Shown in pieces: positions 1-64,000 of a stretch of 64,000 nt of DNA. A program made the position numbers and the translations under genes. How positions within the stretch are numbered: position 1 is the first letter of the stretch; every line of letters begins with the position of its first letter. The stretch spans positions 1,004 through 65,003 of the forward strand of contig CAYNLU010000002.1 in NCBI GenBank assembly GCA_964398205.1, in the 5' to 3' direction. This DNA comes from an uncultured Candidatus Saccharibacteria bacterium. Its GTDB lineage: Bacteria > Patescibacteriota > Minisyncoccia > Phycocordibacterales > UBA9973. The notes under the pieces are model-generated. The model saw nothing but the letters and a program-made list of their open reading frames with translations, made no database searches and had not been told where the DNA came from.

Positions 1-310
1 ACTACCTAGTTTGAAAAAAAGTAGAGTATTGGGTGCAATATAATTCTCACCCCATTCATAACCCGCTTTTGTCATTTGTTCTTTTTCAGTATTAAAGTCT
101 TCCATTTTTGAGACCACTAAAACGATATCAATTAATGGTTTTGCTCTCATTCCTGGTATGGAAGTACTTCCAACATGCTCTATTTTTAGAGCTTTGTTTT
201 TAAAAACATCACTCAAAAAAACTTTAATGGAGTTAAATTTATTTACCCAATTTGGATCATATTCAGAAAGAGAATATTTTCTTTTTATATTCTTGTCGAG
301 TTCTTTACTC
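1..310 (-). CDS. GrpB-family (UPF0157) protein; N-terminal part only, gene continues past window start
   Basis: Reverse-strand translation from ATG at 310 gives MSKELDKNIK...EHVGSTSIPGMRAKPLIDIVLVV, the GrpB nucleotidyltransferase-like motif. No stop before position 1. Confidence 0.55.
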
Positions 311-631
311 ATAGTCTTCAAGTGAATAAATATCAAAAGCCATTTCCTCGTATGGATGAACTTTTCTCACAGTCTCGATAACTTCTTTTAAAATAGTTCT
401 AGGAACTATAACCTCGATTTTTTCTTCCTCAACAGCCTCATATCTCAGTGATTCACCAATAGAAGGGTTTGAGTTCTCATTTCCACGATAGCGACCAGTG
501 CCCCTAGTAGAAAAAGAACAAAAATCATAATTACCGATTTTACCCGCCCCCGCATTACCAAGTGTCTCACGCACGATGTCTGTGTGAGTTAATGGTGTAA
601 ATATAATAAGTTTTACATTTTGTGATTGCAT
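305..631 (-). CDS. small PII/CutA-like protein (homolog of the Nif3/YqfO insert domain, COG3323-like)
   Basis: 108 aa. AGAGKIGNYDFCSFSTRGTGRYRGNENSNPSIGE matches the conserved insert-domain motif of YqfO-type Nif3 proteins. Confidence 0.4.
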   Translation of the reverse strand: MQSQNVKLIIFTPLTHTDIVRETLGNAGAGKIGNYDFCSFSTRGTGRYRGNENSNPSIGESLRYEAVEEEKIEVIVPRTILKEVIETVRKVHPYEEMAFDIYSLEDYE

Positions 632-635
632 ATTA

Positions 636-1136
636 TTATTTTTGACTTAGTCTAAGTTTTTCAGCGAGTATTTTTAACTTTTCAGGATCAGCTTTTGGTC
701 CACCACCTGAACAAATCCATCCTTCATATTTATCAAACCAAAACTCTTTACCCGAAAGTACTTGTTGCCATTCTCCACGTTTAAGATTCTCAGTACCGTG
801 CATAGGAACCAATTTTACATGAGCATGGTCAATACCTGTTCCCTCCATGATAACACCCACCCGTCCTGTATCTTCAAAATAATTTTCTAGAATTCCAGCA
901 ACGTATTTGCTTGCAATGATTAATTTTTGTAAAGCCTCGTCTGGCATTTTCATAATATCGCTTCCGTGGTGTTCTTTCGGGATAACACAAGAAAAACCTT
1001 CAGTGTTTGGATCTATTGAAAGAAATGCCATATGCTCATCATCCTGCCAAAAAATTCCAGGGGTATCAAAACGACCCTGTGCGATTTCGCAGAAAATACA
1101 TTTGTTATCTTTAGTTGTTGCGTCGTAGGTTGCCAT
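636..1136 (-). CDS. HIT-family (histidine triad) hydrolase
   Basis: 166 aa. Histidine-triad-like IDHAHVKLVPMHG near the C-terminus. N-terminal CIFCEI typical of HIT proteins. Confidence 0.55.
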   Translation of the reverse strand: MATYDATTKDNKCIFCEIAQGRFDTPGIFWQDDEHMAFLSIDPNTEGFSCVIPKEHHGSDIMKMPDEALQKLIIASKYVAGILENYFEDTGRVGVIMEGTGIDHAHVKLVPMHGTENLKRGEWQQVLSGKEFWFDKYEGWICSGGGPKADPEKLKILAEKLRLSQK

Positions 1137-1142
1137 ATATTC

Positions 1143-1448
1143 TTAGTATCGACTAATGTCGTTATTTTTTAGTTTTGATAAAATTGGGTTCGGTATATTG
1201 TTTAAGACTTGTTTTACTTCTCCGTCAGAAATAATTGTTCTAATGAAAGCTGTGATTTTTTCTAGTAGTTCTTCCTCATAAGTATTTTCAATCAAAGCAA
1301 AGCGTACTGTGTTTTCTTCATCTTGTGCATTTTCAGCCAAAAGTACAAAGTCATTTTCTATAGCATACTTCCGAAGATTACCTCTGAATTTTACTCCGAT
1401 AAGGTTTTCTGTAGCACTATTTACTTGATAAATATCCCAGTACAACAT
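1143..1448 (-). CDS. hypothetical protein (acylphosphatase-like?)
   Basis: ORF in the operon. Start moved to the internal Met to avoid a 38-nt overlap with the upstream gene. Weak resemblance only. Confidence 0.25.
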   Translation of the reverse strand: MLYWDIYQVNSATENLIGVKFRGNLRKYAIENDFVLLAENAQDEENTVRFALIENTYEEELLEKITAFIRTIISDGEVKQVLNNIPNPILSKLKNNDISRY

Positions 1449-1449
1449 A

Positions 1450-2085
1450 TTACAAAATGTAGCTATCAGTATTAAATCCCTCAGCAACAGCTAATTTAAT
1501 AAACTGCTCTCTAGTTTCAGGAGTTTTCTCGTAATGCATTGGTATGACTTTCCCAATCCTTTTAAATTTCTTTGCAAAGTCAAACGCTTCTTGCGGACCA
1601 AATGTATAGAAAGTTCCAACTGGTAGTAGCGCTACATCTACCTCAAGATTTGTTACATCAATACCAGACTCATAAAACATATCTCCTGCAAAATACACTG
1701 TTTTATTGTCAGCAATAATAAGAAATCCGAAGTTTTCTTTTAGTGGAGCAGAAACATTTGGTCCGTGATCTACATTGAAAAACTGCACTTTGATACTATC
1801 CACCACGATCTCATCGCCAACTTTCACTGATACAATTTCTGAAGTCAAAGCTTCTTCCCCAAGTGTTTCAATACACTCTGCGTTTAAATATAGTTTCTTT
1901 GGAGACAATGCCTTTATTTGTTCAAGAGAGAAGTGGTCACCATGAATATGAGACACTAACATTTCATCTACAGTAATTCCATTTAGTTTTTCAACTGGAG
2001 TTTTGTTCCCAATATCAAAAGCGAGGCGAAAGCCTGCCTCTGTTTCAAGAATAAAACCTGATTGTTCAAATTTAGTGAGTTTCAT
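1450..2085 (-). CDS. MBL-fold metallo-hydrolase
   Basis: 211 aa. HIHGDHFS metal-binding motif (HxHxDH). Confidence 0.7.
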   Translation of the reverse strand: MKLTKFEQSGFILETEAGFRLAFDIGNKTPVEKLNGITVDEMLVSHIHGDHFSLEQIKALSPKKLYLNAECIETLGEEALTSEIVSVKVGDEIVVDSIKVQFFNVDHGPNVSAPLKENFGFLIIADNKTVYFAGDMFYESGIDVTNLEVDVALLPVGTFYTFGPQEAFDFAKKFKRIGKVIPMHYEKTPETREQFIKLAVAEGFNTDSYIL

Positions 2086-2086
2086 A

Positions 2087-2641
2087 TTATTTTATCATTT
2101 CACTTAGTACTGATAATGCTTCAGGTAGTTCTGTAAATCCTGCTGATCCATTCAAATGCTTCCCGTTCGGTATAAGAATAAGTTTTCCATCAAGCTGTCT
2201 TGCTATTTCTTCTGCATCAGACACTGGAACATTTGGATCATTGTCTCCGTGAATTACAGCCACATGATCCACTTTATTTTTCATTACTTCCCAGTTGAAA
2301 TCTGCATGCAAAAAATTAACTATTTTATCATTTGTGTTTTGATGACATGGAGCAGATGCAACGATGACACCTTTGAGATTTGGAGAATCAAAATGTTCAA
2401 GGTATCGAAGAATAGCGGTGCCACCCAAACTGTGACCAACGAGGTAAATATCATCGTTTAAATTTTTATCAACATGTCTTTTTATTTCTTCTAGCCATTC
2501 AGAGAGAATCGGCTCATCAGGATTTTGCATAGAAAGAGCACAAGCATATACATCTTGTTTTTCTAGTTCAGCCATAAGCCAAGGTCGCCAGCCACCGTTG
2601 GGACTTCCTTGAAAACCATGAATTAAGAAAACCTTTTTCAT
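2087..2641 (-). CDS. alpha/beta hydrolase (RBBP9/YdeN-like serine hydrolase)
   Basis: 184 aa. GHSLGG nucleophile-elbow motif. Size typical of YdeN/RBBP9 family. Confidence 0.6.
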   Translation of the reverse strand: MKKVFLIHGFQGSPNGGWRPWLMAELEKQDVYACALSMQNPDEPILSEWLEEIKRHVDKNLNDDIYLVGHSLGGTAILRYLEHFDSPNLKGVIVASAPCHQNTNDKIVNFLHADFNWEVMKNKVDHVAVIHGDNDPNVPVSDAEEIARQLDGKLILIPNGKHLNGSAGFTELPEALSVLSEMIK

Positions 2642-2676
2642 AAACCTATTTTATCATTTTTCACTTATTTTTTCCA

Positions 2677-4005
2677 TTATGCTACCAATGTAATTTTCTT
2701 CTCTTTCAGTATCAATCTACTCCTCAAATGTCCCATCAGTTCACGCTTCTCCAGTGGCGTTCCTTCTCTCAGCACATACTTTGCATACTCTCTGGTATTA
2801 ACATCATCCTCGTTGATTGAGTATTTGGGTGTACCTTTAGTTGCAAGTCTCTGGAGTCGATTGAATCTTTTAATCTCTTCTTCTAGCTTCATTCTCATTC
2901 CCAGTTCGTTGATACTGACTTTGTCTATGACTTTAAATAGTTCCTCGATCAGTTCTTCCTCTCGTATATACTTGTTCTTGCAATTCCTGTCTCTCGCCTT
3001 TGAGCAGGAATAGTAGACGTACTTGGCGGTCGTACCATCTTTGAGTTCCTTGTACTTCTCTTGTGCCGTTATTCCTGATTCGCACATTCCACAGGTGAAG
3101 AGTTTGGTAAATGCGAACTCTCGATTTTCTCTCACGATTCTGTCTCGCTTTAATTGCTCTTGGGCTTTTTCAAACAGCTCTTGAGTAATGATCGGCGTAT
3201 GGCTTCCTTGATACCAGTTATCGCTATTCCGTGGATACTCGAATGGTCCATAATAGATGGGCATATTGAAGATACGATAAACCCCTGAGAGCGTCAGGGG
3301 TTTATTTCCTCGGGTATAGAAGTTCAGATCAAATCGTAACCAATTGTATACTTTTCTTCCGCTCCACTTTTCGTACACCACTTTCTCAAACATTTTCTTG
3401 ATGATTGGTGCTCGTTCTGGATCAATTACTATTTGGCACTTCCTATCCATGAGTTTCTGATTCAGGTATCCAAGCGGTGCCATTCCAGGCCATAATCCCA
3501 TCTCCACTCTCGTTCGCAATCCTCGCTTCACATTGATGCCTCGATTATCATTCTCAAGTTTCGCTTGGCTTCCTAATATCATGAGGAGAAATTTCTCATT
3601 CGGATTGTTTCCAAATGTCTGCCCGAAAGTTCTTATCATATGCAATTTACCTGCATCCATCAGGTCTACGATTTTTCCAAGGTCACCTGCATTTCTTGAA
3701 ATACGATCTGGTGCCCAAGTCAGTATTGCATTGAACTTCTCTTGCTTGAGTTCCTCAATGATTTCGTTGAAGACTGGTCGCTGTCCTGTTTCCTTTGCAC
3801 TATGACTCTCACGCTTCATGGTGACCACTTCAAGCCCCTCACGATCTGCCAACTGGAGCATTTCGCTTATCTGGCTATCAATACTCAATACTTGCCGTTC
3901 CTCAGATTCTGTCGATTTTCTTGCGTACAGGCAGTATTTGATCTTCTTTGGTTCGATTACTACTTTCGCTACACCTTGCTCTAGGTTTGGGTTTTCTATC
4001 TTCAT
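2677..4005 (-). mobile_element. large serine recombinase (resolvase/integrase)
   Basis: 442 aa. N-terminal resolvase catalytic domain (YARKSTESEERQ...SIDSQ), central recombinase domain, C-terminal Cys cluster (CGMCESG...YYSCSKARDRNC). Confidence 0.85.
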
Positions 4006-4030
4006 ACCTACATTGATGACGCAACTCGTC

Positions 4031-4393
4031 CTAGGAGTCTAGTGCGTCCCGAGTGCTATCTGTTGGTAACTCAAAGGGGTCAAAATCCTCAATTTCTTTC
4101 CTGAGCCTGTCCATGTTTTTTAGAACTGTTTTATATATTTTTGATATTTCCTTTATCTTTTTTTCATCTAAATTCTCATCACACTCTTCTAAAAAATCGA
4201 CGAGATCATCGTCGATAAAGGATGCCAGTGATATGTATGCCCCGACCAACAACTGTATCCTTTCCTTGATGGCTCGTTTCAAATGCTTTTTTGATTCAGG
4301 AAGAGAAGAGATACGGTTAAAAGGCGTACTTCCGTTCGGTTCGTGATATTTGAAATGCTTGCTGGCATCTATTATTGCTTCAATGTCTTCCAC
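4031..4393 (-). CDS. hypothetical acidic protein
   Basis: 120-aa ORF between recombinase and helicase. No motif recognised. Confidence 0.3.
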   Translation of the reverse strand: MEDIEAIIDASKHFKYHEPNGSTPFNRISSLPESKKHLKRAIKERIQLLVGAYISLASFIDDDLVDFLEECDENLDEKKIKEISKIYKTVLKNMDRLRKEIEDFDPFELPTDSTRDALDS

Positions 4394-4515
4394 ATTTCAA
4401 TGAATGACGCTGATCTTCGTAGAAGTCTAGGGTATCTCCAATTGGCAACTACGCCCTTATATCTCAGTCTTTTTATCTGTCAATTCTGGTGCAGAAATGG
4501 TAAAATCAAATAGCT

Positions 4516-7500
4516 ATGACTACAGTAAAAAACCGTCCAAATGAAACTTCTGCCGAAGTTTTGAGTCCAAATATAAAAGTTTTGAGAGAGTACGAAAAAA
4601 AGATTGTTGATCTTACTCGACGAAACCGTCTCTTGAAATACCCCGCAAAAGCTCGGGCTATTTCTTTTAAAATGAACATCTCTGATTTTGAAGAGAGTTT
4701 CGGTTCTGCTGAAGAAATAGAGATTGAGTTTCCGCATAAAGCAATTCTTCGCGAAGAGGAAGAAGTGGTAGAGGATGCTGAAAAGGATTCATCTATTCCG
4801 CCTACAGACGTTCAAGGTAAAAAGCTTATAACGATGCTTCAAGCTTTGAGGCTTGATAGTAAAAAGAAATTTGAAGAACATGGACTCCATACTCTATACC
4901 TCACGATTGGTCGTGTGCGTTGGAAAGAACCAGGAAATGGTCGTGGCTCAGAAGGAGCACTAGAAGAAAAAGACTATGACTACGATGCCCCACTTCTTCT
5001 TATTCCTGTTTCAGTTGAAGAAACAAAATCTACGCCAAAGAAAACAATAATCAGAACGTATTTAGAAGCGAATGATATTGTTTTTAATCCTGTACTACTT
5101 TTACTCTCTGAATTGGAATACGGGGTTCAGATTTCTGGGATACCCTCATTTGAAGAAATCACCAGTCTCTCTGGGGCATTCGATTCACTTGTCAAAATAT
5201 TAAAAAAATCATTTGCAGAATCTAAAATTAAAAATGATATCACTGACGATATTCGTATCGGTCAGTACTCTTTTTATGGTCAACAAATATACGAAGATCT
5301 AAGAAATAATGAAGAAGCAATTTGTGAACATGAATTTGTTGATGGTCTTATCGGCAAAGGTTCTATCATTCAAGAAGGTTTACCGTCAGACTCACAACCC
5401 GATGATCTTTTGGCTGTTGAAGAAGACTTCACTGTTCTAGATGCCGATGTAAGCCAGATGCGAGTTATTCAGAAAGCTGTTCAAGGTAACAGTCTTGTTG
5501 TTCAAGGTCCTCCTGGAACAGGAAAAAGTCAGACCATCGTTAACCTTGTTTCTAACTTACTTGCTCGTGGCAAAAAAGTACTCGTTGTCTGTGAAAAACA
5601 GGTTGCTCTTGAAGTTGTTTTTAAACGTCTCAAAGATAAAGGACTCGACAAGCTTTGTCTGCCACTTTTTTATCAGAACGCTGATAAAAAAACATTCGCG
5701 AAATCTGTTATAAACGATAGAGACTTTCTAATTGAAGCCTATGGACATAGTAGTTCTAGTGATGATACGGCTCTTGAATTGCGTGAAGGTGTCCATACAA
5801 AACTATGGAATTACGCATGTTCACTGGCTACTGTTGTTGAACCACTCAAGCGATCAGTTCAATGGGTTCACGGAGAGCTTGCTAAAGCACAAGCACTTAA
5901 CTCTGATCGGGCAATACCATGGGGAGAAAGTAATCCACTAGTTATTACTGAGGACACGTATCGGAAAATTCTTACGATTTTGGAAGCTGTTTCTCCAGTC
6001 CTCCACAAGATTTCTGATCCAAAATTTTCAGCATGGAGTCAAATACAAAAAGAAAATTTCTCTCCTGACTTCGCAAGTAGAGTTCGAGTCGTACTTGAGG
6101 ATGCTCATTCTGCGATTGCCGAACTTAATTCTCTACAACCCGAATCAATAGGCTTGGATACAATTCAAGGTCTGCAAAAGAATATGGAGACTGTTGAAAA
6201 ATTGGCACAGTTTGAAACTAGCTTATTGCCAATACCACTACGAGATGAAGTCATTCTTAGTGCTGGAATTCAGATTTTAAAACAAACGGTTGAAGTTATT
6301 TCTGCCTATCAAAAACTTACCGAGAGTTTTGGGGATATCTATAAAGTGCCTACTGTATGGTCTTTGAGTAAGCTAGATGTCCAGTCCGTAAATGACGAGC
6401 GTGAAATTAAAGAGATTCGCACCGCACTCGATTCTGCATCTAAAATTGAAGCGATCCTGTCTTCCTTATATTCAAATGTAGAGGCTTGCAAGAACGACGA
6501 TCTCTTGAATTTACCTATTGCTGAATTAATTCATTATCGAAATATTTTAATTCTCGATCCACTTATTATTGGAATAAAGGATTGGAGCGAAGCATCATCA
6601 TTACAGGCTTCTCTTGGATCACTTACAACATTACAAGCTATTTACCGTAAACTTGAAGAAGCAAATGCGGTATTTGAAAAATGGGCAATTATTCGTGAAA
6701 ACTTAAATAAAGAAGATGTCGAAAAAGTATTTACTGAATTTAATAAAAGGTATCATAAATACCTACATTTTTTCTCCCGTGATTATAGGGCAACTAAAGC
6801 GATAGTTTCAGATTGGTGCAACCTCAATACACCGAAAAAGTATGTAGATATTAATCAAGTTGTTTCTGCTGTACGCGACAGCCAAAACCTTGAAGAAAAA
6901 TTAGGTATTCTTCTTGCTCAATTTAACGAGAAGTACATTGTTTCAGGTAAATCAATAACGGTACACGAAATTCCAATTCTTTCAGGTAGTGCAAAGAATC
7001 TCAGCGAATGGATGCGTCAAGAAAATAAGAGCGAACTCCCTAGTCATCTAAAGCAGGTTGTCGAGAAAAACAGTAGTCCTCGTGCAACGAAAGCTTTTAG
7101 CGATTCGTTAAAAGATTTGGAGGTAGTACTCAGTAGTCATTGGAGCATATTCAGTGTATTTTCTGATCTTGATCGTGTCTCAATTGCAAATGTCGCTTCT
7201 AAATTTGGAGAGCTGACAGAAAATGCTCAGAGCATAATTTCTCTCGAAGAGATTGTGGAAAATTTCTTGATAAAGAATGATTCTTCTCGAACTTTTGGTT
7301 CTCTCAAGAAAGATGTCCAGAATCTTAACCAACTCAAAACATGTTTAGACAAGATTGATCCAGATATTTTCAGCTTATTTACAGAAGAGGAAAATCCCGC
7401 CTCGCTTATAAATAAACGTAAGTCTCTGGAAAAGAATATCCTTGAACTTGAGGATCTCCTCTGGCATATTTCAAAATTGTCTAATTATCAAGGTGATATT

Positions 7501-9417
7501 TCACTAAGTGATTCGATACAATTAACCACAGAAGCAAAAGCAAAACTTGATAAATGGAAGTCAGCACTCACAAATTACGAAAAGCACGCTTCGGCTTTAA
7601 ATAAGCTGTTTGAGAATGAGCAAAGTTTAGCAATCCTTGAACCTCTAAAAATTGAGACATTTCAGGAAAAATTATCGGAAATGATCCAAGACCAAGAAGG
7701 TCTTGAAGCATGGATGGAATATCGTCGTTATTCGCACCAGATGAAAGATCTAGGTTATTCTTGGTTTTTGGAATCAGTTAAGGGTAGCGATATAAAAAAT
7801 CCAGCAGCTTTGTTTGCTGAATCACTTTGGAATTCTTGGCTTGAAAATTACTATCGTACCGATCCTGATCTGCGAGATTTCAATGTAAGTGAACACAAGA
7901 AAACTATCGAAGAGTTCCGCAAACTTGAGAAGCGTGTACTTGATGTTAATGCGAAACGAATACTCCAAAGAATTGCTCCTGAGATTAAAAAAGTGAAAGA
8001 GCGTCGTGGTGAGCTTGAACGCTTCTTGCTTCACCAAAGCCAACTCCAAAAGCAACACAAACCCGTTCGACAGGTTGTTATGAAGTGTACTTCTCATATA
8101 CAGCAATATAAGCCTTGCTGGATGATGAGTCCTTTGACACTGAGTTCATATATTCCATATGGCTCACTCGATTTCGATACGGTTATTTTCGATGAAGCAT
8201 CACAGATGCGTGTTGAACATGCTCTTGGTGCAATTGCTCGTGGAAAGCAAGTCATTATTTTTGGTGACGAACATCAACTTCCTCCAACATCTTTCTTTGA
8301 CGTAGCTTCAGATTCAGATGACGATTCTGAGGATGTCGAAGAACAAGATTATGAAAGTATCCTTCATGCCGCACGAACCGTTCTTCCTGAATCAAGCGAT
8401 TCTCTCTTATATCACTATCGCAGTAAGTACGAAGATCTTATTGCGTTCTCAAACTGTGAAGTGTATAAGGATCGCCTTATTACTTTCCCAAATCCAGATC
8501 ATTCAAGTCGTGGGGTTCAGTTCGAGTATGTTGAGGACGGTATATTCGATGGTGGGATCAAAAAGGAAGGTCATGCGGGAACCCGTCGTAATGATATCGA
8601 AGCAAAACGCGTCGTTGAAATGTGTGCCCAGTCTGCGACTGACTACCCAGACAAGTCCATTGGTGTGATTGCATTTAGTAAATCTCAAGAGGTGGGTATC
8701 AGAGACGCGATGATCGAGTTTCTTAAAACACACCCTGAACTTCAGGAAAAATTAAACGAAGATCAAGACGGTAGCGATGCGTTTTTCATTAAGAATCTTG
8801 AATCTGTACAAGGAGATGAACGAGATATTATCGTACTCTCTATTGGATATGGTAAAGATAAAAATGGCAACTTCTTCAATCGTTTTGGTCCTATCAATAG
8901 CGTCACTGGCTACAGACGTTTGAACGTAGCAGTAACTCGTGCAAAAGAAAAGTTGATTTGCGTATCTTCTTTTAAATCGACTGAAATGAAAGCTGGCGAA
9001 ACTTCGCGAGGTGCAAAAATGCTACAGAAATATTTGGATTATGCTGAAAATGGCGTTAAGACTCTCGACGGTAGCCGTCTTGTCGTTGCAGGAGAGGATG
9101 TTGAAGCTGATAGTCCATTTGAACTGGAGGTTAAACGAGCACTTGAGGAACGCGGTTATGAAGTTAGAAAACAGATTGGTGTATCAGGTTTTAAAATCGA
9201 CTTGGCAATCATCAATCCTAAGACTGGGACTGACTACATTCTTGGAATCGAATGCGATGGTGCATCGTATCACTCTTCATACTCTGCTCGAGTAAATGAT
9301 CGTTTGAGAGAAGATATTCTTAGAAGACTCGGTTGGGATATATATCGTGTTTGGTCTCAACATTGGATTTCACACAAGGAAGCAATAATCGAGGATATTA
9401 TCAAAACAATCTCATAA
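4516..9417 (+). CDS. DUF4011-type Upf1/DNA2-like SF1 helicase with C-terminal Vsr/DUF559-like endonuclease domain (HheA-like)
   Basis: 1633 aa. Walker A GPPGTGKSQT, Walker B VIFDEASQM, motif VI LNVAVTRAKEKLI. C-terminal ~110 aa (ELEVKRALEERGY...KIDLAI...GIECDGASYHS...R) has the restriction-endonuclease-like DUF559/Vsr signature. Confidence 0.8.
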   Translation: MTTVKNRPNETSAEVLSPNIKVLREYEKKIVDLTRRNRLLKYPAKARAISFKMNISDFEESFGSAEEIEIEFPHKAILREEEEVVEDAEKDSSIPPTDVQGKKLITMLQALRLDSKKKFEEHGLHTLYLTIGRVRWKEPGNGRGSEGALEEKDYDYDAPLLLIPVSVEETKSTPKKTIIRTYLEANDIVFNPVLLLLSELEYGVQISGIPSFEEITSLSGAFDSLVKILKKSFAESKIKNDITDDIRIGQYSFYGQQIYEDLRNNEEAICEHEFVDGLIGKGSIIQEGLPSDSQPDDLLAVEEDFTVLDADVSQMRVIQKAVQGNSLVVQGPPGTGKSQTIVNLVSNLLARGKKVLVVCEKQVALEVVFKRLKDKGLDKLCLPLFYQNADKKTFAKSVINDRDFLIEAYGHSSSSDDTALELREGVHTKLWNYACSLATVVEPLKRSVQWVHGELAKAQALNSDRAIPWGESNPLVITEDTYRKILTILEAVSPVLHKISDPKFSAWSQIQKENFSPDFASRVRVVLEDAHSAIAELNSLQPESIGLDTIQGLQKNMETVEKLAQFETSLLPIPLRDEVILSAGIQILKQTVEVISAYQKLTESFGDIYKVPTVWSLSKLDVQSVNDEREIKEIRTALDSASKIEAILSSLYSNVEACKNDDLLNLPIAELIHYRNILILDPLIIGIKDWSEASSLQASLGSLTTLQAIYRKLEEANAVFEKWAIIRENLNKEDVEKVFTEFNKRYHKYLHFFSRDYRATKAIVSDWCNLNTPKKYVDINQVVSAVRDSQNLEEKLGILLAQFNEKYIVSGKSITVHEIPILSGSAKNLSEWMRQENKSELPSHLKQVVEKNSSPRATKAFSDSLKDLEVVLSSHWSIFSVFSDLDRVSIANVASKFGELTENAQSIISLEEIVENFLIKNDSSRTFGSLKKDVQNLNQLKTCLDKIDPDIFSLFTEEENPASLINKRKSLEKNILELEDLLWHISKLSNYQGDISLSDSIQLTTEAKAKLDKWKSALTNYEKHASALNKLFENEQSLAILEPLKIETFQEKLSEMIQDQEGLEAWMEYRRYSHQMKDLGYSWFLESVKGSDIKNPAALFAESLWNSWLENYYRTDPDLRDFNVSEHKKTIEEFRKLEKRVLDVNAKRILQRIAPEIKKVKERRGELERFLLHQSQLQKQHKPVRQVVMKCTSHIQQYKPCWMMSPLTLSSYIPYGSLDFDTVIFDEASQMRVEHALGAIARGKQVIIFGDEHQLPPTSFFDVASDSDDDSEDVEEQDYESILHAARTVLPESSDSLLYHYRSKYEDLIAFSNCEVYKDRLITFPNPDHSSRGVQFEYVEDGIFDGGIKKEGHAGTRRNDIEAKRVVEMCAQSATDYPDKSIGVIAFSKSQEVGIRDAMIEFLKTHPELQEKLNEDQDGSDAFFIKNLESVQGDERDIIVLSIGYGKDKNGNFFNRFGPINSVTGYRRLNVAVTRAKEKLICVSSFKSTEMKAGETSRGAKMLQKYLDYAENGVKTLDGSRLVVAGEDVEADSPFELEVKRALEERGYEVRKQIGVSGFKIDLAIINPKTGTDYILGIECDGASYHSSYSARVNDRLREDILRRLGWDIYRVWSQHWISHKEAIIEDIIKTIS

Positions 9418-9431
9418 ACTTCTCAGGTAAT

Positions 9432-10931
9432 ATGCCTCTTATATCAAAAACAATATTTATTGACTCACGTAACTGTGCTAAAAATACTTGGCTCAAACTA
9501 CACAAACCTGAGCTTCTGGAGAATTTCGAACTTTCCGAATTTGAAAAGCAACTTATCGAGCAAGGTAATGAAGTAGAGTTATGTGCCCGTGGTCTTTTTC
9601 CTAATGGCGTTGAAGTTATAAGTAAAGGTGAAAATGCATGTCTTGAAACAAGAAAATTGATGGAGGCAAAAACTCCAGCTATTTTTCAAGCTACATTTAT
9701 TGCTGATGGCTTTATTGCTCGAAATGACGTTTTGGTTTATGAACCAAAAAATGATTGCTGGGATCTATATGAAATTAAAGGAACAAATTCTCTCAAAGAG
9801 GGTTCTGACGAGAGAAGTCATGTTGAAGATCTTACATTTCAAGCAATAGTCTTAAAACGCTCAGGTGTTAACCTAGGACGTTCATTTTTAATTCACTTGA
9901 ATAAAGAATACGTACGAACTAGCGGTCTTGATATTGACCAGTTATTTACAATTGAAGATCTTACTGAAACCGTAGCTCAAAGATTTGATGAAATGAGTAT
10001 TTTAATGGAAGGGTCACGTGAGTTTCTCAACCAAGAAACAGAACCTGCGAGTGGTTGTGATTGTCATTATCTAGGACGAAGTAGACATTGTGCCACATTT
10101 CAGTACTCCCATCCCGAAGTGCCAGAATATTCAGTTCATGATCTTTCACGTATTGGAAGTAGTAAAAAGAAGATGGAGTTTTTTGTCGATAATAGTATCT
10201 ACAGTCTTGATGATATCCCTACTGATTATGAGTTGTCTCCCATTCAAACCAACCAATTACAAGCTCATCGAACTAAGACTCCAACTATCGATTTGAGTGA
10301 AGTCAGAAATCAGCTTAGTGTCTTGGAATTTCCTCTATATTTCTTAGATTACGAGACATATGCTCCAGCGATTCCACAGTTTGTGAATTATAGCCCTTAT
10401 AAGCGGATACCATTCCAATTTTCACTCCATATTTTACGTGAACCAAATGGCGGAGTTGAGCATGTTGATTTTCTTCATCCTGAACGTACCGATCCATCAG
10501 AATTGGTCGCGCAACTTTTGACTAAGCATATCCATCCCAAAGGTACAGTTATTTCGTGGAACAAGTCGTTTGAGAAAGGAGTTAATTCTGACATTGCAGA
10601 GCGTCTTCCTGAACATCGAGAAGCAATGGAACGTATAAATAATCAAATGTATGATTTGAAGGATATTTTTTCAAAGCAGTATTACGTTCATCCAGATTTT
10701 CAAGGAAGTGCCTCGATCAAAAAAGTATTGCCAGCCTTAATTCCTGACTTAAACTATAGTGACTTAGTTATCCATGAAGGCGGTCAAGCCTCTGAACAGT
10801 GGTGGTTCATGGTTGCACCAGACACAAGCAAGGAAGAACTTGAGGATATTTCTAAAAATCTTAAAATTTATTGTGGTCTTGATACTTATGCTATGTACGC
10901 AATTTGGAAGCACCTTTATGAAAAAATCTAG
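9432..10931 (+). CDS. DUF2779-like two-domain nuclease: N-terminal RecB/Cas4-like PD-(D/E)xK, C-terminal DnaQ-like 3'-5' exonuclease
   Basis: Start moved to ATG 9432 (MPLISK...), 14 nt after the helicase stop. DVLVYEP...DLYEIKG (D...ExK), Cys cluster CDCHYLGRSRHC, then FLDYETY (DxE) and YCGLDTYAMY (Yx3D). Confidence 0.55.
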   Translation: MPLISKTIFIDSRNCAKNTWLKLHKPELLENFELSEFEKQLIEQGNEVELCARGLFPNGVEVISKGENACLETRKLMEAKTPAIFQATFIADGFIARNDVLVYEPKNDCWDLYEIKGTNSLKEGSDERSHVEDLTFQAIVLKRSGVNLGRSFLIHLNKEYVRTSGLDIDQLFTIEDLTETVAQRFDEMSILMEGSREFLNQETEPASGCDCHYLGRSRHCATFQYSHPEVPEYSVHDLSRIGSSKKKMEFFVDNSIYSLDDIPTDYELSPIQTNQLQAHRTKTPTIDLSEVRNQLSVLEFPLYFLDYETYAPAIPQFVNYSPYKRIPFQFSLHILREPNGGVEHVDFLHPERTDPSELVAQLLTKHIHPKGTVISWNKSFEKGVNSDIAERLPEHREAMERINNQMYDLKDIFSKQYYVHPDFQGSASIKKVLPALIPDLNYSDLVIHEGGQASEQWWFMVAPDTSKEELEDISKNLKIYCGLDTYAMYAIWKHLYEKI

Positions 10932-11213
10932 CTGTTGGTAACCGCACTACACAATAATCTCAATGTAAGCTACAGTACAAAAATACCCTTGAAAATGGTA
11001 TAATTCGTTTACAATTTAATAATAGACCTAACCCCTCAATTTATTGAGGATATGGTCGCCAAATCCGTCCAAAGTAAAGAACTCCTAGTCAGAGTCTACT
11101 TTGGACGGTCATATCTGGAAACGGGTATGGGTATACCTCACGGGGTATATCGGATCTGGCTGGGAGCTTTTTGCTACCTATACGATCCTTCATAACAAAA
11201 CCGTCCAAAGTTT

Positions 11214-11675
11214 ATGAATAAAAAATCACATAGTGAAGAAGTATGGGGCAAAGTCCTCAGTGCACACGAAGAAGTTAAGTACGAGTTCTCAGTCGGAAAG
11301 CAGTATATCAATACATACATTATCATCTGGGCGATCATCAGTTTGCCGTTCGTCTTTGCTGTCGTAGGAATTTTCATATTCCTCATCGCATTCTTGTATT
11401 TGAAGTTCTACTTGCCTAAGGCAAACATCTACGGATTTACCGACAAGCGAGTACTGATCCATCGTGGATTTTTCTCAACTAACTTAATCAGCGTTGACTA
11501 TAAGCAGATCACTGATGTTACTGTCCGTGAATCATTTTTAGATAAGACATTCACAAAAAGCGGACAGTTGTTCATCAACACCGCAGGAACAAGTAAAGAA
11601 GAAATCGTCTTGAGCCACATCGCTCATCCGTACGAGGTTAAAAAGAAGCTCGACGAGTTGAGGGATAATCACTAA
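11214..11675 (+). CDS. bacterial PH-domain (bPH_2/YdbT-like) membrane protein
   Basis: 153 aa. Two hydrophobic helices, then GFTDKRVLIHRGFFSTNLISVDYKQITDVTV...GQLFINTAG typical of bPH_2. Confidence 0.5.
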   Translation: MNKKSHSEEVWGKVLSAHEEVKYEFSVGKQYINTYIIIWAIISLPFVFAVVGIFIFLIAFLYLKFYLPKANIYGFTDKRVLIHRGFFSTNLISVDYKQITDVTVRESFLDKTFTKSGQLFINTAGTSKEEIVLSHIAHPYEVKKKLDELRDNH

Positions 11676-11687
11676 TTGATTCTGAAA

Positions 11688-13169
11688 TTACAATAGTTTT
11701 TTAAACTCAGCAGAATATAATTCTGTTATTTCAGCTACGCTGTCGTCGGCATCAAGATTAAATGTAAAGTTAGCCTCGATAATATCGAGAACATAGAGCA
11801 ATGATTTCTCGGTGTATAGATGCTCTGTTACGGTATCTATTAGTTTACTGAGACTATGATTTAGTAGATCAACTTCTTCTTTGTATCGTTCAAAAAACTC
11901 ACTATAGTTCTCGGTCATATCAATATCAAATATAGTCGATGGTTTTTGAGCCAGATTTTTAAATTCGCAGAGTGTCTTATAGTTCTTAACTGGACTTGCG
12001 TGCTTCTTTGTAAAGAGAAACATATTTGCAAGAGGTAGCAGTACTTCAATCTGTTCTTTATACTCCTGCACAAAATTAACCTCTTCTTTGCAGGTATATA
12101 AATTAGTCCCAGTTATTATCTCTACCACTCTTGGCATTCCCAAGAAATCTTTTTCAAGATTTTGTTTTACCAACTTGCCAGTATCAAATAGCTTTTGAAA
12201 ATACTTTTTGGACTTTTGCAGTTCTGTATACCAAGCCATGAACAAATCCTTGTGACTCTTTTTAGTATTACCATTCCATGTGTCAAAACGCTCACTCATA
12301 CTGAGTGGTGAATATTCATTTACGAATAAGCCATCATCTAGCCACCGAGATAGAGTTTCTTTGACCAATAGCTCAATACTCATGTTTTTACTTTTTGCAT
12401 ATTCTTCCACTATCGACAATATGTTTTCTTCGGTAGCATCGTGTGAAATATGTGTATCGTAAGCTAATTTAAAAAATACATCTTTTATTGGTAGCTCCGC
12501 AAAAAAGTGATGGAGTAAAAACCCGCCTTTTTCCGCCATGGTATTTCTTATTTTCTTCGCTCCGTCATAGTACATACAGGAATAGATACGACTGACAATC
12601 AAGTCTTTCTCCTCCTTACTGAGTTTGTTGCTATCCTTGAATCGTTCATAGAGAAAGACCTGGTCTTCCAAGTATTTGGAATCACTAGCAACCGTATCGT
12701 CAAGGAGAAGTAGGTCTTCTTGTGTTTCTTTTGGTAGGTTATTAAATGTGAATATGTGTAACAGTTTTTGATACTCAAAATAAGTAGATTCTGTAAGCAG
12801 TTTGATACTTTCTTCCTCTGGAATATCTTTTGTGAATTGTTGCATTGCTACCCCCTGAAAGCTTCTTGTACCAGAAAGAAAACTATCAAGCACTCTCTGG
12901 TTTCGTAACAGTGATAGCTCTGACCGATACAAAAACATCTGAGCATCCATTTTCATAGAATTCTCTAGTTGAACAATCTTTATGTATCGGTTGTATTCCT
13001 TTACTTCGAGGGTACGAGGACTCCATGCTTGAGTCAAAACATAGATATCAGAATCAGATAGTGCACCTTTGCCGTTCTTTTCTCTGTAAATATCGTTATG
13101 GACAAGTGCAGTCACTCGCTCAAGCGGTGTGATATTTGATCTTCTAAGTAAATCACTTAAGTTTTTCAT
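11688..13169 (-). CDS. hypothetical 493-aa protein, last gene of the methyltransferase operon
   Basis: No catalytic motif recognised. Tightly packed with upstream genes (2-nt gap). Confidence 0.4.
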   Translation of the reverse strand: MKNLSDLLRRSNITPLERVTALVHNDIYREKNGKGALSDSDIYVLTQAWSPRTLEVKEYNRYIKIVQLENSMKMDAQMFLYRSELSLLRNQRVLDSFLSGTRSFQGVAMQQFTKDIPEEESIKLLTESTYFEYQKLLHIFTFNNLPKETQEDLLLLDDTVASDSKYLEDQVFLYERFKDSNKLSKEEKDLIVSRIYSCMYYDGAKKIRNTMAEKGGFLLHHFFAELPIKDVFFKLAYDTHISHDATEENILSIVEEYAKSKNMSIELLVKETLSRWLDDGLFVNEYSPLSMSERFDTWNGNTKKSHKDLFMAWYTELQKSKKYFQKLFDTGKLVKQNLEKDFLGMPRVVEIITGTNLYTCKEEVNFVQEYKEQIEVLLPLANMFLFTKKHASPVKNYKTLCEFKNLAQKPSTIFDIDMTENYSEFFERYKEEVDLLNHSLSKLIDTVTEHLYTEKSLLYVLDIIEANFTFNLDADDSVAEITELYSAEFKKLL

Positions 13170-13170
13170 A

Positions 13171-13368
13171 TCATCTGTTTTTTCTTAATGCGTTTTCCAA
13201 GAACTCGACCCGTTCTTTAAGTTCTGTGTTGGCTATATTCTTTGAAAGCGTAGAAGTAAGCTTGGCAATCATAGATGCCTGCTTGAGTGACATTTCCTTA
13301 TTCATCACTTTGCGGATAGTATCCGAAAGAATATTATTTATTTCTTCTAGGTTAATTGGTTTAGTCAT
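13171..13368 (-). CDS. hypothetical small protein (65 aa)
   Basis: ORF within operon, 1-nt spacing to neighbours. Confidence 0.35.
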   Translation of the reverse strand: MTKPINLEEINNILSDTIRKVMNKEMSLKQASMIAKLTSTLSKNIANTELKERVEFLENALRKNR

Positions 13369-13369
13369 A

Positions 13370-13744
13370 CTAGTTATTTTCTACGATTTCAAACCAAGCC
13401 CTTACTTCATGAGCCTTGCCACTTTTAATAATGTTTTTGTAGAGTGCAAAAATGACATTCGGAGTTAGTTTTCTTGCCCATGAGTTGATGTCTTTGACTA
13501 GTCCATCTTTCTCAAGTCTCTTATTCCAATCAGTGAGCGTGCCAGTATCAATCTTGTATATTTTTGAGAATTCAAGCTGTGTCTTTATCGCAAGCAATTC
13601 AAATACTGACTCTTCTTCAACACCGAACTTTTCGAGTGCTACTCTTGGTTGCCCTTTAAGAAACGAAGGAAGGGACTTCCAAAGAGCATAGGTTTCGTAG
13701 ACCTGCTTTTTATATGGATCTTTAGAAAAATCTTCTTCCTGCAT
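13370..13744 (-). CDS. small HTH-containing protein (phage terminase-small-subunit-like / DNA-binding)
   Basis: 124 aa. Putative helix-turn-helix around KIYKIDTGTLTDWNKR. Confidence 0.35.
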   Translation of the reverse strand: MQEEDFSKDPYKKQVYETYALWKSLPSFLKGQPRVALEKFGVEEESVFELLAIKTQLEFSKIYKIDTGTLTDWNKRLEKDGLVKDINSWARKLTPNVIFALYKNIIKSGKAHEVRAWFEIVENN

Positions 13745-13751
13745 ATATCAC

Positions 13752-14501
13752 TTAAAGCTTTACTGCTGTCTCGCCAGTAAGCTTTTCAAGCCTTGTGAGA
13801 GATGTTTGCACATACGCCTCATCAAGCTCTATGCCGATACACTTTCGACCCAAGTGTGCACAAGCGACAGCAGTTGAACCACTTCCCAGAAAGGGGTCAT
13901 ATACAACATCACCAACTCTCGTTGAGTTAGGAATTATTTTTCTCAATAACCCAATTGGTTTTTGCGTAGGATGAAGGTTAGATTTATGTGGTCTAGGATG
14001 ATAGATAACATTTCTTGCTTTAGACTGTTCCATTTTGTGTTTACCAAACCATCCATAGGCAATGAGTTCGTACATAGACAAATAGTCTTTTCTGCTCATG
14101 ACTGGTTGATTTTTCAGCCAAATAATCATCTGACTGTAATAGAAACCAGCGGACTTCATACCCAAGCGTAAACTTGGAAACATTAGATCGGCATTAAAGA
14201 TATAGACCGTGTTGTACTCTTCTAGGTGCGGGATAGTCGCACCTAAATACTTACTAGTAAATTGCTCGTATTCTTCTTCTGATTGTAGGTGGTCATTGGC
14301 AATAACTTTTTCATTCTTAACGCCGAGTTTTGAGAATCCTATTTTATTTTCTACATAAGCAACGCCATACGGAGGATCAGTCACAACCGCTCGTATTTTA
14401 TTGTTTCCTATAACTTTTGCGACAAAGGCATTGTCTAGAGAATCGCCACAACCGATAATGTGATCACCAATCTTAAAAATATCTCCTTTATTTATTTTCA
14501 T
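13752..14501 (-). CDS. DNA methyltransferase, beta-class N6-adenine/N4-cytosine (PF01555-like)
   Basis: 249 aa. DPPYGVAY (motif IV) precedes DPFLGSGSTAVAC (motif I). Confidence 0.8.
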   Translation of the reverse strand: MKINKGDIFKIGDHIIGCGDSLDNAFVAKVIGNNKIRAVVTDPPYGVAYVENKIGFSKLGVKNEKVIANDHLQSEEEYEQFTSKYLGATIPHLEEYNTVYIFNADLMFPSLRLGMKSAGFYYSQMIIWLKNQPVMSRKDYLSMYELIAYGWFGKHKMEQSKARNVIYHPRPHKSNLHPTQKPIGLLRKIIPNSTRVGDVVYDPFLGSGSTAVACAHLGRKCIGIELDEAYVQTSLTRLEKLTGETAVKL

Positions 14502-15756
14502 AGATTTTCTTCGCCTTAAGGTTGGTAAACTTTTCCCAACGATCTATAACAATAGTCGCAAAGAGTAGATCTTTTTCGACCCCACGCCACACACGATTTA
14601 ATTCCTCACATGCAATAAGGTCACTACCACTACCAGCGAAGCCAGAAAAGATGATGTGCCCAGGTGCAGAGCATCGCTTGAAGGGCTTTTCATTTAAAGA
14701 AATCGGTTTTTGTGTTGGGTGGAGATAGTTTTGAGTGTTATCTCTTTTAACAAGCCAAAGGTCTATCATGTCTTGCAATTCATCCAAGACCTGATTACCA
14801 GTTGTTACTTCTTGATTAAGAATTTCATTTGCATTCCTGAAGTTTGGATTTAGATATGGCTTACCAAGTGTGCCGTATGTACATGGTTCATAGAGCCTGT
14901 TCCAAGCAATTTTAGGAGTGCAGTTCTGATTCGATTTTATCCAAAGACAAACTCTTCTTTTCTTGATCTGATATTTATCGTATAGAGACTGCGTTAATCC
15001 AATGCTGTTTGGGTCTGACCAGTAAAAGAAGTGTGAGTCTGGCTTAGCAAACTTTTTAGCTGTCTCAATACTTTTACTAATGAATTCAGAGTACTCATCC
15101 TCGCTCTTATTATCTTTGTATTCTCCACCATACTTTCCTCCGTATTCCCAAGAAATATTATAGGGCGGATCACAGAAGACAATATCCGCTAGATCATCTT
15201 TCATGAGTTCTTTGACTTGATCTTCGTTGGTAGAGTCGCCAACTAAAAGGCGGTGCTTCCCGAGTTCCCAAACTTCTCCTAAATTCACTTTTGGTGCCAC
15301 TGTTTCTTTAATGGCTTTCTCAACATCAAAATCATCTTCAACAAGATCCACGTCATCAAATAGATTCTGTAATTCTTCATCTCCAAAACCAACATCAAGA
15401 AGCATGTCCATATCGAACTCTTTTAGTAGTTCTTCATCCCACGACCCAGTATTCTTATTAAGTCTCAAGTTGAGTTCTTTTTCTTCTTCGAGGGTTAGTT
15501 CTCGTGAAGGAATCATGCACTCAATTTCTTCAATACCAAGATCCGCATACACTTTTATGCGTTGTTCACCTCCAATAATAATATTGGCTCTTGAGCCGAT
15601 ATTAAGAACAATAGGCACGACCGTTCCAAATTCCTTAACAGATTTTTGCAAGTCTCTCTTTTCACTCTCACTCAACTTTCTCGGGTTGTATCCGTTATTA
15701 ATTAGGTCTACCAACTTGCGAGTAGTGCTAGACCATGTACGCTTTTGCTTAGCCAT
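14488..15756 (-). CDS. ParB-like nuclease domain fused to beta-class DNA methyltransferase
   Basis: 422 aa. N-terminal ParB/Srx-like (PIVLN...IIGGEQR), then DPPYN and FSGFAGSGSD MTase motifs. Confidence 0.8.
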   Translation of the reverse strand: MAKQKRTWSSTTRKLVDLINNGYNPRKLSESEKRDLQKSVKEFGTVVPIVLNIGSRANIIIGGEQRIKVYADLGIEEIECMIPSRELTLEEEKELNLRLNKNTGSWDEELLKEFDMDMLLDVGFGDEELQNLFDDVDLVEDDFDVEKAIKETVAPKVNLGEVWELGKHRLLVGDSTNEDQVKELMKDDLADIVFCDPPYNISWEYGGKYGGEYKDNKSEDEYSEFISKSIETAKKFAKPDSHFFYWSDPNSIGLTQSLYDKYQIKKRRVCLWIKSNQNCTPKIAWNRLYEPCTYGTLGKPYLNPNFRNANEILNQEVTTGNQVLDELQDMIDLWLVKRDNTQNYLHPTQKPISLNEKPFKRCSAPGHIIFSGFAGSGSDLIACEELNRVWRGVEKDLLFATIVIDRWEKFTNLKAKKIYENK

Positions 15757-15873
15757 AGGGTTTTTATTCAGAAGAGGTTCTTAGCTGCTCTTCTACCCTT
15801 ATTCGTCATTGAATGACAAAATGACAATTTCTTTTTACTTCCTCAAAATGAGTAGCGAGAAAATCTTTAATAC

Positions 15874-15908
15874 AAAAGACCTTTTGCTTGAACGAGCAAA
15901 AGGTCTTT
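15874..15908. terminator. bidirectional rho-independent terminator
   Basis: Perfect 14-bp stem aaagaccttttgc/gcaaaaggtcttt with 7-nt loop, T/A runs on both sides. Sits between the ParB-MTase start and the stop of the 15933-16688 gene. Confidence 0.6.
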
Positions 15909-15932
15909 ATTTCGTCATTTTATATGAAATGA

Positions 15933-16688
15933 CTATTTGTCAGCTCTGAGAGAAAACAGGGCTTTATACCCATACCTTTTAGTGTAATGAGAAATTGGGC
16001 TAGACTTCATACCAAAAAACTTCTTTAAACCTTCATTGAGTTCGTATTTAACATTTCTGCCAAATCTTTTGTCCCATTCTGATTTTGTTAGCGAGCCATC
16101 ATATTCTGCCATTATTCGAAGTAGTGCCCATTTATAATCTGGGTTGTTTGTCTTAGTATTCATAAAACCCATATCTTTGTAATCAAACTTTTGTGGCTTC
16201 ATTCCTGGGTAAGAAACCTTAACAAGGTGTCCATCCAAAAACTTTATATCCAATGCTTCCCATGTAGCATTTTGGGGAAGTAGGTATGATGCAACAACAA
16301 CGCTGCTTTCTTTTTTAGCTGATCCAACATCTAAATCTTCAGGGTTAACAATTCTAACCTCCTGAACCATTCTTGCAGGAATAATATAATCATCTTTATC
16401 TATTGTTGGGAATGAGAATCCAGCCAAAACATCCAACGAGGGTCTTACAGATTCAAATGCGGAATTAGCCATCCCAATGCTTTTTTTCAATGATTCTCTC
16501 ATTGGTTCAAAAGCTTTGAGAGTCTTCTCATGTGCCTCAAAAACAGCCTTCAACGGCGAAACAAGCCTTTCTGCTGTAGCAGGGTCATATCCATCCTTTA
16601 TTGCTTGTTGATATACTAATTCGCCTACGGTCATAGTTTGTATTATATCAAAAATTGGCATTTGTTGGCATTTGAGCTTGCGACCCAC
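15933..16688 (-). CDS. hypothetical 251-aa protein
   Basis: ORF. Weak PD-(D/E)xK-like pattern (D...EALDIK), not convincing. Confidence 0.35.
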   Translation of the reverse strand: MGRKLKCQQMPIFDIIQTMTVGELVYQQAIKDGYDPATAERLVSPLKAVFEAHEKTLKAFEPMRESLKKSIGMANSAFESVRPSLDVLAGFSFPTIDKDDYIIPARMVQEVRIVNPEDLDVGSAKKESSVVVASYLLPQNATWEALDIKFLDGHLVKVSYPGMKPQKFDYKDMGFMNTKTNNPDYKWALLRIMAEYDGSLTKSEWDKRFGRNVKYELNEGLKKFFGMKSSPISHYTKRYGYKALFSLRADK

Positions 16689-16834
16689 AAAGCTAAACTT
16701 CTTCAGTCAGAACGTGCTAGAATAGCCTTACAAGGGTTGAACCCACGGGTACCATACCCGAGTACACCGCCACAACAATCTAGTGTCGGAAGACCCGAGT
16801 ACCTAAATTCTCAAAGTTAAGCTAAAATATATAC

Positions 16835-17335
16835 ATGCAACAGTTTTTAGGTAATGAGTTTAATAAAGAAACCGAGGATGCGATATATTTCTATACGCCT
16901 GTATTTTATGCACTTGATAATTTCTCAGCCCACACAATAGAAATATGGGGCAAAAAATTTCAAACATCTGAACATGCGTACCAATGGAAGAAATTTATAG
17001 ATTCAAATCCTGAGATAGCTGAACAAATATTCAACGCAACAAGCCCTAACGAAGTTAAGAAAATCTCTGATATTCATAAAAGCGAAGCTTCTCGTAATTT
17101 TCCTGATTTAAAACTCAAAATAATGGAAGAAATTCTTCGAGCAAAAACTGAGCAACATGAGAAAGTTAGAATAATTTTAAAAGAAAGTGGAAACAAAACT
17201 ATTGTTGAGAATTCTCCTATAGATAGTTTTTGGGGAGTTGGTCCTGATGGAAAAGGAGAAAATGCCTTGGGCAAGCTTTGGATGAAAATAAGAGATTCTA
17301 AAAATTTTACTAATGACCCCGGTCCCTCGGCTTAA
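16835..17335 (+). CDS. NADAR-domain protein (YbiA-like N-glycosidase family)
   Basis: 166 aa. TSEHAYQWKKF and FWGVGPDGKGENALGKLWM match the NADAR/DUF1768 signature. Confidence 0.65.
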   Translation: MQQFLGNEFNKETEDAIYFYTPVFYALDNFSAHTIEIWGKKFQTSEHAYQWKKFIDSNPEIAEQIFNATSPNEVKKISDIHKSEASRNFPDLKLKIMEEILRAKTEQHEKVRIILKESGNKTIVENSPIDSFWGVGPDGKGENALGKLWMKIRDSKNFTNDPGPSA

Positions 17336-17433
17336 TTTATCGAAACCTAATCTTGATAGTAAAAATTACTCCTCCCCCTATCTTCTTCAAAACCCTTCGT
17401 TTTTTAATATCTAAACTATGCTAAAATGTATCT

Positions 17434-18906
17434 ATGAAAGAAAAGCTAGTAATTTATTGGGCAAGGCGGGATTTTAGATTGCGGGATAATCGAGCTTTAT
17501 TAAGCGCAGTTTTGAATGCTAAAAAAGAAAATATTAAATTCTTGCCGGTATTTATTATTGAGCCTTATATGACCCAAGGTAATCCGAAAGAGCAATTCGG
17601 CTACCCTTCTCGATATTTTTTATCAAAAGCTATTCCCCTTTTTAGTAAAAACTTTAAACAATTTTTATTAATAAAAGAGAAACCGGCTTCATTCTTTTTG
17701 AAACTTGCGAAAACTTATGAGCTCGAAATCTACGTAAACGAAGACGTTTATCCTGATTTCTATAAACAACTAAAAAAGATTAAAAATAGCAGTATCAATA
17801 TTAAACTTTTCCGAGATCAAATCACCGTAGATAAAAATACGAAAACCAGTATGAAAGATATCTATTCAGTATTTACTCCTTTTAAAAAGGCAGTTTGGCA
17901 ATCCTTCATAAACGAGAAAGAAGATAAAATTCCAAGCTTCGAAGGTTTAAGTTTTTTCAATCCTGAGAATTTCAAATTTAAAACTTTAAATCCTAAAAAT
18001 CAAAAAGAAATCCTAGCATTATTTAGCGACAAAGAAAGTATTTTGATTGATAGTGAGGTTATAAATCTCAAAGATATATTAAATACCAATAGAAATCTAG
18101 AGAATAATTATTTTAGTGAAGAAGAAGCTTTAAATCATTTTCGTAAATTTTTGAAAAATAAATTAAGTAAATACGACGAAAAAAGAGATTATTTAGATAA
18201 CGAGAATACTTCTAGGATGTCGCTCGCACTTGCTTGGGGACTAGTCTCTTCGAGAACTTTAGTAAAATTAATACAAAAACATTTCAAGAAAAATTTTGAA
18301 AATCCACTCTCCTTTTTAGAGTCGGATAAAGGCCCTTTGCAATTTATAAGTGAATTGATTTGGAGAGAGTTTTATAAATATTTATTATTTCACAACCCAA
18401 ATCTTTTAAATAAACCTTTTCAAAAGAAATTTGAAAATATAAAATGGATCAATCAAAAAGAAGCTTTAGAAAGATTTAAATTATGGATCAAGGGTGAAAC
18501 CGGCTACGCTATAGTAGACGCAGCAATGAACGAACTTCAGGCGACTGGCTATATGCATAATCGCGCCCGAATGATAGTTTCTTCTATACTTACTAAGAAT
18601 CTCGGAGTTTCTTGGCTTTGGGGTCAAGAATATTTTAGAGAAATGCTTATCGATTTAGATGAAGCTTCGAATAACGGAGGTTGGCAATGGGGAGCTTCGG
18701 TGGGCGCAGATCCGAAACCGATTCGGATTTTTAATCCCTATTTACAAGCTTCGAATTATGATCCGGATAATGTTTATCAAAATAAATGGTTAAGTAAAGA
18801 ATACTTAACAAATCCCCCGAAACCGATAATAGAGCATAAAGACGCTCGCGAACTCGCCTTAGAAAGATACGGATTATCAAAAAATATTAAAAATAGAAAC
18901 TATTAA
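17434..18906 (+). CDS. phr: deoxyribodipyrimidine photolyase / cryptochrome family
   Basis: 490 aa. FAD-binding motifs GYMHNRARMIVSSIL and WQWGAS. N-terminal photolyase alpha/beta domain (YWARRDFRLRDN). Confidence 0.85.
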   Translation: MKEKLVIYWARRDFRLRDNRALLSAVLNAKKENIKFLPVFIIEPYMTQGNPKEQFGYPSRYFLSKAIPLFSKNFKQFLLIKEKPASFFLKLAKTYELEIYVNEDVYPDFYKQLKKIKNSSINIKLFRDQITVDKNTKTSMKDIYSVFTPFKKAVWQSFINEKEDKIPSFEGLSFFNPENFKFKTLNPKNQKEILALFSDKESILIDSEVINLKDILNTNRNLENNYFSEEEALNHFRKFLKNKLSKYDEKRDYLDNENTSRMSLALAWGLVSSRTLVKLIQKHFKKNFENPLSFLESDKGPLQFISELIWREFYKYLLFHNPNLLNKPFQKKFENIKWINQKEALERFKLWIKGETGYAIVDAAMNELQATGYMHNRARMIVSSILTKNLGVSWLWGQEYFREMLIDLDEASNNGGWQWGASVGADPKPIRIFNPYLQASNYDPDNVYQNKWLSKEYLTNPPKPIIEHKDARELALERYGLSKNIKNRNY

Positions 18907-18910
18907 ACAT

Positions 18911-19297
18911 ATGGATAAAAATATAGAAAAATTTATTTTAAACTCTACAGCTAAAGCTTTAGCTACTTTAGGTAAAAACGGACTCAACGTCGTCCCAGTA
19001 TCTTCTCTCAAAGTAGTAGATTATGAGATTTGGCTTATAAATTACTTTATGGATAAAACTGTAGAGAATATTAAAGAAAATAATAAAGTTGCTTTAGTTT
19101 GCTGGAATAAAATGTTCGGTTATCAAATCAAAGGCGAAGTAGAATATTTTGAAAACGGAGAAAAATTCGATGAGGCAGTAATTTGGATTAAAGAAATCTT
19201 GCCTGACCGTATAGTCAAAGGATTGCTCGTGCTTAAACCGGAGGAAATCTTCGATATTGCCCCGACTAAAAATACGAAAGATTTCAGATACGAATAA
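18911..19297 (+). CDS. pyridoxamine-5'-phosphate-oxidase-like FMN-binding split-barrel protein
   Basis: 128 aa. Pattern typical of PF01243-like proteins. 4 nt after photolyase. Confidence 0.45.
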   Translation: MDKNIEKFILNSTAKALATLGKNGLNVVPVSSLKVVDYEIWLINYFMDKTVENIKENNKVALVCWNKMFGYQIKGEVEYFENGEKFDEAVIWIKEILPDRIVKGLLVLKPEEIFDIAPTKNTKDFRYE

Positions 19298-19299
19298 AT

Positions 19300-19333
19300 T
19301 TAAAAATCACAAGTTTAAACTTGTGATTTTTAA
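19300..19333. terminator. bidirectional terminator hairpin
   Basis: Perfect palindrome aaaaatcacaagttt/aaacttgtgattttt between convergent genes. Confidence 0.55.
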
Positions 19334-19350
19334 ATTTAATTTTTATATCT

Positions 19351-20301
19351 TTAATAAAGATAACCGCGAGTACGAACCCCTACTACCCCGTCCGCACCTA
19401 AGTAATTATTTTGTTGGAAAAGCAAAACTGCATTTCGAGTTTCATAATCAAAATAATTATCAAAATTATTATTTACTAAATATCCTTTATTTGCTAAAAG
19501 TTGCTTCAAGCAAGATACGTCTGAACCGTACATACCGAATCTTAGAGTTCTATATAGAGAACAACTATTATAAACAGTTGAAACTCCTAATACATTACCG
19601 CTAATTACAGAATTAGAATTCACTACAGTTACGTTTACAGTATTACAAGTTGAAGGATTATTAGAACAAATAGTTAAACTTGAATAACCTGTATTGGAAG
19701 CATAAATAGTAACAGAATTACTATTGTAACTTAGATTTGAAACCAAATAACAAGGTTGACCAGTTATAGTACTGTATTGATTAGCAGAATTACAACCAAG
19801 ATTATTATAATTATTAGAATTATTTACATTCACAACTCCAGAATTTGAATTACTAGAAACGTAAACTCCACTTGCATTATTTCCTAAAGACAAAGTCGCG
19901 CTACTACCTAAAGGCAAAGTTAGACTAGTTATATTAAGTCCATTATTATTATAATTATTTTGATAATAATTATTTGGCCAAGATGCAGTCGTAGATTGCT
20001 GATTGTTCACCATAACATAAACCCCAGTATTGGTATTTATATTATAAGTACTAGTATTTAGAGAAGTAGAGAAATATCCACTATAATTAGTAGTACCTAA
20101 ATACACACTTTGCAAAGAATAATTATTGTTGTAATAGAGAGTGACGTTTGAATTTGGATCTCCGTACACACTAACGAACACAGTATTATTACCATTATTA
20201 GACAAGGATAAAGTCGGTGTCATTGCAGAGACTTTATTAGTAAAACCTAAAAGAGCGAAAGTCAAAAGGGCAAAAACTAACAATTTACTATATATTTTCA
20301 T
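19351..20301 (-). CDS. secreted N/S/T/Y-rich low-complexity protein with C-terminal peptidoglycan-binding domain
   Basis: Signal peptide MKIYSKLLVFALLTFALLG. Long Asn/Ser/Thr/Tyr-rich region. C-terminal LRFGMYGSDVSCLKQLLANKGYL...GVVGVRTRGYL resembles PG_binding_1. Confidence 0.6.
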   Translation of the reverse strand: MKIYSKLLVFALLTFALLGFTNKVSAMTPTLSLSNNGNNTVFVSVYGDPNSNVTLYYNNNYSLQSVYLGTTNYSGYFSTSLNTSTYNINTNTGVYVMVNNQQSTTASWPNNYYQNNYNNNGLNITSLTLPLGSSATLSLGNNASGVYVSSNSNSGVVNVNNSNNYNNLGCNSANQYSTITGQPCYLVSNLSYNSNSVTIYASNTGYSSLTICSNNPSTCNTVNVTVVNSNSVISGNVLGVSTVYNSCSLYRTLRFGMYGSDVSCLKQLLANKGYLVNNNFDNYFDYETRNAVLLFQQNNYLGADGVVGVRTRGYLY

Positions 20302-20414
20302 AATATTTTACTAAATTAGCTTATAATCTACCTATTTACGGTATTACCTTAAAGCCTATACTAATTTGAATAAATTTACAATAAGAAGGGAAAAACTTAT
20401 GTTATACTAAAAAT

Positions 20415-21527
20415 ATGTCTAGAATATTTTTTGGTTTAATAATGGCGCTTTTTTTAATAGGAATTTCTTACTTTAATACCAAAGTTTATAGCTATGGCTT
20501 AAGATTAAGTGATCAAAATACTAAAATTTTATTTTTTGTATTTTTACTCATTCCCCTATTGTTTGCTTTTAGTATGATTTTAGGGTTTGGAGGTTTAATG
20601 CCGAATTTTTTACATAGAATTATGCAAATGATTGCCGGCTTTGGACTTTATTTATTCTTTGGAGCTATCACACTCGGAATTATTTACATTTTTGGATTTT
20701 TATTAAAAATAAACATTCCTTCTTATTTCGGTTATGCATTTTTCATTTTATCTTTAGCACTAGCAAGTATCGGATTTATTCAAGCTCGATTTATCAAAGT
20801 TGTTGATTATACTATTAAAAGTGAAAAAGTTCCGGATTCTTTAGTAGGCAAAAAAGCTATTCTCGTAGCTGATACTCATTTTGGTAGAATCAATCACAAA
20901 GCTTTTTCTGATAAAGTTGTAAATAAAATAATTTCTCTTAATCCTGATTTCGTATTGCATGCTGGAGATTTCTACGATGGACCAAAGAATAATACAAATT
21001 TAATTAGTGAAAGCTGGACTAAACTCGCTTCCAAATATCCCGTCTTCTTAGCCCCAGGGAATCATGAAGAATACGGTGATTATCCGATCTTCATAGAATC
21101 TATGAAGAAAGCTGGGATTATTGTATTGCAAGACGAAAAAGTTAATTATCAAGACATAGAAATTTTCGGTTTAACTTACAAAGAAAATACTACTGGTAAA
21201 AATCAAAATACCTTAGCTTTAGTAGATAAAGTTCTCAAAAAGATAGAAGTTGATGAAAATAAATTCAACATTTTAATTCATCATTCCCCTACTTCTTTGA
21301 ATATAGCAGAGCAAAATAATATTGACTTACAAGTCTCCGGGCACACTCATAAAGGTCAATTCTGGCCACTTAACTATATAGTAGAATATATTTACAAAGA
21401 ATATGCTTATGGGCTTCACCCGTATCAAGACTTACAAGTATTAACTACTTCCGGCGTCGGTACAGCAAGCGTCCCTTCCCGACTATTTAATACTCCAGAA
21501 TTAGTAAGAATTACTTTTACAAAATAA
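20415..21527 (+). CDS. membrane-anchored calcineurin-like metallophosphoesterase
   Basis: Four N-terminal TM helices, then ILVADTHFG, HAGDFYDG, APGNHE, GHTHKGQ motifs. Confidence 0.75.
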   Translation: MSRIFFGLIMALFLIGISYFNTKVYSYGLRLSDQNTKILFFVFLLIPLLFAFSMILGFGGLMPNFLHRIMQMIAGFGLYLFFGAITLGIIYIFGFLLKINIPSYFGYAFFILSLALASIGFIQARFIKVVDYTIKSEKVPDSLVGKKAILVADTHFGRINHKAFSDKVVNKIISLNPDFVLHAGDFYDGPKNNTNLISESWTKLASKYPVFLAPGNHEEYGDYPIFIESMKKAGIIVLQDEKVNYQDIEIFGLTYKENTTGKNQNTLALVDKVLKKIEVDENKFNILIHHSPTSLNIAEQNNIDLQVSGHTHKGQFWPLNYIVEYIYKEYAYGLHPYQDLQVLTTSGVGTASVPSRLFNTPELVRITFTK

Positions 21528-21590
21528 AACATCTATTATTCTTAATTCCTTATAAATCATAATATAGGGATTTTAACTTGCTTGCCAAGA

Positions 21591-21608
21591 TATATATATA
21601 TATATATA
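21591..21608. repeat. (TA)9 dinucleotide microsatellite
   Basis: tatatatatatatatata, about 30 nt upstream of the 21639 ORF. Confidence 0.9.
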
Positions 21609-21638
21609 ATTTAAGTATTATAAATAACATTCAAATTT

Positions 21639-21836
21639 ATGAGTGAAATAACATTAACAGCCGAAGAAGTAAAAACTATTTTTGAAAAATTACAAAAAGG
21701 TGAATCTACTCAAGAAGAAGAATTACAATTATTAAAAACCCTAAACCTAGGGGTAGAAGCTATGCGTGATTTAGCAAAAGAATTTGGTAATGAAATAAAA
21801 GTCGAAGAACTTAAAAATACTAATACAGAAAAATAA
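21639..21836 (+). CDS. hypothetical small protein (65 aa)
   Basis: ORF immediately preceding and 1-nt spaced from the next gene. Confidence 0.35.
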   Translation: MSEITLTAEEVKTIFEKLQKGESTQEEELQLLKTLNLGVEAMRDLAKEFGNEIKVEELKNTNTEK

Positions 21837-21837
21837 C

Positions 21838-22500
21838 ATGAAATTTAATTTTGAAAAACATATAAAAACTCCTGAACCAGAAACAAAAAAAGAGGAATTA
21901 AATGATGAACAAATAGAAGCGAATTATGAACAAGAAATCTTAGCTGAAACTAAAAAACTAGGCACTAATTTAGCATCTTTAAAATCTGAAATAGACGCAT
22001 TAGGTGGTCCAGAAAAATTTAAAGAATATTTTGAAAAACCAGTATTAATGGAGAATGGAAATGAAATAAGAAAAGGTGAGGTTGGAAACATAGAAACAAG
22101 AGGTTCTTACGAAATCCAAAAATTAAGTCAAAAAATAAAAGAAAAGATAAGTTTAAAAGCTGCTGTAGCCTTAGCTTCTATTATGAATTTTATGCATATT
22201 TATGGTATATCCATGATGAATCAAAATATGGGTAATAAAAATATTCAAGAATATTTTAGCCAAGAAACAATGCAAACTATAATAAATAATTTTAATAATT
22301 TTTCAGAAAAAAATGCAGTTAATCAAGGAGCAATGATTACTGGATTAATGTTCAGTGCTATGATATTAAGTATTCAATCAGGCGCGATTTATACAGGGAT
22401 AAAAGATGCTATTGAAAAAAGAAAACTAAAAAGAGAAAAAGCGAAACAAGAATTGAAGTTCAAAATGACTGATACTGATATAGATAAAAAATTTAATTAA
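21838..22500 (+). CDS. hypothetical protein with C-terminal TM helix
   Basis: 220 aa, Lys/Glu-rich with one hydrophobic segment. Confidence 0.4.
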   Translation: MKFNFEKHIKTPEPETKKEELNDEQIEANYEQEILAETKKLGTNLASLKSEIDALGGPEKFKEYFEKPVLMENGNEIRKGEVGNIETRGSYEIQKLSQKIKEKISLKAAVALASIMNFMHIYGISMMNQNMGNKNIQEYFSQETMQTIINNFNNFSEKNAVNQGAMITGLMFSAMILSIQSGAIYTGIKDAIEKRKLKREKAKQELKFKMTDTDIDKKFN

Positions 22501-22503
22501 AAG

Positions 22504-22538
22504 AAACCCCATAGGTCTTACCTATGGGGTTTCTTTTT
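22504..22538. terminator. bidirectional rho-independent terminator
   Basis: aaaccccatagg-tctta-cctatggggttt followed by a T-run, between convergent genes. Confidence 0.7.
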
Positions 22539-22542
22539 AGTG

Positions 22543-23271
22543 CTATTTAAAATTTTTAATTAAATTCTCTTCAAAATTAACGGTATTTTCGGCAAATCCT
22601 CTATCTAAAAGATAAGTTGCGAATTTTTTATCATAACCGGTAATGATAAAAATTCCAGTTAAAATAAATAAAATAGCAAAGACTTTTTTAACTTTCTCTA
22701 AAGTATTTTCGTTTTTAGCGAAAATATTAATAACTTTATTCCCCAAATAAGCAACTAAAAATAGAGCGAGGGTAAGTCCTAAAATAAATCCCAAAAGATA
22801 TAGCAAGCCTTCATTTATACTTTTAGGTAAGACTGTTCCTAGGATAAAAAAGTAAGTCGGGCTACAAGTCGTAAAGACAGGACCTAAAGAAAAACCAATA
22901 AGTACATCTCCATAAGAATTATTTTTCTTATAACCCTCCCCTAAACTTTTATTTGCAGAGAGATTTAAAATTTTTACAAAAGGTAAATTAGCCCAAATAC
23001 TAGGAAACAAAATACTAAATCCTAAAAATATAATTATTAATCCTGAAAAATATTGCCAGAAGGTTTCCGGTATATCTATAAACAAAGTGCTCGCTTTTAA
23101 TAAAATTGTAAAAATAAAAACAGAAAAAGCTAAAGATAATATAACTCTAAAAGTTTTTGCACTAGATTTTCCAGCATCACTACTACCTACTACCACCGGC
23201 AACAAAGGAAAAATACAAGGCGCAAGTATAGTTAAAGCACCAGCTAAAATTGAAATCAAAAACAAAATCAT
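22543..23271 (-). CDS. ccdA: cytochrome c-type biogenesis / thiol-disulfide transporter CcdA (DsbD transmembrane domain)
   Basis: 242 aa polytopic membrane protein. Conserved Cys in TM1 (LAPCIFPLLP) and later TM (FTTCSPT). Confidence 0.7.
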   Translation of the reverse strand: MILFLISILAGALTILAPCIFPLLPVVVGSSDAGKSSAKTFRVILSLAFSVFIFTILLKASTLFIDIPETFWQYFSGLIIIFLGFSILFPSIWANLPFVKILNLSANKSLGEGYKKNNSYGDVLIGFSLGPVFTTCSPTYFFILGTVLPKSINEGLLYLLGFILGLTLALFLVAYLGNKVINIFAKNENTLEKVKKVFAILFILTGIFIITGYDKKFATYLLDRGFAENTVNFEENLIKNFK

Positions 23272-23272
23272 T

Positions 23273-23788
23273 TTATATTTGTTCGATTAGATCTGCTAAG
23301 GTTGGACTACCGGACCATTTCTTGATCAGATTACCATTTGCATCAACTTGTACTAAAGTATGCTGATAAGTTACTCCGTATTTTTTCTTTAAATCTTTAT
23401 ATTCATCATAATCAACATCCAAGATTAATAAATCTTTTGGAATATTGTTACGATTATTTTCTATATCTCTATCCAAAGCTCGACAAGTCGGACACCAAGA
23501 CGCCCTAAAAAATAAAACTACATTCCCTTTATTGGCGAAAGCGAGAGCTGAAGGCTCGTAAGTTTCATACCCAGAAACTAAACCTTCTTCACCTACCCTA
23601 GACTCTAAGTTTTCTTGATTAGATTTTTGATCATCTAAATCACTCTTTAGACTAGATTCGGAATTTATGTTTTTCTCATTATTTAAATTTTGATTTTCTT
23701 TATCAACAAAGAAAAATACAGCGAAGGCACTTATTAACAAAATAACAACAATTAAATTAAAGTAGCTAAAACCTTTTTGATATTTCAT
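23273..23788 (-). CDS. thioredoxin-like TlpA/ResA-family thiol-disulfide oxidoreductase
   Basis: 171 aa. Signal anchor, WCPTC active site. Translationally coupled to ccdA. Confidence 0.7.
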   Translation of the reverse strand: MKYQKGFSYFNLIVVILLISAFAVFFFVDKENQNLNNEKNINSESSLKSDLDDQKSNQENLESRVGEEGLVSGYETYEPSALAFANKGNVVLFFRASWCPTCRALDRDIENNRNNIPKDLLILDVDYDEYKDLKKKYGVTYQHTLVQVDANGNLIKKWSGSPTLADLIEQI

Positions 23789-23870
23789 ATTTTTATAATT
23801 AATATTAATTACTTTAATTATACTATAAAATCAAATTTACTTTTATACACAAAAGTATTAAGATAAATTT

Positions 23871-24296
23871 ATGAAACAATACGAAGAAATTCTAGACAAT
23901 AAAGGGCTTAAAAAAACTGAAATTCGTATTTTATTACTAGATTTCTTGTCTAAAATCAAAAAACCCATAAGTGCTTCAGAAATTTTACTTCAATTAAAGA
24001 AAAATAAACTTGATCAAGTTACTGTTTATCGAACTTTAGAGTCTTTTTTAGAAAAAGGCATCATTAAAAAAGTAGAAACTGGTAAAAGAGAGTCAGAATA
24101 CGAAATAATTGATAAAAAAAACGATCATCATCATATGATCTGCATGAAATGTAACCGAATCGAGGACTTTGTAGGTTGCGACAGCTTAAAAATCGTAGAA
24201 AGTGCATTAAAAAAAGCAAAAAACTTTAAAAAAATTAGTCATCATTCCTTTGATTTATTTGGTCTTTGCAATAATTGCGAGGAAAATAAAAAATAA
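23871..24296 (+). CDS. fur: Fur-family metalloregulator (Fur/PerR/Zur)
   Basis: 141 aa. HHHMICMKCNRIEDF...C..C metal-site motifs, N-terminal winged helix. Confidence 0.8.
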   Translation: MKQYEEILDNKGLKKTEIRILLLDFLSKIKKPISASEILLQLKKNKLDQVTVYRTLESFLEKGIIKKVETGKRESEYEIIDKKNDHHHMICMKCNRIEDFVGCDSLKIVESALKKAKNFKKISHHSFDLFGLCNNCEENKK

Positions 24297-24333
24297 ACTG
24301 TGGATAACTATAAGACATATTAAAAAATATGCC

Positions 24334-24360
24334 AAATACCTTTATATATAAAGGTATTTT
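24334..24360 (+). terminator. rho-independent terminator after fur
   Basis: aaatacctttatatataaaggtattt perfect palindrome followed by a T-run. Confidence 0.6.
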
Positions 24361-24382
24361 TAACTTTGCTCGAGGTATATCA

Positions 24383-24404
24383 AGTATGATAAAATTATCA
24401 TACT
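24383..24404. promoter_or_regulatory. Fur-box-like palindromic operator upstream of nrdB
   Basis: agtatgataaaattatcatact. The core TGATAAAATTATCA closely matches the 7-1-7 Fur box TGATAATnATTATCA. Confidence 0.5.
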
Positions 24405-24449
24405 AAGGGCGAATTTTTTAGAGAAAAATTATAAATTAATTAACATTTT

Positions 24450-25766
24450 ATGACTACAAACAATAATAAAAATCTTGTAAACTGCGTAACCAAAAGAGAT
24501 GGTACGATTGCAGATTTTAATATCAAAAAAATAGAAAACGCTATATATAAAGCGATGATTTCAGTAGGACAAGGTACGAACGAAGACGCAGAAAAAGTAG
24601 CAGAACAAGTGGTCATAAAATTAAATGCAAAATTTGCTACCGAATTAGATCACAGTGATGGAAAATTAGAGGTTTGCCCGAACGTAGAAGAAGTTCAAGA
24701 TATTGTCGAGGAAACCCTAATGGAAAAAGACTTTTTTGAAGTCGCAAAAGCTTATATTATTTACCGTAAAGAAAGAGCTGAGGAAAGAAAACGAGATATT
24801 TTCAAGAAAAGAATTCAATTAAAGCCTTATGAATACCCTGAATTATATGAATACGTTAGTGCTATCCGTCACTCTTATTGGATCCATACTGAATTTAACT
24901 TTGTTAGCGATATTCAAGACTTCAAAGTTAATGTTTCAGAAAACGAAAAATCTGCTATCAAGCACTGCATGCTAGCTATTGCTCAAATCGAGGTAGCAGT
25001 AAAAACTTTCTGGGGAGATATCTATAAAAAAATGCCAAAACCAGAAATCGGAGCAGTTGGAGCTACTTTTGCAGAAAGTGAAGTTCGCCACACAGACGCT
25101 TACTCTCACCTACTTGAAATCCTGGGCCTCAATACTGAATTCGGTAATATTAAAAATATTCCGGCTTTAATGAATAGAGTTAATTATTTAGAAAAAGCTA
25201 TAGCGAACAAAGGTAGTAATGATAATCGTGAATATACTCAATCAATACTCCTATTTTCTTTGTTTATAGAGCACGTTTCCCTCTTCTCTCAATTTCTAAT
25301 CATAATGTCTTTCAATAAGCACAAGAACCTATTCAAAGGAATTTCTAATGCAGTTGAAGCAACCTCCAAAGAAGAGCAAATTCACGGCTTATTCGGTATA
25401 GATCTTATAAATATTATTAGAGCAGAACATCCAGAATGGTTCGACAAAGAATTTGAGGATAGTATTGTGGCTATGTGTCACGAAGCTTTCGAATCAGAAA
25501 AAGGTGTAGTAGATTGGATTTTTGAAAAAGGAGAATTAGATTTTATGCCAAAAGTAGTAGTCTTAGAGTTTATCAAGCAAAGATTCAATAATTCTTTACA
25601 AAGTATAGGAATTAATAAAATCTTTGAAATTGACGAAATGTTCCTTAAAGAATCTGATTGGTTCTACGATGAAGTGATAGCAACTAAGCACGGAGACTTC
25701 TTTAACAAGAAATCGATAAATTACAACAAAAAAGGTAAAAGTATTACAAGCGACGATCTGTTTTAA
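24450..25766 (+). CDS. nrdB: class I ribonucleotide reductase beta subunit (NrdB) with N-terminal ATP-cone
   Basis: 438 aa. ATP-cone VTKRDGTIADFNIKKIENAIYKA, ferritin-like ligands ESEVRHTDAY (Tyr at H+4), LFIEH, EEQIHGLF. Confidence 0.75.
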   Translation: MTTNNNKNLVNCVTKRDGTIADFNIKKIENAIYKAMISVGQGTNEDAEKVAEQVVIKLNAKFATELDHSDGKLEVCPNVEEVQDIVEETLMEKDFFEVAKAYIIYRKERAEERKRDIFKKRIQLKPYEYPELYEYVSAIRHSYWIHTEFNFVSDIQDFKVNVSENEKSAIKHCMLAIAQIEVAVKTFWGDIYKKMPKPEIGAVGATFAESEVRHTDAYSHLLEILGLNTEFGNIKNIPALMNRVNYLEKAIANKGSNDNREYTQSILLFSLFIEHVSLFSQFLIIMSFNKHKNLFKGISNAVEATSKEEQIHGLFGIDLINIIRAEHPEWFDKEFEDSIVAMCHEAFESEKGVVDWIFEKGELDFMPKVVVLEFIKQRFNNSLQSIGINKIFEIDEMFLKESDWFYDEVIATKHGDFFNKKSINYNKKGKSITSDDLF

Positions 25767-25796
25767 TTATTAATAATATAATCATAAAAAATAAAC

Positions 25797-27527
25797 ATGT
25801 ACTGGTTAAATGAAAATAGTAGAAAATTTTTAGCAAAGGGTTACTTAATGGAAGGCGTTACTGCAGAAGAACGTATTCGTGAAATTGCAAATATTGCAGA
25901 AAAGTATTTAAATAAGCCGGGTTTCGCAGATAAGTTTTATGATTATATGTCTCGTGGCTTTTATTCTTTAGCCTCTCCTGTTTGGTCTAACTATGGACTT
26001 AGTAGAGGGTTACCTATAAGCTGTTTTTCAAGTTTTATTGCAGACGATATGTCTCGTATACTTTTTACTCATGCTGAAGTAGGTATGATGACTAAATACG
26101 GAGGAGGTACTGCTGGTCACTTTGCAGGTCTTCGTCCTCGTGGAGCAGTTATTAAAGATAACGGGCATTCTTCAGGAGCAGTACACTTTATGGAACTTTT
26201 TGATAATCTTATAAATATAGTTAGTCAAGGTTCTGTACGTCGTGGTCATTTCGCACCTTATTTACCTGTAGAGCACGGTGATATTGAAGAATTCCTAAAT
26301 ATCGGTAAAGAAGGTCACCCTATACAAGAATCTACTTATGCGGTTACTGTTACAGATGCTTGGATTAAAGATATGGTAGGAGGAGATCAAGAAAAAAGAA
26401 AGATTTGGGCAAAAATAATTCAACGCCGAACTGAAATAGGTTATCCTTATATTTTATTCTCTGATACCGTAAACAATAACACTGTAGACGTATATAAAGA
26501 TAAAAATATGAAAATTTATGGTAGTAATCTTTGTTCAGAAATTTGTTTACCTACTAGTGATGAAATTTCTTTTGTTTGTTGTTTGTCATCTATGAATTTA
26601 CGTCACTACAAAGAATGGAAAGATACTGACGCGGTTGAAACTTTAACTATGTTCCTCGATACTGTTATTTCTGACTTTTTAGCTCGACTCGAAAGTCTAC
26701 GTGATCATGAAGATCCTCAAAAGCAAAGTGCGTTTTATTTTATGCAACGTGCATATAAATTTGCTAAAGAACACAGAGCTTTAGGTTTAGGGGTTTTAGG
26801 TTGGCACACTTTCCTTCAAGAAAACAACATTGCTTTTGAAAGCAAAGAAGCTATCGAACTTAACAAAGAAATCTTTAAATTAATTAACGAGAAATCTTAT
26901 AATGCATCAGCAGAGCTTGCGAAAGAATACGGTGAACCAGAAATTCTAAAAGGTTACGGACGTCGCAATACTACCCTTATCGCTATCGCGCCTACTACTT
27001 CTTCGGCTTTTATCTTAGGTCAAGTTTCTCAAAGTATTGAGCCTATTATGTCTAACGCTTTTGTTAAAGACGTAGACAAGATGAAAGTTACAATCAAAAA
27101 TCCTACTCTAGAAAAATTATTAGAAGAAAAAGGTATGAACACTAATGAAGTTTGGAGTAGTATTCGGGACAATGACGGCTCCGTGCAACACTTAGACGGA
27201 TTAACTGAGCACGAGAAAATGGTATTTAGAACTTTCAGCGAACTTGATCAAAAGATAATCATAGATCAAGCTTCTGATCGTCAAAAATATATCGATCAAG
27301 CTCAATCTTTAAACCTTATGATTGACCCTACTATGCCTACTAAAGACTTAAATGCGCTTTATCTCTATGCTTGGGAAAAGGGGGTTAAAACTCTTTACTA
27401 TCAACACAGTATGAATGCCGCTCAACAATTCGGACGCAAGAAATTGCAAGAAGTTGAGATGAAAAAGAAAGCTCTCAAAGAAGCAGAAGAAAACGGCTAC
27501 AACGTCTGCGTAAGTTGCGAAGGATAA
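25797..27527 (+). CDS. nrdA: class I ribonucleotide reductase catalytic subunit (NrdA-like, no ATP-cone)
   Basis: 576 aa. NLCSEI active-site motif, C-terminal CVSCEG redox cysteines. No N-terminal ATP-cone. Confidence 0.75.
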   Translation: MYWLNENSRKFLAKGYLMEGVTAEERIREIANIAEKYLNKPGFADKFYDYMSRGFYSLASPVWSNYGLSRGLPISCFSSFIADDMSRILFTHAEVGMMTKYGGGTAGHFAGLRPRGAVIKDNGHSSGAVHFMELFDNLINIVSQGSVRRGHFAPYLPVEHGDIEEFLNIGKEGHPIQESTYAVTVTDAWIKDMVGGDQEKRKIWAKIIQRRTEIGYPYILFSDTVNNNTVDVYKDKNMKIYGSNLCSEICLPTSDEISFVCCLSSMNLRHYKEWKDTDAVETLTMFLDTVISDFLARLESLRDHEDPQKQSAFYFMQRAYKFAKEHRALGLGVLGWHTFLQENNIAFESKEAIELNKEIFKLINEKSYNASAELAKEYGEPEILKGYGRRNTTLIAIAPTTSSAFILGQVSQSIEPIMSNAFVKDVDKMKVTIKNPTLEKLLEEKGMNTNEVWSSIRDNDGSVQHLDGLTEHEKMVFRTFSELDQKIIIDQASDRQKYIDQAQSLNLMIDPTMPTKDLNALYLYAWEKGVKTLYYQHSMNAAQQFGRKKLQEVEMKKKALKEAEENGYNVCVSCEG

Positions 27528-27534
27528 AAAAAAT

Positions 27535-27558
27535 AAAAAACCACATTAGTGGTTTTTT
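27535..27558. terminator. bidirectional terminator hairpin
   Basis: aaaaaaccacattagtggtttttt between the nrdA stop and the convergent cob(I)alamin adenosyltransferase gene. Confidence 0.6.
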
Positions 27559-27566
27559 ATTTTTAT

Positions 27567-28139
27567 TTATTTGTAATTTGGTTTTTTGTATGGAAAACCT
27601 TTTTTATAATTAGCATATCTAGCTAAAGCATATAGAACGCTCGATAATCTATTTAAATATTGAAGACTTATAGGATTTACTTCTTTTTCTTTTTTATCAG
27701 ATAGAATGACAAGAGATCTCTCTACCCTTCTCGAAACAGCTCTTAATACGTCCAAATATGCTCCTAATTGGGTTCCACCTGATATTATGAAGGAATCAAT
27801 CGTTGGTAAAAATTTTTCTACTTCCGAAATTCTATTTTCTAAAAAAGAAATATGATCTAATTTTAGATAAAAAGTGTCGCTTGCTAATTCCGCTTGAATA
27901 GAAAATAAATTCTCTTGTATTTCTTCCAAGAAATCTTCATAAGTAAAAATATTTTCTAAAGAAAAATTATCTTCTTTTGCTAAAGTTTTAGCAAAACCAA
28001 TACCAGAATTCAATTCATCAACATTACCTAAAGCTTCAAAGATAAAAGCTCCCTTGGTAATTCTTTCACCTGGTTTAGAATTAAATAATTTTGTCGTACC
28101 ATTATCCCCTTTTCTAGTGTATAACATATTAGATTTCAC
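27567..28139 (-). CDS. PduO-type ATP:cob(I)alamin adenosyltransferase
   Basis: 190 aa. N-terminal MLYTRKGDNGTTKLF is the PduO-type ATR signature. Overlaps the nrdJ stop by 11 nt. Confidence 0.75.
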   Translation of the reverse strand: MKSNMLYTRKGDNGTTKLFNSKPGERITKGAFIFEALGNVDELNSGIGFAKTLAKEDNFSLENIFTYEDFLEEIQENLFSIQAELASDTFYLKLDHISFLENRISEVEKFLPTIDSFIISGGTQLGAYLDVLRAVSRRVERSLVILSDKKEKEVNPISLQYLNRLSSVLYALARYANYKKGFPYKKPNYK

Positions 28140-30399
28140 AAATACCTGCTACGCAAGCAAGCTCTTTTTTAACTTCTGTTTCATCTTCTTTTTCATAAGT
28201 TACAATCTTAGAAAAATCAATTCCTTCAAAATGTTTCAACATAGATTCGTATTTTTCTTTCGTAATTTCTTCATAAGGAGCAAGCGGATAGACGTGATTA
28301 TCTCTTGGCAAAAAAGACAAACCTCCTACTAAATCCCAGTTTTCGTATATCCAGTTTGCTACCGATAACCATTCATAATCTCCAACAGAAATAGTTACAG
28401 AAGGATTATGTTCAGTATAATTAACCTTAACAGTTTTCCAATGTTCAAGCTGATCTAAAGCAGAAATATCATTTTTACAAATCGAACCTTCTGGCGCTTT
28501 TACTGGAAATTCTAATACATAAGTGGTAGCATTTTCTTCATTTTGACCAATTTCTGGGAAATATGGGACTCCTTGATCTTTTAACATTTTAAAAAGTGAA
28601 TCTGTCGCTGAAATACGAACTCTCCTGATATAGTATTCGGAATGTCTAGTATGCATACCAGAGGAACAATCTACAGTCTGAGAAACGGTACCGGAAGGCT
28701 TAACACAAGTAATACAAGTAGATTGATTGATTTCAAATTTTTTTGCGTACTTTTTATTTATTTCAATTGCATAATTTTTTAATTTTTCTAAAACTTTTCC
28801 ATCGCGAGCAACTTTTGAATCCCATTGACCAGTAACAGAAACTCCTAGCAATCTTTCTTTTTCACAATTTTTCTTCCATTCTTTTGAAAGATATGGGAAA
28901 TAAGTAAGAGTTGATTGATAAGTACCTAAAATAGTAGCTAAACGAATTTTACGCATTAAAGTTTCTTCAGTATCTTCTTTACGAGCAATAACTTCAGACA
29001 AATTACAAAATTGTTTTGATTGTAAAATAATTTCTCCACAAGGATTAGTCCCCCAAGCTGGATAAATTCCTCCTTTGAATTGATCTAATCTTCTTTTTGG
29101 TAAAGTTTTAGCTAAACTTCCACGATTAAATATTCCTCTTTCACCAGATCCGGATTTTACCAAAGCATTCCATTCATCCAAAAATTCAGAAGTAGTTGGT
29201 TTTTGTATATAAACAGCTGAATTATTTGCGAGCATTCGTTGTGACTCAGAAATATAAAATTGGCCTTTTTTAGAATCTCTTATAGCTTCATCGTCTAAAT
29301 CAGAAAGAGATATCATAGCACTACGACGCACTCCCCCAGCAACAACACATTCTCCTATTTTACAAATAATATCGTGAGCATCCATATTATTTAGTCGACG
29401 TCCTTGTCTACGCAATATTCTTTCTCGAGAAAAATTGATTAAAGATTTTAATGGTTCTGGTCCAGAGCTTTTTCCACCCATAGTTTTTAAACGAGATCCG
29501 GCTTTACGTATTTTAGAATAATCAAAATTTACATCATTACCATCAAACCAAGTTTCTAAAGCAAAAGTAAAAGCATCTGCCCAACCTTCTTTGCTATCTA
29601 AAACTACATAAGTAGGTAATATTTTTCCAGTTTGTTTTTTAATTTGTGGTAAAGCTTGAATATTTTCACTCTCAACAGACCAACCCACACCCGTACCACA
29701 CATAGATATATACATTATTTCAGCAAAGTCTTTTAAGGCTACAGGGGCAATAAAAGAACAATTGTAAGCACAAACATTAGTTTTACGAGCAGGTTTACCA
29801 GCAAACTGTACCAGCCTCATAGAAGGCATAACTTCTTGATTTAAAATAGCTTCACGAATTTCTTTATATTCAGAATCGCTCAATTTACCGTTTAAATTCT
29901 CTCTCATAAAATCAACATAACGATCAACTGTTTCTATCCAAGTTTCTCTTCGACCCTCTTCCTCAATCCATTTAGCATAAGTACGATAATAAACAAATTC
30001 AGACAAAGAATTCCGAAAATATTTTTTACTTTGATTTACCAAATCTCTAACTTTTTCTGGGACAAAACCTATCTTTTCTCTAACACTAGCTCTTTCTTTA
30101 CGATATAAAATATAAGCCTTTGCTGTTTGCAAAAAATTTGCAGAAATTAATTCATTCTCAACTATGTCCTGAATAGTTTCAACTTTTGGTATGAAGTTTT
30201 TAATTTTATTTTCTTTTTTAAGATTCAAAAGGGCCTTTAACACATTTTGCGTAATTCTTTTAGCATCCACTTCTACCCCTTCTCCGGTCGCATTTAAAGC
30301 TTTAAAAATAGCCCTAAAGATTCTGTTTTCATCGAAAGGCACAATAGAACCATCTCTTTTTTCGATGTTTAGTAGTACACTTTTTTGATTTTTTTTCAT
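28129..30399 (-). CDS. nrdJ: class II (adenosylcobalamin-dependent) ribonucleotide reductase NrdJ with N-terminal ATP-cone
   Basis: 756 aa. ATP-cone IEKRDGSIVPFDENRIFRAI, RNR barrel motifs (NPCGEI, C-terminal Cys pair). Followed by the B12 adenosyltransferase. Confidence 0.75.
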   Translation of the reverse strand: MKKNQKSVLLNIEKRDGSIVPFDENRIFRAIFKALNATGEGVEVDAKRITQNVLKALLNLKKENKIKNFIPKVETIQDIVENELISANFLQTAKAYILYRKERASVREKIGFVPEKVRDLVNQSKKYFRNSLSEFVYYRTYAKWIEEEGRRETWIETVDRYVDFMRENLNGKLSDSEYKEIREAILNQEVMPSMRLVQFAGKPARKTNVCAYNCSFIAPVALKDFAEIMYISMCGTGVGWSVESENIQALPQIKKQTGKILPTYVVLDSKEGWADAFTFALETWFDGNDVNFDYSKIRKAGSRLKTMGGKSSGPEPLKSLINFSRERILRRQGRRLNNMDAHDIICKIGECVVAGGVRRSAMISLSDLDDEAIRDSKKGQFYISESQRMLANNSAVYIQKPTTSEFLDEWNALVKSGSGERGIFNRGSLAKTLPKRRLDQFKGGIYPAWGTNPCGEIILQSKQFCNLSEVIARKEDTEETLMRKIRLATILGTYQSTLTYFPYLSKEWKKNCEKERLLGVSVTGQWDSKVARDGKVLEKLKNYAIEINKKYAKKFEINQSTCITCVKPSGTVSQTVDCSSGMHTRHSEYYIRRVRISATDSLFKMLKDQGVPYFPEIGQNEENATTYVLEFPVKAPEGSICKNDISALDQLEHWKTVKVNYTEHNPSVTISVGDYEWLSVANWIYENWDLVGGLSFLPRDNHVYPLAPYEEITKEKYESMLKHFEGIDFSKIVTYEKEDETEVKKELACVAGICEI

Positions 30400-30401
30400 T
30401 T

Positions 30402-30947
30402 TTAGATTTGCTTAGAATTCAAAAAATTCATAATGAATGAAGTTTCAAATTTTTTATTAGTAATAACAAATTTATACAAGCTAGGACTTAAAACAATAGC
30501 AAAAGAAACATTTCCCAATAAATGCCATAAGGTAAATGGGATTTGTCCTGTTAAAGCTTCTATAAAAGGTTGATTGTAGAATAACGGACCAAAAGATAAA
30601 CCAGTGATTCCGTCAAAAAACAAAGTTCCTATAATTGCGAAAGATACGTAATTCCATTTATTTTCTTTATATTTTTTAAAAAAATAAACTGCTCCAAAAC
30701 CCAAAACTCCATAAGTTGTAGCTGTTAATAATGTCCAATAACCTAATTTTTGAGTTAGTAAATCATAAATAATGATATTCAAGAAAGCAAAAAGAAAACC
30801 AGCGACGCCGCCATAAGCACGACTGAAAGGCATTTGAGTCGCTAAAATAGGTTCTATATTCGGGGGACGAAAAGGAATAAGCCTAATAAGGCTACAAGCA
30901 ACTATACCGAGAGTAAACTTAAACCAATTCTTTCTATATGTCTCCAT
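30402..30947 (-). CDS. small polytopic membrane protein (possible ECF-type vitamin S-component; cobalamin uptake?)
   Basis: 181 aa, ~5 TM helices. 3 nt upstream of nrdJ in the same operon. S-component assignment rests on size, topology and context only. Confidence 0.35.
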   Translation of the reverse strand: METYRKNWFKFTLGIVACSLIRLIPFRPPNIEPILATQMPFSRAYGGVAGFLFAFLNIIIYDLLTQKLGYWTLLTATTYGVLGFGAVYFFKKYKENKWNYVSFAIIGTLFFDGITGLSFGPLFYNQPFIEALTGQIPFTLWHLLGNVSFAIVLSPSLYKFVITNKKFETSFIMNFLNSKQI

Positions 30948-31121
30948 AAATATATTTAATTATTAATAATAATAGTTTTATAAAAAACTACTCGTGTATC
31001 AATTATAATCAACATGTCTCAGTAAAGGAAGGGTGGATAACTTATAGTAAAAAACCCTTAAAAATACAAGACGGCTTAAAAACAATAGACACAAATCCTG
31101 ATATTTTGTTATACTTAATAA

Positions 31122-31586
31122 GTGGAAAATAATAATAAACTATCTTGGGCTGTGCCTGCATATAATCACTCTAAAAAAAGCATTGATTGGTTTTGGGCTT
31201 TAGGTCTTATTGTATTAGTTGGAGCAATAACTTCCTTTATTTTTGATAATTACTTTTTTTCTATTTTACTTGTATTAGGAGGAATACTTATGGGTCACTT
31301 TGCAAACGAAGAACCTGAAACTCTATATTATGAATTGAACGAAAAAGGTTTAACTATCAAAGACCGCATATATCCTTTTAAGGCAATCAAATCTTATTAC
31401 ATAAACACTGAAAAGAACCCTACCCTATTTATTAAAACAGACAGGTTCTTCTTGCCTGTAATACCAGTCGCTATTAACCTAAATGTGGCTCAAAAAATCA
31501 ACGAAATATTTGAAAAAGAAGGTATAGAAGTAGAAGAAATGAGTGAAGGGCCAATAGAGCAAATAATGGATATGATAGGTTACTAA
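31122..31586 (+). CDS. hypothetical membrane protein
   Basis: 154 aa with two N-terminal TM helices. Confidence 0.4.
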   Translation: MENNNKLSWAVPAYNHSKKSIDWFWALGLIVLVGAITSFIFDNYFFSILLVLGGILMGHFANEEPETLYYELNEKGLTIKDRIYPFKAIKSYYINTEKNPTLFIKTDRFFLPVIPVAINLNVAQKINEIFEKEGIEVEEMSEGPIEQIMDMIGY

Positions 31587-31640
31587 CTAGATTTTTTTAT
31601 TAAAACCTGATAAGGTATTCTAAGTAAGTCTTTTAGATTT

Positions 31641-31712
31641 GCTTCCGTCGTTCAATGGATAGGACGCAACTTTGCGGAAGTTGTGATGCAGGTTCGATTC
31701 CTGCCGGGAGCA
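31641..31712 (+). tRNA. tRNA-Arg (anticodon GCG)
   Basis: Cloverleaf: acceptor GCTTCCG/CGGGAGC, D-stem GTTC/GGAC, anticodon stem CAACT/AGTTG with loop TTGCGGA, T-arm GCAGG-TTCGATT-CCTGC. 72 nt, no encoded CCA. Confidence 0.75.
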
Positions 31713-31715
31713 CAA

Positions 31716-32435
31716 ATGATATTTCCTATACGTATAAATAAATATTTAAGTGAAAAGGGTTATGCGACCCGCAGAGAAGCCGATAGACTTATCGAAGATG
31801 GTAAGGTTTTTTTAAATGGCAAGAAGGCTAAGCTCGGAGATAAAGTAAACGAGAGCGATAAAGTAGAACTCAAAGGTGAGAAAAAAGTTTATTCATATTA
31901 CGCTTATAATAAAGCTCGCGGAGTATTAACTAACAAAGATAACGAAGAAGACCAAGATATTAAAAATGCTTTAAAAAAGGAAAACTTAAAAGAAAACATC
32001 TTCCCTATTGGCAGATTAGACAAAGATTCTCACGGGCTTATAATACTCACTAATGATGGGCGAATTACAGATAAATTGTTAAATCCAGACTACTATCACG
32101 AAAAAGAATACGTGGTAAAAACCAAAAATAAATTAAGAAATAATTTTAAAGAAAAGATGGAGGCTGGAGTTATACTTAAAGGCAATAAAAATACGAAAGA
32201 CTATAAAACTAAACCTTGTAAAGTTAAAATCATAAACGATTATACTTTTAGTATAATTTTAACCGAAGGCAAAAAACATCAAATTCGCCGCATGTGTGAC
32301 GCACTCTTTGCAGAAGTTTTAGAGCTTAAAAGAGTTCGAATTATGAATATCGAACTAAAAAAACTTCAAGCAAATTCTATACGCAAAATCGAAGGTAAAG
32401 AATTAGAAACTTTCTTGAAAAGCTTAGGATTTTAA
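31716..32435 (+). CDS. RluB/RsuA-family pseudouridine synthase (S4 domain + PseudoU_synth_2)
   Basis: Start moved to ATG 31716 to clear the tRNA. S4 motif INKYLSEKGYATRREADRLIEDGKVFLNG. Catalytic GRLDKDSHGLIILTNDG. Confidence 0.75.
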   Translation: MIFPIRINKYLSEKGYATRREADRLIEDGKVFLNGKKAKLGDKVNESDKVELKGEKKVYSYYAYNKARGVLTNKDNEEDQDIKNALKKENLKENIFPIGRLDKDSHGLIILTNDGRITDKLLNPDYYHEKEYVVKTKNKLRNNFKEKMEAGVILKGNKNTKDYKTKPCKVKIINDYTFSIILTEGKKHQIRRMCDALFAEVLELKRVRIMNIELKKLQANSIRKIEGKELETFLKSLGF

Positions 32436-32692
32436 TCCTCAGCCCACTCTTTAAGCTCTTTATAAGTAGCTTCTCCACAAATAAATTTTTTATTTTTAGT
32501 ATTATAGAAAAACGGTACCCCCCCGCAAAGATCTTTGTCTAACTCTAAAAGTCTTTTTTCATTTTCTTCATTGTGCCAAACTTCTAAAGCTTCTACCTTG
32601 ATTCCCTTTTCCTTTTCGAGCTTAACTACAAGTTTATGCATATCTAAACAATGAGGACATTCTTCTCCATAAAATTCTAATAAATGTGACAT
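32432..32692 (-). CDS. glutaredoxin/thioredoxin-like small redox protein
   Basis: 86 aa. CPHC active site near the N-terminus. Confidence 0.6.
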   Translation of the reverse strand: MSHLLEFYGEECPHCLDMHKLVVKLEKEKGIKVEALEVWHNEENEKRLLELDKDLCGGVPFFYNTKNKKFICGEATYKELKEWAED

Positions 32693-32722
32693 ACTTATAT
32701 TATATAAAAAATATCACAAATT

Positions 32723-32746
32723 AAAAACTCCCTTATGGGAGTTTTT
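32723..32746 (-). terminator. rho-independent terminator downstream of rpsT
   Basis: aaaaactccc-ttat-gggagttttt hairpin with flanking T-run on the minus strand. Confidence 0.6.
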
Positions 32747-32748
32747 AA

Positions 32749-33000
32749 TTATTTTACTAATTTAGTTAAGCGAGATTTCTTGCGAGAAGCGTTATTTTTC
32801 TTAATAACTCCTCTTTTCGCTGCTTTATCGATTGCTTGATAAGCTTGAGAAAGTATCTTTTCTGCTTCTTTTTTGTCTTTTTTAGCAGTTTTTTCGATTT
32901 TCTTGATAAGCTCTTTCATAACCTTCTTGCGACGGTCATTAACAGCCTTTTTACGAGAAGAAACTCGAATATTCTTTTTTGCTGATTTTGTTATTGGCAT
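32749..33000 (-). CDS. rpsT: 30S ribosomal protein S20
   Basis: 83 aa, very basic. MPITKSAKKNIRVSSRKKAVNDRRKK...AKRGVIKKNNASRKKSRL is S20-like. Confidence 0.8.
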   Translation of the reverse strand: MPITKSAKKNIRVSSRKKAVNDRRKKVMKELIKKIEKTAKKDKKEAEKILSQAYQAIDKAAKRGVIKKNNASRKKSRLTKLVK

Positions 33001-33054
33001 AAAACTAATATAACAGAAAAATTGAGAAAAGGCAAATTTTAAAAGAAAATTTTA

Positions 33055-33450
33055 TTACAAGAAATTAATAGTAAAATTATACATACCCATACTACAAGTA
33101 CCGGTTAAAGGCACACCAGAAACAGGCACACCAATATCAATAACCTCTTCTCCAGTTTGAGGTAGGATCTTTTGATAGTTAATAGACCTAATAGTTAAAG
33201 CAGCAGAACAATCAAAAACTCCGTTAGTCTTCACGATGAGCTTAGTAGGAATACCGGCTTTTGCTTGTGTGACTCTAGGAAAGTAACCTCCTCCTGCATT
33301 AATAGTGATATATTGAACCCCATCAATAATTTCTACTTTTTGCTGGTTTTGCTCTATGTTATTATTTGGTTTATTTTTTATAATTAGAGCTAAACCTACC
33401 AATAACAACACAGCTACTATACTCAGGAAAATTTTTGAATTAAATTTCAT
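33055..33450 (-). CDS. secreted small protein, possibly metal-binding (Cys/Met motifs)
   Basis: 131 aa. Signal peptide. DCS...CSMGMY. Last gene of the copper operon. Confidence 0.35.
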   Translation of the reverse strand: MKFNSKIFLSIVAVLLLVGLALIIKNKPNNNIEQNQQKVEIIDGVQYITINAGGGYFPRVTQAKAGIPTKLIVKTNGVFDCSAALTIRSINYQKILPQTGEEVIDIGVPVSGVPLTGTCSMGMYNFTINFL

Positions 33451-33459
33451 ATTTCTAAA

Positions 33460-34467
33460 TTATATATTAAATAACGGATTAATAATACCCAAAGCGACAA
33501 GCCCACCCAAAAATGCAAATAAACCGAGTCCTATCACGACTATTCCAGCAGATTTAAAGAAAAGATTAGCATACTTGGAATTAGCAAAAGAAGACGAACC
33601 AAAAGACAATAATAGAAGTACCGGCAAAGTCCCTAAAGCAAAAGCAAACATAATTAAACTTCCATTAAGAAATGATCCACTCGATAGAGCCACAACTTGC
33701 ATCGATTGAGTAAAACCACAAGGCAAGAAAAAAGTACCAAAACCAACGAGCAAAGGAGTGAGAGTTTTATGTTCTATTTTTCTAAAGAATTTAAAAATCC
33801 CAGAGTGCAATACGATTTTATTCTTTGAAAATACTCCCACCAAATTCAAACCGAGGAATATCATGACGATAGATGCGATTATACCCAAAATAGCAGTCAA
33901 GGTAAAATTAATACCAATAATATTTCCCACTAACCCCAAAGCTCCACCGAGCAAACCGAAACTAACTAATCTCCCAACGTGGAACAAAATGAAGGTTCTC
34001 TTGTCGCTCACATTGTCTTGAGACATCTTGGCGGACAAAGACAATACGAGCCCTCCAACAATAGCCAAACACGAAGACACTGAAGCTATAAGTCCGATAA
34101 TAAAACTTGTAATTGGTGTAGTTTTGCCTCCAATACCTAAGTTTAAAATTCCAGATTTTTGAAGCATAAAGAAAAGCGCTAAAAAACCTAAGCCGATAGG
34201 TATTGCTTGCCATAAAATATCATTGCTCTTTTTTTCTACTTTAAGATTCTCAGCTGAAAGAATATAGCCATTGGTTTTAATAAGACTCCCCAGTATTTCA
34301 ATTAACTCTTCTTTACTTTTCGGACTATCAGTCTCAATATCTACTGTCTTAGTTTTTAAATTAACTTCTACTTTTTTTACTATATCCTCTTCCCCTAAAA
34401 CATCTTCAATTAATATTTTGCAAGATGCACAATGTGTCCCCGAAACATGAAATGTATATTTATTCAT
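33460..34467 (-). CDS. HMA (heavy-metal-associated) domain fused to CcdA/DsbD-like transmembrane protein
   Basis: 335 aa. N-terminal GTHCASCK HMA motif. Polytopic membrane domain with conserved Cys (SVSSCLAIVGG, FFLPCGFTQ). Confidence 0.6.
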   Translation of the reverse strand: MNKYTFHVSGTHCASCKILIEDVLGEEDIVKKVEVNLKTKTVDIETDSPKSKEELIEILGSLIKTNGYILSAENLKVEKKSNDILWQAIPIGLGFLALFFMLQKSGILNLGIGGKTTPITSFIIGLIASVSSCLAIVGGLVLSLSAKMSQDNVSDKRTFILFHVGRLVSFGLLGGALGLVGNIIGINFTLTAILGIIASIVMIFLGLNLVGVFSKNKIVLHSGIFKFFRKIEHKTLTPLLVGFGTFFLPCGFTQSMQVVALSSGSFLNGSLIMFAFALGTLPVLLLLSFGSSSFANSKYANLFFKSAGIVVIGLGLFAFLGGLVALGIINPLFNI

Positions 34468-34476
34468 AAATTTATT

Positions 34477-36735
34477 TTATAATTTTTTACTTTTAATTCT
34501 TAATGAATTTCCAACGACAGAAACGGAAGACATAGCCATAGCTAAACCTGCAAAAATAGGATTAAGTAGCCATCCAGTAATTGGATAAAAAACTCCAGCA
34601 GCCAAAGGTATACCTATAACATTAAATATAAAAGCCCAAAAAAGATTTTGCCTAATACCAAGCATCGTTATTTTTGATAACTTTATTGCTTTTGCAATTT
34701 TAATAATATCTCCCCCCAATAAAGTAATAGAAGCTGACTCGATAGCCACATCTGTTCCTGTTCCCATAGCAATACCTACGTCTGCTTTCGCTAAAGCCGG
34801 GGCATCATTAATACCGTCTCCCACCATAACAACCACTTTATTTTCTTTTTGTAATTCTTGAATCTTACCAGCTTTTTCTTTCGGCAACACCCCAGAAATA
34901 ACTTCATCTATACCTAATTGCTTAGCTATATATTTTGCTGTTAGACTGTTGTCTCCTGTAAGCATAACAGTTTTAATATTTAATTTATGCAATATTTTAA
35001 CCAATTCCACTGACTCAGTTTTTAAAGTATCACTCAATGCAATTAAGCCTGCTTGTTTTTTGTTTACTTCAACGATTATTACTGTTTTCCCTTGTTCTTG
35101 CAATTTAACTATCTGAGTATTTTTTAAATCTAAGTCAGTTGGTTTATGAATATAAATTGAAAGATTATTTATTTCACCTATAACCCCGACTCCTTCTTGA
35201 GCTATAAATTTTTCTACTTTGTACAAATCAAGATTTTGTTCAACAGCTTTTTTTACAACTGCATAAGCGAGTGGATGCTCTGATAGGTTTTCTACACTTG
35301 CAGCAATTTTTAAAATTTCTTGATCAGAAAAACTATTGTCTAAATTAATCAAATCAGTAACTTCTGGTTTACCTTTTGTTAAGGTTCCAGTTTTATCCAT
35401 AACAACAATACTAGCTTTACTTAATTTTTCCAAAGATTCTGCGTCTTTAATCAAGATACCGTTTTCTGCTCCCTTTCCAACTCCTACGATAATAGCCGTT
35501 GGAGTAGCAAGTCCAAGAGCACAAGGACAAGCAATAACTAATATACCCACAAAAGATAAAATTCCAAATGATAGGGCTTGCGAAAAACCTAAAAACATAG
35601 TTCCCACAGTTAACCACAAAATTAAAGTCACAATAGAAATTATTAAAACTAAAGGCACAAATATGTTTGAAATTTTATCAGCCAAACTTTGAATTGGAGC
35701 TCTAGAACCTTCAGCTTGTTCTACCATCTTTATAATTTGTGACAAAAAAGTGTCTTTACCAATTTTATTAGTTTTAAATTTAAAATTACCTTGAATATTC
35801 ATAGTTGCTCCAAAAACGATGTCACCAGTTTTTTTATCTACCGGAATAGGTTCCCCCGTTATCATTGATTCATCGACTGAAGATTGACCTTCTATTATTT
35901 CTCCATCTACTGGAATTTTTTCACCAGGACGAACAACGACAATATCTCCAATTTTCACTTCACTAATAGGTATTTCAACTTCAATTCCATTTTTTAGAAC
36001 TCGAGCAGTTTTTGCCTGTAAATTTAATAATTTTTCAATTGCTTCTCCGGTTCTGATTTTTGATTTCATTTCAAGATATTTACCGAAAATCACAAAACCG
36101 ATAACTACTATGGTTACATCGAAATATGTCACTTCGCTCAGATTAAGCAACAATCTAATATCAGGGAATAACACTACAAAAACACTATAAAAATAAGCGA
36201 CAGAAGTTCCAATACCTATTAAAGTATCCATATTAGCAACGCGGTATTTTATAAATCTTAATACTCCTTTTAGGAAAGATTGTCCTGACCAAAAAAGTAA
36301 AATAGTTCCTAAAATTAAAGAAATAGCATTGTGTAAATTCATGGGAATCGGGAAATTAGGCACAAAGGCAAATAGCTTTGAACCAATTTCCCACATCATC
36401 AAAAAGAATACAAGCAAAGCAACAGGGAGAGCAAAATACATTTTGCTTTTAATTTCTAATAATTCTTTTTGTTTTTCGTTTTTAGATTTATTAACATCAT
36501 TACCAGAAATATCCTCAATTGAATCTTCATCAATAAAACTATAACCTAACTTGTTTATCTCGTCATTCATCTTCGAAACAGATATTTTATCCAAATCAAA
36601 TAATAATTCGGCTTTTTCGGTAGCGTAATTTATTTTTACAGAATCAACACCTTCTAATTTTGAAACTTTTTTAGTAATAATAGCTGAACAACTAGCGCAA
36701 TGCATTCCTTTAACTTTAAGAGTTTTATTTATCAT
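34477..36735 (-). CDS. copA: copper-translocating P1B-type ATPase
   Basis: 752 aa. [14 protein letters not shown] in TM6 ([11 protein letters not shown]), DKTGTLT phosphorylation site, [10 protein letters not shown]. Confidence 0.9.
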
Positions 36736-36741
36736 AAAAAA

Positions 36742-37305
36742 TTAAATATTATACCAATCCTTTCTCCAGTTCTTAAAAATTTCTAAAGTATCTTTAAGAA
36801 AAGTTTCGACCGCATCTGCATTATTCAAAACCTCCAATCTACTTGATTTGGTTTTTATTTCTTTTGTCATAAGTAAACCCATTTCATGATGAGCAATAAG
36901 TGCATTCAAAAAACGCAAATCAAAATTATCATCGTAAACTCCTAAGTTTACAACAACTGGGTCTTTGATATTACGAGTATCTTTATACCAATCTTTTTTC
37001 CAGGTATACAGTTCGTCTATAGCCGAAGGCTCATTGGTTAATATTTTTTCAGCTAAACCTTTTATTTCAGGGCGTTCGGAGTATAAAGCAGCCTCTTGCG
37101 CTAGAAGCATTGCTCCCCTATGATGAGATATCATCGCATTTAGATATCTTAAATCTAAATTTCTATCAGCTCGACCAAAATCCATTTCAGACTTGTCATA
37201 CATACTAACCTTATATTCAGGATTTACAAAAAATCCTAAAAGCAAACCTGAAACAAAAGACACAACTATTAATGCTATCGCTAAAATTGTAGATATTTTT
37301 GACAT
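36742..37305 (-). CDS. DUF305-family protein (periplasmic, copper-resistance associated)
   Basis: 187 aa, signal anchor. Duplicated N(A)(M/L)I(S/A)HH...A motif characteristic of DUF305. Confidence 0.7.
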   Translation of the reverse strand: MSKISTILAIALIVVSFVSGLLLGFFVNPEYKVSMYDKSEMDFGRADRNLDLRYLNAMISHHRGAMLLAQEAALYSERPEIKGLAEKILTNEPSAIDELYTWKKDWYKDTRNIKDPVVVNLGVYDDNFDLRFLNALIAHHEMGLLMTKEIKTKSSRLEVLNNADAVETFLKDTLEIFKNWRKDWYNI

Positions 37306-37310
37306 ATATT

Positions 37311-37574
37311 TTATTTTTTCTTTAATTGATAAACTTTTAAAATTTCATTGGTGGCTTTTTCGGTTTCGCCTTTTTTAATTTGATTCACTAAACAATGACT
37401 TAAATGACTCTGAAGCAATAAATCTTCTACCCCAGAAAGGGCTTGTTTAATTGCCGAAGTTTGAGTAATAATATCAATACAATAAGTATTTTTTTCTATT
37501 AAATTTTGTAAACCTCTAACTTGCCCTTCTATTATTTTTAATCTCTTTTTTATTTTTTGTTTATTTATATCCAT
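37311..37574 (-). CDS. csoR: CsoR/RcnR-family metal-sensing transcriptional repressor
   Basis: 87 aa. RLKIIEGQVRGLQNLIEKNTYCIDIITQ...HLSHC matches the CsoR signature including Cys/His metal ligands. Confidence 0.8.
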   Translation of the reverse strand: MDINKQKIKKRLKIIEGQVRGLQNLIEKNTYCIDIITQTSAIKQALSGVEDLLLQSHLSHCLVNQIKKGETEKATNEILKVYQLKKK

Positions 37575-37634
37575 GTTTATATGGTATACCCACCGGGGGT
37601 ATATGTCAAATAGTATGTGTGCTATAATGGAATT

Positions 37635-38201
37635 ATGTTTGGAAGCATAAAAGGTAAGATTATCTTAATAAAAGAAAAATTTGTAGTTATTGAGACCACT
37701 GAAGGGATTGGTTACAAAGTCTACTTATCCCCTAGCGATATGGCTTTTTTAGAAAATAACAAAAGTGAAATATCTTTCTGGATACATCATCATATTCGCG
37801 AAGACGCTTCTTTGCTTTATGGATTTAAAGAATACGAGGATTTAGAATTTTTTGAAATGCTTATTAACGTTTCTGGAATTGGACCGAAAGGTGCAATGAC
37901 TATATTAGGTATAGCAAACCCGAAAATCATCAAAAAGGCTATCCGTAATAATGATTTAGCATACTTAACTAAAATTTCTGGTATTGGTAAAAAAACAGCC
38001 GAAAAAATGATCTTGGAATTACGAGATAAATTAGGAGACTTAGATAATAACGATTTGGGAGATGATTTAGATGTACTAGAGGCTTTAAAAGCTCTCGGCT
38101 ACAATCAGTACAAAATTCGTGAAGTTTTAAAAGACTTAAAATCTGATTTAGATACTAATACAAAAATAAGAGAAGCCTTAAAAGTTTTAGGGAAAAAATA
38201 A
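37635..38201 (+). CDS. ruvA: Holliday junction helicase subunit RuvA
   Basis: Start moved to MFGSIKGKI (typical RuvA N-terminus). HhH GIGPKGA and ISGIGKKTAEKMILEL. Confidence 0.8.
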   Translation: MFGSIKGKIILIKEKFVVIETTEGIGYKVYLSPSDMAFLENNKSEISFWIHHHIREDASLLYGFKEYEDLEFFEMLINVSGIGPKGAMTILGIANPKIIKKAIRNNDLAYLTKISGIGKKTAEKMILELRDKLGDLDNNDLGDDLDVLEALKALGYNQYKIREVLKDLKSDLDTNTKIREALKVLGKK

Positions 38202-38202
38202 A

Positions 38203-39138
38203 ATGCCTGAATTACCTGAAGTAGAAAATCTTAGAATTGGTTTAGAAAAATATATTCTAAATCAAAAAATTCTAAAAATAGAAGTCAGTAAACCGAAACT
38301 TGTAAGTGGAAACGGAACTAAAAGAACAGCTTCCAAGAAAAAGGTTTTAGAATTTATAGAAGGCTTAACTAATGCTAAATTTTTAAAGGTAGAAAGAGTT
38401 GCAAAAAACCTTATCTTTAGATTGACTAAAGATAAAACTATTTTAGTTCACCTTAAAATGACTGGGCAATTTGTTTACCTGCCTTCGCATAAAGCTACGG
38501 CAAGGCAAGTAAATCAAAAATCTTATCTAGAAGGTAAAATAGATGGGGGTCATCCGATAGAACTTTCTGAAACTACTTTGCCTAATAAGCATACTCATAT
38601 TATTTTTGAATTAGAAAAAGGTACGCTTTATTATAACGATACGCGAATGTTTGGATATGTATTATATTTTGAAAATCAAAAAGAATTTGATAAATTAAAT
38701 CATTTTAAAAAATATGGACTTGAACCTTTAGACAAAAACTTTACCGTAGAGTATTTCGAAAAATCTTTAAAGGCAAAGAAAAGTTCAATCAAAAAAGTCC
38801 TCCTTGATCAAGATATCGTAGTAGGTATCGGTAATATTTATGCTGATGAAAGTTTATTTGAAGCAGGCATCTCCCCTAACCGTAATGCAAATACTTTAAA
38901 AATAAAAGAAGTAGAAAAACTTCATCAAGCTATAATAAGGATAATTAAAAGAGCTATCGAGGTCGGAGGTTCTTCTGTTGCGACTTATAGACTAATAGAC
39001 GAAGCCCGAGGTAATTATGCGCGAGAGCATAAAGTTTACGGTAAAGATGGCGAGGATTGCTATATTTGTAGAAAGCCTTTAAAAAGAATTTTAATTGGGA
39101 GTCGAACTACTATTTTCTGTGAAAAGTGTCAGAAATAA
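38203..39138 (+). CDS. mutM: formamidopyrimidine-DNA glycosylase (Fpg/MutM family)
   Basis: Starts MPELPEVE (catalytic Pro2/Glu3). H2TH and C-terminal zinc finger CYICRKP...CEKCQ. Confidence 0.85.
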   Translation: MPELPEVENLRIGLEKYILNQKILKIEVSKPKLVSGNGTKRTASKKKVLEFIEGLTNAKFLKVERVAKNLIFRLTKDKTILVHLKMTGQFVYLPSHKATARQVNQKSYLEGKIDGGHPIELSETTLPNKHTHIIFELEKGTLYYNDTRMFGYVLYFENQKEFDKLNHFKKYGLEPLDKNFTVEYFEKSLKAKKSSIKKVLLDQDIVVGIGNIYADESLFEAGISPNRNANTLKIKEVEKLHQAIIRIIKRAIEVGGSSVATYRLIDEARGNYAREHKVYGKDGEDCYICRKPLKRILIGSRTTIFCEKCQK

Positions 39139-39174
39139 ATATTCAAAAAACAAAATCTAGTATATAATAAAAAT

Positions 39175-39324
39175 ATGAAAATGTTATTAGGATTTTTTGG
39201 AATAATTGCAATTATGTGGATAGCTTGGTATTTTAGCGGAGGAGTTTATCGTTTTGAACAAGAAAATCCAGGCAAATTTATAAAACCACTAGAATTAGAC
39301 AAGGAAGCAGAAACTTATAATTAA
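39175..39324 (+). CDS. small membrane peptide (49 aa), not in ORF track
   Basis: ATG 39175 to TAA 39324. MKMLLGFFGIIAIMWIAWYFSGG... single TM helix. Confidence 0.3.
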   Translation: MKMLLGFFGIIAIMWIAWYFSGGVYRFEQENPGKFIKPLELDKEAETYN

Positions 39325-39797
39325 AGTTTCAAAACTCCGTACAAGAAAATCCCCAAAGATACCGATACGTTTAGGGATTCCTTTTTCCCACGCATCGGTA
39401 TTTCCCCTATTTGATCGCATTTTGCTAAAGTCTTTTTATCAATACCTAAAACTTCGTTTCCCACAAGGAAAGCGTTTTTCTCTCCAAGTTTAATTTTACG
39501 ATAATGTACTGAATTTTTATCTTGCTCAAGCGCTATGATTTGATAACCGTCTTTCTTAAGTTTATTTAAAAGCATACTAAAGCTTTTTTTTATTTCCCAA
39601 GGCACAGATTCTTCAGCTCCGAGCGCTGACTTTGCGATATCATTACGTTTTTTACCGAACCTATCTAATGGCGCCGGGGTATATCCGGTAATATATATCT
39701 TATCTATACCTACCGCATCGGAAGTTCTAAAAATAGCTCCGACGTTCTCGGTACTACGTATATTATTCAGTATTAAAATATTTGTTTGTTTTTTCAT
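39321..39797 (-). CDS. SpoU/TrmH-family RNA 2'-O-methyltransferase
   Basis: 158 aa. SPOUT motifs incl. GNEVLGI and C-terminal knot region. Confidence 0.7.
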   Translation of the reverse strand: MKKQTNILILNNIRSTENVGAIFRTSDAVGIDKIYITGYTPAPLDRFGKKRNDIAKSALGAEESVPWEIKKSFSMLLNKLKKDGYQIIALEQDKNSVHYRKIKLGEKNAFLVGNEVLGIDKKTLAKCDQIGEIPMRGKKESLNVSVSLGIFLYGVLKL

Positions 39798-39798
39798 A

Positions 39799-40995
39799 TT
39801 ATTTTAAAAAATTTTTATTGCGCATTTGTTTATGATAAGTTATAGCGAAACGATGAGCTTCCGAATTCACTAATAGGATTTCTCGTTCGTATTTCCGAGC
39901 GAAGGTTTTATCACCTAGTATATCTTTCGGTTTATGACGCTCATCTTTTAAAACTGAAACTATCAGTATATCGAGATTAAATTGCTTAAGAATTTTATTA
40001 GTTATATTTAATTGAGCCTTACCTCCGTCTACAACGATCAGATTAGGGATAGGCCACTCGGAATGATTAAATCTTCTCTCTAAAATTTCAGCTAAAGCTC
40101 CAGTATCGTCTGCCTCAAATTTAGTTTTAATTTTAAATTTCTTATATTCTCGTTTAGCTACTTCCCCATTTAAAAGCACAGTCATAACTCCTACCATATT
40201 TTTACCGCTCATATGAGCTATATCATAAGCTTCTATCCTAAAATCAGATTGATTACCTGAATTATTTAAATCTTCTTTAATAAGAGCGATATCGTTAATA
40301 TGCTCTAAGGCAAAAATCTTTCTTTTGACTTCACCGGCTTTTTCAAAAGCTTTTTCTTTCGCATATTGATTCATCTCTTTTTTAAAAAGAGAAATTATTT
40401 TCTTTTTCTTACCTTCAAAGAAAAGAATTATATTTTTAATATTCTTTTTATTCTCTTCGTTAGTTTCAGGATTGAGAGCAAGTTGCTTATAAAATTCTTC
40501 TTTACCTTTTGTGCCTTTGCGGTCTTCTATATACGGGAAAAATTTACGAATAATTTTCAAAGCTTCCCGTAAAGAATTCCCCGAAGTAAAAGGGCCGAAA
40601 ACTTTTTTAAACTTTTTTATTTCTTGTGAGTACAATAATTCTTTACCCCTTATAGTTCCTAATTTATAGTCTTGAGTTATATAAACATAGTTGAAACTCT
40701 TATCGGATTTCTCTTTGGTATTATATTTCGGTTGATATTTCTTTATTAAATTTGCCTCAAGAATTAAAGCCTCAAGAACGCTAGGAGTAATCTCAAATTT
40801 TAAATCATCAGCTTTAAAAACCATATCTAAGATAAGTGGCCCGCGAGTATTTATCAAATCAGGAGAAAAATAACTTTTAACTCTATCTTTTAAATTAGTT
40901 GCTTTACCGATATATATAATCTCCCCCTTCTCCATAAAGAAATAAACTCCGGGTTTTTCAGGTAGGTTATATTTTTTAATATCTTGACTTTTCAT
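39799..40995 (-). CDS. uvrC: excinuclease ABC subunit C, short form (GIY-YIG + UVR + RNase H-like domain, no HhH)
   Basis: 398 aa. GIY-YIG GVYFFMEKGEIIYIGKATNLKDRVKSY, UVR-like KEKAFEKAGEVKRKIFALEHI, C-terminal RIEAYDIAHMSG...VDGGKAQL...EAHRFAI. Confidence 0.7.
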   Translation of the reverse strand: MKSQDIKKYNLPEKPGVYFFMEKGEIIYIGKATNLKDRVKSYFSPDLINTRGPLILDMVFKADDLKFEITPSVLEALILEANLIKKYQPKYNTKEKSDKSFNYVYITQDYKLGTIRGKELLYSQEIKKFKKVFGPFTSGNSLREALKIIRKFFPYIEDRKGTKGKEEFYKQLALNPETNEENKKNIKNIILFFEGKKKKIISLFKKEMNQYAKEKAFEKAGEVKRKIFALEHINDIALIKEDLNNSGNQSDFRIEAYDIAHMSGKNMVGVMTVLLNGEVAKREYKKFKIKTKFEADDTGALAEILERRFNHSEWPIPNLIVVDGGKAQLNITNKILKQFNLDILIVSVLKDERHKPKDILGDKTFARKYEREILLVNSEAHRFAITYHKQMRNKNFLK

Positions 40996-41057
40996 AGAAA
41001 TATTCTAATATAAATACTGACAAAAGTACATTTTTAACATTTCAAACAAATACCACA

Positions 41058-41177
41058 ATGGAAGCACTAAATGCATTATTGGTTTTTTTAGTTACCGGTT
41101 TAGCAATGCTTGGGATCGTCAAAATTTGCGAATTTTTTAAAAATTATTCTTCTAACTTTAAAAAAAGTGAGAGATGA
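41058..41177 (+). CDS. small hydrophobic peptide (39 aa), not in ORF track
   Basis: ATG 41058 to TGA 41177. MEALNALLVFLVTGLAMLGIVKICEFF... Confidence 0.25.
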   Translation: MEALNALLVFLVTGLAMLGIVKICEFFKNYSSNFKKSER

Positions 41178-41395
41178 ATGGATTGTGGCTAATATTTATA
41201 GGCTTGTGTATGGTTGTTTTTTTAATAAAAGCTTTTGAGGATGAACTTGAAGAGATTTTAAGTAAAATAGCAACTTTTTTTGGGACTTATCATAGGTTCC
41301 TATCGTTTGGCTTAATAGCCATATTTGAAACAATGAAACCACGTACAGATACGTGGTACCAGAAAAAAGTTAAAGAGTTTGAAGCCCTTAAATAG
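41174..41395 (+). CDS. small membrane protein (73 aa)
   Basis: ORF with N-terminal TM helix. Overlaps the preceding small ORF. Confidence 0.3.
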   Translation: MNGLWLIFIGLCMVVFLIKAFEDELEEILSKIATFFGTYHRFLSFGLIAIFETMKPRTDTWYQKKVKEFEALK

Positions 41396-41402
41396 GGCTT
41401 TT

Positions 41403-44141
41403 TTATTTTCTCAAAATCTTCTTGAGGTAAAATCCAGTATGGGAATTCTTGTTATTCGCTACTTCTTCTGGAGTTCCTTTTGCTATTAATTTACCTCCTC
41501 CGATTCCTCCTTCAGGACCGAAGTCTAGTAAATAATCCGAATTCTTAATAATATCTAGATTGTGCTCTATCAATACTACTGTATTACCTTTACTTACTAA
41601 TTTATTTAAAACTTCTAGAAGTTTATGAACGTCATCGTAGTGAAGCCCTACGGTCGGCTCGTCGAGTAGGTAGATAGTTTTCTCTAAATGCGGACGATAA
41701 AGTTCACTTGAAATTTTAACTCTTTGAGCTTCTCCTCCAGAAAGCGTAGTCGCACTTTGACCTAATTCTAAATATCCGAGCCCTACGTCCATCAGGGTTT
41801 GCAATCTATCATAAATAGCCGGAATATCTTTAAAGAATTTTAATCCTTCTTCAACTGTCATCCGTAAAACTTCATAAATATTTTTCTTCTTGTATTTTAC
41901 AGTCAAAGTTTCTTTATCAAATCTCTTACCTCCACAAACGTCACAAGTAACGTAAACCGTCGGCAAGAAATGCATCTCAACCGCAATCTCACCGTTCCCT
42001 TCACAAGCTTCGCAACGCCCACCTTTGACGTTAAAAGAAAACCGATTAGACTTCCAACCTCGAAGCCGAGCTTCTTCAGTTTCCGCAAATAAATCTCGAA
42101 TATGAGTAAAAGTTCCTGTATAAGTCGCGATATTAGAACGAGGAGTTCGTCCGATTGGAGACTGATCTATTAGAATCACTCGAGATAGATACTCGGTACC
42201 CGAGAAAGAACTACAATTAAAAACTTGCGCGGTGCGATATTTCCTCTCTAGACGAGCTTGAAGATTTTTAAATAAAACTTCATACATAAAAGAAGATTTA
42301 CCAGAACCTGAAACCCCAGTAATAGTAGTCATAACTCCGAGAGGAATTTCAGCATTCAAATTATCAATATTAAAAATCTTTGCTCCAACTACTTTTAGAG
42401 AACCCTTACCTTCGCGTCTTTTTTCTGGAATTTCGATTTTAATTTCTTCTCTTAAATATCCTAATGTGCGAGAATTACTAGTATTCTTTTTAGCAGTTAA
42501 TAAATCTTCTAAATATCCTGACGCTACTACTTCCCCTCCGTGCACTCCTGCTTTCGGGCCTATATCTACTATATAATCCGAAGCATAAATAGTATCTTCG
42601 TCATGCTCAACTACTAAAATAGTATTTCCTAAATCTCTTAAATCAAGTAAAGTTTTAATAAGTCTATCGTTATCGCGTTGATGAAGTCCAATAGTCGGCT
42701 CGTCTAATACGTATAAAGCTCCTACGAGTTTCGAGCCAAGTTGAGAAGCGAGACGTATTCTTTGGGCTTCTCCTCCTGAGAGAGTATTTGCTTTTCTAGA
42801 AAGCTCTAGATAATCAAGTCCTACGTCTAGCATAAATTTAAGTCTATCTTCTATCTCACGAACTACAGGCAAAGATATCTCGCGTTCTTTCGGAGAAAGT
42901 TTTAAGTTTTTGAAAAATTCATAAGCGTCTTTAATAGACATAGAAGTTAAATCTAAAATATTTATTCTATCTTTATTTTCTTTGCCCTTATCTCCGCCCA
43001 GACCTCGGGACTGATTTTTTTTACTACTCACCCCGAGGTCTGGGCGGGAGTCTTTAATTAAAAATACGTTAAGAGCTTCTACTCTTAAACGTGCACCCTT
43101 ACAATCATCGCAAGGTTCGTCCCCTCCAAAATATTTACTACCGAGACCGTTACAAGTAGGACAAGCTCCATAAGGAGAATTAAAAGAAAAAAGTCTAGGT
43201 TCTACTTCTGGGAAAGAAAAACCGTCATTCTTACAAGCAAATTTATTTGAGAAAAGGAATTCAAAACCCCCTAAATCCCCCTTATCAGGGGGATTATTCT
43301 TCCCCTGATAAGGGGAAGTTAGATGGGGTTCTTGCCCAATATCAATCAGTACTAACCCATCCGCCTCGAGCAAAGCTCGCTCGACTGCTTCCGCTAGTCT
43401 AGCTCGCGCCTCATCTTTATTGTCAAAAAATTCGTGCACTAAAAATTGATCTACTAAAATATCAATATTATGAGCTTTATTTTTAGAAAGAGTTATTTGC
43501 TCGCGGAGACTTTTCATAACTCCGTCTAAGCGAATATTAGAAAATCCTTTAGAAAGTAAATCATAAAGCATTTGATAATATTCCCCTTTTCTACCTCTAA
43601 CTACTGGCGCGTAAATATTTATAGGAGTATCATCCCAAGAAACTCCCAAAACACTTTTCTTGGATTTTTGATTTTTATTTAAAGTATTTATTTTTTCTAA
43701 AATAAAATTAATGATTTCTTCGTTAGAAAGTTTTTTGATTTCTTCTTTACAGATTGGACAATGCGGTACCCCTATCCGCGCATACATAACGCGAAGATAA
43801 TCATATATTTCCGTAATAGTTGCTACAGTCGAACGAGGATTATTGCTTCGTGATTTTTGATCAATAGAGATAGCTGGAGATAAGCCTGTGATTTCGTCGA
43901 TATCAGGCTTCGGCATTTGATTTAGAAATTGTCTAGCATAAGAAGAAAGACTCTCTACGTAGCGTCTTTGCCCTTCAGCAAAAATAGTATCGAAAGCCAA
44001 AGAAGACTTACCCGAACCCGAAACTCCGGTAATCACAGTCATTTTATTCCTAGGCATAGAAACGGAGATATTTTTCAGATTATGAGTCCGAGCTCCTTTT
44101 ACTATTATCTCGTCTATTTTTTTATCTTCCTTTTTCGCCAT
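41403..44141 (-). CDS. uvrA: excinuclease ABC subunit A
   Basis: 912 aa. Two ABC modules ([28 protein letters not shown]), signature LSGGEAQR x2, Zn modules [14 protein letters not shown] and CEACEG...CDVC. Insertion domain appears absent. Contains two in-frame palindromic insertions. Confidence 0.9.
42992..43050. repeat. near-perfect 18/19-bp inverted repeat (23-nt loop) inside uvrA, translated in-frame
   Basis: ctccgcccagacctcggg...cccgaggtctgggcgggag. Encodes [23 protein letters not shown], extra relative to E. coli UvrA at this position. Confidence 0.8.
43261..43330. repeat. palindromic doublet of the CCCCTGATAAGGGGA(T)TTAGGGGTT repeat family inside uvrA, in-frame
   Basis: aaaaccccctaaatcccccttatcaggggg + cccctgataaggggaagttagatggggtt. 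Encodes [25 protein letters not shown]. Confidence 0.8.
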
Positions 44142-44173
44142 AAAACTTGATTATAACATAAAAGAGCTTTATT

Positions 44174-46360
44174 TTAAAGCTCTTTTTCCATCCTATTTTT
44201 TAGTACTATGATTTCATCGCGAAGTATTGCAGCAGTTTCGAAGTCTAGTTCTTTTACGGCTTTATTCATTTCTTTCTCTTTCATTTTGATTATCTTTTCG
44301 TAAACGAGTTTATTTCTCTCTTCATCAGAGAGCATAGTATTTTTAATACTATCACTTTCGTTTTTACCTTTATTGCTTTTATCTTTTGCAAAAGCTTTTT
44401 TGAAAAGCTCAATATCGAGTTCTAATTCTGCATTCACCTTTTTGCCGTGCTCGCTTTCCATAGCTTCGGTTATATCTTTAATATTTTTGATAATCGTTTG
44501 CGGAGTAATTCCGTTTTTCTTATTATAAGCTATTTGAATATCGCGACGGCGTTTAGTTTCTTTGAGTGCATTCTCTAAAGAATTAGTTAGTCTGTCTGCA
44601 TAAAGAATAACTCGCCCTTCAGAATTACGCGCAGCCCGTCCGATAGTTTGAATAAGTGAAGTTTCACTACGCAAGAAACCTTCTTTATCCGCATCGAAAA
44701 TACCGATTAACGCTACTTCCGGCAAGTCTAAACCTTCACGAAGTAGATTAACTCCAACTAAAACGTCATACTTACCTTTGCGAAACTCTGTAATAATTTT
44801 AATTCTATCTATAGTCTTAACGTCACTATGCAAATACTCAGCTTTTATATTCCGTTCTTTTAAATAGCCAGATAAATCTTCAGCCATTTTTTTAGTGAGA
44901 GTTGTCGCTAAAACTCTAAAACCTTTCTTGATTGTGATTTCAGTTTCTTTGATAAAATCTTGTACTTGGCCTTCGTATTTATCTTGCGATAATACAGGGC
45001 GCACAATAGTTTCCGGATCAAGGAGCCCTGTGGGACGAATAATTTGCTCTACTATTTGCTCACTTTCTTTCTTTTCGTATTCACTAGGAGTCGCCGAAAC
45101 ATAAATCACGTTAGATATTCTTTCTTCAAATTCATCATACTTTAAAGGGCGATTGTCTTTCGCACTAGGTAAACGAAAACCGTATTCAACTAAAGTCTTT
45201 TTACGAGAAGCATCACCCGCATACATTCCCCCTAATTGAGGCAAAGTTACGTGAGACTCGTCAATAATAGTAAGGAAATCTGGAACAAGTGATGAAAATT
45301 TCTTTTTCGAATGGTCTGGTTCTACTTGCGACCCGAGGACCTGAGAAAAAGAATTTTTCATCGCGGAATGAGGAAAATATGAAAGCAAAGTTTCAGGAGC
45401 TTCTCCTTCTACCTTACCTGATAAATGCCTAGAATAATTCTCGATTCCTGAACAATACCCAATCTCGCGAATCATAGCGAGATCGTAATTAGTGCGTCTT
45501 TTAATTCTTTCAGCTTCGAGCAATTTCCCCTCTTTTTCAAACTTTTTAATTTGAAGTTTTAATTCTTTTTCAATATTTTTAATCGCAACTTTAGTTTTTT
45601 CGTCTTCGGTTATAAAATGCTTAGCTGGGAAAATAAATACAAATTCTTCTTCTTTTAAGATTTTAGAAGAAACCGGATCTATGCGTAAGATTTTAGAAAT
45701 ATTAGAACCTTTCATCTCAATATAATAACTAAAAGTTTCCGAAGTCGGCATAAATTCTACGTTATTCCCCACAGAACGAAATTGTCCCGAAGAGAGATCA
45801 GCATTAGTTCTTTCAAAATGAATATTGACTAACTTTTTCATTAAAGTAGTTCGATCCATCTTCATCCCGACTTCAAGTTTAAGATTTACTTTTTGATATT
45901 CTTCCGGACTACCTAGACCGTAAATACAAGAAACCGAAGCAACTATAATCACATCTTTACGAGTGAGAAGTGCTTGCGTAGTAGCGTGACGAAGTCTATC
46001 TATTTCTTTGTTTATTTGAGCGTCTTTTTCGATATAAGTATCTGAGACTGGCATATAAGCTTCAGGTTGATAGTAATCATAATAAGACACGAAATAATGC
46101 ACCGCTGCATCAGGAAAAAATTCTTTAAACTCACTTGCGAGTTGAGCTGCAAGAGTTTTATTATGAGCTATTACTAGAGTCGGTTTATTGTATTTCTCTA
46201 TCACGTTTGCAATAGTAAAGGTTTTACCGGTACCTGTAGCTCCAAGTAAGGTTTGCTTTTTCATTCCCTTTTTAAGCCCTTCAAACAAAGACGAAATAGC
46301 TTCCGGTTGATCTCCGGAAGGCTTAAAATTACTTTTTAATTTAAAGACTTTCTCGCTCAT
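44174..46360 (-). CDS. uvrB: excinuclease ABC subunit B
   Basis: 728 aa. Walker A GATGTGKTF, helicase motifs, C-terminal UVR domain (LDFETAAILRDEIIVLK). Confidence 0.9.
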   Translation of the reverse strand: MSEKVFKLKSNFKPSGDQPEAISSLFEGLKKGMKKQTLLGATGTGKTFTIANVIEKYNKPTLVIAHNKTLAAQLASEFKEFFPDAAVHYFVSYYDYYQPEAYMPVSDTYIEKDAQINKEIDRLRHATTQALLTRKDVIIVASVSCIYGLGSPEEYQKVNLKLEVGMKMDRTTLMKKLVNIHFERTNADLSSGQFRSVGNNVEFMPTSETFSYYIEMKGSNISKILRIDPVSSKILKEEEFVFIFPAKHFITEDEKTKVAIKNIEKELKLQIKKFEKEGKLLEAERIKRRTNYDLAMIREIGYCSGIENYSRHLSGKVEGEAPETLLSYFPHSAMKNSFSQVLGSQVEPDHSKKKFSSLVPDFLTIIDESHVTLPQLGGMYAGDASRKKTLVEYGFRLPSAKDNRPLKYDEFEERISNVIYVSATPSEYEKKESEQIVEQIIRPTGLLDPETIVRPVLSQDKYEGQVQDFIKETEITIKKGFRVLATTLTKKMAEDLSGYLKERNIKAEYLHSDVKTIDRIKIITEFRKGKYDVLVGVNLLREGLDLPEVALIGIFDADKEGFLRSETSLIQTIGRAARNSEGRVILYADRLTNSLENALKETKRRRDIQIAYNKKNGITPQTIIKNIKDITEAMESEHGKKVNAELELDIELFKKAFAKDKSNKGKNESDSIKNTMLSDEERNKLVYEKIIKMKEKEMNKAVKELDFETAAILRDEIIVLKNRMEKEL

Positions 46361-46412
46361 AGATATAATATAGCATAGACAAGTTAGAAAGTAGAAAGTT
46401 AAAAGTTACAAA

Positions 46413-46485
46413 GTCCCCTGATAAGGGGATTAGGGGTTAAAATAAAAAGACCTGCACAAGATTCCATCAGGAATCCAGGCAGGTC
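46413..46485. repeat. intergenic copy of the CCCCTGATAAGGGGATTAGGGGTT element plus adjacent hairpin
   Basis: gtcccctgataaggggattaggggttaaaataaaaag then gacctgc...gcaggtc hairpin. Shares core and A-rich linker with copy at 51.8 kb. Confidence 0.7.
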
Positions 46486-46512
46486 AAGTGCGGTAAGTTG
46501 GGATTAAAAATA

Positions 46513-47055
46513 TTATTTCTTAAAAATCTTTTTTACATCAAGTTCAGTGATGAAACCAAAACCAAAAAAATTTTCTTTTTGGGAAAGATTTTTACCTAAT
46601 TCTACAAAAAGTACAATCTCACCTTTTTCATCATGAAAAAAATATTCTGTTCCAAGAGATATTCTTTTCTCGTGGTGAAAATGTTCTCCTTCAGCCTCTT
46701 GAATGGAGTCAAATCCATAAGCAAAAAAAAGGTAAGATCCCAAATTATCATTCCATAAGTAACCTTGAGTAGTATTTAATTCATTACTGAAAAAATCATA
46801 AGCTAAAAAATGGTAAGTTTTTGGAGACAGGTATAAAATATCTCCACCTAAAAGGATATTAGGATTTTCAAATTTTTTTGTTTTTACTCCGGAAAACCCG
46901 AAGAACATATTAAAATGAATTCCTAAATCTTCACCGTGCTCAGACGGCTCAATTTTCTCTTCGGTTTTTTCTTCCCCTTCAGCCAAGGCTAAGGTTTGAG
47001 AAAAAAGTGATAAAGAAAAAAAATGACAAAGAACTAATAAATAAAGTTTTTTCAT
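46513..47055 (-). CDS. secreted hypothetical protein
   Basis: 180 aa. Signal peptide MKKLYLLVLCHFFSLSLFSQT. Confidence 0.4.
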   Translation of the reverse strand: MKKLYLLVLCHFFSLSLFSQTLALAEGEEKTEEKIEPSEHGEDLGIHFNMFFGFSGVKTKKFENPNILLGGDILYLSPKTYHFLAYDFFSNELNTTQGYLWNDNLGSYLFFAYGFDSIQEAEGEHFHHEKRISLGTEYFFHDEKGEIVLFVELGKNLSQKENFFGFGFITELDVKKIFKK

Positions 47056-47125
47056 ATCGAAAAAATTTAATGATTATTTAATTTTATTTCGTTAAAATAC
47101 TAACACGTTTTAACTAAAAAGTAAA

Positions 47126-47143
47126 ATCCCGCTTTCGCGGGAT
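47126..47143 (-). terminator. terminator hairpin downstream of tRNA-Lys
   Basis: atcccgc-tttc-gcgggat followed (minus strand) by a T-run. Confidence 0.5.
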
Positions 47144-47148
47144 CCTTG

Positions 47149-47221
47149 TGCGCTCGGAAGGAATCGAACCTTCGACCATCTCCTTAAAAGGGAGCTGCTC
47201 TACCGACTGAGCTACGAGCGC
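47149..47221 (-). tRNA. tRNA-Lys (anticodon UUU)
   Basis: Reverse complement folds: acceptor GCGCTCG/CGAGCGC, D-arm GCTC-AGTCGGTA-GAGC, anticodon loop CTTTTAA, T-arm GAAGG-TTCGATT-CCTTC. 73 nt. Confidence 0.8.
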
Positions 47222-47325
47222 ATTTCTAAATAGCTACAAAACTTAGTTATTAACTTATATAAACAATAAAATAAATATACCTTAAATATATTTAAAAATC
47301 AAGGATTTAATGTTATAATTTTTAT

Positions 47326-47655
47326 ATGAAAGAAACACCAGAAACAAAACATGTTAAAAGACCTCCTGATAAATATCAGGCGGTAAATGAAGTAGGTGCA
47401 TTAAAAAGAGAAATGAAACTTCTAAATTCAATGCCTTCAAAAATTAAAGAAACCTTTATAAATAAAATTCAAATTGAACCTGAAGATTTAGAAAAAATCT
47501 ACGATAAAACACCAGAAGAAAGGCTACAATATTTAGAAGAAAAATTCATAAAAAATAATTCTCCTGAGGAATCTTTAGAAGAAATAGTAAGGAGAATTAA
47601 CGAATCCTTAGAAGAATTTGAAAAGAACAAGAAACTTACACCACCTCAAGAATAA
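47326..47655 (+). CDS. hypothetical acidic protein
   Basis: 109-aa ORF, Glu/Lys-rich. Confidence 0.3.
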   Translation: MKETPETKHVKRPPDKYQAVNEVGALKREMKLLNSMPSKIKETFINKIQIEPEDLEKIYDKTPEERLQYLEEKFIKNNSPEESLEEIVRRINESLEEFEKNKKLTPPQE

Positions 47656-48280
47656 ACTTCTCGAACATTGCTTCGTCATCTTTCCCTTCCTTGCGAGACT
47701 CCGATAATAAATAAGAAAGCTTAAAACTAATATCTTTTAGTTCTTCTTCCTTATATTTTAAAAATCTTTTATTTAAAATCATATCTTTCACTTTCCAAAA
47801 CAAAACTCCGGAAAGCTCTTCTAGAGATACTCCTATATCTACTGCTTGCCTATAATAAAGCCAAAGCTTAATTTTATCTCTGAGTGCGAAAGCGTCTGCG
47901 AGGAGAAAGTTATTAAACTTTTCTTTTTGCTCTTTTTTAAGCTCAAAAATACTGATTTCTGCTTTTACTTTTTTAAAAGCTTCGAGTGGAGCTTTGAGTA
48001 ATTTACTTTCATTAAAAATGAAAATATTATTAGAAGAACTCATATAATCTAAATTCTTAAAAAGAAAATCCGCGTTATCTGTATCTTCTAAGATATTAGA
48101 GAAAAAAACTATACTTTTAGCATCAAATAAATTTCCCCCGCTATATAAACCCTCAATCATATTAGGGTCAAAGTTATTACGATTAATAGTATATAAAGGA
48201 AAATTACTTAATTTACCAAGTAGATTTTCGTAAGCTTTTATTTTATTTTTAATATCGTCGCCAACGAAAAGATATATCAT
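47636..48280 (-). CDS. DNA polymerase III delta subunit-like (HolA-like, short)
   Basis: 214 aa. N-terminus MIYLFVGDD resembles HolA MIYLxxGED. Rest weakly similar. Confidence 0.35.
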   Translation of the reverse strand: MIYLFVGDDIKNKIKAYENLLGKLSNFPLYTINRNNFDPNMIEGLYSGGNLFDAKSIVFFSNILEDTDNADFLFKNLDYMSSSNNIFIFNESKLLKAPLEAFKKVKAEISIFELKKEQKEKFNNFLLADAFALRDKIKLWLYYRQAVDIGVSLEELSGVLFWKVKDMILNKRFLKYKEEELKDISFKLSYLLSESRKEGKDDEAMFEKFILEVV

Positions 48281-48281
48281 A

Positions 48282-48791
48282 TTAGAATTTTACTTTCTTT
48301 TTATACTCGATATAAGGTGTCCCATATTTTTCTACAAGAATAGCTTCTTGTTGTTTCAAGAAAATTAACTTAGCAAATACAAAAGAAATAATAGTCGCAA
48401 TAACTAAGAAGAAAGCGTTTATAACTAAAGCAAAACCTAAAACTAAAAAGAAAAGTCCGAAATTCGTAGGAGTACGAGTATAGCAATACGGACCTTTACA
48501 GAAAGTTTCTACAGTTATTTCTTTTTTAATGTCTAATCTATGAGAAGTTCTTTGCGCCCAAAATATTAAAAAAGTAGATAAAATAATTATTATCATACCG
48601 ATACCGAGAGTGATGGCTGGGTGGATTGAAATCTTGATTGGGAAAAATAAATCAAAACTAAGCCCTATCAAAAATAAAATAAAATAAGAATAATAAGAAT
48701 GCGCTAAAGTATGATGCACTTTAGTTTTGTGATGTTTGACAGCCTTATCTTCTTGTAATCCGAAATTATCCATACCTAAATCATAGCACAA
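48282..48791 (-). CDS. isoprenylcysteine carboxyl methyltransferase (ICMT)-family membrane protein
   Basis: 169 aa multi-TM. KGPYCYTRTPTNFGLFF resembles the ICMT/PEMT GPY..RHP.Y.G motif. Confidence 0.4.
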   Translation of the reverse strand: MCYDLGMDNFGLQEDKAVKHHKTKVHHTLAHSYYSYFILFLIGLSFDLFFPIKISIHPAITLGIGMIIIILSTFLIFWAQRTSHRLDIKKEITVETFCKGPYCYTRTPTNFGLFFLVLGFALVINAFFLVIATIISFVFAKLIFLKQQEAILVEKYGTPYIEYKKKVKF

Positions 48792-48796
48792 AATGA

Positions 48797-51187
48797 TTAT
48801 TTTACATCTCCCAAAGAATCCCCTACTTTATAATTCACAAGTATTGGTATGGGAGTTTTATATTTCAAATAAGACCTAGATAATACTGATTCCATAGCCT
48901 CTTTGATTATAGGTATAGCTTTATCTAGAGCTTCCTCTTTAATTTCAAAAACTAATTCGTCGTGAATCTGAAGCAACAAATTTACATCCTTTAATAAATC
49001 ATTATTCTTCAAATCTTGCCAAACGAAAAGTATAGCAAGTTTGATAATATCCGCAGCGGTTCCCTGCACCGGTGCGTTGATAGCAGTCCTCTCGGCCATA
49101 GAAGCCAAAAAAGGGATACGAGAATTAATATCTTTAAAATATCTTTTTCGCCCGAATAAAGTTTCAGTATAAGAATTCTTCTTAGCAAAAGCTTTAACAC
49201 TCTCTAAATAATTTGAGACCCCGGAGAATTGATTAAAATAATTATCATAAAACTTTTGAGCTTCTACTCGAGTAACCTCTTTACCTAAATTCTTACGCAA
49301 AGCTGAAACCCCCATACCGTAAATAATACCGAAGTTGATAACCTTTGCTCTTCGACGCATCTCGCTATCAACTTTCTCGGGATCTACTCCAAATACAAAA
49401 CTCGCAACTCCAGTATGAATATCTTTTCCTTCTCTAAAGATTTCAGTCATTTTTGGATCCCCGGATAAAATCGCTATAGTCCGTAATTCAATCTGAGAAT
49501 AATCAAAAGCACAAAGCTTATAACCTTTATCTGTAATAAAACCGTCTCGTATCTTTTTACCTAATTCAGTTTTGACTGGTAGATTTTGCAAATTTGGATC
49601 AAGAGAAGAAAATCTACCGGTTGTAGTAGCGTTTTGAATAAATTTAGAATGAAGCCTACCATCTTCCCCTATCATTTTAGGAATAACATCAATATAAGTC
49701 GAAAGTAGTTTTTGTAATTCGCGATATTCCATAATCAAACTAATTATAGGATTATCTTCTTCTAATTCTTCTAAGATTTCTATCTTAGTCGAGAAATTTC
49801 CACTAGCATTTTTCTTCTTAGAATTTTTAATACCCATCTTAACAAACAAAACTTCACCTAATTGTTTCGGAGAATTTATATTAAATTCTGTACCGGCTAT
49901 ATCGTATATCTTTTGAGTTAAAATATCTAAAGACTTATGATAATCTTTAGATAATTTTTCAAAATACTTTTGATCAATCAAAATTCCCCTCTCACCCATA
50001 GATTTTACAATAGGCAAAATCGGTAATTCTATCTCTTTGTAAATATTTATTAAATTTTTTTTCTCTACTTCTTTATAAATAATATCGCGAGCCTCATTAA
50101 AAGTAAGCTTATAATTTTTAGTTAAGTTTTTAGCATAATTTAATATATCTTCTTGGTTCGGATTACTGATTTCAGTATTTAAAATCCAAAGTAATAAAGA
50201 GGCTTCTTCTACCTTTTCAAGAGGTACAACTTCTGCGTCTTTAATAAAGTTTTCTAATTCTTCTTCACTCTTATAATTTCCAAAAAAGCTCTTGAGTCTA
50301 GTCATCAAACTACGAAAACCAAATTCCAAAAAAGTTTTCTCAATTTTCTCAAAACTTATATTTTCCCAAAAGGTTTTCTCGGGCAATTTGAAATCTATCG
50401 GGGCATCGCGACGAATAGTCGCTAAAACCTTTGAGAATAAAGCTTCTTCTTCATTATTCTTTATCAAATCTAAAATCCGTGGAGTAAGGCCTAAATCTTT
50501 GAAAACTTTTTCATCTTTTTTAACTTGCTTATAGATTTCTTCTATAGTTCCAAAATGACTTATGAGAGTAGTCGCAGTTTTCTCACCTATACCTTTAATA
50601 CCGATAATATTATCCGAAGGGTCTCCGCGTAATCCTTTATAATCCGGCAAGAATTTCGGTTTAAAATTAAATCGCTCTACAACCTTATCTTCATCATAAA
50701 GTATAGTGTCCGTAATCCCCTTTTTCAAAGTATAAACTTGCACTCGTTTACCGTCGACGAGTTGCATCGTATCCATATCTCCGGAAGCAATAATAATATT
50801 TATATTTTGATCTTTCAAAATCTCGCAAATAGTTCCTAATTCATCATCGGCTTCGAAACCTGGAGCATCATAAATCGGAATATTAAAAGCTTCGAAAATT
50901 TTTCTCGAACTTATTAGTTGTGCGATTAAAGCTTCGTCCGCTTTCGCTCTACCGGCTTTATATGCATCGTAAGCTTCATGACGAAAAGTTTTCTGAGGTA
51001 AATCATAACAAGCTACGATATAGTCCGGTTTCAAATCCGAAACTATTTTCATAAGCATATTAGATAATCCATAAAGCGCCCCAGTAGGAACTCCATCGTT
51101 AGACATAAAGTCTGGGAGTGCGTGATAAGCACGGTGAATTATAGCGTGAGAATCGAGCAGTACTAAAAGCTTAGGTTTTTCTTTCAT
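48797..51187 (-). CDS. polA: DNA polymerase I (5' nuclease + polymerase; 3'-5' exonuclease domain vestigial)
   Basis: 796 aa. 5'-3' exonuclease N-terminus. Pol A motifs RRRAKVINFGIIYG, QIHDELVFE, DYSQIELR. Only ~100 aa between the nuclease and polymerase domains. Confidence 0.9.
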   Translation of the reverse strand: MKEKPKLLVLLDSHAIIHRAYHALPDFMSNDGVPTGALYGLSNMLMKIVSDLKPDYIVACYDLPQKTFRHEAYDAYKAGRAKADEALIAQLISSRKIFEAFNIPIYDAPGFEADDELGTICEILKDQNINIIIASGDMDTMQLVDGKRVQVYTLKKGITDTILYDEDKVVERFNFKPKFLPDYKGLRGDPSDNIIGIKGIGEKTATTLISHFGTIEEIYKQVKKDEKVFKDLGLTPRILDLIKNNEEEALFSKVLATIRRDAPIDFKLPEKTFWENISFEKIEKTFLEFGFRSLMTRLKSFFGNYKSEEELENFIKDAEVVPLEKVEEASLLLWILNTEISNPNQEDILNYAKNLTKNYKLTFNEARDIIYKEVEKKNLINIYKEIELPILPIVKSMGERGILIDQKYFEKLSKDYHKSLDILTQKIYDIAGTEFNINSPKQLGEVLFVKMGIKNSKKKNASGNFSTKIEILEELEEDNPIISLIMEYRELQKLLSTYIDVIPKMIGEDGRLHSKFIQNATTTGRFSSLDPNLQNLPVKTELGKKIRDGFITDKGYKLCAFDYSQIELRTIAILSGDPKMTEIFREGKDIHTGVASFVFGVDPEKVDSEMRRRAKVINFGIIYGMGVSALRKNLGKEVTRVEAQKFYDNYFNQFSGVSNYLESVKAFAKKNSYTETLFGRKRYFKDINSRIPFLASMAERTAINAPVQGTAADIIKLAILFVWQDLKNNDLLKDVNLLLQIHDELVFEIKEEALDKAIPIIKEAMESVLSRSYLKYKTPIPILVNYKVGDSLGDVK

Positions 51188-51199
51188 GTATACTATTAT

Positions 51200-51284
51200 A
51201 GCATCTAAAGTACTTTTTTAGATGGTCTGGCCGAGCGTAATCGCGAGGAGAACCGAGGACCTCTTAAAAAGTATTTTAGATGCT
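51200..51284. repeat. ~85-nt element: 21-nt terminal inverted repeats flanking a GC-rich core, between tsaE and polA
   Basis: agcatctaaagtactttttta ... ttaaaaagtattttagatgct around ggtctggccgagcgtaatcgcgaggagaaccgaggacctc. Core has a tRNA D-arm-like TGGCCGAGCG. Confidence 0.55.
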
Positions 51285-51762
51285 AGAAATCAAAAATTCT
51301 TGAATTATCTCCGTTGTGTTTTATTTTAATTTTAAGTACTTTTTTAGGTAAATTTTTACCTAAGATTTCCGGCCATTCTATAAAAATTATATTTTTAGGA
51401 TTATTTAAAATATCTTGAAATTTTAAAAGTTGTAATTCTTTTTTAATATCTTTACCTTCTAAACGATAAGCGTCTATATGATATAAATTCTCCCATACAT
51501 AGGTCTTGCCTATGGGGTAGCGTTTCATTAATACAAAAGTCGGACTAACTACTTTCTTTTGAATTTTTAAAATTTTAGCCACACTTTGCACGAAAGTAGT
51601 TTTCCCTGCCCCTAGATCTCCAGAAAGAGTTACAATAGTAGCTTGCTTTACTTGCGTTAGGTCCCCGCCTAGCGGACGGGCAGGTTGCTTAACGTAAAGT
51701 TTATCTATAAAAATCTTTGCAATTTTTTCTATATCTTTAATATTTTCAGTAATGTATTTCAC
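51283..51762 (-). CDS. tsaE: tRNA threonylcarbamoyladenosine biosynthesis protein TsaE
   Basis: 159 aa. P-loop GDLGAGKTTFVQ and YHIDAYRL typical of YjeE/TsaE. Confidence 0.75.
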   Translation of the reverse strand: MKYITENIKDIEKIAKIFIDKLYVKQPARPLGGDLTQVKQATIVTLSGDLGAGKTTFVQSVAKILKIQKKVVSPTFVLMKRYPIGKTYVWENLYHIDAYRLEGKDIKKELQLLKFQDILNNPKNIIFIEWPEILGKNLPKKVLKIKIKHNGDNSRIFDF

Positions 51763-51783
51763 TTTTAAATAATAGCATAAGTC

Positions 51784-51866
51784 ACCTGATAAGGGGATTT
51801 AGGGGTTGTAAAAATAAAAAAGCACTCCAGGACGAACCTTGAAGTGCTTATCTTTTACCCCTAATA
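51784..51866. repeat. intergenic copy of the CCTGATAAGGGGATTTAGGGGTT element with internal hairpin and terminal inverted repeat
   Basis: cctgataaggggatttaggggtt-gtaaaaataaaaa-aagcact...agtgctt-...acccctaata. Termini ttaggggt/acccctaa are inverted. Confidence 0.7.
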
Positions 51867-51896
51867 CTTTTTCAAATAAAAGCTAAGGGTTTGCTT

Positions 51897-52664
51897 TTAT
51901 CTGTATCCCATTCTCACAAATTGGTTTTGGTAAGCCTCTTTGTGAATACCGAAGTCGGCGTAGTCAGCATCGCTGAACTCACGCCAATAATAAATTTTTC
52001 CTTCCCAGTTGGGCTGAGATGGCCCTTGGTCGACTAAGGCTGCAGCTTCGGATTGCGGAAGTCTCTTCCATTTTCCAGTAGCTCCTCCCCAACCCGACCA
52101 TTTTGAACATCTTGCGTACGTATAGACTTCTCTAACATACACAAAGTTCTCCCCAGGAGGCATTCTTTCATAAATCACATACTCCTGGGGAGGATTTTGT
52201 AATTTATTTTCGGGAGATACCCACTCCCTTTTTGGAGCAGGTTGCTCCATTTTTTTTAAAACCTTCTCCGGGGTCTTTTCCCCTTCGTAAGCTTCTAAAA
52301 AAACCAATAAATTACCACAGACTGTGGCGTAAATTTTTCCATCCGAACTTCGGACTACTTTCGTAGTCCCCTCAAGCTCACAAATGTGAGCCATCCCGTT
52401 AGGAGAAAAATTTAAAAACAATCCTCGGCCATTAAGACCGATTTGGGGGAAAATTTCCCCCAAATTCTGAGTTTCCTCAGAAGAATTTATCTTTTTAAAA
52501 AATGGCCCGGTTTCACCCGGAACCTTTTGAGAGCCGTAGTAGGCTCTTTCTTTCCCTACAAGGAAACGGGTTCCTTGTGGTTCATAACTATACCCAGATT
52601 GGGCAGTAGTTATTGTTAAAGAAAAAAATAAACCGAACGCTATTATAAAAAAAACTTTTCTCAT
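51897..52664 (-). CDS. secreted hypothetical protein
   Basis: 255 aa. Signal peptide MRKVFFIIAFGLFFSLTITTA. Confidence 0.4.
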   Translation of the reverse strand: MRKVFFIIAFGLFFSLTITTAQSGYSYEPQGTRFLVGKERAYYGSQKVPGETGPFFKKINSSEETQNLGEIFPQIGLNGRGLFLNFSPNGMAHICELEGTTKVVRSSDGKIYATVCGNLLVFLEAYEGEKTPEKVLKKMEQPAPKREWVSPENKLQNPPQEYVIYERMPPGENFVYVREVYTYARCSKWSGWGGATGKWKRLPQSEAAALVDQGPSQPNWEGKIYYWREFSDADYADFGIHKEAYQNQFVRMGYR

Positions 52665-52851
52665 TTTAATGAATTTTAATTTTGTTTGAAAAAGTTTTGC
52701 TAAGAAATACTTCCAAACAAGACTTTTCCAAACAATTTTTAATCTAAAAAATGAGATTTTACAAAGAACAATTTACCTATATAGTATAGCATATTTTAGG
52801 TAAAAAGTCAAGGGGGCAGGAAGATAAAAAATCCTGTATAATTAAGGCTAT

Positions 52852-54549
52852 ATGCACGATTTTGATGAAGATAAACAAAATAAGCAACTCGCAGATCTCA
52901 AGAGAAAAGAAGAAGAAGATTTGGTTTCCCTATTGGCTGAAACTAAATATAACCTCCCCTACGCTGATTTATATAAAGTTGGTATAGATAACGAAGCCTT
53001 ACGAGCAATAGACGAACGAGATGCTCACGAAAAACACATTGCTCCTTTTAAAATTATTGGTAAAAAAATTTATATCGCTCTACGCACTCCAACAGAAGAA
53101 TTAAAACAAGAATTAATCGAGGATATGGGACGTAAAGATTTAGAAGCTGTGTTTTATATGACTTCTCTCGCTAGTATAGAAAAAGTTTGGGACCGATATA
53201 AAGAGCTTTCAATGGCTGAAAGTTCTAAGATAGGAGGCATTGATATATCTTCTGAGATTTTAAGAGAAACAGCTAAAAATATCAAAAGGATGCAAGATAT
53301 CAAACTTGCTTTAGAGCAAGAAATGGAAAGTGGTAAAATTCACAAAATCACTCGCTTACTTGAGATAATCCTTGCTGGAGCTATCGCTATTAATGCTTCT
53401 GATATTCATATCAAGCCCGAAGAAAATGGAGCAAAACTTCGCTTGCGCTTAGATGGAGTACTTCAAGATATAGAATTCTTTAATACTAATATTTATCACC
53501 TGCTAAATTCTCGCATCAAATTACTCTCTGGAATGAAATTAACTTCTCTTGGAGCTCAAGATGGTAGATTTGCGATAGTCGAAGACGAAACCGAAATCAG
53601 TATTCGTACTTCTCTGATTCCAGGATCTTACGGAGAAACTATCGTGATGCGTATACTTGATCCAAAATCAATTCAAATTAATATCGAAGATATGGGTATG
53701 GATCCTTATTTATACGAAATAGTTCTAAAAGAAATCGCAAAACCCAACGGGCTAATTCTAGTAACAGGTCCTACAGGCTCCGGTAAAACTACTACCTTAT
53801 ACGCTTTCTTAAGAAGAATCTATTCCACAGAAATAAACATAATCACTATCGAAGACCCGGTAGAATATAGACTGAAAGGTATTACCCAAACTCAAATCAG
53901 TGATAAAAAAGATTACGGATTTGCTGAAGGATTAAAGGCCGCTCTCCGTCAGGACCCCGACGTAATAATGGTTGGAGAAATCCGCGATAGCGAAACTGCT
54001 AAAACTGCAGTACAATCTGCTCTCACCGGTCACTTGGTTTTCTCTACTTTGCACACTAATAATGCAGCTGGAGTTATCCCTCGACTTTCGGACCTAGAAG
54101 TAAATCCCAAAATTATGCCTTCTGCTTTATCTCTCTCTATTGCTCAAAGATTAGTTAGAAAACTTTGTGAAAAGTGTAAAAAAGAAAAAGAAGCAAAAGA
54201 AAAAGAAATCAATACTCTAAAAACAATAGTAGATAAAATGATAATAAATGGTAAGGATTTAAATAGGTATAATTTAAACAAAGACGGTCCTATAAAATTA
54301 TATGAGGCAGTAGGTTGCGAAGAATGTAACATGACTGGATACAAAGGGCGTATAGGAATATTTGAGGCAATTATGACCAACGAAGATATAGAAAAAATAA
54401 TGCCAAATAATCCTTCGGAAAGAGAAATAAAACAGGTTGCAAACAAACAAGGAATATTATCAATGCGTGAGGATGGTTTAGTAAAAATACTTCGCGGTGT
54501 TACGTCTTATGAAGAAGTATTAAGTGTTGTCGATCTTAATGAAGAATAA
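52852..54549 (+). CDS. pilB: type IV pilus / type II secretion assembly ATPase (PilB/GspE family)
   Basis: 565 aa. Walker A GPTGSGKTTTL, Asp box, His box, tetracysteine CEKC...CEEC. Confidence 0.85.
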   Translation: MHDFDEDKQNKQLADLKRKEEEDLVSLLAETKYNLPYADLYKVGIDNEALRAIDERDAHEKHIAPFKIIGKKIYIALRTPTEELKQELIEDMGRKDLEAVFYMTSLASIEKVWDRYKELSMAESSKIGGIDISSEILRETAKNIKRMQDIKLALEQEMESGKIHKITRLLEIILAGAIAINASDIHIKPEENGAKLRLRLDGVLQDIEFFNTNIYHLLNSRIKLLSGMKLTSLGAQDGRFAIVEDETEISIRTSLIPGSYGETIVMRILDPKSIQINIEDMGMDPYLYEIVLKEIAKPNGLILVTGPTGSGKTTTLYAFLRRIYSTEINIITIEDPVEYRLKGITQTQISDKKDYGFAEGLKAALRQDPDVIMVGEIRDSETAKTAVQSALTGHLVFSTLHTNNAAGVIPRLSDLEVNPKIMPSALSLSIAQRLVRKLCEKCKKEKEAKEKEINTLKTIVDKMIINGKDLNRYNLNKDGPIKLYEAVGCEECNMTGYKGRIGIFEAIMTNEDIEKIMPNNPSEREIKQVANKQGILSMREDGLVKILRGVTSYEEVLSVVDLNEE

Positions 54550-54568
54550 TTAATTAATAAAAACAGAA

Positions 54569-55237
54569 ATGAAAAAAATAGAAAATCAAATTAAAAACCA
54601 ACAAGAAAATCCAGATTTTTTTAGAGTATCAATCTTTGGTAGTGCAAAAATTAAAAAGAATGACCCAATCTACAAAAGTGTTAAAAATTTAGCAAAAGAA
54701 TTAGCAAAAATGGAAATTGACCTTGTTACAGGTGGAGGTAAAGGATTAATGGAAGCTGCAAGTCTAGGCCACAAACAAGGTAAGAAAAATGCAAATGTTA
54801 GAACTATTGGAGTAGGAGTTAAGTTACCTTGGAATCAAGGTTTTAACGAAGCAATAGAATACAAAAAAGAGTATGGAAGATTTTCAGGACGCTTAGATGA
54901 ATTTATGCTTTTATCAAACGCAGTTATTGTAACCCCGGGAGGTATTGGAACTTTATTAGAACTTTTTTATACTTGGCAACTAGTTCAAGTTCACCATATT
55001 TGCAACATTCCTATTATACTGATGGGAGAACAATGGAACGGTTTACTTACTTGGATCAAGAACAATCCTCTAAAAACTGAATACTTAACTAAAAGAGATT
55101 TTGATTTAGTTTTTTATGCAAAAAATGAAGAAGAGGTTTTAGATATGATTCACGATGTTCACACTCACTTCAAAAATAAAGGTAAAGATTTCTGCTTAAA
55201 CTACAAAAGATATAACAAATTTAAAAACCCGAAATAA
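54569..55237 (+). CDS. LOG-family protein (TIGR00730; cytokinin riboside 5'-monophosphate phosphoribohydrolase-like)
   Basis: 222 aa. GGGKGLMEAASLG and PGGIGTLLELF motifs. Confidence 0.7.
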   Translation: MKKIENQIKNQQENPDFFRVSIFGSAKIKKNDPIYKSVKNLAKELAKMEIDLVTGGGKGLMEAASLGHKQGKKNANVRTIGVGVKLPWNQGFNEAIEYKKEYGRFSGRLDEFMLLSNAVIVTPGGIGTLLELFYTWQLVQVHHICNIPIILMGEQWNGLLTWIKNNPLKTEYLTKRDFDLVFYAKNEEEVLDMIHDVHTHFKNKGKDFCLNYKRYNKFKNPK

Positions 55238-55248
55238 TTCGGGTTTTT
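55223..55248 (+). terminator. rho-independent terminator after LOG gene
   Basis: aaaaacccgaa-ataa-ttcgggttttt overlapping the stop codon. Confidence 0.65.
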
Positions 55249-55271
55249 AAATTGAGAAATAAAAAAGAGCA

Positions 55272-55410
55272 TTAATCTCTAAACAATCCTTTGTAAGCTT
55301 AGCCCACAAAGTAACAGATCGCCATAGGATAGCCCCAGAAGTATTATAAATAAAACCAAGTCGTCCTAATCAGAAATGTAGAACCTAAGGCTGATTGCTT
55401 AGAGATTAAC
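55272..55410. ncRNA. candidate structured RNA / long imperfect inverted repeat in the 390-nt LOG-ruvB intergenic region
   Basis: cattaatctctaaacaatcc ... gattgcttagagattaac arms enclose ~100 nt of relatively GC-rich sequence. No known RNA family recognised by eye. Confidence 0.25.
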
Positions 55411-55629
55411 ACCCTCTTAATATAATTTTACTATTTCATTTTACAACCGTAAACAAAAGTTGTGGAAAATATTGTGAATAAACTGTATATAACTTTTCTT
55501 AATCTTTCTAGAGTATAGCATATTATTAAAATAATGTCAATACCCTTTTCTTTAAACCGATAAATTAAGGGTTTTTAAGAAATAAATACTTATATGAGTG
55601 TTGTATTTAAAATATGTTAAAATATAGAG

Positions 55630-56637
55630 ATGGAAGACAAAGAACCAACTAAAAAAACCAGAGAAAACAAAGAAGAATCTTTCTTGGATCAAGCCCTAAG
55701 ACCAAATACATTCAAAGAATACATAGGTCAAGAACACATCAAAGACAATATCAACATATTATTAACCGCGGCGAAAGAACGCGGACACACTCCTGAACAT
55801 ATTTTATTCTACGGACCTCCAGGACTCGGTAAAACCACCCTTGCTCACCTGATAGCAAAAGAAACTGGAAAACAAATCAAAATTACTTCTGGCCCAGCAA
55901 TAGAAAAAGTTGGTGATTTAGCTTCAATACTTACGAATTTATCTCCGGGAGATATTTTATTTATTGATGAAATTCATCGTCTAAACAAAATGATAGAAGA
56001 AATCCTCTACCCCGCTATGGAATCTGGAGTTTTAGATATTATTATTGGTAAAGGTCCTTCAGCGCGATCAATACAACTCGACTTACCTCCTTTTACTCTT
56101 ATCGCAGCAACAACTAGAGTTTCTATGATATCTTCGCCGTTGCGTTCTAGGTTTTCAGGAGGAGTATTTCGTTTAGAGTTTTATTCTGACAACGAATTAG
56201 CTGAAATAGTAAAAAGATCTAGTAAACTTTTAAATACAAATTTAGAAGGAGAAGCAATTTTAGAAATTGCGAAACGAAGTAGATTTACTCCTCGAACTGC
56301 AAACTATTTTCTTAAACGTGTTCGTGATTATGCTCAAGTTTATAAAAAAGATTTAAATCAAGAAACAGTTAAGCAAGCACTAAATATGCTTTCAATAGAC
56401 GAGCTCGGACTAGACGCTTCTGATAGAAAATTTTTAGAAATCCTAATAGATAAATTCGGTGGTGGCCCAGTAGGACTTAAAACTATTGCTGCAGCGCTCG
56501 GCGAAGAAGAAGCAACAATCGAAGAAGTGATTGAACCCTATTTAATTCAACTAGGCTTAATAGAAAAAACTGCTCGCGGCCGCGTAGCAACCGATAAAGC
56601 GTATTTACATTTAGGTTTTGAAATTAAAGAAAAATAA
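55630..56637 (+). CDS. ruvB: Holliday junction branch-migration ATPase RuvB
   Basis: 335 aa. Walker [12 protein letters not shown], Walker [11 protein letters not shown], sensor motifs. Confidence 0.9.
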
Positions 56638-56638
56638 T

Positions 56639-57124
56639 ATGAAAATATTAGGAATTGATCCAGGTTATGAAAGGTTGGGTATAGCTATACTAGAGAAAAA
56701 TAAAGGCGATAAAAAAGAGACACTAATTTATAGTGAGTGTTTTAAAACTTCTAGTAAGTTAGATTTTAATGAGAGGTTACTTATGATTGGTAGTAAAATA
56801 AAAGAAATTCTCAAAGAATATGAACCGGCAATTCTTTCTATTGAAACACTTTTTTTAAACACCAATCAAAAGACAGTAATGCAAGTAGCAGAAGTAAGAG
56901 GAATAATTATTTACCTTGCCAAAGAACATAAACTAGAAATCTTTGAAGCCTCCCCTCCTCAAATCAAGAATAGTATTACTGGATATGGTAAATCAGACAA
57001 AGAACAAATTCGCAAAATGGTAGGACTTTTAATAGATCTACCTAAAGATAAAAAAAATAGCCTGGACGATGAATTAGACGCTATAGCGATAGCCTTAACG
57101 GCTTTTGCCCACAAAAGATTTTAG
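56639..57124 (+). CDS. ruvC: Holliday junction resolvase RuvC
   Basis: Start moved to MKILGIDPGYERLGIAI (canonical RuvC N-terminus with catalytic Asp). C-terminal DDELDAIAIAL. Confidence 0.8.
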   Translation: MKILGIDPGYERLGIAILEKNKGDKKETLIYSECFKTSSKLDFNERLLMIGSKIKEILKEYEPAILSIETLFLNTNQKTVMQVAEVRGIIIYLAKEHKLEIFEASPPQIKNSITGYGKSDKEQIRKMVGLLIDLPKDKKNSLDDELDAIAIALTAFAHKRF

Positions 57125-57240
57125 TTATCCACAATATTCAATAAAAAGAATTTGCTTTGGGATTATCTTTTTGATAAAACTATAATAGTTAAAAATAATT
57201 TTTTATTAAGGTCGTTTAAAAAAATAAATTTAAAAATAAA

Positions 57241-57420
57241 ATGGACGAATTTGAAAACGATATAAATGGATCTGATTTCTATGGTGGTAGTTATACTGAG
57301 GATGATGTTTACGATCCTCTACTATTAGACGATGACTTGGATATTGGAGATGACGAGATGGAAGGTATGCATATTGCCGACGAAGATGATGAAGAAGATC
57401 CAGATGATAAGTTTCACTAG
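57241..57420 (+). CDS. small highly acidic protein (59 aa), not in ORF track
   Basis: MDEFENDINGSDFYGGSYTEDDVYDPLLLDDDLDIGDDEMEGMHIADEDDEEDPDDKFH. Followed directly by a strong terminator. Confidence 0.35.
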   Translation: MDEFENDINGSDFYGGSYTEDDVYDPLLLDDDLDIGDDEMEGMHIADEDDEEDPDDKFH

Positions 57421-57430
57421 TTTTAAAATA

Positions 57431-57458
57431 AAAAATACCAGCTAAGCTGGTATTTTTT
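57431..57458. terminator. bidirectional terminator
   Basis: aaaaataccagc-taa-gctggtatttttt between the acidic ORF and the convergent tyrS. Confidence 0.65.
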
Positions 57459-58629
57459 ATTTTATCTCTATGAATAACTTTTTACCTATTTTAAACTTCT
57501 GACCTTTTTTTGGAATATATTTAAAATCTAAAATCTTTTCTTTACTTTCCAAATCTAGCACCGCCCCTTCTTCAAACAATCTCCGTGCTTGATTTTTAGA
57601 AGTTATTAATTTGTTTCCAATAAGAATATCAATAAGCTCTCCCTCACCAAAAACTTGGATCAAGTCATCTGGTATTTCTTTATTTTGGAACTTTTTTACC
57701 CAATCTTCTTGAGCTAGATTAGCTTTTTTATCTCCATGATAGATTTTAGTAATTTCCAAAGCTAATTGCATTTTTTGGTCTTTGGGATTATTGGTGTTTA
57801 TGATTTCTTTTTCTTCTAGATTTGTACAAAGCTCAAAACCAATTTTAATCAAAGAATCATTCCAACTCATAATCTTACCAAACATATCTTCCGGATTATC
57901 TTCAAAAGAAATCATGTTTCCTTCGGTTTTACCCATCTTTTTGCCAGTATTATCTGCAAGCAATTTCATTGCAATTACTGATTTATCCTTTTTAAGAATT
58001 TCATGAACTAAATCTCTACCCATAAGCATATTAAAGGTTTGATCGTTACCTCCAACTTCTACATCTATATCCATAGCAACCGAATCATATCCTTGCATAA
58101 GAGGATAAAAGAATTCATGACCAAAGATAGGCTTACCTTCTTCGTGCCTACGAACAAACATATCTCTTTTTAGCATTTGATCAACGGTGATTTTAGAAGA
58201 TAATTCTAATACTTCTTTAAAATTCATCTTCATTAACCACTTAGAATTAAATTTAATCTGGGCAGGATTTTTACCGGTAAAACTTAAAAATTTGGAAGCT
58301 TGTTTTTTGTATTTTTTTAAATTAGTTAAAACTTCTTTATGAGTTAATTGTTTTCGCGCTGAGGATTTGTCAGTAGGATCCCCTATCATTGCTGTAAAAT
58401 CTCCCATAAGCAGAATTACCTGATGACCTAAATCTTGAAATTCTTTTAACTTCATCATTGGTATTGTGTGACCCATATGCAAGGTTGGCCCGGTTGGATC
58501 AATACCTAAATAAACCTTTAGTCTTTTACCAGAAAGTAATTTGTTTTTTAATGTTTCTTTTACAAAAATATTTTCTACCCCTCGACTTAATAGTCTTTCA
58601 ATTTTATTTTGGTCGGTTATAACTTTCAT
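57457..58629 (-). CDS. tyrS: tyrosyl-tRNA synthetase
   Basis: 390 aa. HIGH-type motif (GPTLHMGH), KMSKS-type KMGKT, C-terminal S4 domain. Confidence 0.8.
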   Translation of the reverse strand: MKVITDQNKIERLLSRGVENIFVKETLKNKLLSGKRLKVYLGIDPTGPTLHMGHTIPMMKLKEFQDLGHQVILLMGDFTAMIGDPTDKSSARKQLTHKEVLTNLKKYKKQASKFLSFTGKNPAQIKFNSKWLMKMNFKEVLELSSKITVDQMLKRDMFVRRHEEGKPIFGHEFFYPLMQGYDSVAMDIDVEVGGNDQTFNMLMGRDLVHEILKKDKSVIAMKLLADNTGKKMGKTEGNMISFEDNPEDMFGKIMSWNDSLIKIGFELCTNLEEKEIINTNNPKDQKMQLALEITKIYHGDKKANLAQEDWVKKFQNKEIPDDLIQVFGEGELIDILIGNKLITSKNQARRLFEEGAVLDLESKEKILDFKYIPKKGQKFKIGKKLFIEIK

Positions 58630-58667
58630 AAGTCGAATTATAACATATTTATTGATATAATAAATAA

Positions 58668-61202
58668 ATGAAAAAGTGGTTAAAAAAAATAAAAAAATTA
58701 GTTCATAAACACAAAAAGCAAGACTTTTGGCACGAAGTCTTTTTATTCTTAATTGGTTTTATTCTTATTTGTATTTCAGTCGTAATTTTTTGGGTAGCAA
58801 CCTTAAAAATACCTGATTTTAGTGATTTCGAAGAAAGGTTAATAATTAACTCAACTAAGATTTACGACCGGACTGGTGAGGTTTTACTTTATAATGTTCA
58901 TCAAGACATAAAAAGAACCAATATTCCTTTCGAGGAAATGGGTAATAATATTAAAAATGCTACTTTAGCCATTGAAGATAAAGAATTTTATAATCACGGT
59001 GGGGTTAGAATAACTTCAACTATTCGTGCTATTATTTCTAATTTATCAGGATTCGGTATTGGAGGAGGAGGTTCAACCATAACTCAACAATTAATAAAAA
59101 ATACTTTGCTTACCTCAAAAAGAAGTATAATTCGAAAAGTTAAAGAATGGATTTTAGCAGTTAAAATAGAAAACGCTTTAACTAAAGACGAAATATTCGA
59201 GCTTTATCTAAACGAAGTTCCTTATGGAGGAACGGTTTATGGAGTAGAAGAAGCAAGTAAAACTTATTTTAATAAAAAAGCTATAGACTTAACCATCGCC
59301 GAGGCTGCGTATTTAGCAGCTATTCCTCAATCCCCTACTAGACTTTCTCCTTTTGGTAAAAATTTAGATAAATTAGAAGAAAGAAAAAATCTAGTTTTAT
59401 ATCAAATGTATGATGCTAATTTTATAACCAAAGAAGAATATGAATCTGCAAAAATAGAAGTTGTAGAATTTCAAAAACAAAATATAAGTAATATTAAAGC
59501 TCCTCATTTTGTATTTTATATTAAAGAATATTTAGAAGAAAAATACGGTAAAGATGTAGTTGAAAAGGGTGGTTTAAAAGTTATAACTACTTTAGATTGG
59601 AAGATGCAAGAAAAAGCTGAAGAAATAGTAAAAGAAGGCGCTTTAAAAAACGACAAAGAATGGAATGGTAAGAATGCCGCATTGGTTGCAATAGACCCTA
59701 AAACCGGGCAAATACTTTCTATGGTTGGATCAAGGGATTATTTTGATAAAGACATAGATGGAAACTTTAATGTAGCTACAGCATTAAGACAACCAGGTTC
59801 TTCTTTTAAGCCTTTTATTTACGCTACAGCTTTCAATAAAGGTTTTACAGATGATACTGTTTTATTTGATTTACCTACTGAATTCCAAACTACCTGTGAT
59901 GCTTACGGTAAAGCAATAACAGGTAGTCAAAGTAATTGTTATAGTCCTCAGAACTATGATGGAAAATTTAGAGGCCCTATGAGTCTAAGAAACGCCCTTG
60001 CTCAATCAATAAACATCCCAGCAATTAAATTGTTTTATTTAGCAGGGCTTAGAGATTCACTAAAAACAGCCGAAGATATGGGTATTAGCACCTTAGGAGA
60101 TATTAACCGTTATGGTTTAACTTTAGTTATTGGAGGTGGTGAAGTAACATTACTTGATATAACTTCTGCTTACGGGGTTTTTGCGAACAGTGGTATAAAA
60201 AATAAACACACTGGGGTTTTAGAAGTCATAGACAGAAACGGCGAAAGTTTAGAAAAATATAATCAAAAAGAAATAGAAGTTTTACCTAAAAATACTGCTT
60301 TAACAATATCTTCTATTATGTCTGATAATGTAGCCCGAGTTCCTACTTTTGGAAATGGCTCTGCTTTAGAAGTTCCTGGATATAAGGTGGCGGTTAAAAC
60401 CGGTACCACAAACAGCAACAAAGACGCTTGGACAGTAGGTTACACCCCTTCTTTAGTAGTTGGTGTGTGGGCGGGAAATAACGATAATAAACCGATGAGA
60501 AAAGGAGGTTCTGCTTTAGCTGGGCCTATTTGGAACGCTTTTATGAGGCACGCTTTACCTTTAGTATCTAGTGAAACTTTTGAAGAACCAATACCTTACG
60601 ACAAAAACATAAAACCAATCCTAAGAGGCGTTTGGTGGGGAAACGAAAGTTATGTTGTAGATTCAGTAACAGGAAAATTAGCTACAGAATTTACACCAGA
60701 ACAGACTAAGGTAGAAAAAACTGTAACAAACGTAAAATCTATTTTGTATTGGGTAGACAGAAACAACATATTAGGAGATAGACCAACAGGAATAGAAAAT
60801 AGTAGGGTTTTTATTAACTGGAATACCCCAATTCAAGATTGGTGGGAAAAAAATAAATATAAATATGACAACACTACAATAAACGAAATACCTAAAGAAT
60901 ATGATAATATACATGGAAATTATAAACCGGAAGTTTTATTGATAGAACCTAAAAACAATAAATTGTATGGTAGTAATGAATTAATTCAAATAAAAACAGA
61001 AACCAATAGCTTATATCCTATAATTAAAATGGATGTATTTATTAATGGTTCTTTTGTTGGAACATTAGAACCTCCTTTTAATTATAGTTTTACACCGGAA
61101 AGCTTAGAAAACTTAAAAGACGAAAATGAAATTAGGATAAATGTGTACGATAGTATTTATAACTCCAAAGAAATTATATCAACTTTTAGGGTTGGACTTT
61201 AA
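58668..61202 (+). CDS. class A penicillin-binding protein (bifunctional glycosyltransferase/transpeptidase, PBP1A-like)
   Basis: 844 aa. N-terminal TM. GT51 motifs EDKEFYNHGG, GGSTITQQL. Transpeptidase SSFKP (SxxK), KTGTTN (KTG). Confidence 0.9.
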   Translation: MKKWLKKIKKLVHKHKKQDFWHEVFLFLIGFILICISVVIFWVATLKIPDFSDFEERLIINSTKIYDRTGEVLLYNVHQDIKRTNIPFEEMGNNIKNATLAIEDKEFYNHGGVRITSTIRAIISNLSGFGIGGGGSTITQQLIKNTLLTSKRSIIRKVKEWILAVKIENALTKDEIFELYLNEVPYGGTVYGVEEASKTYFNKKAIDLTIAEAAYLAAIPQSPTRLSPFGKNLDKLEERKNLVLYQMYDANFITKEEYESAKIEVVEFQKQNISNIKAPHFVFYIKEYLEEKYGKDVVEKGGLKVITTLDWKMQEKAEEIVKEGALKNDKEWNGKNAALVAIDPKTGQILSMVGSRDYFDKDIDGNFNVATALRQPGSSFKPFIYATAFNKGFTDDTVLFDLPTEFQTTCDAYGKAITGSQSNCYSPQNYDGKFRGPMSLRNALAQSINIPAIKLFYLAGLRDSLKTAEDMGISTLGDINRYGLTLVIGGGEVTLLDITSAYGVFANSGIKNKHTGVLEVIDRNGESLEKYNQKEIEVLPKNTALTISSIMSDNVARVPTFGNGSALEVPGYKVAVKTGTTNSNKDAWTVGYTPSLVVGVWAGNNDNKPMRKGGSALAGPIWNAFMRHALPLVSSETFEEPIPYDKNIKPILRGVWWGNESYVVDSVTGKLATEFTPEQTKVEKTVTNVKSILYWVDRNNILGDRPTGIENSRVFINWNTPIQDWWEKNKYKYDNTTINEIPKEYDNIHGNYKPEVLLIEPKNNKLYGSNELIQIKTETNSLYPIIKMDVFINGSFVGTLEPPFNYSFTPESLENLKDENEIRINVYDSIYNSKEIISTFRVGL

Positions 61203-61456
61203 TAAAAATTTTTTATATTTTTATCCATACCATATTCTTTAATTTTACTTAAAATGAGATCTTTGTTTAAAAAGATCTCATTTTTATATAAAGGATGAAT
61301 ATCTAATTTTAATACACCATTCTTAAAAGATATTTTTTCTTTCGGTATATCTATTTTTAAAACATCTAAAATCACATCTCTAATGATAGATATTTTTAAT
61401 TCTTCATTATCTACTAGTTTATTAAATCGAATTAATAAATCTTTAATTTCAATCAT
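61199..61456 (-). CDS. small conserved protein downstream of dnaN (DUF721/DciA-like or YaaA-like)
   Basis: 85 aa. Position immediately after dnaN mirrors the dnaA-dnaN-(small protein) arrangement. No motif confirmed. Confidence 0.3.
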   Translation of the reverse strand: MIEIKDLLIRFNKLVDNEELKISIIRDVILDVLKIDIPKEKISFKNGVLKLDIHPLYKNEIFLNKDLILSKIKEYGMDKNIKNFY

Positions 61457-62553
61457 TATCTATTCATAGGCATTATTAAATAAGTAAAACTATTATCAGA
61501 AACAGGGTTTATTATCATAGGTTTAAAAGATCCATCTAGTTTAATAGAAACACTGTCTGTAGACAAAGAAGGAAAACAGTCTAAAAAGTATTTATAATTA
61601 AAAGAAAGAACAACATCTTCCCCTTTCAAAACAGCATCTAGATAGGTGTTATTTTCTCCTATATCGTTATTAGAGGAAGATAATTCACAAACCTTATCTT
61701 TTATATTAATATTTAAATTTAATTGATTAAATTTATCTGAAAATATATTTGAAATTTTTAAAGCATTAAGTAAATCTTGTTTCAGTAAAATTATTTCTGT
61801 TTTATTTTCTTTTGGTATTATTTGTCTATAATCAGGGTAAATCCCATCTATTATTCTTGAGGTTAAGTAAACACCATCTAATGAAAAAGAAATTTGATTT
61901 TTATTAAAACAAACTTTTACATTTTGATTACCTTCACCTAAAACCCTTAAAATTTCACCTATATTTTTAAAAGGGATTAAAATATTAAAATCTTCTATAT
62001 TCTTTTTTAATTTTATTTTCTTCTCAGCTAAACGAAAAGAATCTGTTGACACGAAAACTAAATTATCATTTTCGCTATAAATATAAACACTAGATATTTC
62101 TGGTTTTATATCTGAAGGAGAAGCGCTATAATAAACAGCTTTTATACCTTCTACGAGCTTTTTAGACTCTATCTCAAAACTTTCCCCAGAAACATTCGGA
62201 ATAGTAGGAAAATCTTCATAAGACATACCTTTTAATTTAATTTTATTCTTTTTGGTTTTAATAGAAAGATTTCCTTCTTCCCCTGTTAGTATAATATTTT
62301 CTTTTTGTACAATATTTGTAAAAACCGAAGCGAGAGCATTGCCAGAAATAGCTAAAGTTCCTTCTTGTTCAACTTTTGCTGGTATTTCTATTTCAACACC
62401 TAGAGATAAATTCATAGCCTTAAGTTTTAAAACTTTATTTGAAGCTTCAAGTAGAATAGAACTTAATACAGGTAGAGTTAAATTTCTTCCAGTTATTTTT
62501 TCTGCTAATAAAATTCCATTCTTTAATTTTTCAATTTCACATTCTACCTTCAT
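61456..62553 (-). CDS. dnaN: DNA polymerase III beta sliding clamp
   Basis: 365 aa, three-domain clamp length. Adjacent to dnaA. C-terminal ...MPMNR. Confidence 0.85.
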   Translation of the reverse strand: MKVECEIEKLKNGILLAEKITGRNLTLPVLSSILLEASNKVLKLKAMNLSLGVEIEIPAKVEQEGTLAISGNALASVFTNIVQKENIILTGEEGNLSIKTKKNKIKLKGMSYEDFPTIPNVSGESFEIESKKLVEGIKAVYYSASPSDIKPEISSVYIYSENDNLVFVSTDSFRLAEKKIKLKKNIEDFNILIPFKNIGEILRVLGEGNQNVKVCFNKNQISFSLDGVYLTSRIIDGIYPDYRQIIPKENKTEIILLKQDLLNALKISNIFSDKFNQLNLNINIKDKVCELSSSNNDIGENNTYLDAVLKGEDVVLSFNYKYFLDCFPSLSTDSVSIKLDGSFKPMIINPVSDNSFTYLIMPMNR

Positions 62554-62596
62554 ATGTTTATATTTTATATATTTAATCTATTAATATTGTTAGCCC

Positions 62597-62613
62597 TGTG
62601 GATATGTGGATAA
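62597..62613. promoter_or_regulatory. tandem DnaA boxes (TGTGGATAT / TGTGGATAA) in dnaN-dnaA intergenic region
   Basis: cctgtggatatgtggataag. Second box is a perfect TTATCCACA reverse complement. Confidence 0.6.
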
Positions 62614-62758
62614 GATATTTATATTTATATTTTATAAGGGTTTTTTCGGCTTTTTTAATTTAATAACTTTCTAATTTTATTTTTAAATTGTTAATAATTT
62701 TTATTTTTAATTTAACCACTATTCTTTATAAGAAATTATCAACAAACATTTTTACACT

Positions 62759-62767
62759 TTATCCACA
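62759..62767. promoter_or_regulatory. DnaA box TTATCCACA immediately 3' of dnaA stop
   Basis: Perfect consensus 9-mer in the AT-rich dnaN-dnaA spacer. Confidence 0.55.
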
Positions 62768-64000
62768 CTATTTAAACATGATTCTTATATTCTCTATTTC
62801 TTGCATTAATTGAGGATCCTCTTTTAAATCTTCTTTGATTTTTAAATACGAGTGAATAACTGTTGTGTGATCTCTACCCCCTAATTTTTGACCAATTAAA
62901 GGATAAGAAACATTAAAATCTTCTCTAAGTAAATACATAACAACTTGTCTCGCTTTTACTATTTCTTTTCTTCTTGTTTTATCATATACAGCATCCTCCT
63001 CTATTTCGTAATGATCACTCACAATTTTAACAACATCCTTCACTGATATGTTTTTCTTAGGTTTAATATTGTTTTTAAGTATATTTTTTACATCTAAAAG
63101 AGAAAGAGGTTTGTTTTTTATTTTATATTGCATAACAATAGCATTTAAACTACCTTCTAATTCCCGAATATTACCCCTTATTGTTTCTGCTATGTAATTT
63201 ACTACTCCCTCATCTAAATCAACCCCTTGATCTCGCAATTTAACCTTAAGTATAGCTAATCTAGACTCGTATTCTGGCTCAGAAACATCAACAATCATCC
63301 CTTGAGCAAAACGAGATTTTAATCTATCAGCTAGTTCTGGTATATAGTTTGGGTGTTTATCAGACGAAAATATTATTTGCTTATTGTTCTCATAAAAAGT
63401 ATTAAATGTGTGAAATAATTCTTCTTGAATTTTCTCCATTTTTCCAATAAATTGAATATCATCTATGATTAAAAGATCATATTTACGGTATTTTTCCTTA
63501 AAAGAATTAGCTTTGTTTGATTGTAGTGAATTAATGAAATCAGTAGCGAATCTCTCAAGGGTTATATAATGAACCTTTTTGTTTTGATATTTTTCTTTTA
63601 TAGCGTTACCAACCGCTTGTAGTAGGTGGGTTTTACCTAAACCGGTATTACCATAAACAAAGTAAGGGTTATATTTGGTTCCAGGGTTTTCTATTATCGC
63701 CTGAGAAGCCGCATAAGCTAATTCATTAAAACCTCCTACAATAAAAGAATCAAATCTGTATCTAGGGTTTAAATTATCTTCTGGGCTTATATATAAATCT
63801 TTTAAAGGTAATTCTTTGTTAACACTTACTTCTATTGTGTTTGTTTTTGAATCGTCTTCTTTATTTTCTACTTTAGCAATTACATACTCAACAGCTCTCA
63901 TGTTTTCATAAATATCAGCAATAGTTTTAGTTATTAGTTTATGATATTTATTAAAAAGCCAATCTCTAACAAATTCATTTGGCACAGCTATGTATATAAT
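62768..64000 (-). CDS. dnaA: chromosomal replication initiator DnaA (N-terminus beyond window end)
   Basis: AAA+ Walker A GNTGLGKTHLL, Walker B LLIIDDIQF, C-terminal DNA-binding domain (YPLIGQKLGGRDHTTVIHS). Reading frame stays open to position 64000. Confidence 0.9.
   Translation of the reverse strand: MIYIAVPNEFVRDWLFNKYHKLITKTIADIYENMRAVEYVIAKVENKEDDSKTNTIEVSVNKELPLKDLYISPEDNLNPRYRFDSFIVGGFNELAYAASQAIIENPGTKYNPYFVYGNTGLGKTHLLQAVGNAIKEKYQNKKVHYITLERFATDFINSLQSNKANSFKEKYRKYDLLIIDDIQFIGKMEKIQEELFHTFNTFYENNKQIIFSSDKHPNYIPELADRLKSRFAQGMIVDVSEPEYESRLAILKVKLRDQGVDLDEGVVNYIAETIRGNIRELEGSLNAIVMQYKIKNKPLSLLDVKNILKNNIKPKKNISVKDVVKIVSDHYEIEEDAVYDKTRRKEIVKARQVVMYLLREDFNVSYPLIGQKLGGRDHTTVIHSYLKIKEDLKEDPQLMQEIENIRIMFK

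Follow-up and report, generated by a model that had tools for sequence, protein, structure and literature searches.

The closest described systems are the REP/REPIN repeats and their RAYT enzymes (Y1 HUH) of E. coli and Pseudomonas (PMC3733652, PMC3116915), which, in the available text of these sources, are G/C-rich imperfect palindromes of 20–40 nt, mostly intergenic and arranged as singles, as inverted dimers that fold into longer structures, or in clusters. The available text of PMC3733652 also describes REP ends that serve as stop codons, REPs within uvrA, uvrB and polA, REP-like families without a dedicated transposase, and the Rickettsia elements RPE-4 and RPE-6, which insert in frame into genes. 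The repeat described here, which we analysed in a 64-kb stretch of DNA (the window), shares with REPs its size, composition, location and arrangements, the stop codons drawn from its ends and the occasional in-frame gene copy, for which uvrA, uvrB and polA are the notable hosts among REPs. It differs from the GTAG-tagged super-family, as far as the available text of Di Nocera et al. 2013 describes it, in lacking GTAG at the foot of the hairpin. It further differs from REP/REPIN in having a second G-run of matching length after the hairpin; the motif was not seen to flank any RAYT, nearby Y1 genes having other hairpins beside them; and it is conserved over at least nine phyla, whereas REP/REPIN are species- or genus-specific. 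With the CGTC-tagged and untagged REP-like stem-loops it has in common that these are small palindromes for which no dedicated transposase is identified, but it lacks the CGTC tag and has another architecture and distribution, and it is not among the REP-like families in the available text of PMC3733652 by name or by sequence.

Rickettsia palindromic elements (RPE) and Coxiella MITEs are likewise palindromes that persist in frame and stop-free in tolerant protein regions of small genomes, but they are about 100–150 bp and lineage-restricted, against ~30 nt (60 nt when paired) for the window unit. Short G+C-rich mobile hairpins in an A+T-rich genome are also seen in mitochondria, as the GC clusters of yeast mtDNA and the double-hairpin elements of fungal mtDNA; these are intergenic, occasionally in frame within genes, and we know of no transposase of their own. 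With other sequences and organellar hosts, they may serve as an analogy only. The small dispersed repeats (SDR) of the Nostocaceae are reportedly 'very small mobile repeated elements' of 21–27 nt, whose mobility is said to have been inferred from orthologous comparisons and whose units are said to be nested in other repeats or MITEs. The present repeat, compared with SDR by description only, is alike in size class, in mobility deduced from orthologous comparison and in nesting. In the available text of PMC5861425, SDRs are reported only in Nostocaceae, whereas the window family occurs in many phyla, including cyanobacteria outside the Nostocaceae.

Structure of the repeat unit

With filters off, a covariance model derived from 60 diverse members of the family found exactly four copies in the window (Table 1), at 24.6–49.3 bits (E 2e-13 to 9e-6); the next-best match scored 11.8 bits. 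The initial annotation had reported a 24-nt core at both intergenic sites, and this was recovered as CCCCTGATAAGGGGATTAGGGGTT at 46415–46438 (+) in copy a and as CACCTGATAAGGGGATTTAGGGGTT at 51783–51807 (+) in copy b, the linker of copy a being one base shorter. Shuffled sequences are expected to yield 0 matches to the core, which is far beyond chance.

The unit, of ~28–33 nt, can be written T-C(4–6)-T-loop-A-G(4–6)-ATTNA-G(4–6)-TT. After a G/C-rich hairpin of T-C(n)-T, a 4-nt loop and A-G(n)-A come a short A/T linker, which is ATTNA or, in a second subclass, 3 nt long, then another G-run that matches the first in length (n being 4, 5 or 6), and TT. Copy a, for example, reads AAAGT-CCCC-TGATAA-GGGG-ATTA-GGGG-TT; copy c is the window copy nearest to the family consensus. 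The three run lengths co-vary, with 138 copies of the 5-5-5 form, 11 of 6-6-6 and eight of 4-4-4. When both G-runs were forced to four residues and the C-run was left free, 23 of the 24 copies found had four cytosines.

Units occur singly, in tandem, or as inverted pairs able to fold as one long hairpin. The single state is the commonest (205 units form only 33 adjacent pairs), and the fold of inverted pairs is much more stable than that of shuffled sequences (z about −4.5). The doubled copy previously noticed within uvrA proved to be such a pair: copy c′ is the inverted partner of copy c, 9 nt away, and the two span 43262–43333 inside the 912-aa uvrA ORF. On the minus strand, from 43329 to 43266, the pair reads ACCCCATCTAACTTCCCCTTATCAGGGG-aagaataat-CCCCCTGATAAGGGGGATTTAGGGGGT and folds into a single extended hairpin (−22.2 kcal/mol as DNA, z −4.5). 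Both copies are translated as part of UvrA on the uvrA coding strand.

Table 1. Repeat copies and adjoining structures, in window coordinates
Feature	Position	Strand	Evidence
Copy a, 4-4-4 form	46409..46444	+	Covariance model, 31.7 bits, E 5.5e-8
Copy b, CACC-4-4 form, one stem mismatch	51777..51812	+	Covariance model, 25.8 bits, E 3.9e-6
Copy c, 5-5-5 form, inside uvrA, coding strand	43262..43297	-	Covariance model, 49.3 bits, E 1.7e-13
Copy c′, degenerate, 9-nt linker, inside uvrA	43296..43333	+	Covariance model, 24.6 bits, E 9.3e-6
Net 60-nt (20-codon) in-frame insert in uvrA, copies c′ and c	43267..43328	-	DNA alignment with closest relative (L125)
Intrinsic terminator stem-loop of 180-aa ORF, outside the repeat	46449..46485	-	RNA fold, −23.8 kcal/mol, z −6.9
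Intrinsic terminator stem-loop of 255-aa ORF, outside the repeat	51820..51849	-	RNA fold, −18.7 kcal/mol, z −4.4
Separate hairpin AAACCCTTAGC...GTATTAGGGGT, outside the repeat, directly after 255-aa ORF stop	51857..51892	-	Also in L125

Hairpins adjoining the intergenic copies

An aaaataaaaag linker and a stem-loop had been taken for parts of the repeat. These are instead the U-tracts and stems of the minus-strand terminators of the upstream genes, and those beside copies a and b are not homologous to each other. Copy a has the terminator of the 180-aa ORF on one side and the uvrB promoter on the other. The terminator stem, followed by CUUUUUAUUUU (46448–46439), is what had been read as hairpin and A-rich linker, and it is kept in the closest relative with compensating changes. 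On either side of copy b are the U-tract of the 255-aa ORF terminator (51819–51811, after the stem) and the tsaE −10 element TGcTATTAT; at this site the closest relative has, in the same place and without the motif, a terminator of different sequence.

The hairpins adjoining copies a and b are intrinsic terminators, with a G/C stem and then a U-tract. The hairpin of the motif itself differs: it is followed by ATTTAGGGG (on the other strand, ACUUU...), with no U-tract on either strand. The reading of the motif as a terminator, which the initial annotation had entertained, was therefore rejected.

Presence and absence in relatives

The closest relative (L125) has a syntenic locus, with a UvrA that is 92% identical. 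The copy upstream of uvrB has an orthologue there (7571–7606) and is the only one common to both loci. In DNA alignments, the copy upstream of tsaE is missing from L125 as a clean 33-nt indel (51781–51813), and the 60-nt insert in uvrA is also missing. Occupancy differs at two of the three window sites, a presence/absence polymorphism in keeping with the earlier suggestion of a recently active element. No copies were found in 15–20 kb of syntenic DNA from two more distant relatives (L134 and L136). No target-site duplication, and no consistent target sequence, could be defined at the window indels relative to L125.

The uvrA insert falls in a UvrA loop (residues about 272–293) just past the UvrB-interaction domain (Pfam UvrA_inter, residues 170–268). 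It is missing from four UvrA proteins that are 88–92% identical (P0002–P0005). Among the 30 closest UvrA homologues, 23 lack any insert in this loop, so the difference is a gain. The uvrA gene was independently assembled in other samples (L126–L131, found by exact UvrA protein identity), and L126, the one locus among these compared as DNA, carries all of the copies; on the basis of these independent assemblies, the uvrA copies are not an assembly artefact. In this Paceibacterota (CPR) lineage, the uvrA pair was gained after the split from the closest sampled relative, and the copy upstream of uvrB is older than that split. For the copy at tsaE, a gain here is likelier than a loss in L125, in what is a two-way comparison with no outgroup.

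Range and genomic context of the family

The repeat is a member of a family that occurs in at least nine bacterial phyla, in phage contigs and on plasmids. A scan of species-representative genomes with an exact 20-base pattern gave at least 120 loci, and the taxa among the matches listed include Poribacteria, Nitrospinota, Nitrospirota, Chloroflexota, Ignavibacteria, Desulfomonilales/Deltaproteobacteria (Desulfobacterota), Peribacteria and Paceibacterota. Poribacteria carry many copies, nested in MITEs. The 4-4-4 form was found at 23 metagenome loci with 22–43% GC, and other members come from plasmids (of cyanobacteria, and one of Moraxella), from a microvirus and from four IMG/VR contigs, of which one holds five copies. 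Some other genomes (loci L014 and L057) show nesting of the unit within other repeats and its splitting by other small inserts; elsewhere it lies between narG and narH. No Rfam family model fits the unit, and no matching repeat was found in the literature searched. The repeat is probably new as a family, set apart from the Nostocaceae SDR by description only.

A REP-like model does not account for near-identity over nine phyla, which is uncommon among REP-type repeats, although the search pattern itself picked near-identical members. Both the shortness of the unit (only ~30 nt) and the breadth of its family had escaped the initial annotation.

ORFs of 120 aa or more contain very few of the copies: 147 of 153 fall outside them. 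Orientation relative to flanking genes shows no bias (40 against 35), and no neighbouring gene family is enriched. In ~1.3 Mb of motif-bearing loci we found no linked transposase; each of the five Y1_Tnp genes present there has other hairpin families on its flanks, mostly of the GTAG type, and the unit itself bears neither a GTAG nor a CGTC tag. A strand bias against GC skew, as expected of a single-strand mechanism, was seen just in Poribacteria (60:28; 7:10 elsewhere).

Interpretation

We consider it fairly probable that the window copies represent a very small (~28–33 nt), REP-like, non-coding and non-autonomous repeat; in naming a REP-like element, the initial annotation had looked in the right neighbourhood. 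It is unlikely, though worth weighing, that the unit is instead a functional RNA or translation module kept by its hosts and spread by usefulness rather than by selfish mobility. In the AACCCC...CAGGGG orientation it would form an intercistronic hairpin that hides a G-rich Shine–Dalgarno (translational coupling) or stabilises the upstream mRNA. Read on the gene strand of one phage contig (L122), all five copies lie in short gaps, three of them within about 20 nt after a stop codon, and four end in GGGGGAGG, with an ATG following two of these after 2 and 8 nt. Another copy (L148) exactly fills the gap between the thyA stop and the folA start (GTT-TAA-CCCC...CAGGGGAAATTT-ATG), and in nine copies the TAA at the unit end is the stop codon of a long ORF or is 1 nt off. 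However, a start codon lies within 3–16 nt in only 12 (AACCCC...CAGGGG orientation) and 10 (other orientation) of 213 copies, orientation relative to genes is unbiased, and the same genes are expressed in close relatives without the unit. Copies a and b, moreover, come after terminators and before, or directly against, −10 elements, and so are probably absent from mature transcripts.

The remaining readings are all very improbable. One is a classical MITE, composed of core, linker and hairpin between terminal inverted repeats (ttaggggt...acccctaa) and moved by a DDE transposase with target-site duplications; MITE-like terminal inverted repeats had been described for the copy at tsaE. The 8-nt inverted match is literally there (51799–51806 and 51857–51864), and inverted unit pairs do occur. 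As the end of an element it does not hold: ACCCCTAA (51857–51864) is one arm of the separate hairpin after the 255-aa ORF stop, and L125 retains both the terminator hairpin and this hairpin, stronger there (2270–2304; −18.2 kcal/mol, z −4.8), with the motif missing and an indel of merely 33 nt. The hairpins beside copies a and b are unrelated in sequence, units are mostly single and target-site duplication is not evident. We give equally little credence to an SOS-box-like operator or binding site belonging to a regulon for DNA damage or repair (uvrA, uvrB and the polA-tsaE operon). All four window copies do lie inside the 9-kb uvrA-uvrB-polA-tsaE cluster, and the chance of three random loci in 64 kb falling within 9 kb is ~0.05 by a rough estimate. 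Against a regulatory element common to repair genes, the unit is missing from the same promoters in relatives (tsaE in L125, uvrB in L134 and L136), occurs once within a coding loop, and is found in unrelated contexts in other phyla (between thyA and folA, between narG and narH, in gaps between phage genes and within MITEs of Poribacteria). The distance from G-run start to G-run start is 8, 9 or 10 nt, varying with run length, which makes the unit ill suited to be a rigid double-strand binding site. Nor do we expect a DNA uptake signal of the USS/DUS kind, enriched by biased uptake through the CPR competence machinery. In its favour, type IV pilus/competence genes are found in CPR bacteria, the window has a T2SSE-family (type II/IV secretion) ATPase gene at 52852–54549, and for USS/DUS motifs, too, inverted pairs near terminators and copies in tolerant coding frames are known. 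The copies, however, differ from empty sites by clean insertions rather than substitutions, their density is low (four in 64 kb), and uptake signals are lineage-specific, unlike this sequence, which is shared by phage contigs and at least nine phyla.

Under the preferred reading, a REP-like repeat, a structure-specific enzyme acting in trans would most likely copy or move each unit in the form of a folded single strand; an HUH/Y1 nuclease, as in REP/RAYT, the sole precedent, is a candidate by analogy. A few other genomes have turned the unit to local use: in tight intercistronic gaps its end supplies a TAA stop and its G-run a Shine–Dalgarno. The window copies would be selfish passengers that survive where they are harmless, such as the gap between a terminator and a promoter or, as an in-frame, stop-free 20-codon insert, a variable loop of UvrA, and phages and plasmids probably carry the family as a whole from phylum to phylum.

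Copies of the unit in the window and their neighbours

The initial annotation described a 24-nt core, an A-rich linker and a hairpin repeated at two intergenic sites, with a doubled copy inside uvrA. The core was present at both intergenic sites, at 46415–46438 and 51783–51807 on the plus strand, and uvrA does contain two cores, inverted and 9 nt apart; shuffled sequence gave no match to the core. A covariance model derived from 60 diverse members of the family and scanned over the entire window with filters off identified exactly four copies (4 per 64 kb), with the next-best match at only 11.8 bits. The whole gene set of the region of interest lies on the minus strand, and the closest homologues of the UvrA protein are Paceibacterota (CPR/Patescibacteria) by name, from which the window is assigned to that group. 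Contigs from other samples were found by exact identity of the UvrA protein; in L126, the one of these that was read as DNA, every window copy is present.

Positions of the unit copies, neighbouring genes and terminators in the window
Feature	Position	Strand	Score or predicted fold
uvrA	41403–44141	minus	
unit copy (in uvrA)	43262–43297	minus	covariance model 49.3 bits
unit copy (in uvrA)	43296–43333	plus	covariance model 24.6 bits
uvrB	44174–46360	minus	
unit copy (uvrB upstream)	46409–46444	plus	covariance model 31.7 bits
terminator stem-loop of 180-aa ORF	46449–46485	minus	−23.8 kcal/mol, z −6.9
180-aa ORF	46513–47055	minus	
polA	48797–51187	minus	
tsaE	51283–51762	minus	
unit copy (tsaE upstream)	51777–51812	plus	covariance model 25.8 bits
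terminator stem-loop of 255-aa ORF	51820–51849	minus	−18.7 kcal/mol, z −4.4
255-aa ORF	51897–52664	minus	

On the transcribed (minus) strand, both intergenic copies are preceded by a strong stem-loop with a U-tract. The stems are unrelated in sequence and, judged by their predicted folds, serve the 180-aa and 255-aa ORFs as intrinsic terminators. The extent of the unit is shown by comparison with L125 (GCA_031972685.1), the closest relative with a long contig, which has a 92% identical UvrA and an identical gene order. At the tsaE site, the stretch from the terminator U-tract to the TGcTATTAT −10 element has a clean 33-nt gap in L125, and the 33-nt indel holds one unit. The terminator is present in L125, as is the hairpin containing ACCCCTAA, which immediately follows the stop of the 255-aa ORF homologue. 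Because L125 retains both without the motif at this site, the repeat unit is only ∼28–33 nt, and the linker, stem-loop and terminal inverted repeat, initially read as parts of the element, are neighbouring features. The motif was also considered as an intrinsic terminator, but its G/C stem has no direct U-tract on either strand, whereas the neighbouring hairpins do.

Extended −10 elements were seen on the minus strand within 46361–46376 (TGcTATATT, uvrB) and 51763–51778 (TGcTATTAT, tsaE). Both lie only 6 nt upstream of the annotated starts (uvrB ATG at 46360; tsaE GTG at 51762), a distance that suggests leaderless mRNAs; the L125 tsaE is called from an upstream ATG within the terminator, a call that is probably wrong. 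Between the uvrB −10 and the uvrB-upstream copy there are 7–8-nt tandem repeats (46384–46414, plus strand; TAGAAAG TAGAAAG TTAAAAG TTACAAAG), the last of which runs into the AAAGT flank of the motif; these are kept in L125. Elsewhere in the window there are two near-perfect sigma-70 promoters on the minus strand, each with an extended −10 preceded by TGc: 55509–55540 (TTGACA-17-TATACT) and 52780–52811 (TTGACT-17-TATACT). No obvious minus-strand gene lies downstream of the 55509–55540 promoter, which could, from its sequence, drive an antisense or small RNA. A LOOT RNA (Rfam RF03000; 81 bits, well over the gathering score) is found at 11025–11151 on the plus strand.

Presence and absence of copies in relatives

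The inverted pair in uvrA adds a net 60 nt (20 codons) and its reading frame is free of stops. The insert is missing from L125 in the DNA alignment and, at the protein level, from four homologues that are 88–92% identical (P0002–P0005), and this UvrA loop is free of inserts in 23 of the 30 closest homologues; the pair is therefore a gain in the window lineage and, on these alignments, is younger than the split from L125. The units are separated by 9 nt (AAGAATAAT) that are similar to the sequence at the empty site (AAGAAAATAAT), and in the protein alignment 'NN' remains between two gaps. Two separate single-unit insertions a few bases apart would fit this arrangement, although the pair may instead have entered as one pre-formed doublet.

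The insertion site directly follows the UvrB-interaction domain (Pfam residues 170–268), and six other close homologues have unrelated inserts at the same loop. These are the Paceibacterota proteins P0006, P0007, P0015, P0019, P0025 and P0027 (residues ∼270–295), and some of their inserts are alike (PTRNISSTALAGG / PARNASGIADAGG; ...SRQVLGSP...PD...), which suggests that the loop has been colonised repeatedly by other small elements. A second in-frame, GC-rich palindromic insert, unrelated to the unit, lies in uvrA at 42994–43047 (minus strand); its perfect arms of 16 nt (CCGCCCAGACCTCGGG / CCCGAGGTCTGGGCGG) enclose an A-rich loop of 22 nt, and it lengthens the protein by ∼17 aa. It was not found in P0002, P0003 or P0005 and has no further copy in the window. 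The 255-aa ORF contains a 19-nt GC-containing inverted repeat (52141–52159 / 52182–52200; ACAAAGTTCTCCCCAGGAG / CTCCTGGGGAGGATTTTGT), with the arms 22 nt apart, which may be another palindromic in-frame insert; its L125 orthologue is 8 aa shorter.

The uvrB-upstream copy is present in L125, while no unit was found in 15–20 kb of syntenic DNA, uvrB upstream region included, of the more distant relatives L134 and L136 (UvrA 82–83% identical); this copy is thus older than the window/L125 split. It is 100% identical between the two, but the whole spacer is ∼90% identical and we estimate a ∼4% chance of such identity, so that the evidence for special conservation of the copy is weak. The tsaE-site copy would be either younger than the L125 split or lost in L125. 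The initial suggestion of recent mobility is therefore borne out by presence and absence in close relatives, clearly so for the gain in uvrA, whereas the tsaE indel can be read in both directions. Among the loci examined, further filled/empty pairs were only complex or nested cases. The same comparisons revealed a copper-resistance cassette at ∼34.5–39 kb of the window (L126 16568–21087), encoding a CsoR-like repressor, a DUF305 protein, a P-type ATPase, an HMA-DsbD_2 protein and a 131-aa ORF; the cassette is also present in L132–L134 and missing at that place in L125.

Architecture of the unit

The unit is ∼30 nt long with a G/C stem of 6–7 bp, and its consensus is T-C(n)-T-loop-A-G(n)-ATTNA-G(n)-TT. 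Subfamilies are distinguished by the 5′ flank and the linker: AAGT with ATTTA, (A/G)CCT with ATTGA, and ATTT or AATT with ATTAA. A short-linker class (TTA, CTA, CCA or CAA) usually forms the left half of inverted doublets. Base-pair covariation of the 5′ flank with the linker was considered, but the subfamilies account for the pattern equally well.

The lengths of the C-run, first G-run and second G-run co-vary; among the matches listed, 138 were 5-5-5, 11 were 6-6-6 and eight were 4-4-4. When the G-runs alone were fixed at 4 in the search, the C-run was also 4 in 23 of 24 copies. The matched lengths of the three runs are beyond what a simple hairpin explains. They suggest that the second G-run may be part of the active fold, either by pairing alternatively to the C-run or in a C·G*G triple.

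Of 33 adjacent pairs among the matches listed, 18 were tandem, 11 head-to-head and four tail-to-tail, and most units in that set were single. The uvrA pair and a Nitrospinota doublet give folds of −22 to −23 kcal/mol (z ∼ −4.5). In tandem sets (L023 and L030) the period is 41–49 nt and the short 'spacers' are identical. The CUGAUAA loop, the 5-nt linker and the G-run match positions 27–55 of tRNA-Ile(GAU), but mimicry of its anticodon arm was rejected because the loop varies across the family (TGACAA, TGAGAA, TTACTAA, TGCCAA, TGATTAA and TATTAA).

Host and replicon range

Species-representative genomes were scanned with the exact pattern CCTGATAAGGGG(N)ATT(N)AGGGG, to which the matches are consequently biased. 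Among the matches listed there were at least 120 loci, most of them in Ca. Poribacteria with many loci per genome. The other taxa among these matches were Nitrospinota, Nitrospirota (including Troglogloeales), Chloroflexota, Ignavibacteria, Desulfomonilales/Deltaproteobacteria, Peribacteria and one other Paceibacterota genome. Every scan match listed also had features lying outside the search pattern, namely the full C-run, the T before it and the TT after the last G-run. The 4-4-4 form was found at 23 or more metagenome loci of 22–43% GC in a single pattern scan.

BLAST with the consensus found the unit on cyanobacterial plasmids of Kovacikia, Synechocystis, Picosynechococcus PCC 7002 (pAQ6), Nostoc, Pseudanabaena and others, where the tail is ...GGGGGATC; as a doublet between narG and narH on a Moraxella osloensis plasmid; and in a microvirus. 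Four IMG/VR contigs also carry it, one of which (L122) has five copies in one orientation. The microvirus is Dulem virus 108 (Microviridae; L142), a 4.9-kb single-stranded DNA phage whose record has a full unit (TCTCCCCCTTACTAAGGGGGATTAAGGGGGTTAA) at 2439–2474, intergenic and on the strand that codes for the genes; in related microviruses the unit is found at the same place. The unit is thus common to at least nine phyla, phage contigs and plasmids.

Rfam gave no match at the motif sites of the window and 18 loci at the gathering threshold, and permissive settings gave only chance-level matches (E above 0.5). Literature searches by sequence (both strands, DNA and RNA spelling) returned no relevant paper, and word searches on Poribacteria repeats were likewise unhelpful. 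As far as checked, the family is new to description.

Genomic context of the family

Of the 153 copies among the matches listed, 147 are outside ORFs of 120 aa or more, and their orientation shows no preference with respect to the genes on either side (40 co-directional, 35 antisense, 22 convergent and 14 divergent). Compared with GC skew, the G-rich orientation in these matches is biased to the C-rich strand in Poribacteria (60:28), a bias that other taxa do not share (7:10). A gene travelling with the motif was sought by clustering 784 ORFs from 124 loci all against all, which gave only large housekeeping families, and the ORFs between inverted copies are ordinary genes, e.g. GroES/EL and TilS. 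The family has no tie to a neighbouring gene, nor to a known RNA family or regulon. In locus L102, a tilS (tRNA-Ile lysidine synthetase) ORF at 799–2226, with bounds from a simple ORF finder, continues into a copy of the motif, so that the repeat encodes the final residues (…SPPKSP) and changes the apparent C-terminus.

A Poribacteria MITE family with ends AGGACTTACGCA/TGCGTAAGTCCT can hold any of several internal hairpin modules, of which the unit is one, and units are sometimes broken by other small inserts. Loci of this MITE include L003, L004, L035, L070, L072 and L085, with interchangeable modules that include a GTAG-type hairpin (GTAGCATA...). GTAG-type hairpins in the same Poribacteria loci as the unit are different families.

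In some intercistronic gaps the unit appears to be used locally. All five copies of L122 (IMGVR_UViG_3300033050_000064, 3687–13160) are in short gaps between opposite-strand genes; on the gene strand four end in GGGGGAGG, two of these being followed by an ATG after 2 and 8 nt, so that the G-run doubles as a ribosome-binding site. In L148 (5429–5464, an ERZ724505 contig) the copy exactly fills the 29-nt thyA–folA gap, with the TAA at the unit end serving as the thyA stop and the G-run 7 nt before the folA ATG. A local role in supplying or adjoining a stop codon and in placing a G-run 2–8 nt before an ATG is plausible for these units from their placement, but a general Shine-Dalgarno or stop-codon role fits only a small minority of copies. 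L148 shares its sample with the window strain and has similar coverage and GC; it may come from the same genome, and hence be a fifth copy.

Comparison with known repeat classes

The initial annotation offered a MITE-like or a REP-like element. Of these, the REP/REPIN group, together with 'untagged' REP-like stem-loop families, is the closest described kind, although the unit lacks both the REP tag and the terminal inverted repeats of a MITE. Like REPs, the unit is a short (20–40 nt), G/C-rich, imperfect palindrome, repeated and mainly extragenic, and it forms inverted doublets folding into a long hairpin, though most units are single. Unlike REPs, it has no unpaired GTAG (GT[A/G]G) at the 5′ foot of the hairpin, its flanks being AAGT, (A/G)CCT, ATTT or AATT. 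A cognate RAYT was sought with phmmer, which found five Y1-like ORFs in ∼1.3 Mb of motif-bearing loci, none of them in the window region covered by L126. Of four checked against Pfam, three reached the Y1_Tnp cut-off and one was below it; the repeats that flank all four are other hairpins, mostly GTAG-tagged, rather than the unit, so that no link of the unit to these four was seen. The RAYT-like Y1 genes in L024, L073 and L099 have their own hairpin repeats as flanks (GTAG-type in L073 and L099). A MITE of 50–500 bp with terminal inverted repeats does not agree with a 33-nt indel of one unit or with the ACCCCTAA partner being present at the empty site, and neither the tsaE nor the uvrA site has an unambiguous target-site duplication, the edge AAGAA or TT(AT) repeat being inseparable from alignment ambiguity. 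The unit was therefore kept apart from REP/RAYT, its distribution also being far wider than that of any single REP family.

Other classes fit less well. CRISPR repeats have unique ∼30–40-nt spacers, but the window copies are solitary and the spacers of the tandem sets elsewhere are short and identical. Uptake signals (USS/DUS) arise by substitution at orthologous positions, reach very high density and are lineage-specific; the copies here are clean insertions, four in 64 kb, common to at least nine phyla. An operator of a repair regulon would suit the neighbouring genes, but orthologous promoters lack the motif, which also occurs in unrelated contexts. The small dispersed repeats (SDR) of cyanobacteria are reportedly small repeats with unexplained mobility, and are closest to the unit in size and in this respect, compared by description rather than by sequence. 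A passage of PMC5861425 gives SDR (Elhai et al. 2008) as reported only from Nostocaceae.

Di Nocera et al. (PMC3733652) report REPs tagged with GTAG or CGTC from more than 80 species in eight phyla. CGTC REPs that lack a dedicated transposase are among those described, as are REPs whose ends provide stop codons. The same authors also place REPs inside uvrA, uvrB, polA and recBCD genes, with two separate REP insertions in uvrA in some species (PMC3733652). That double-insertion pattern in uvrA recurs in the CPR window, as the inverted unit doublet plus the 42994–43047 palindrome.

Discussion

The unit is a real, short, structured repeat that differs in presence and absence between close relatives, with a clear gain in uvrA, and its family has a very wide taxonomic and replicon range. 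It very probably represents a mobile, REP-like mini-repeat family. Such a unit would be a selfish, non-autonomous element, persisting where it is harmless, in a terminator–promoter gap or, if in frame and free of stops, in a tolerant protein loop, and phages and plasmids would carry it between lineages.

To our knowledge, truly moving repeats of ∼30 nt are few, their mechanism is unsolved in every family without a RAYT, and the only experimentally supported precedent at this size is Y1 HUH cleavage and joining of folded single strands, as in REP/RAYT. By analogy, this precedent would fit a unit that forms a hairpin and inverted doublets and that occurs on a single-stranded DNA phage. We nevertheless consider an HUH-type mechanism doubtful, because the unit lacks the GTAG tag that defines REPs, the search for a cognate enzyme found none and the strand bias is not general. 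Still more improbable is an ancient, pan-bacterial, self-contained structured element, whose three-strand (C·G*G) or two-state fold would be the substrate of a universal host process, e.g. replication or repair of single-stranded DNA, without the need for an element-linked transposase. Such a fold would be suggested by the joint change in length of all three runs and by the low-GC contigs (22–43%) on which the 4-4-4 class was found. If true, this reading would explain the conservation over nine-plus phyla, phage contigs and plasmids, as well as the recurrence in and around excision-repair genes.

As a mobile REP-like repeat, the unit joins the few very small elements for which there is evidence of mobility. 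In metagenome-assembled genomes, knowing it guards against annotating false small ORFs, incorrect start codons and supposed 'lineage-specific protein insertions'. The clean filled and empty sites are in a streamlined CPR genome, a type usually thought almost free of mobile DNA, and there is a direct effect on a protein: 20 amino acids are added to UvrA, beside a second, unrelated palindromic insert of the same gene. The unexplained pattern of palindromic repeats within excision-repair genes now reaches CPR bacteria. Carriers range over sponge symbionts, nitrite oxidisers, cyanobacteria (including the culturable PCC 7002), Moraxella plasmids and phage contigs, and this wide host range therefore supplies a data set for comparison as well as hosts, amenable to experiment, in which to look for the mobilising activity.
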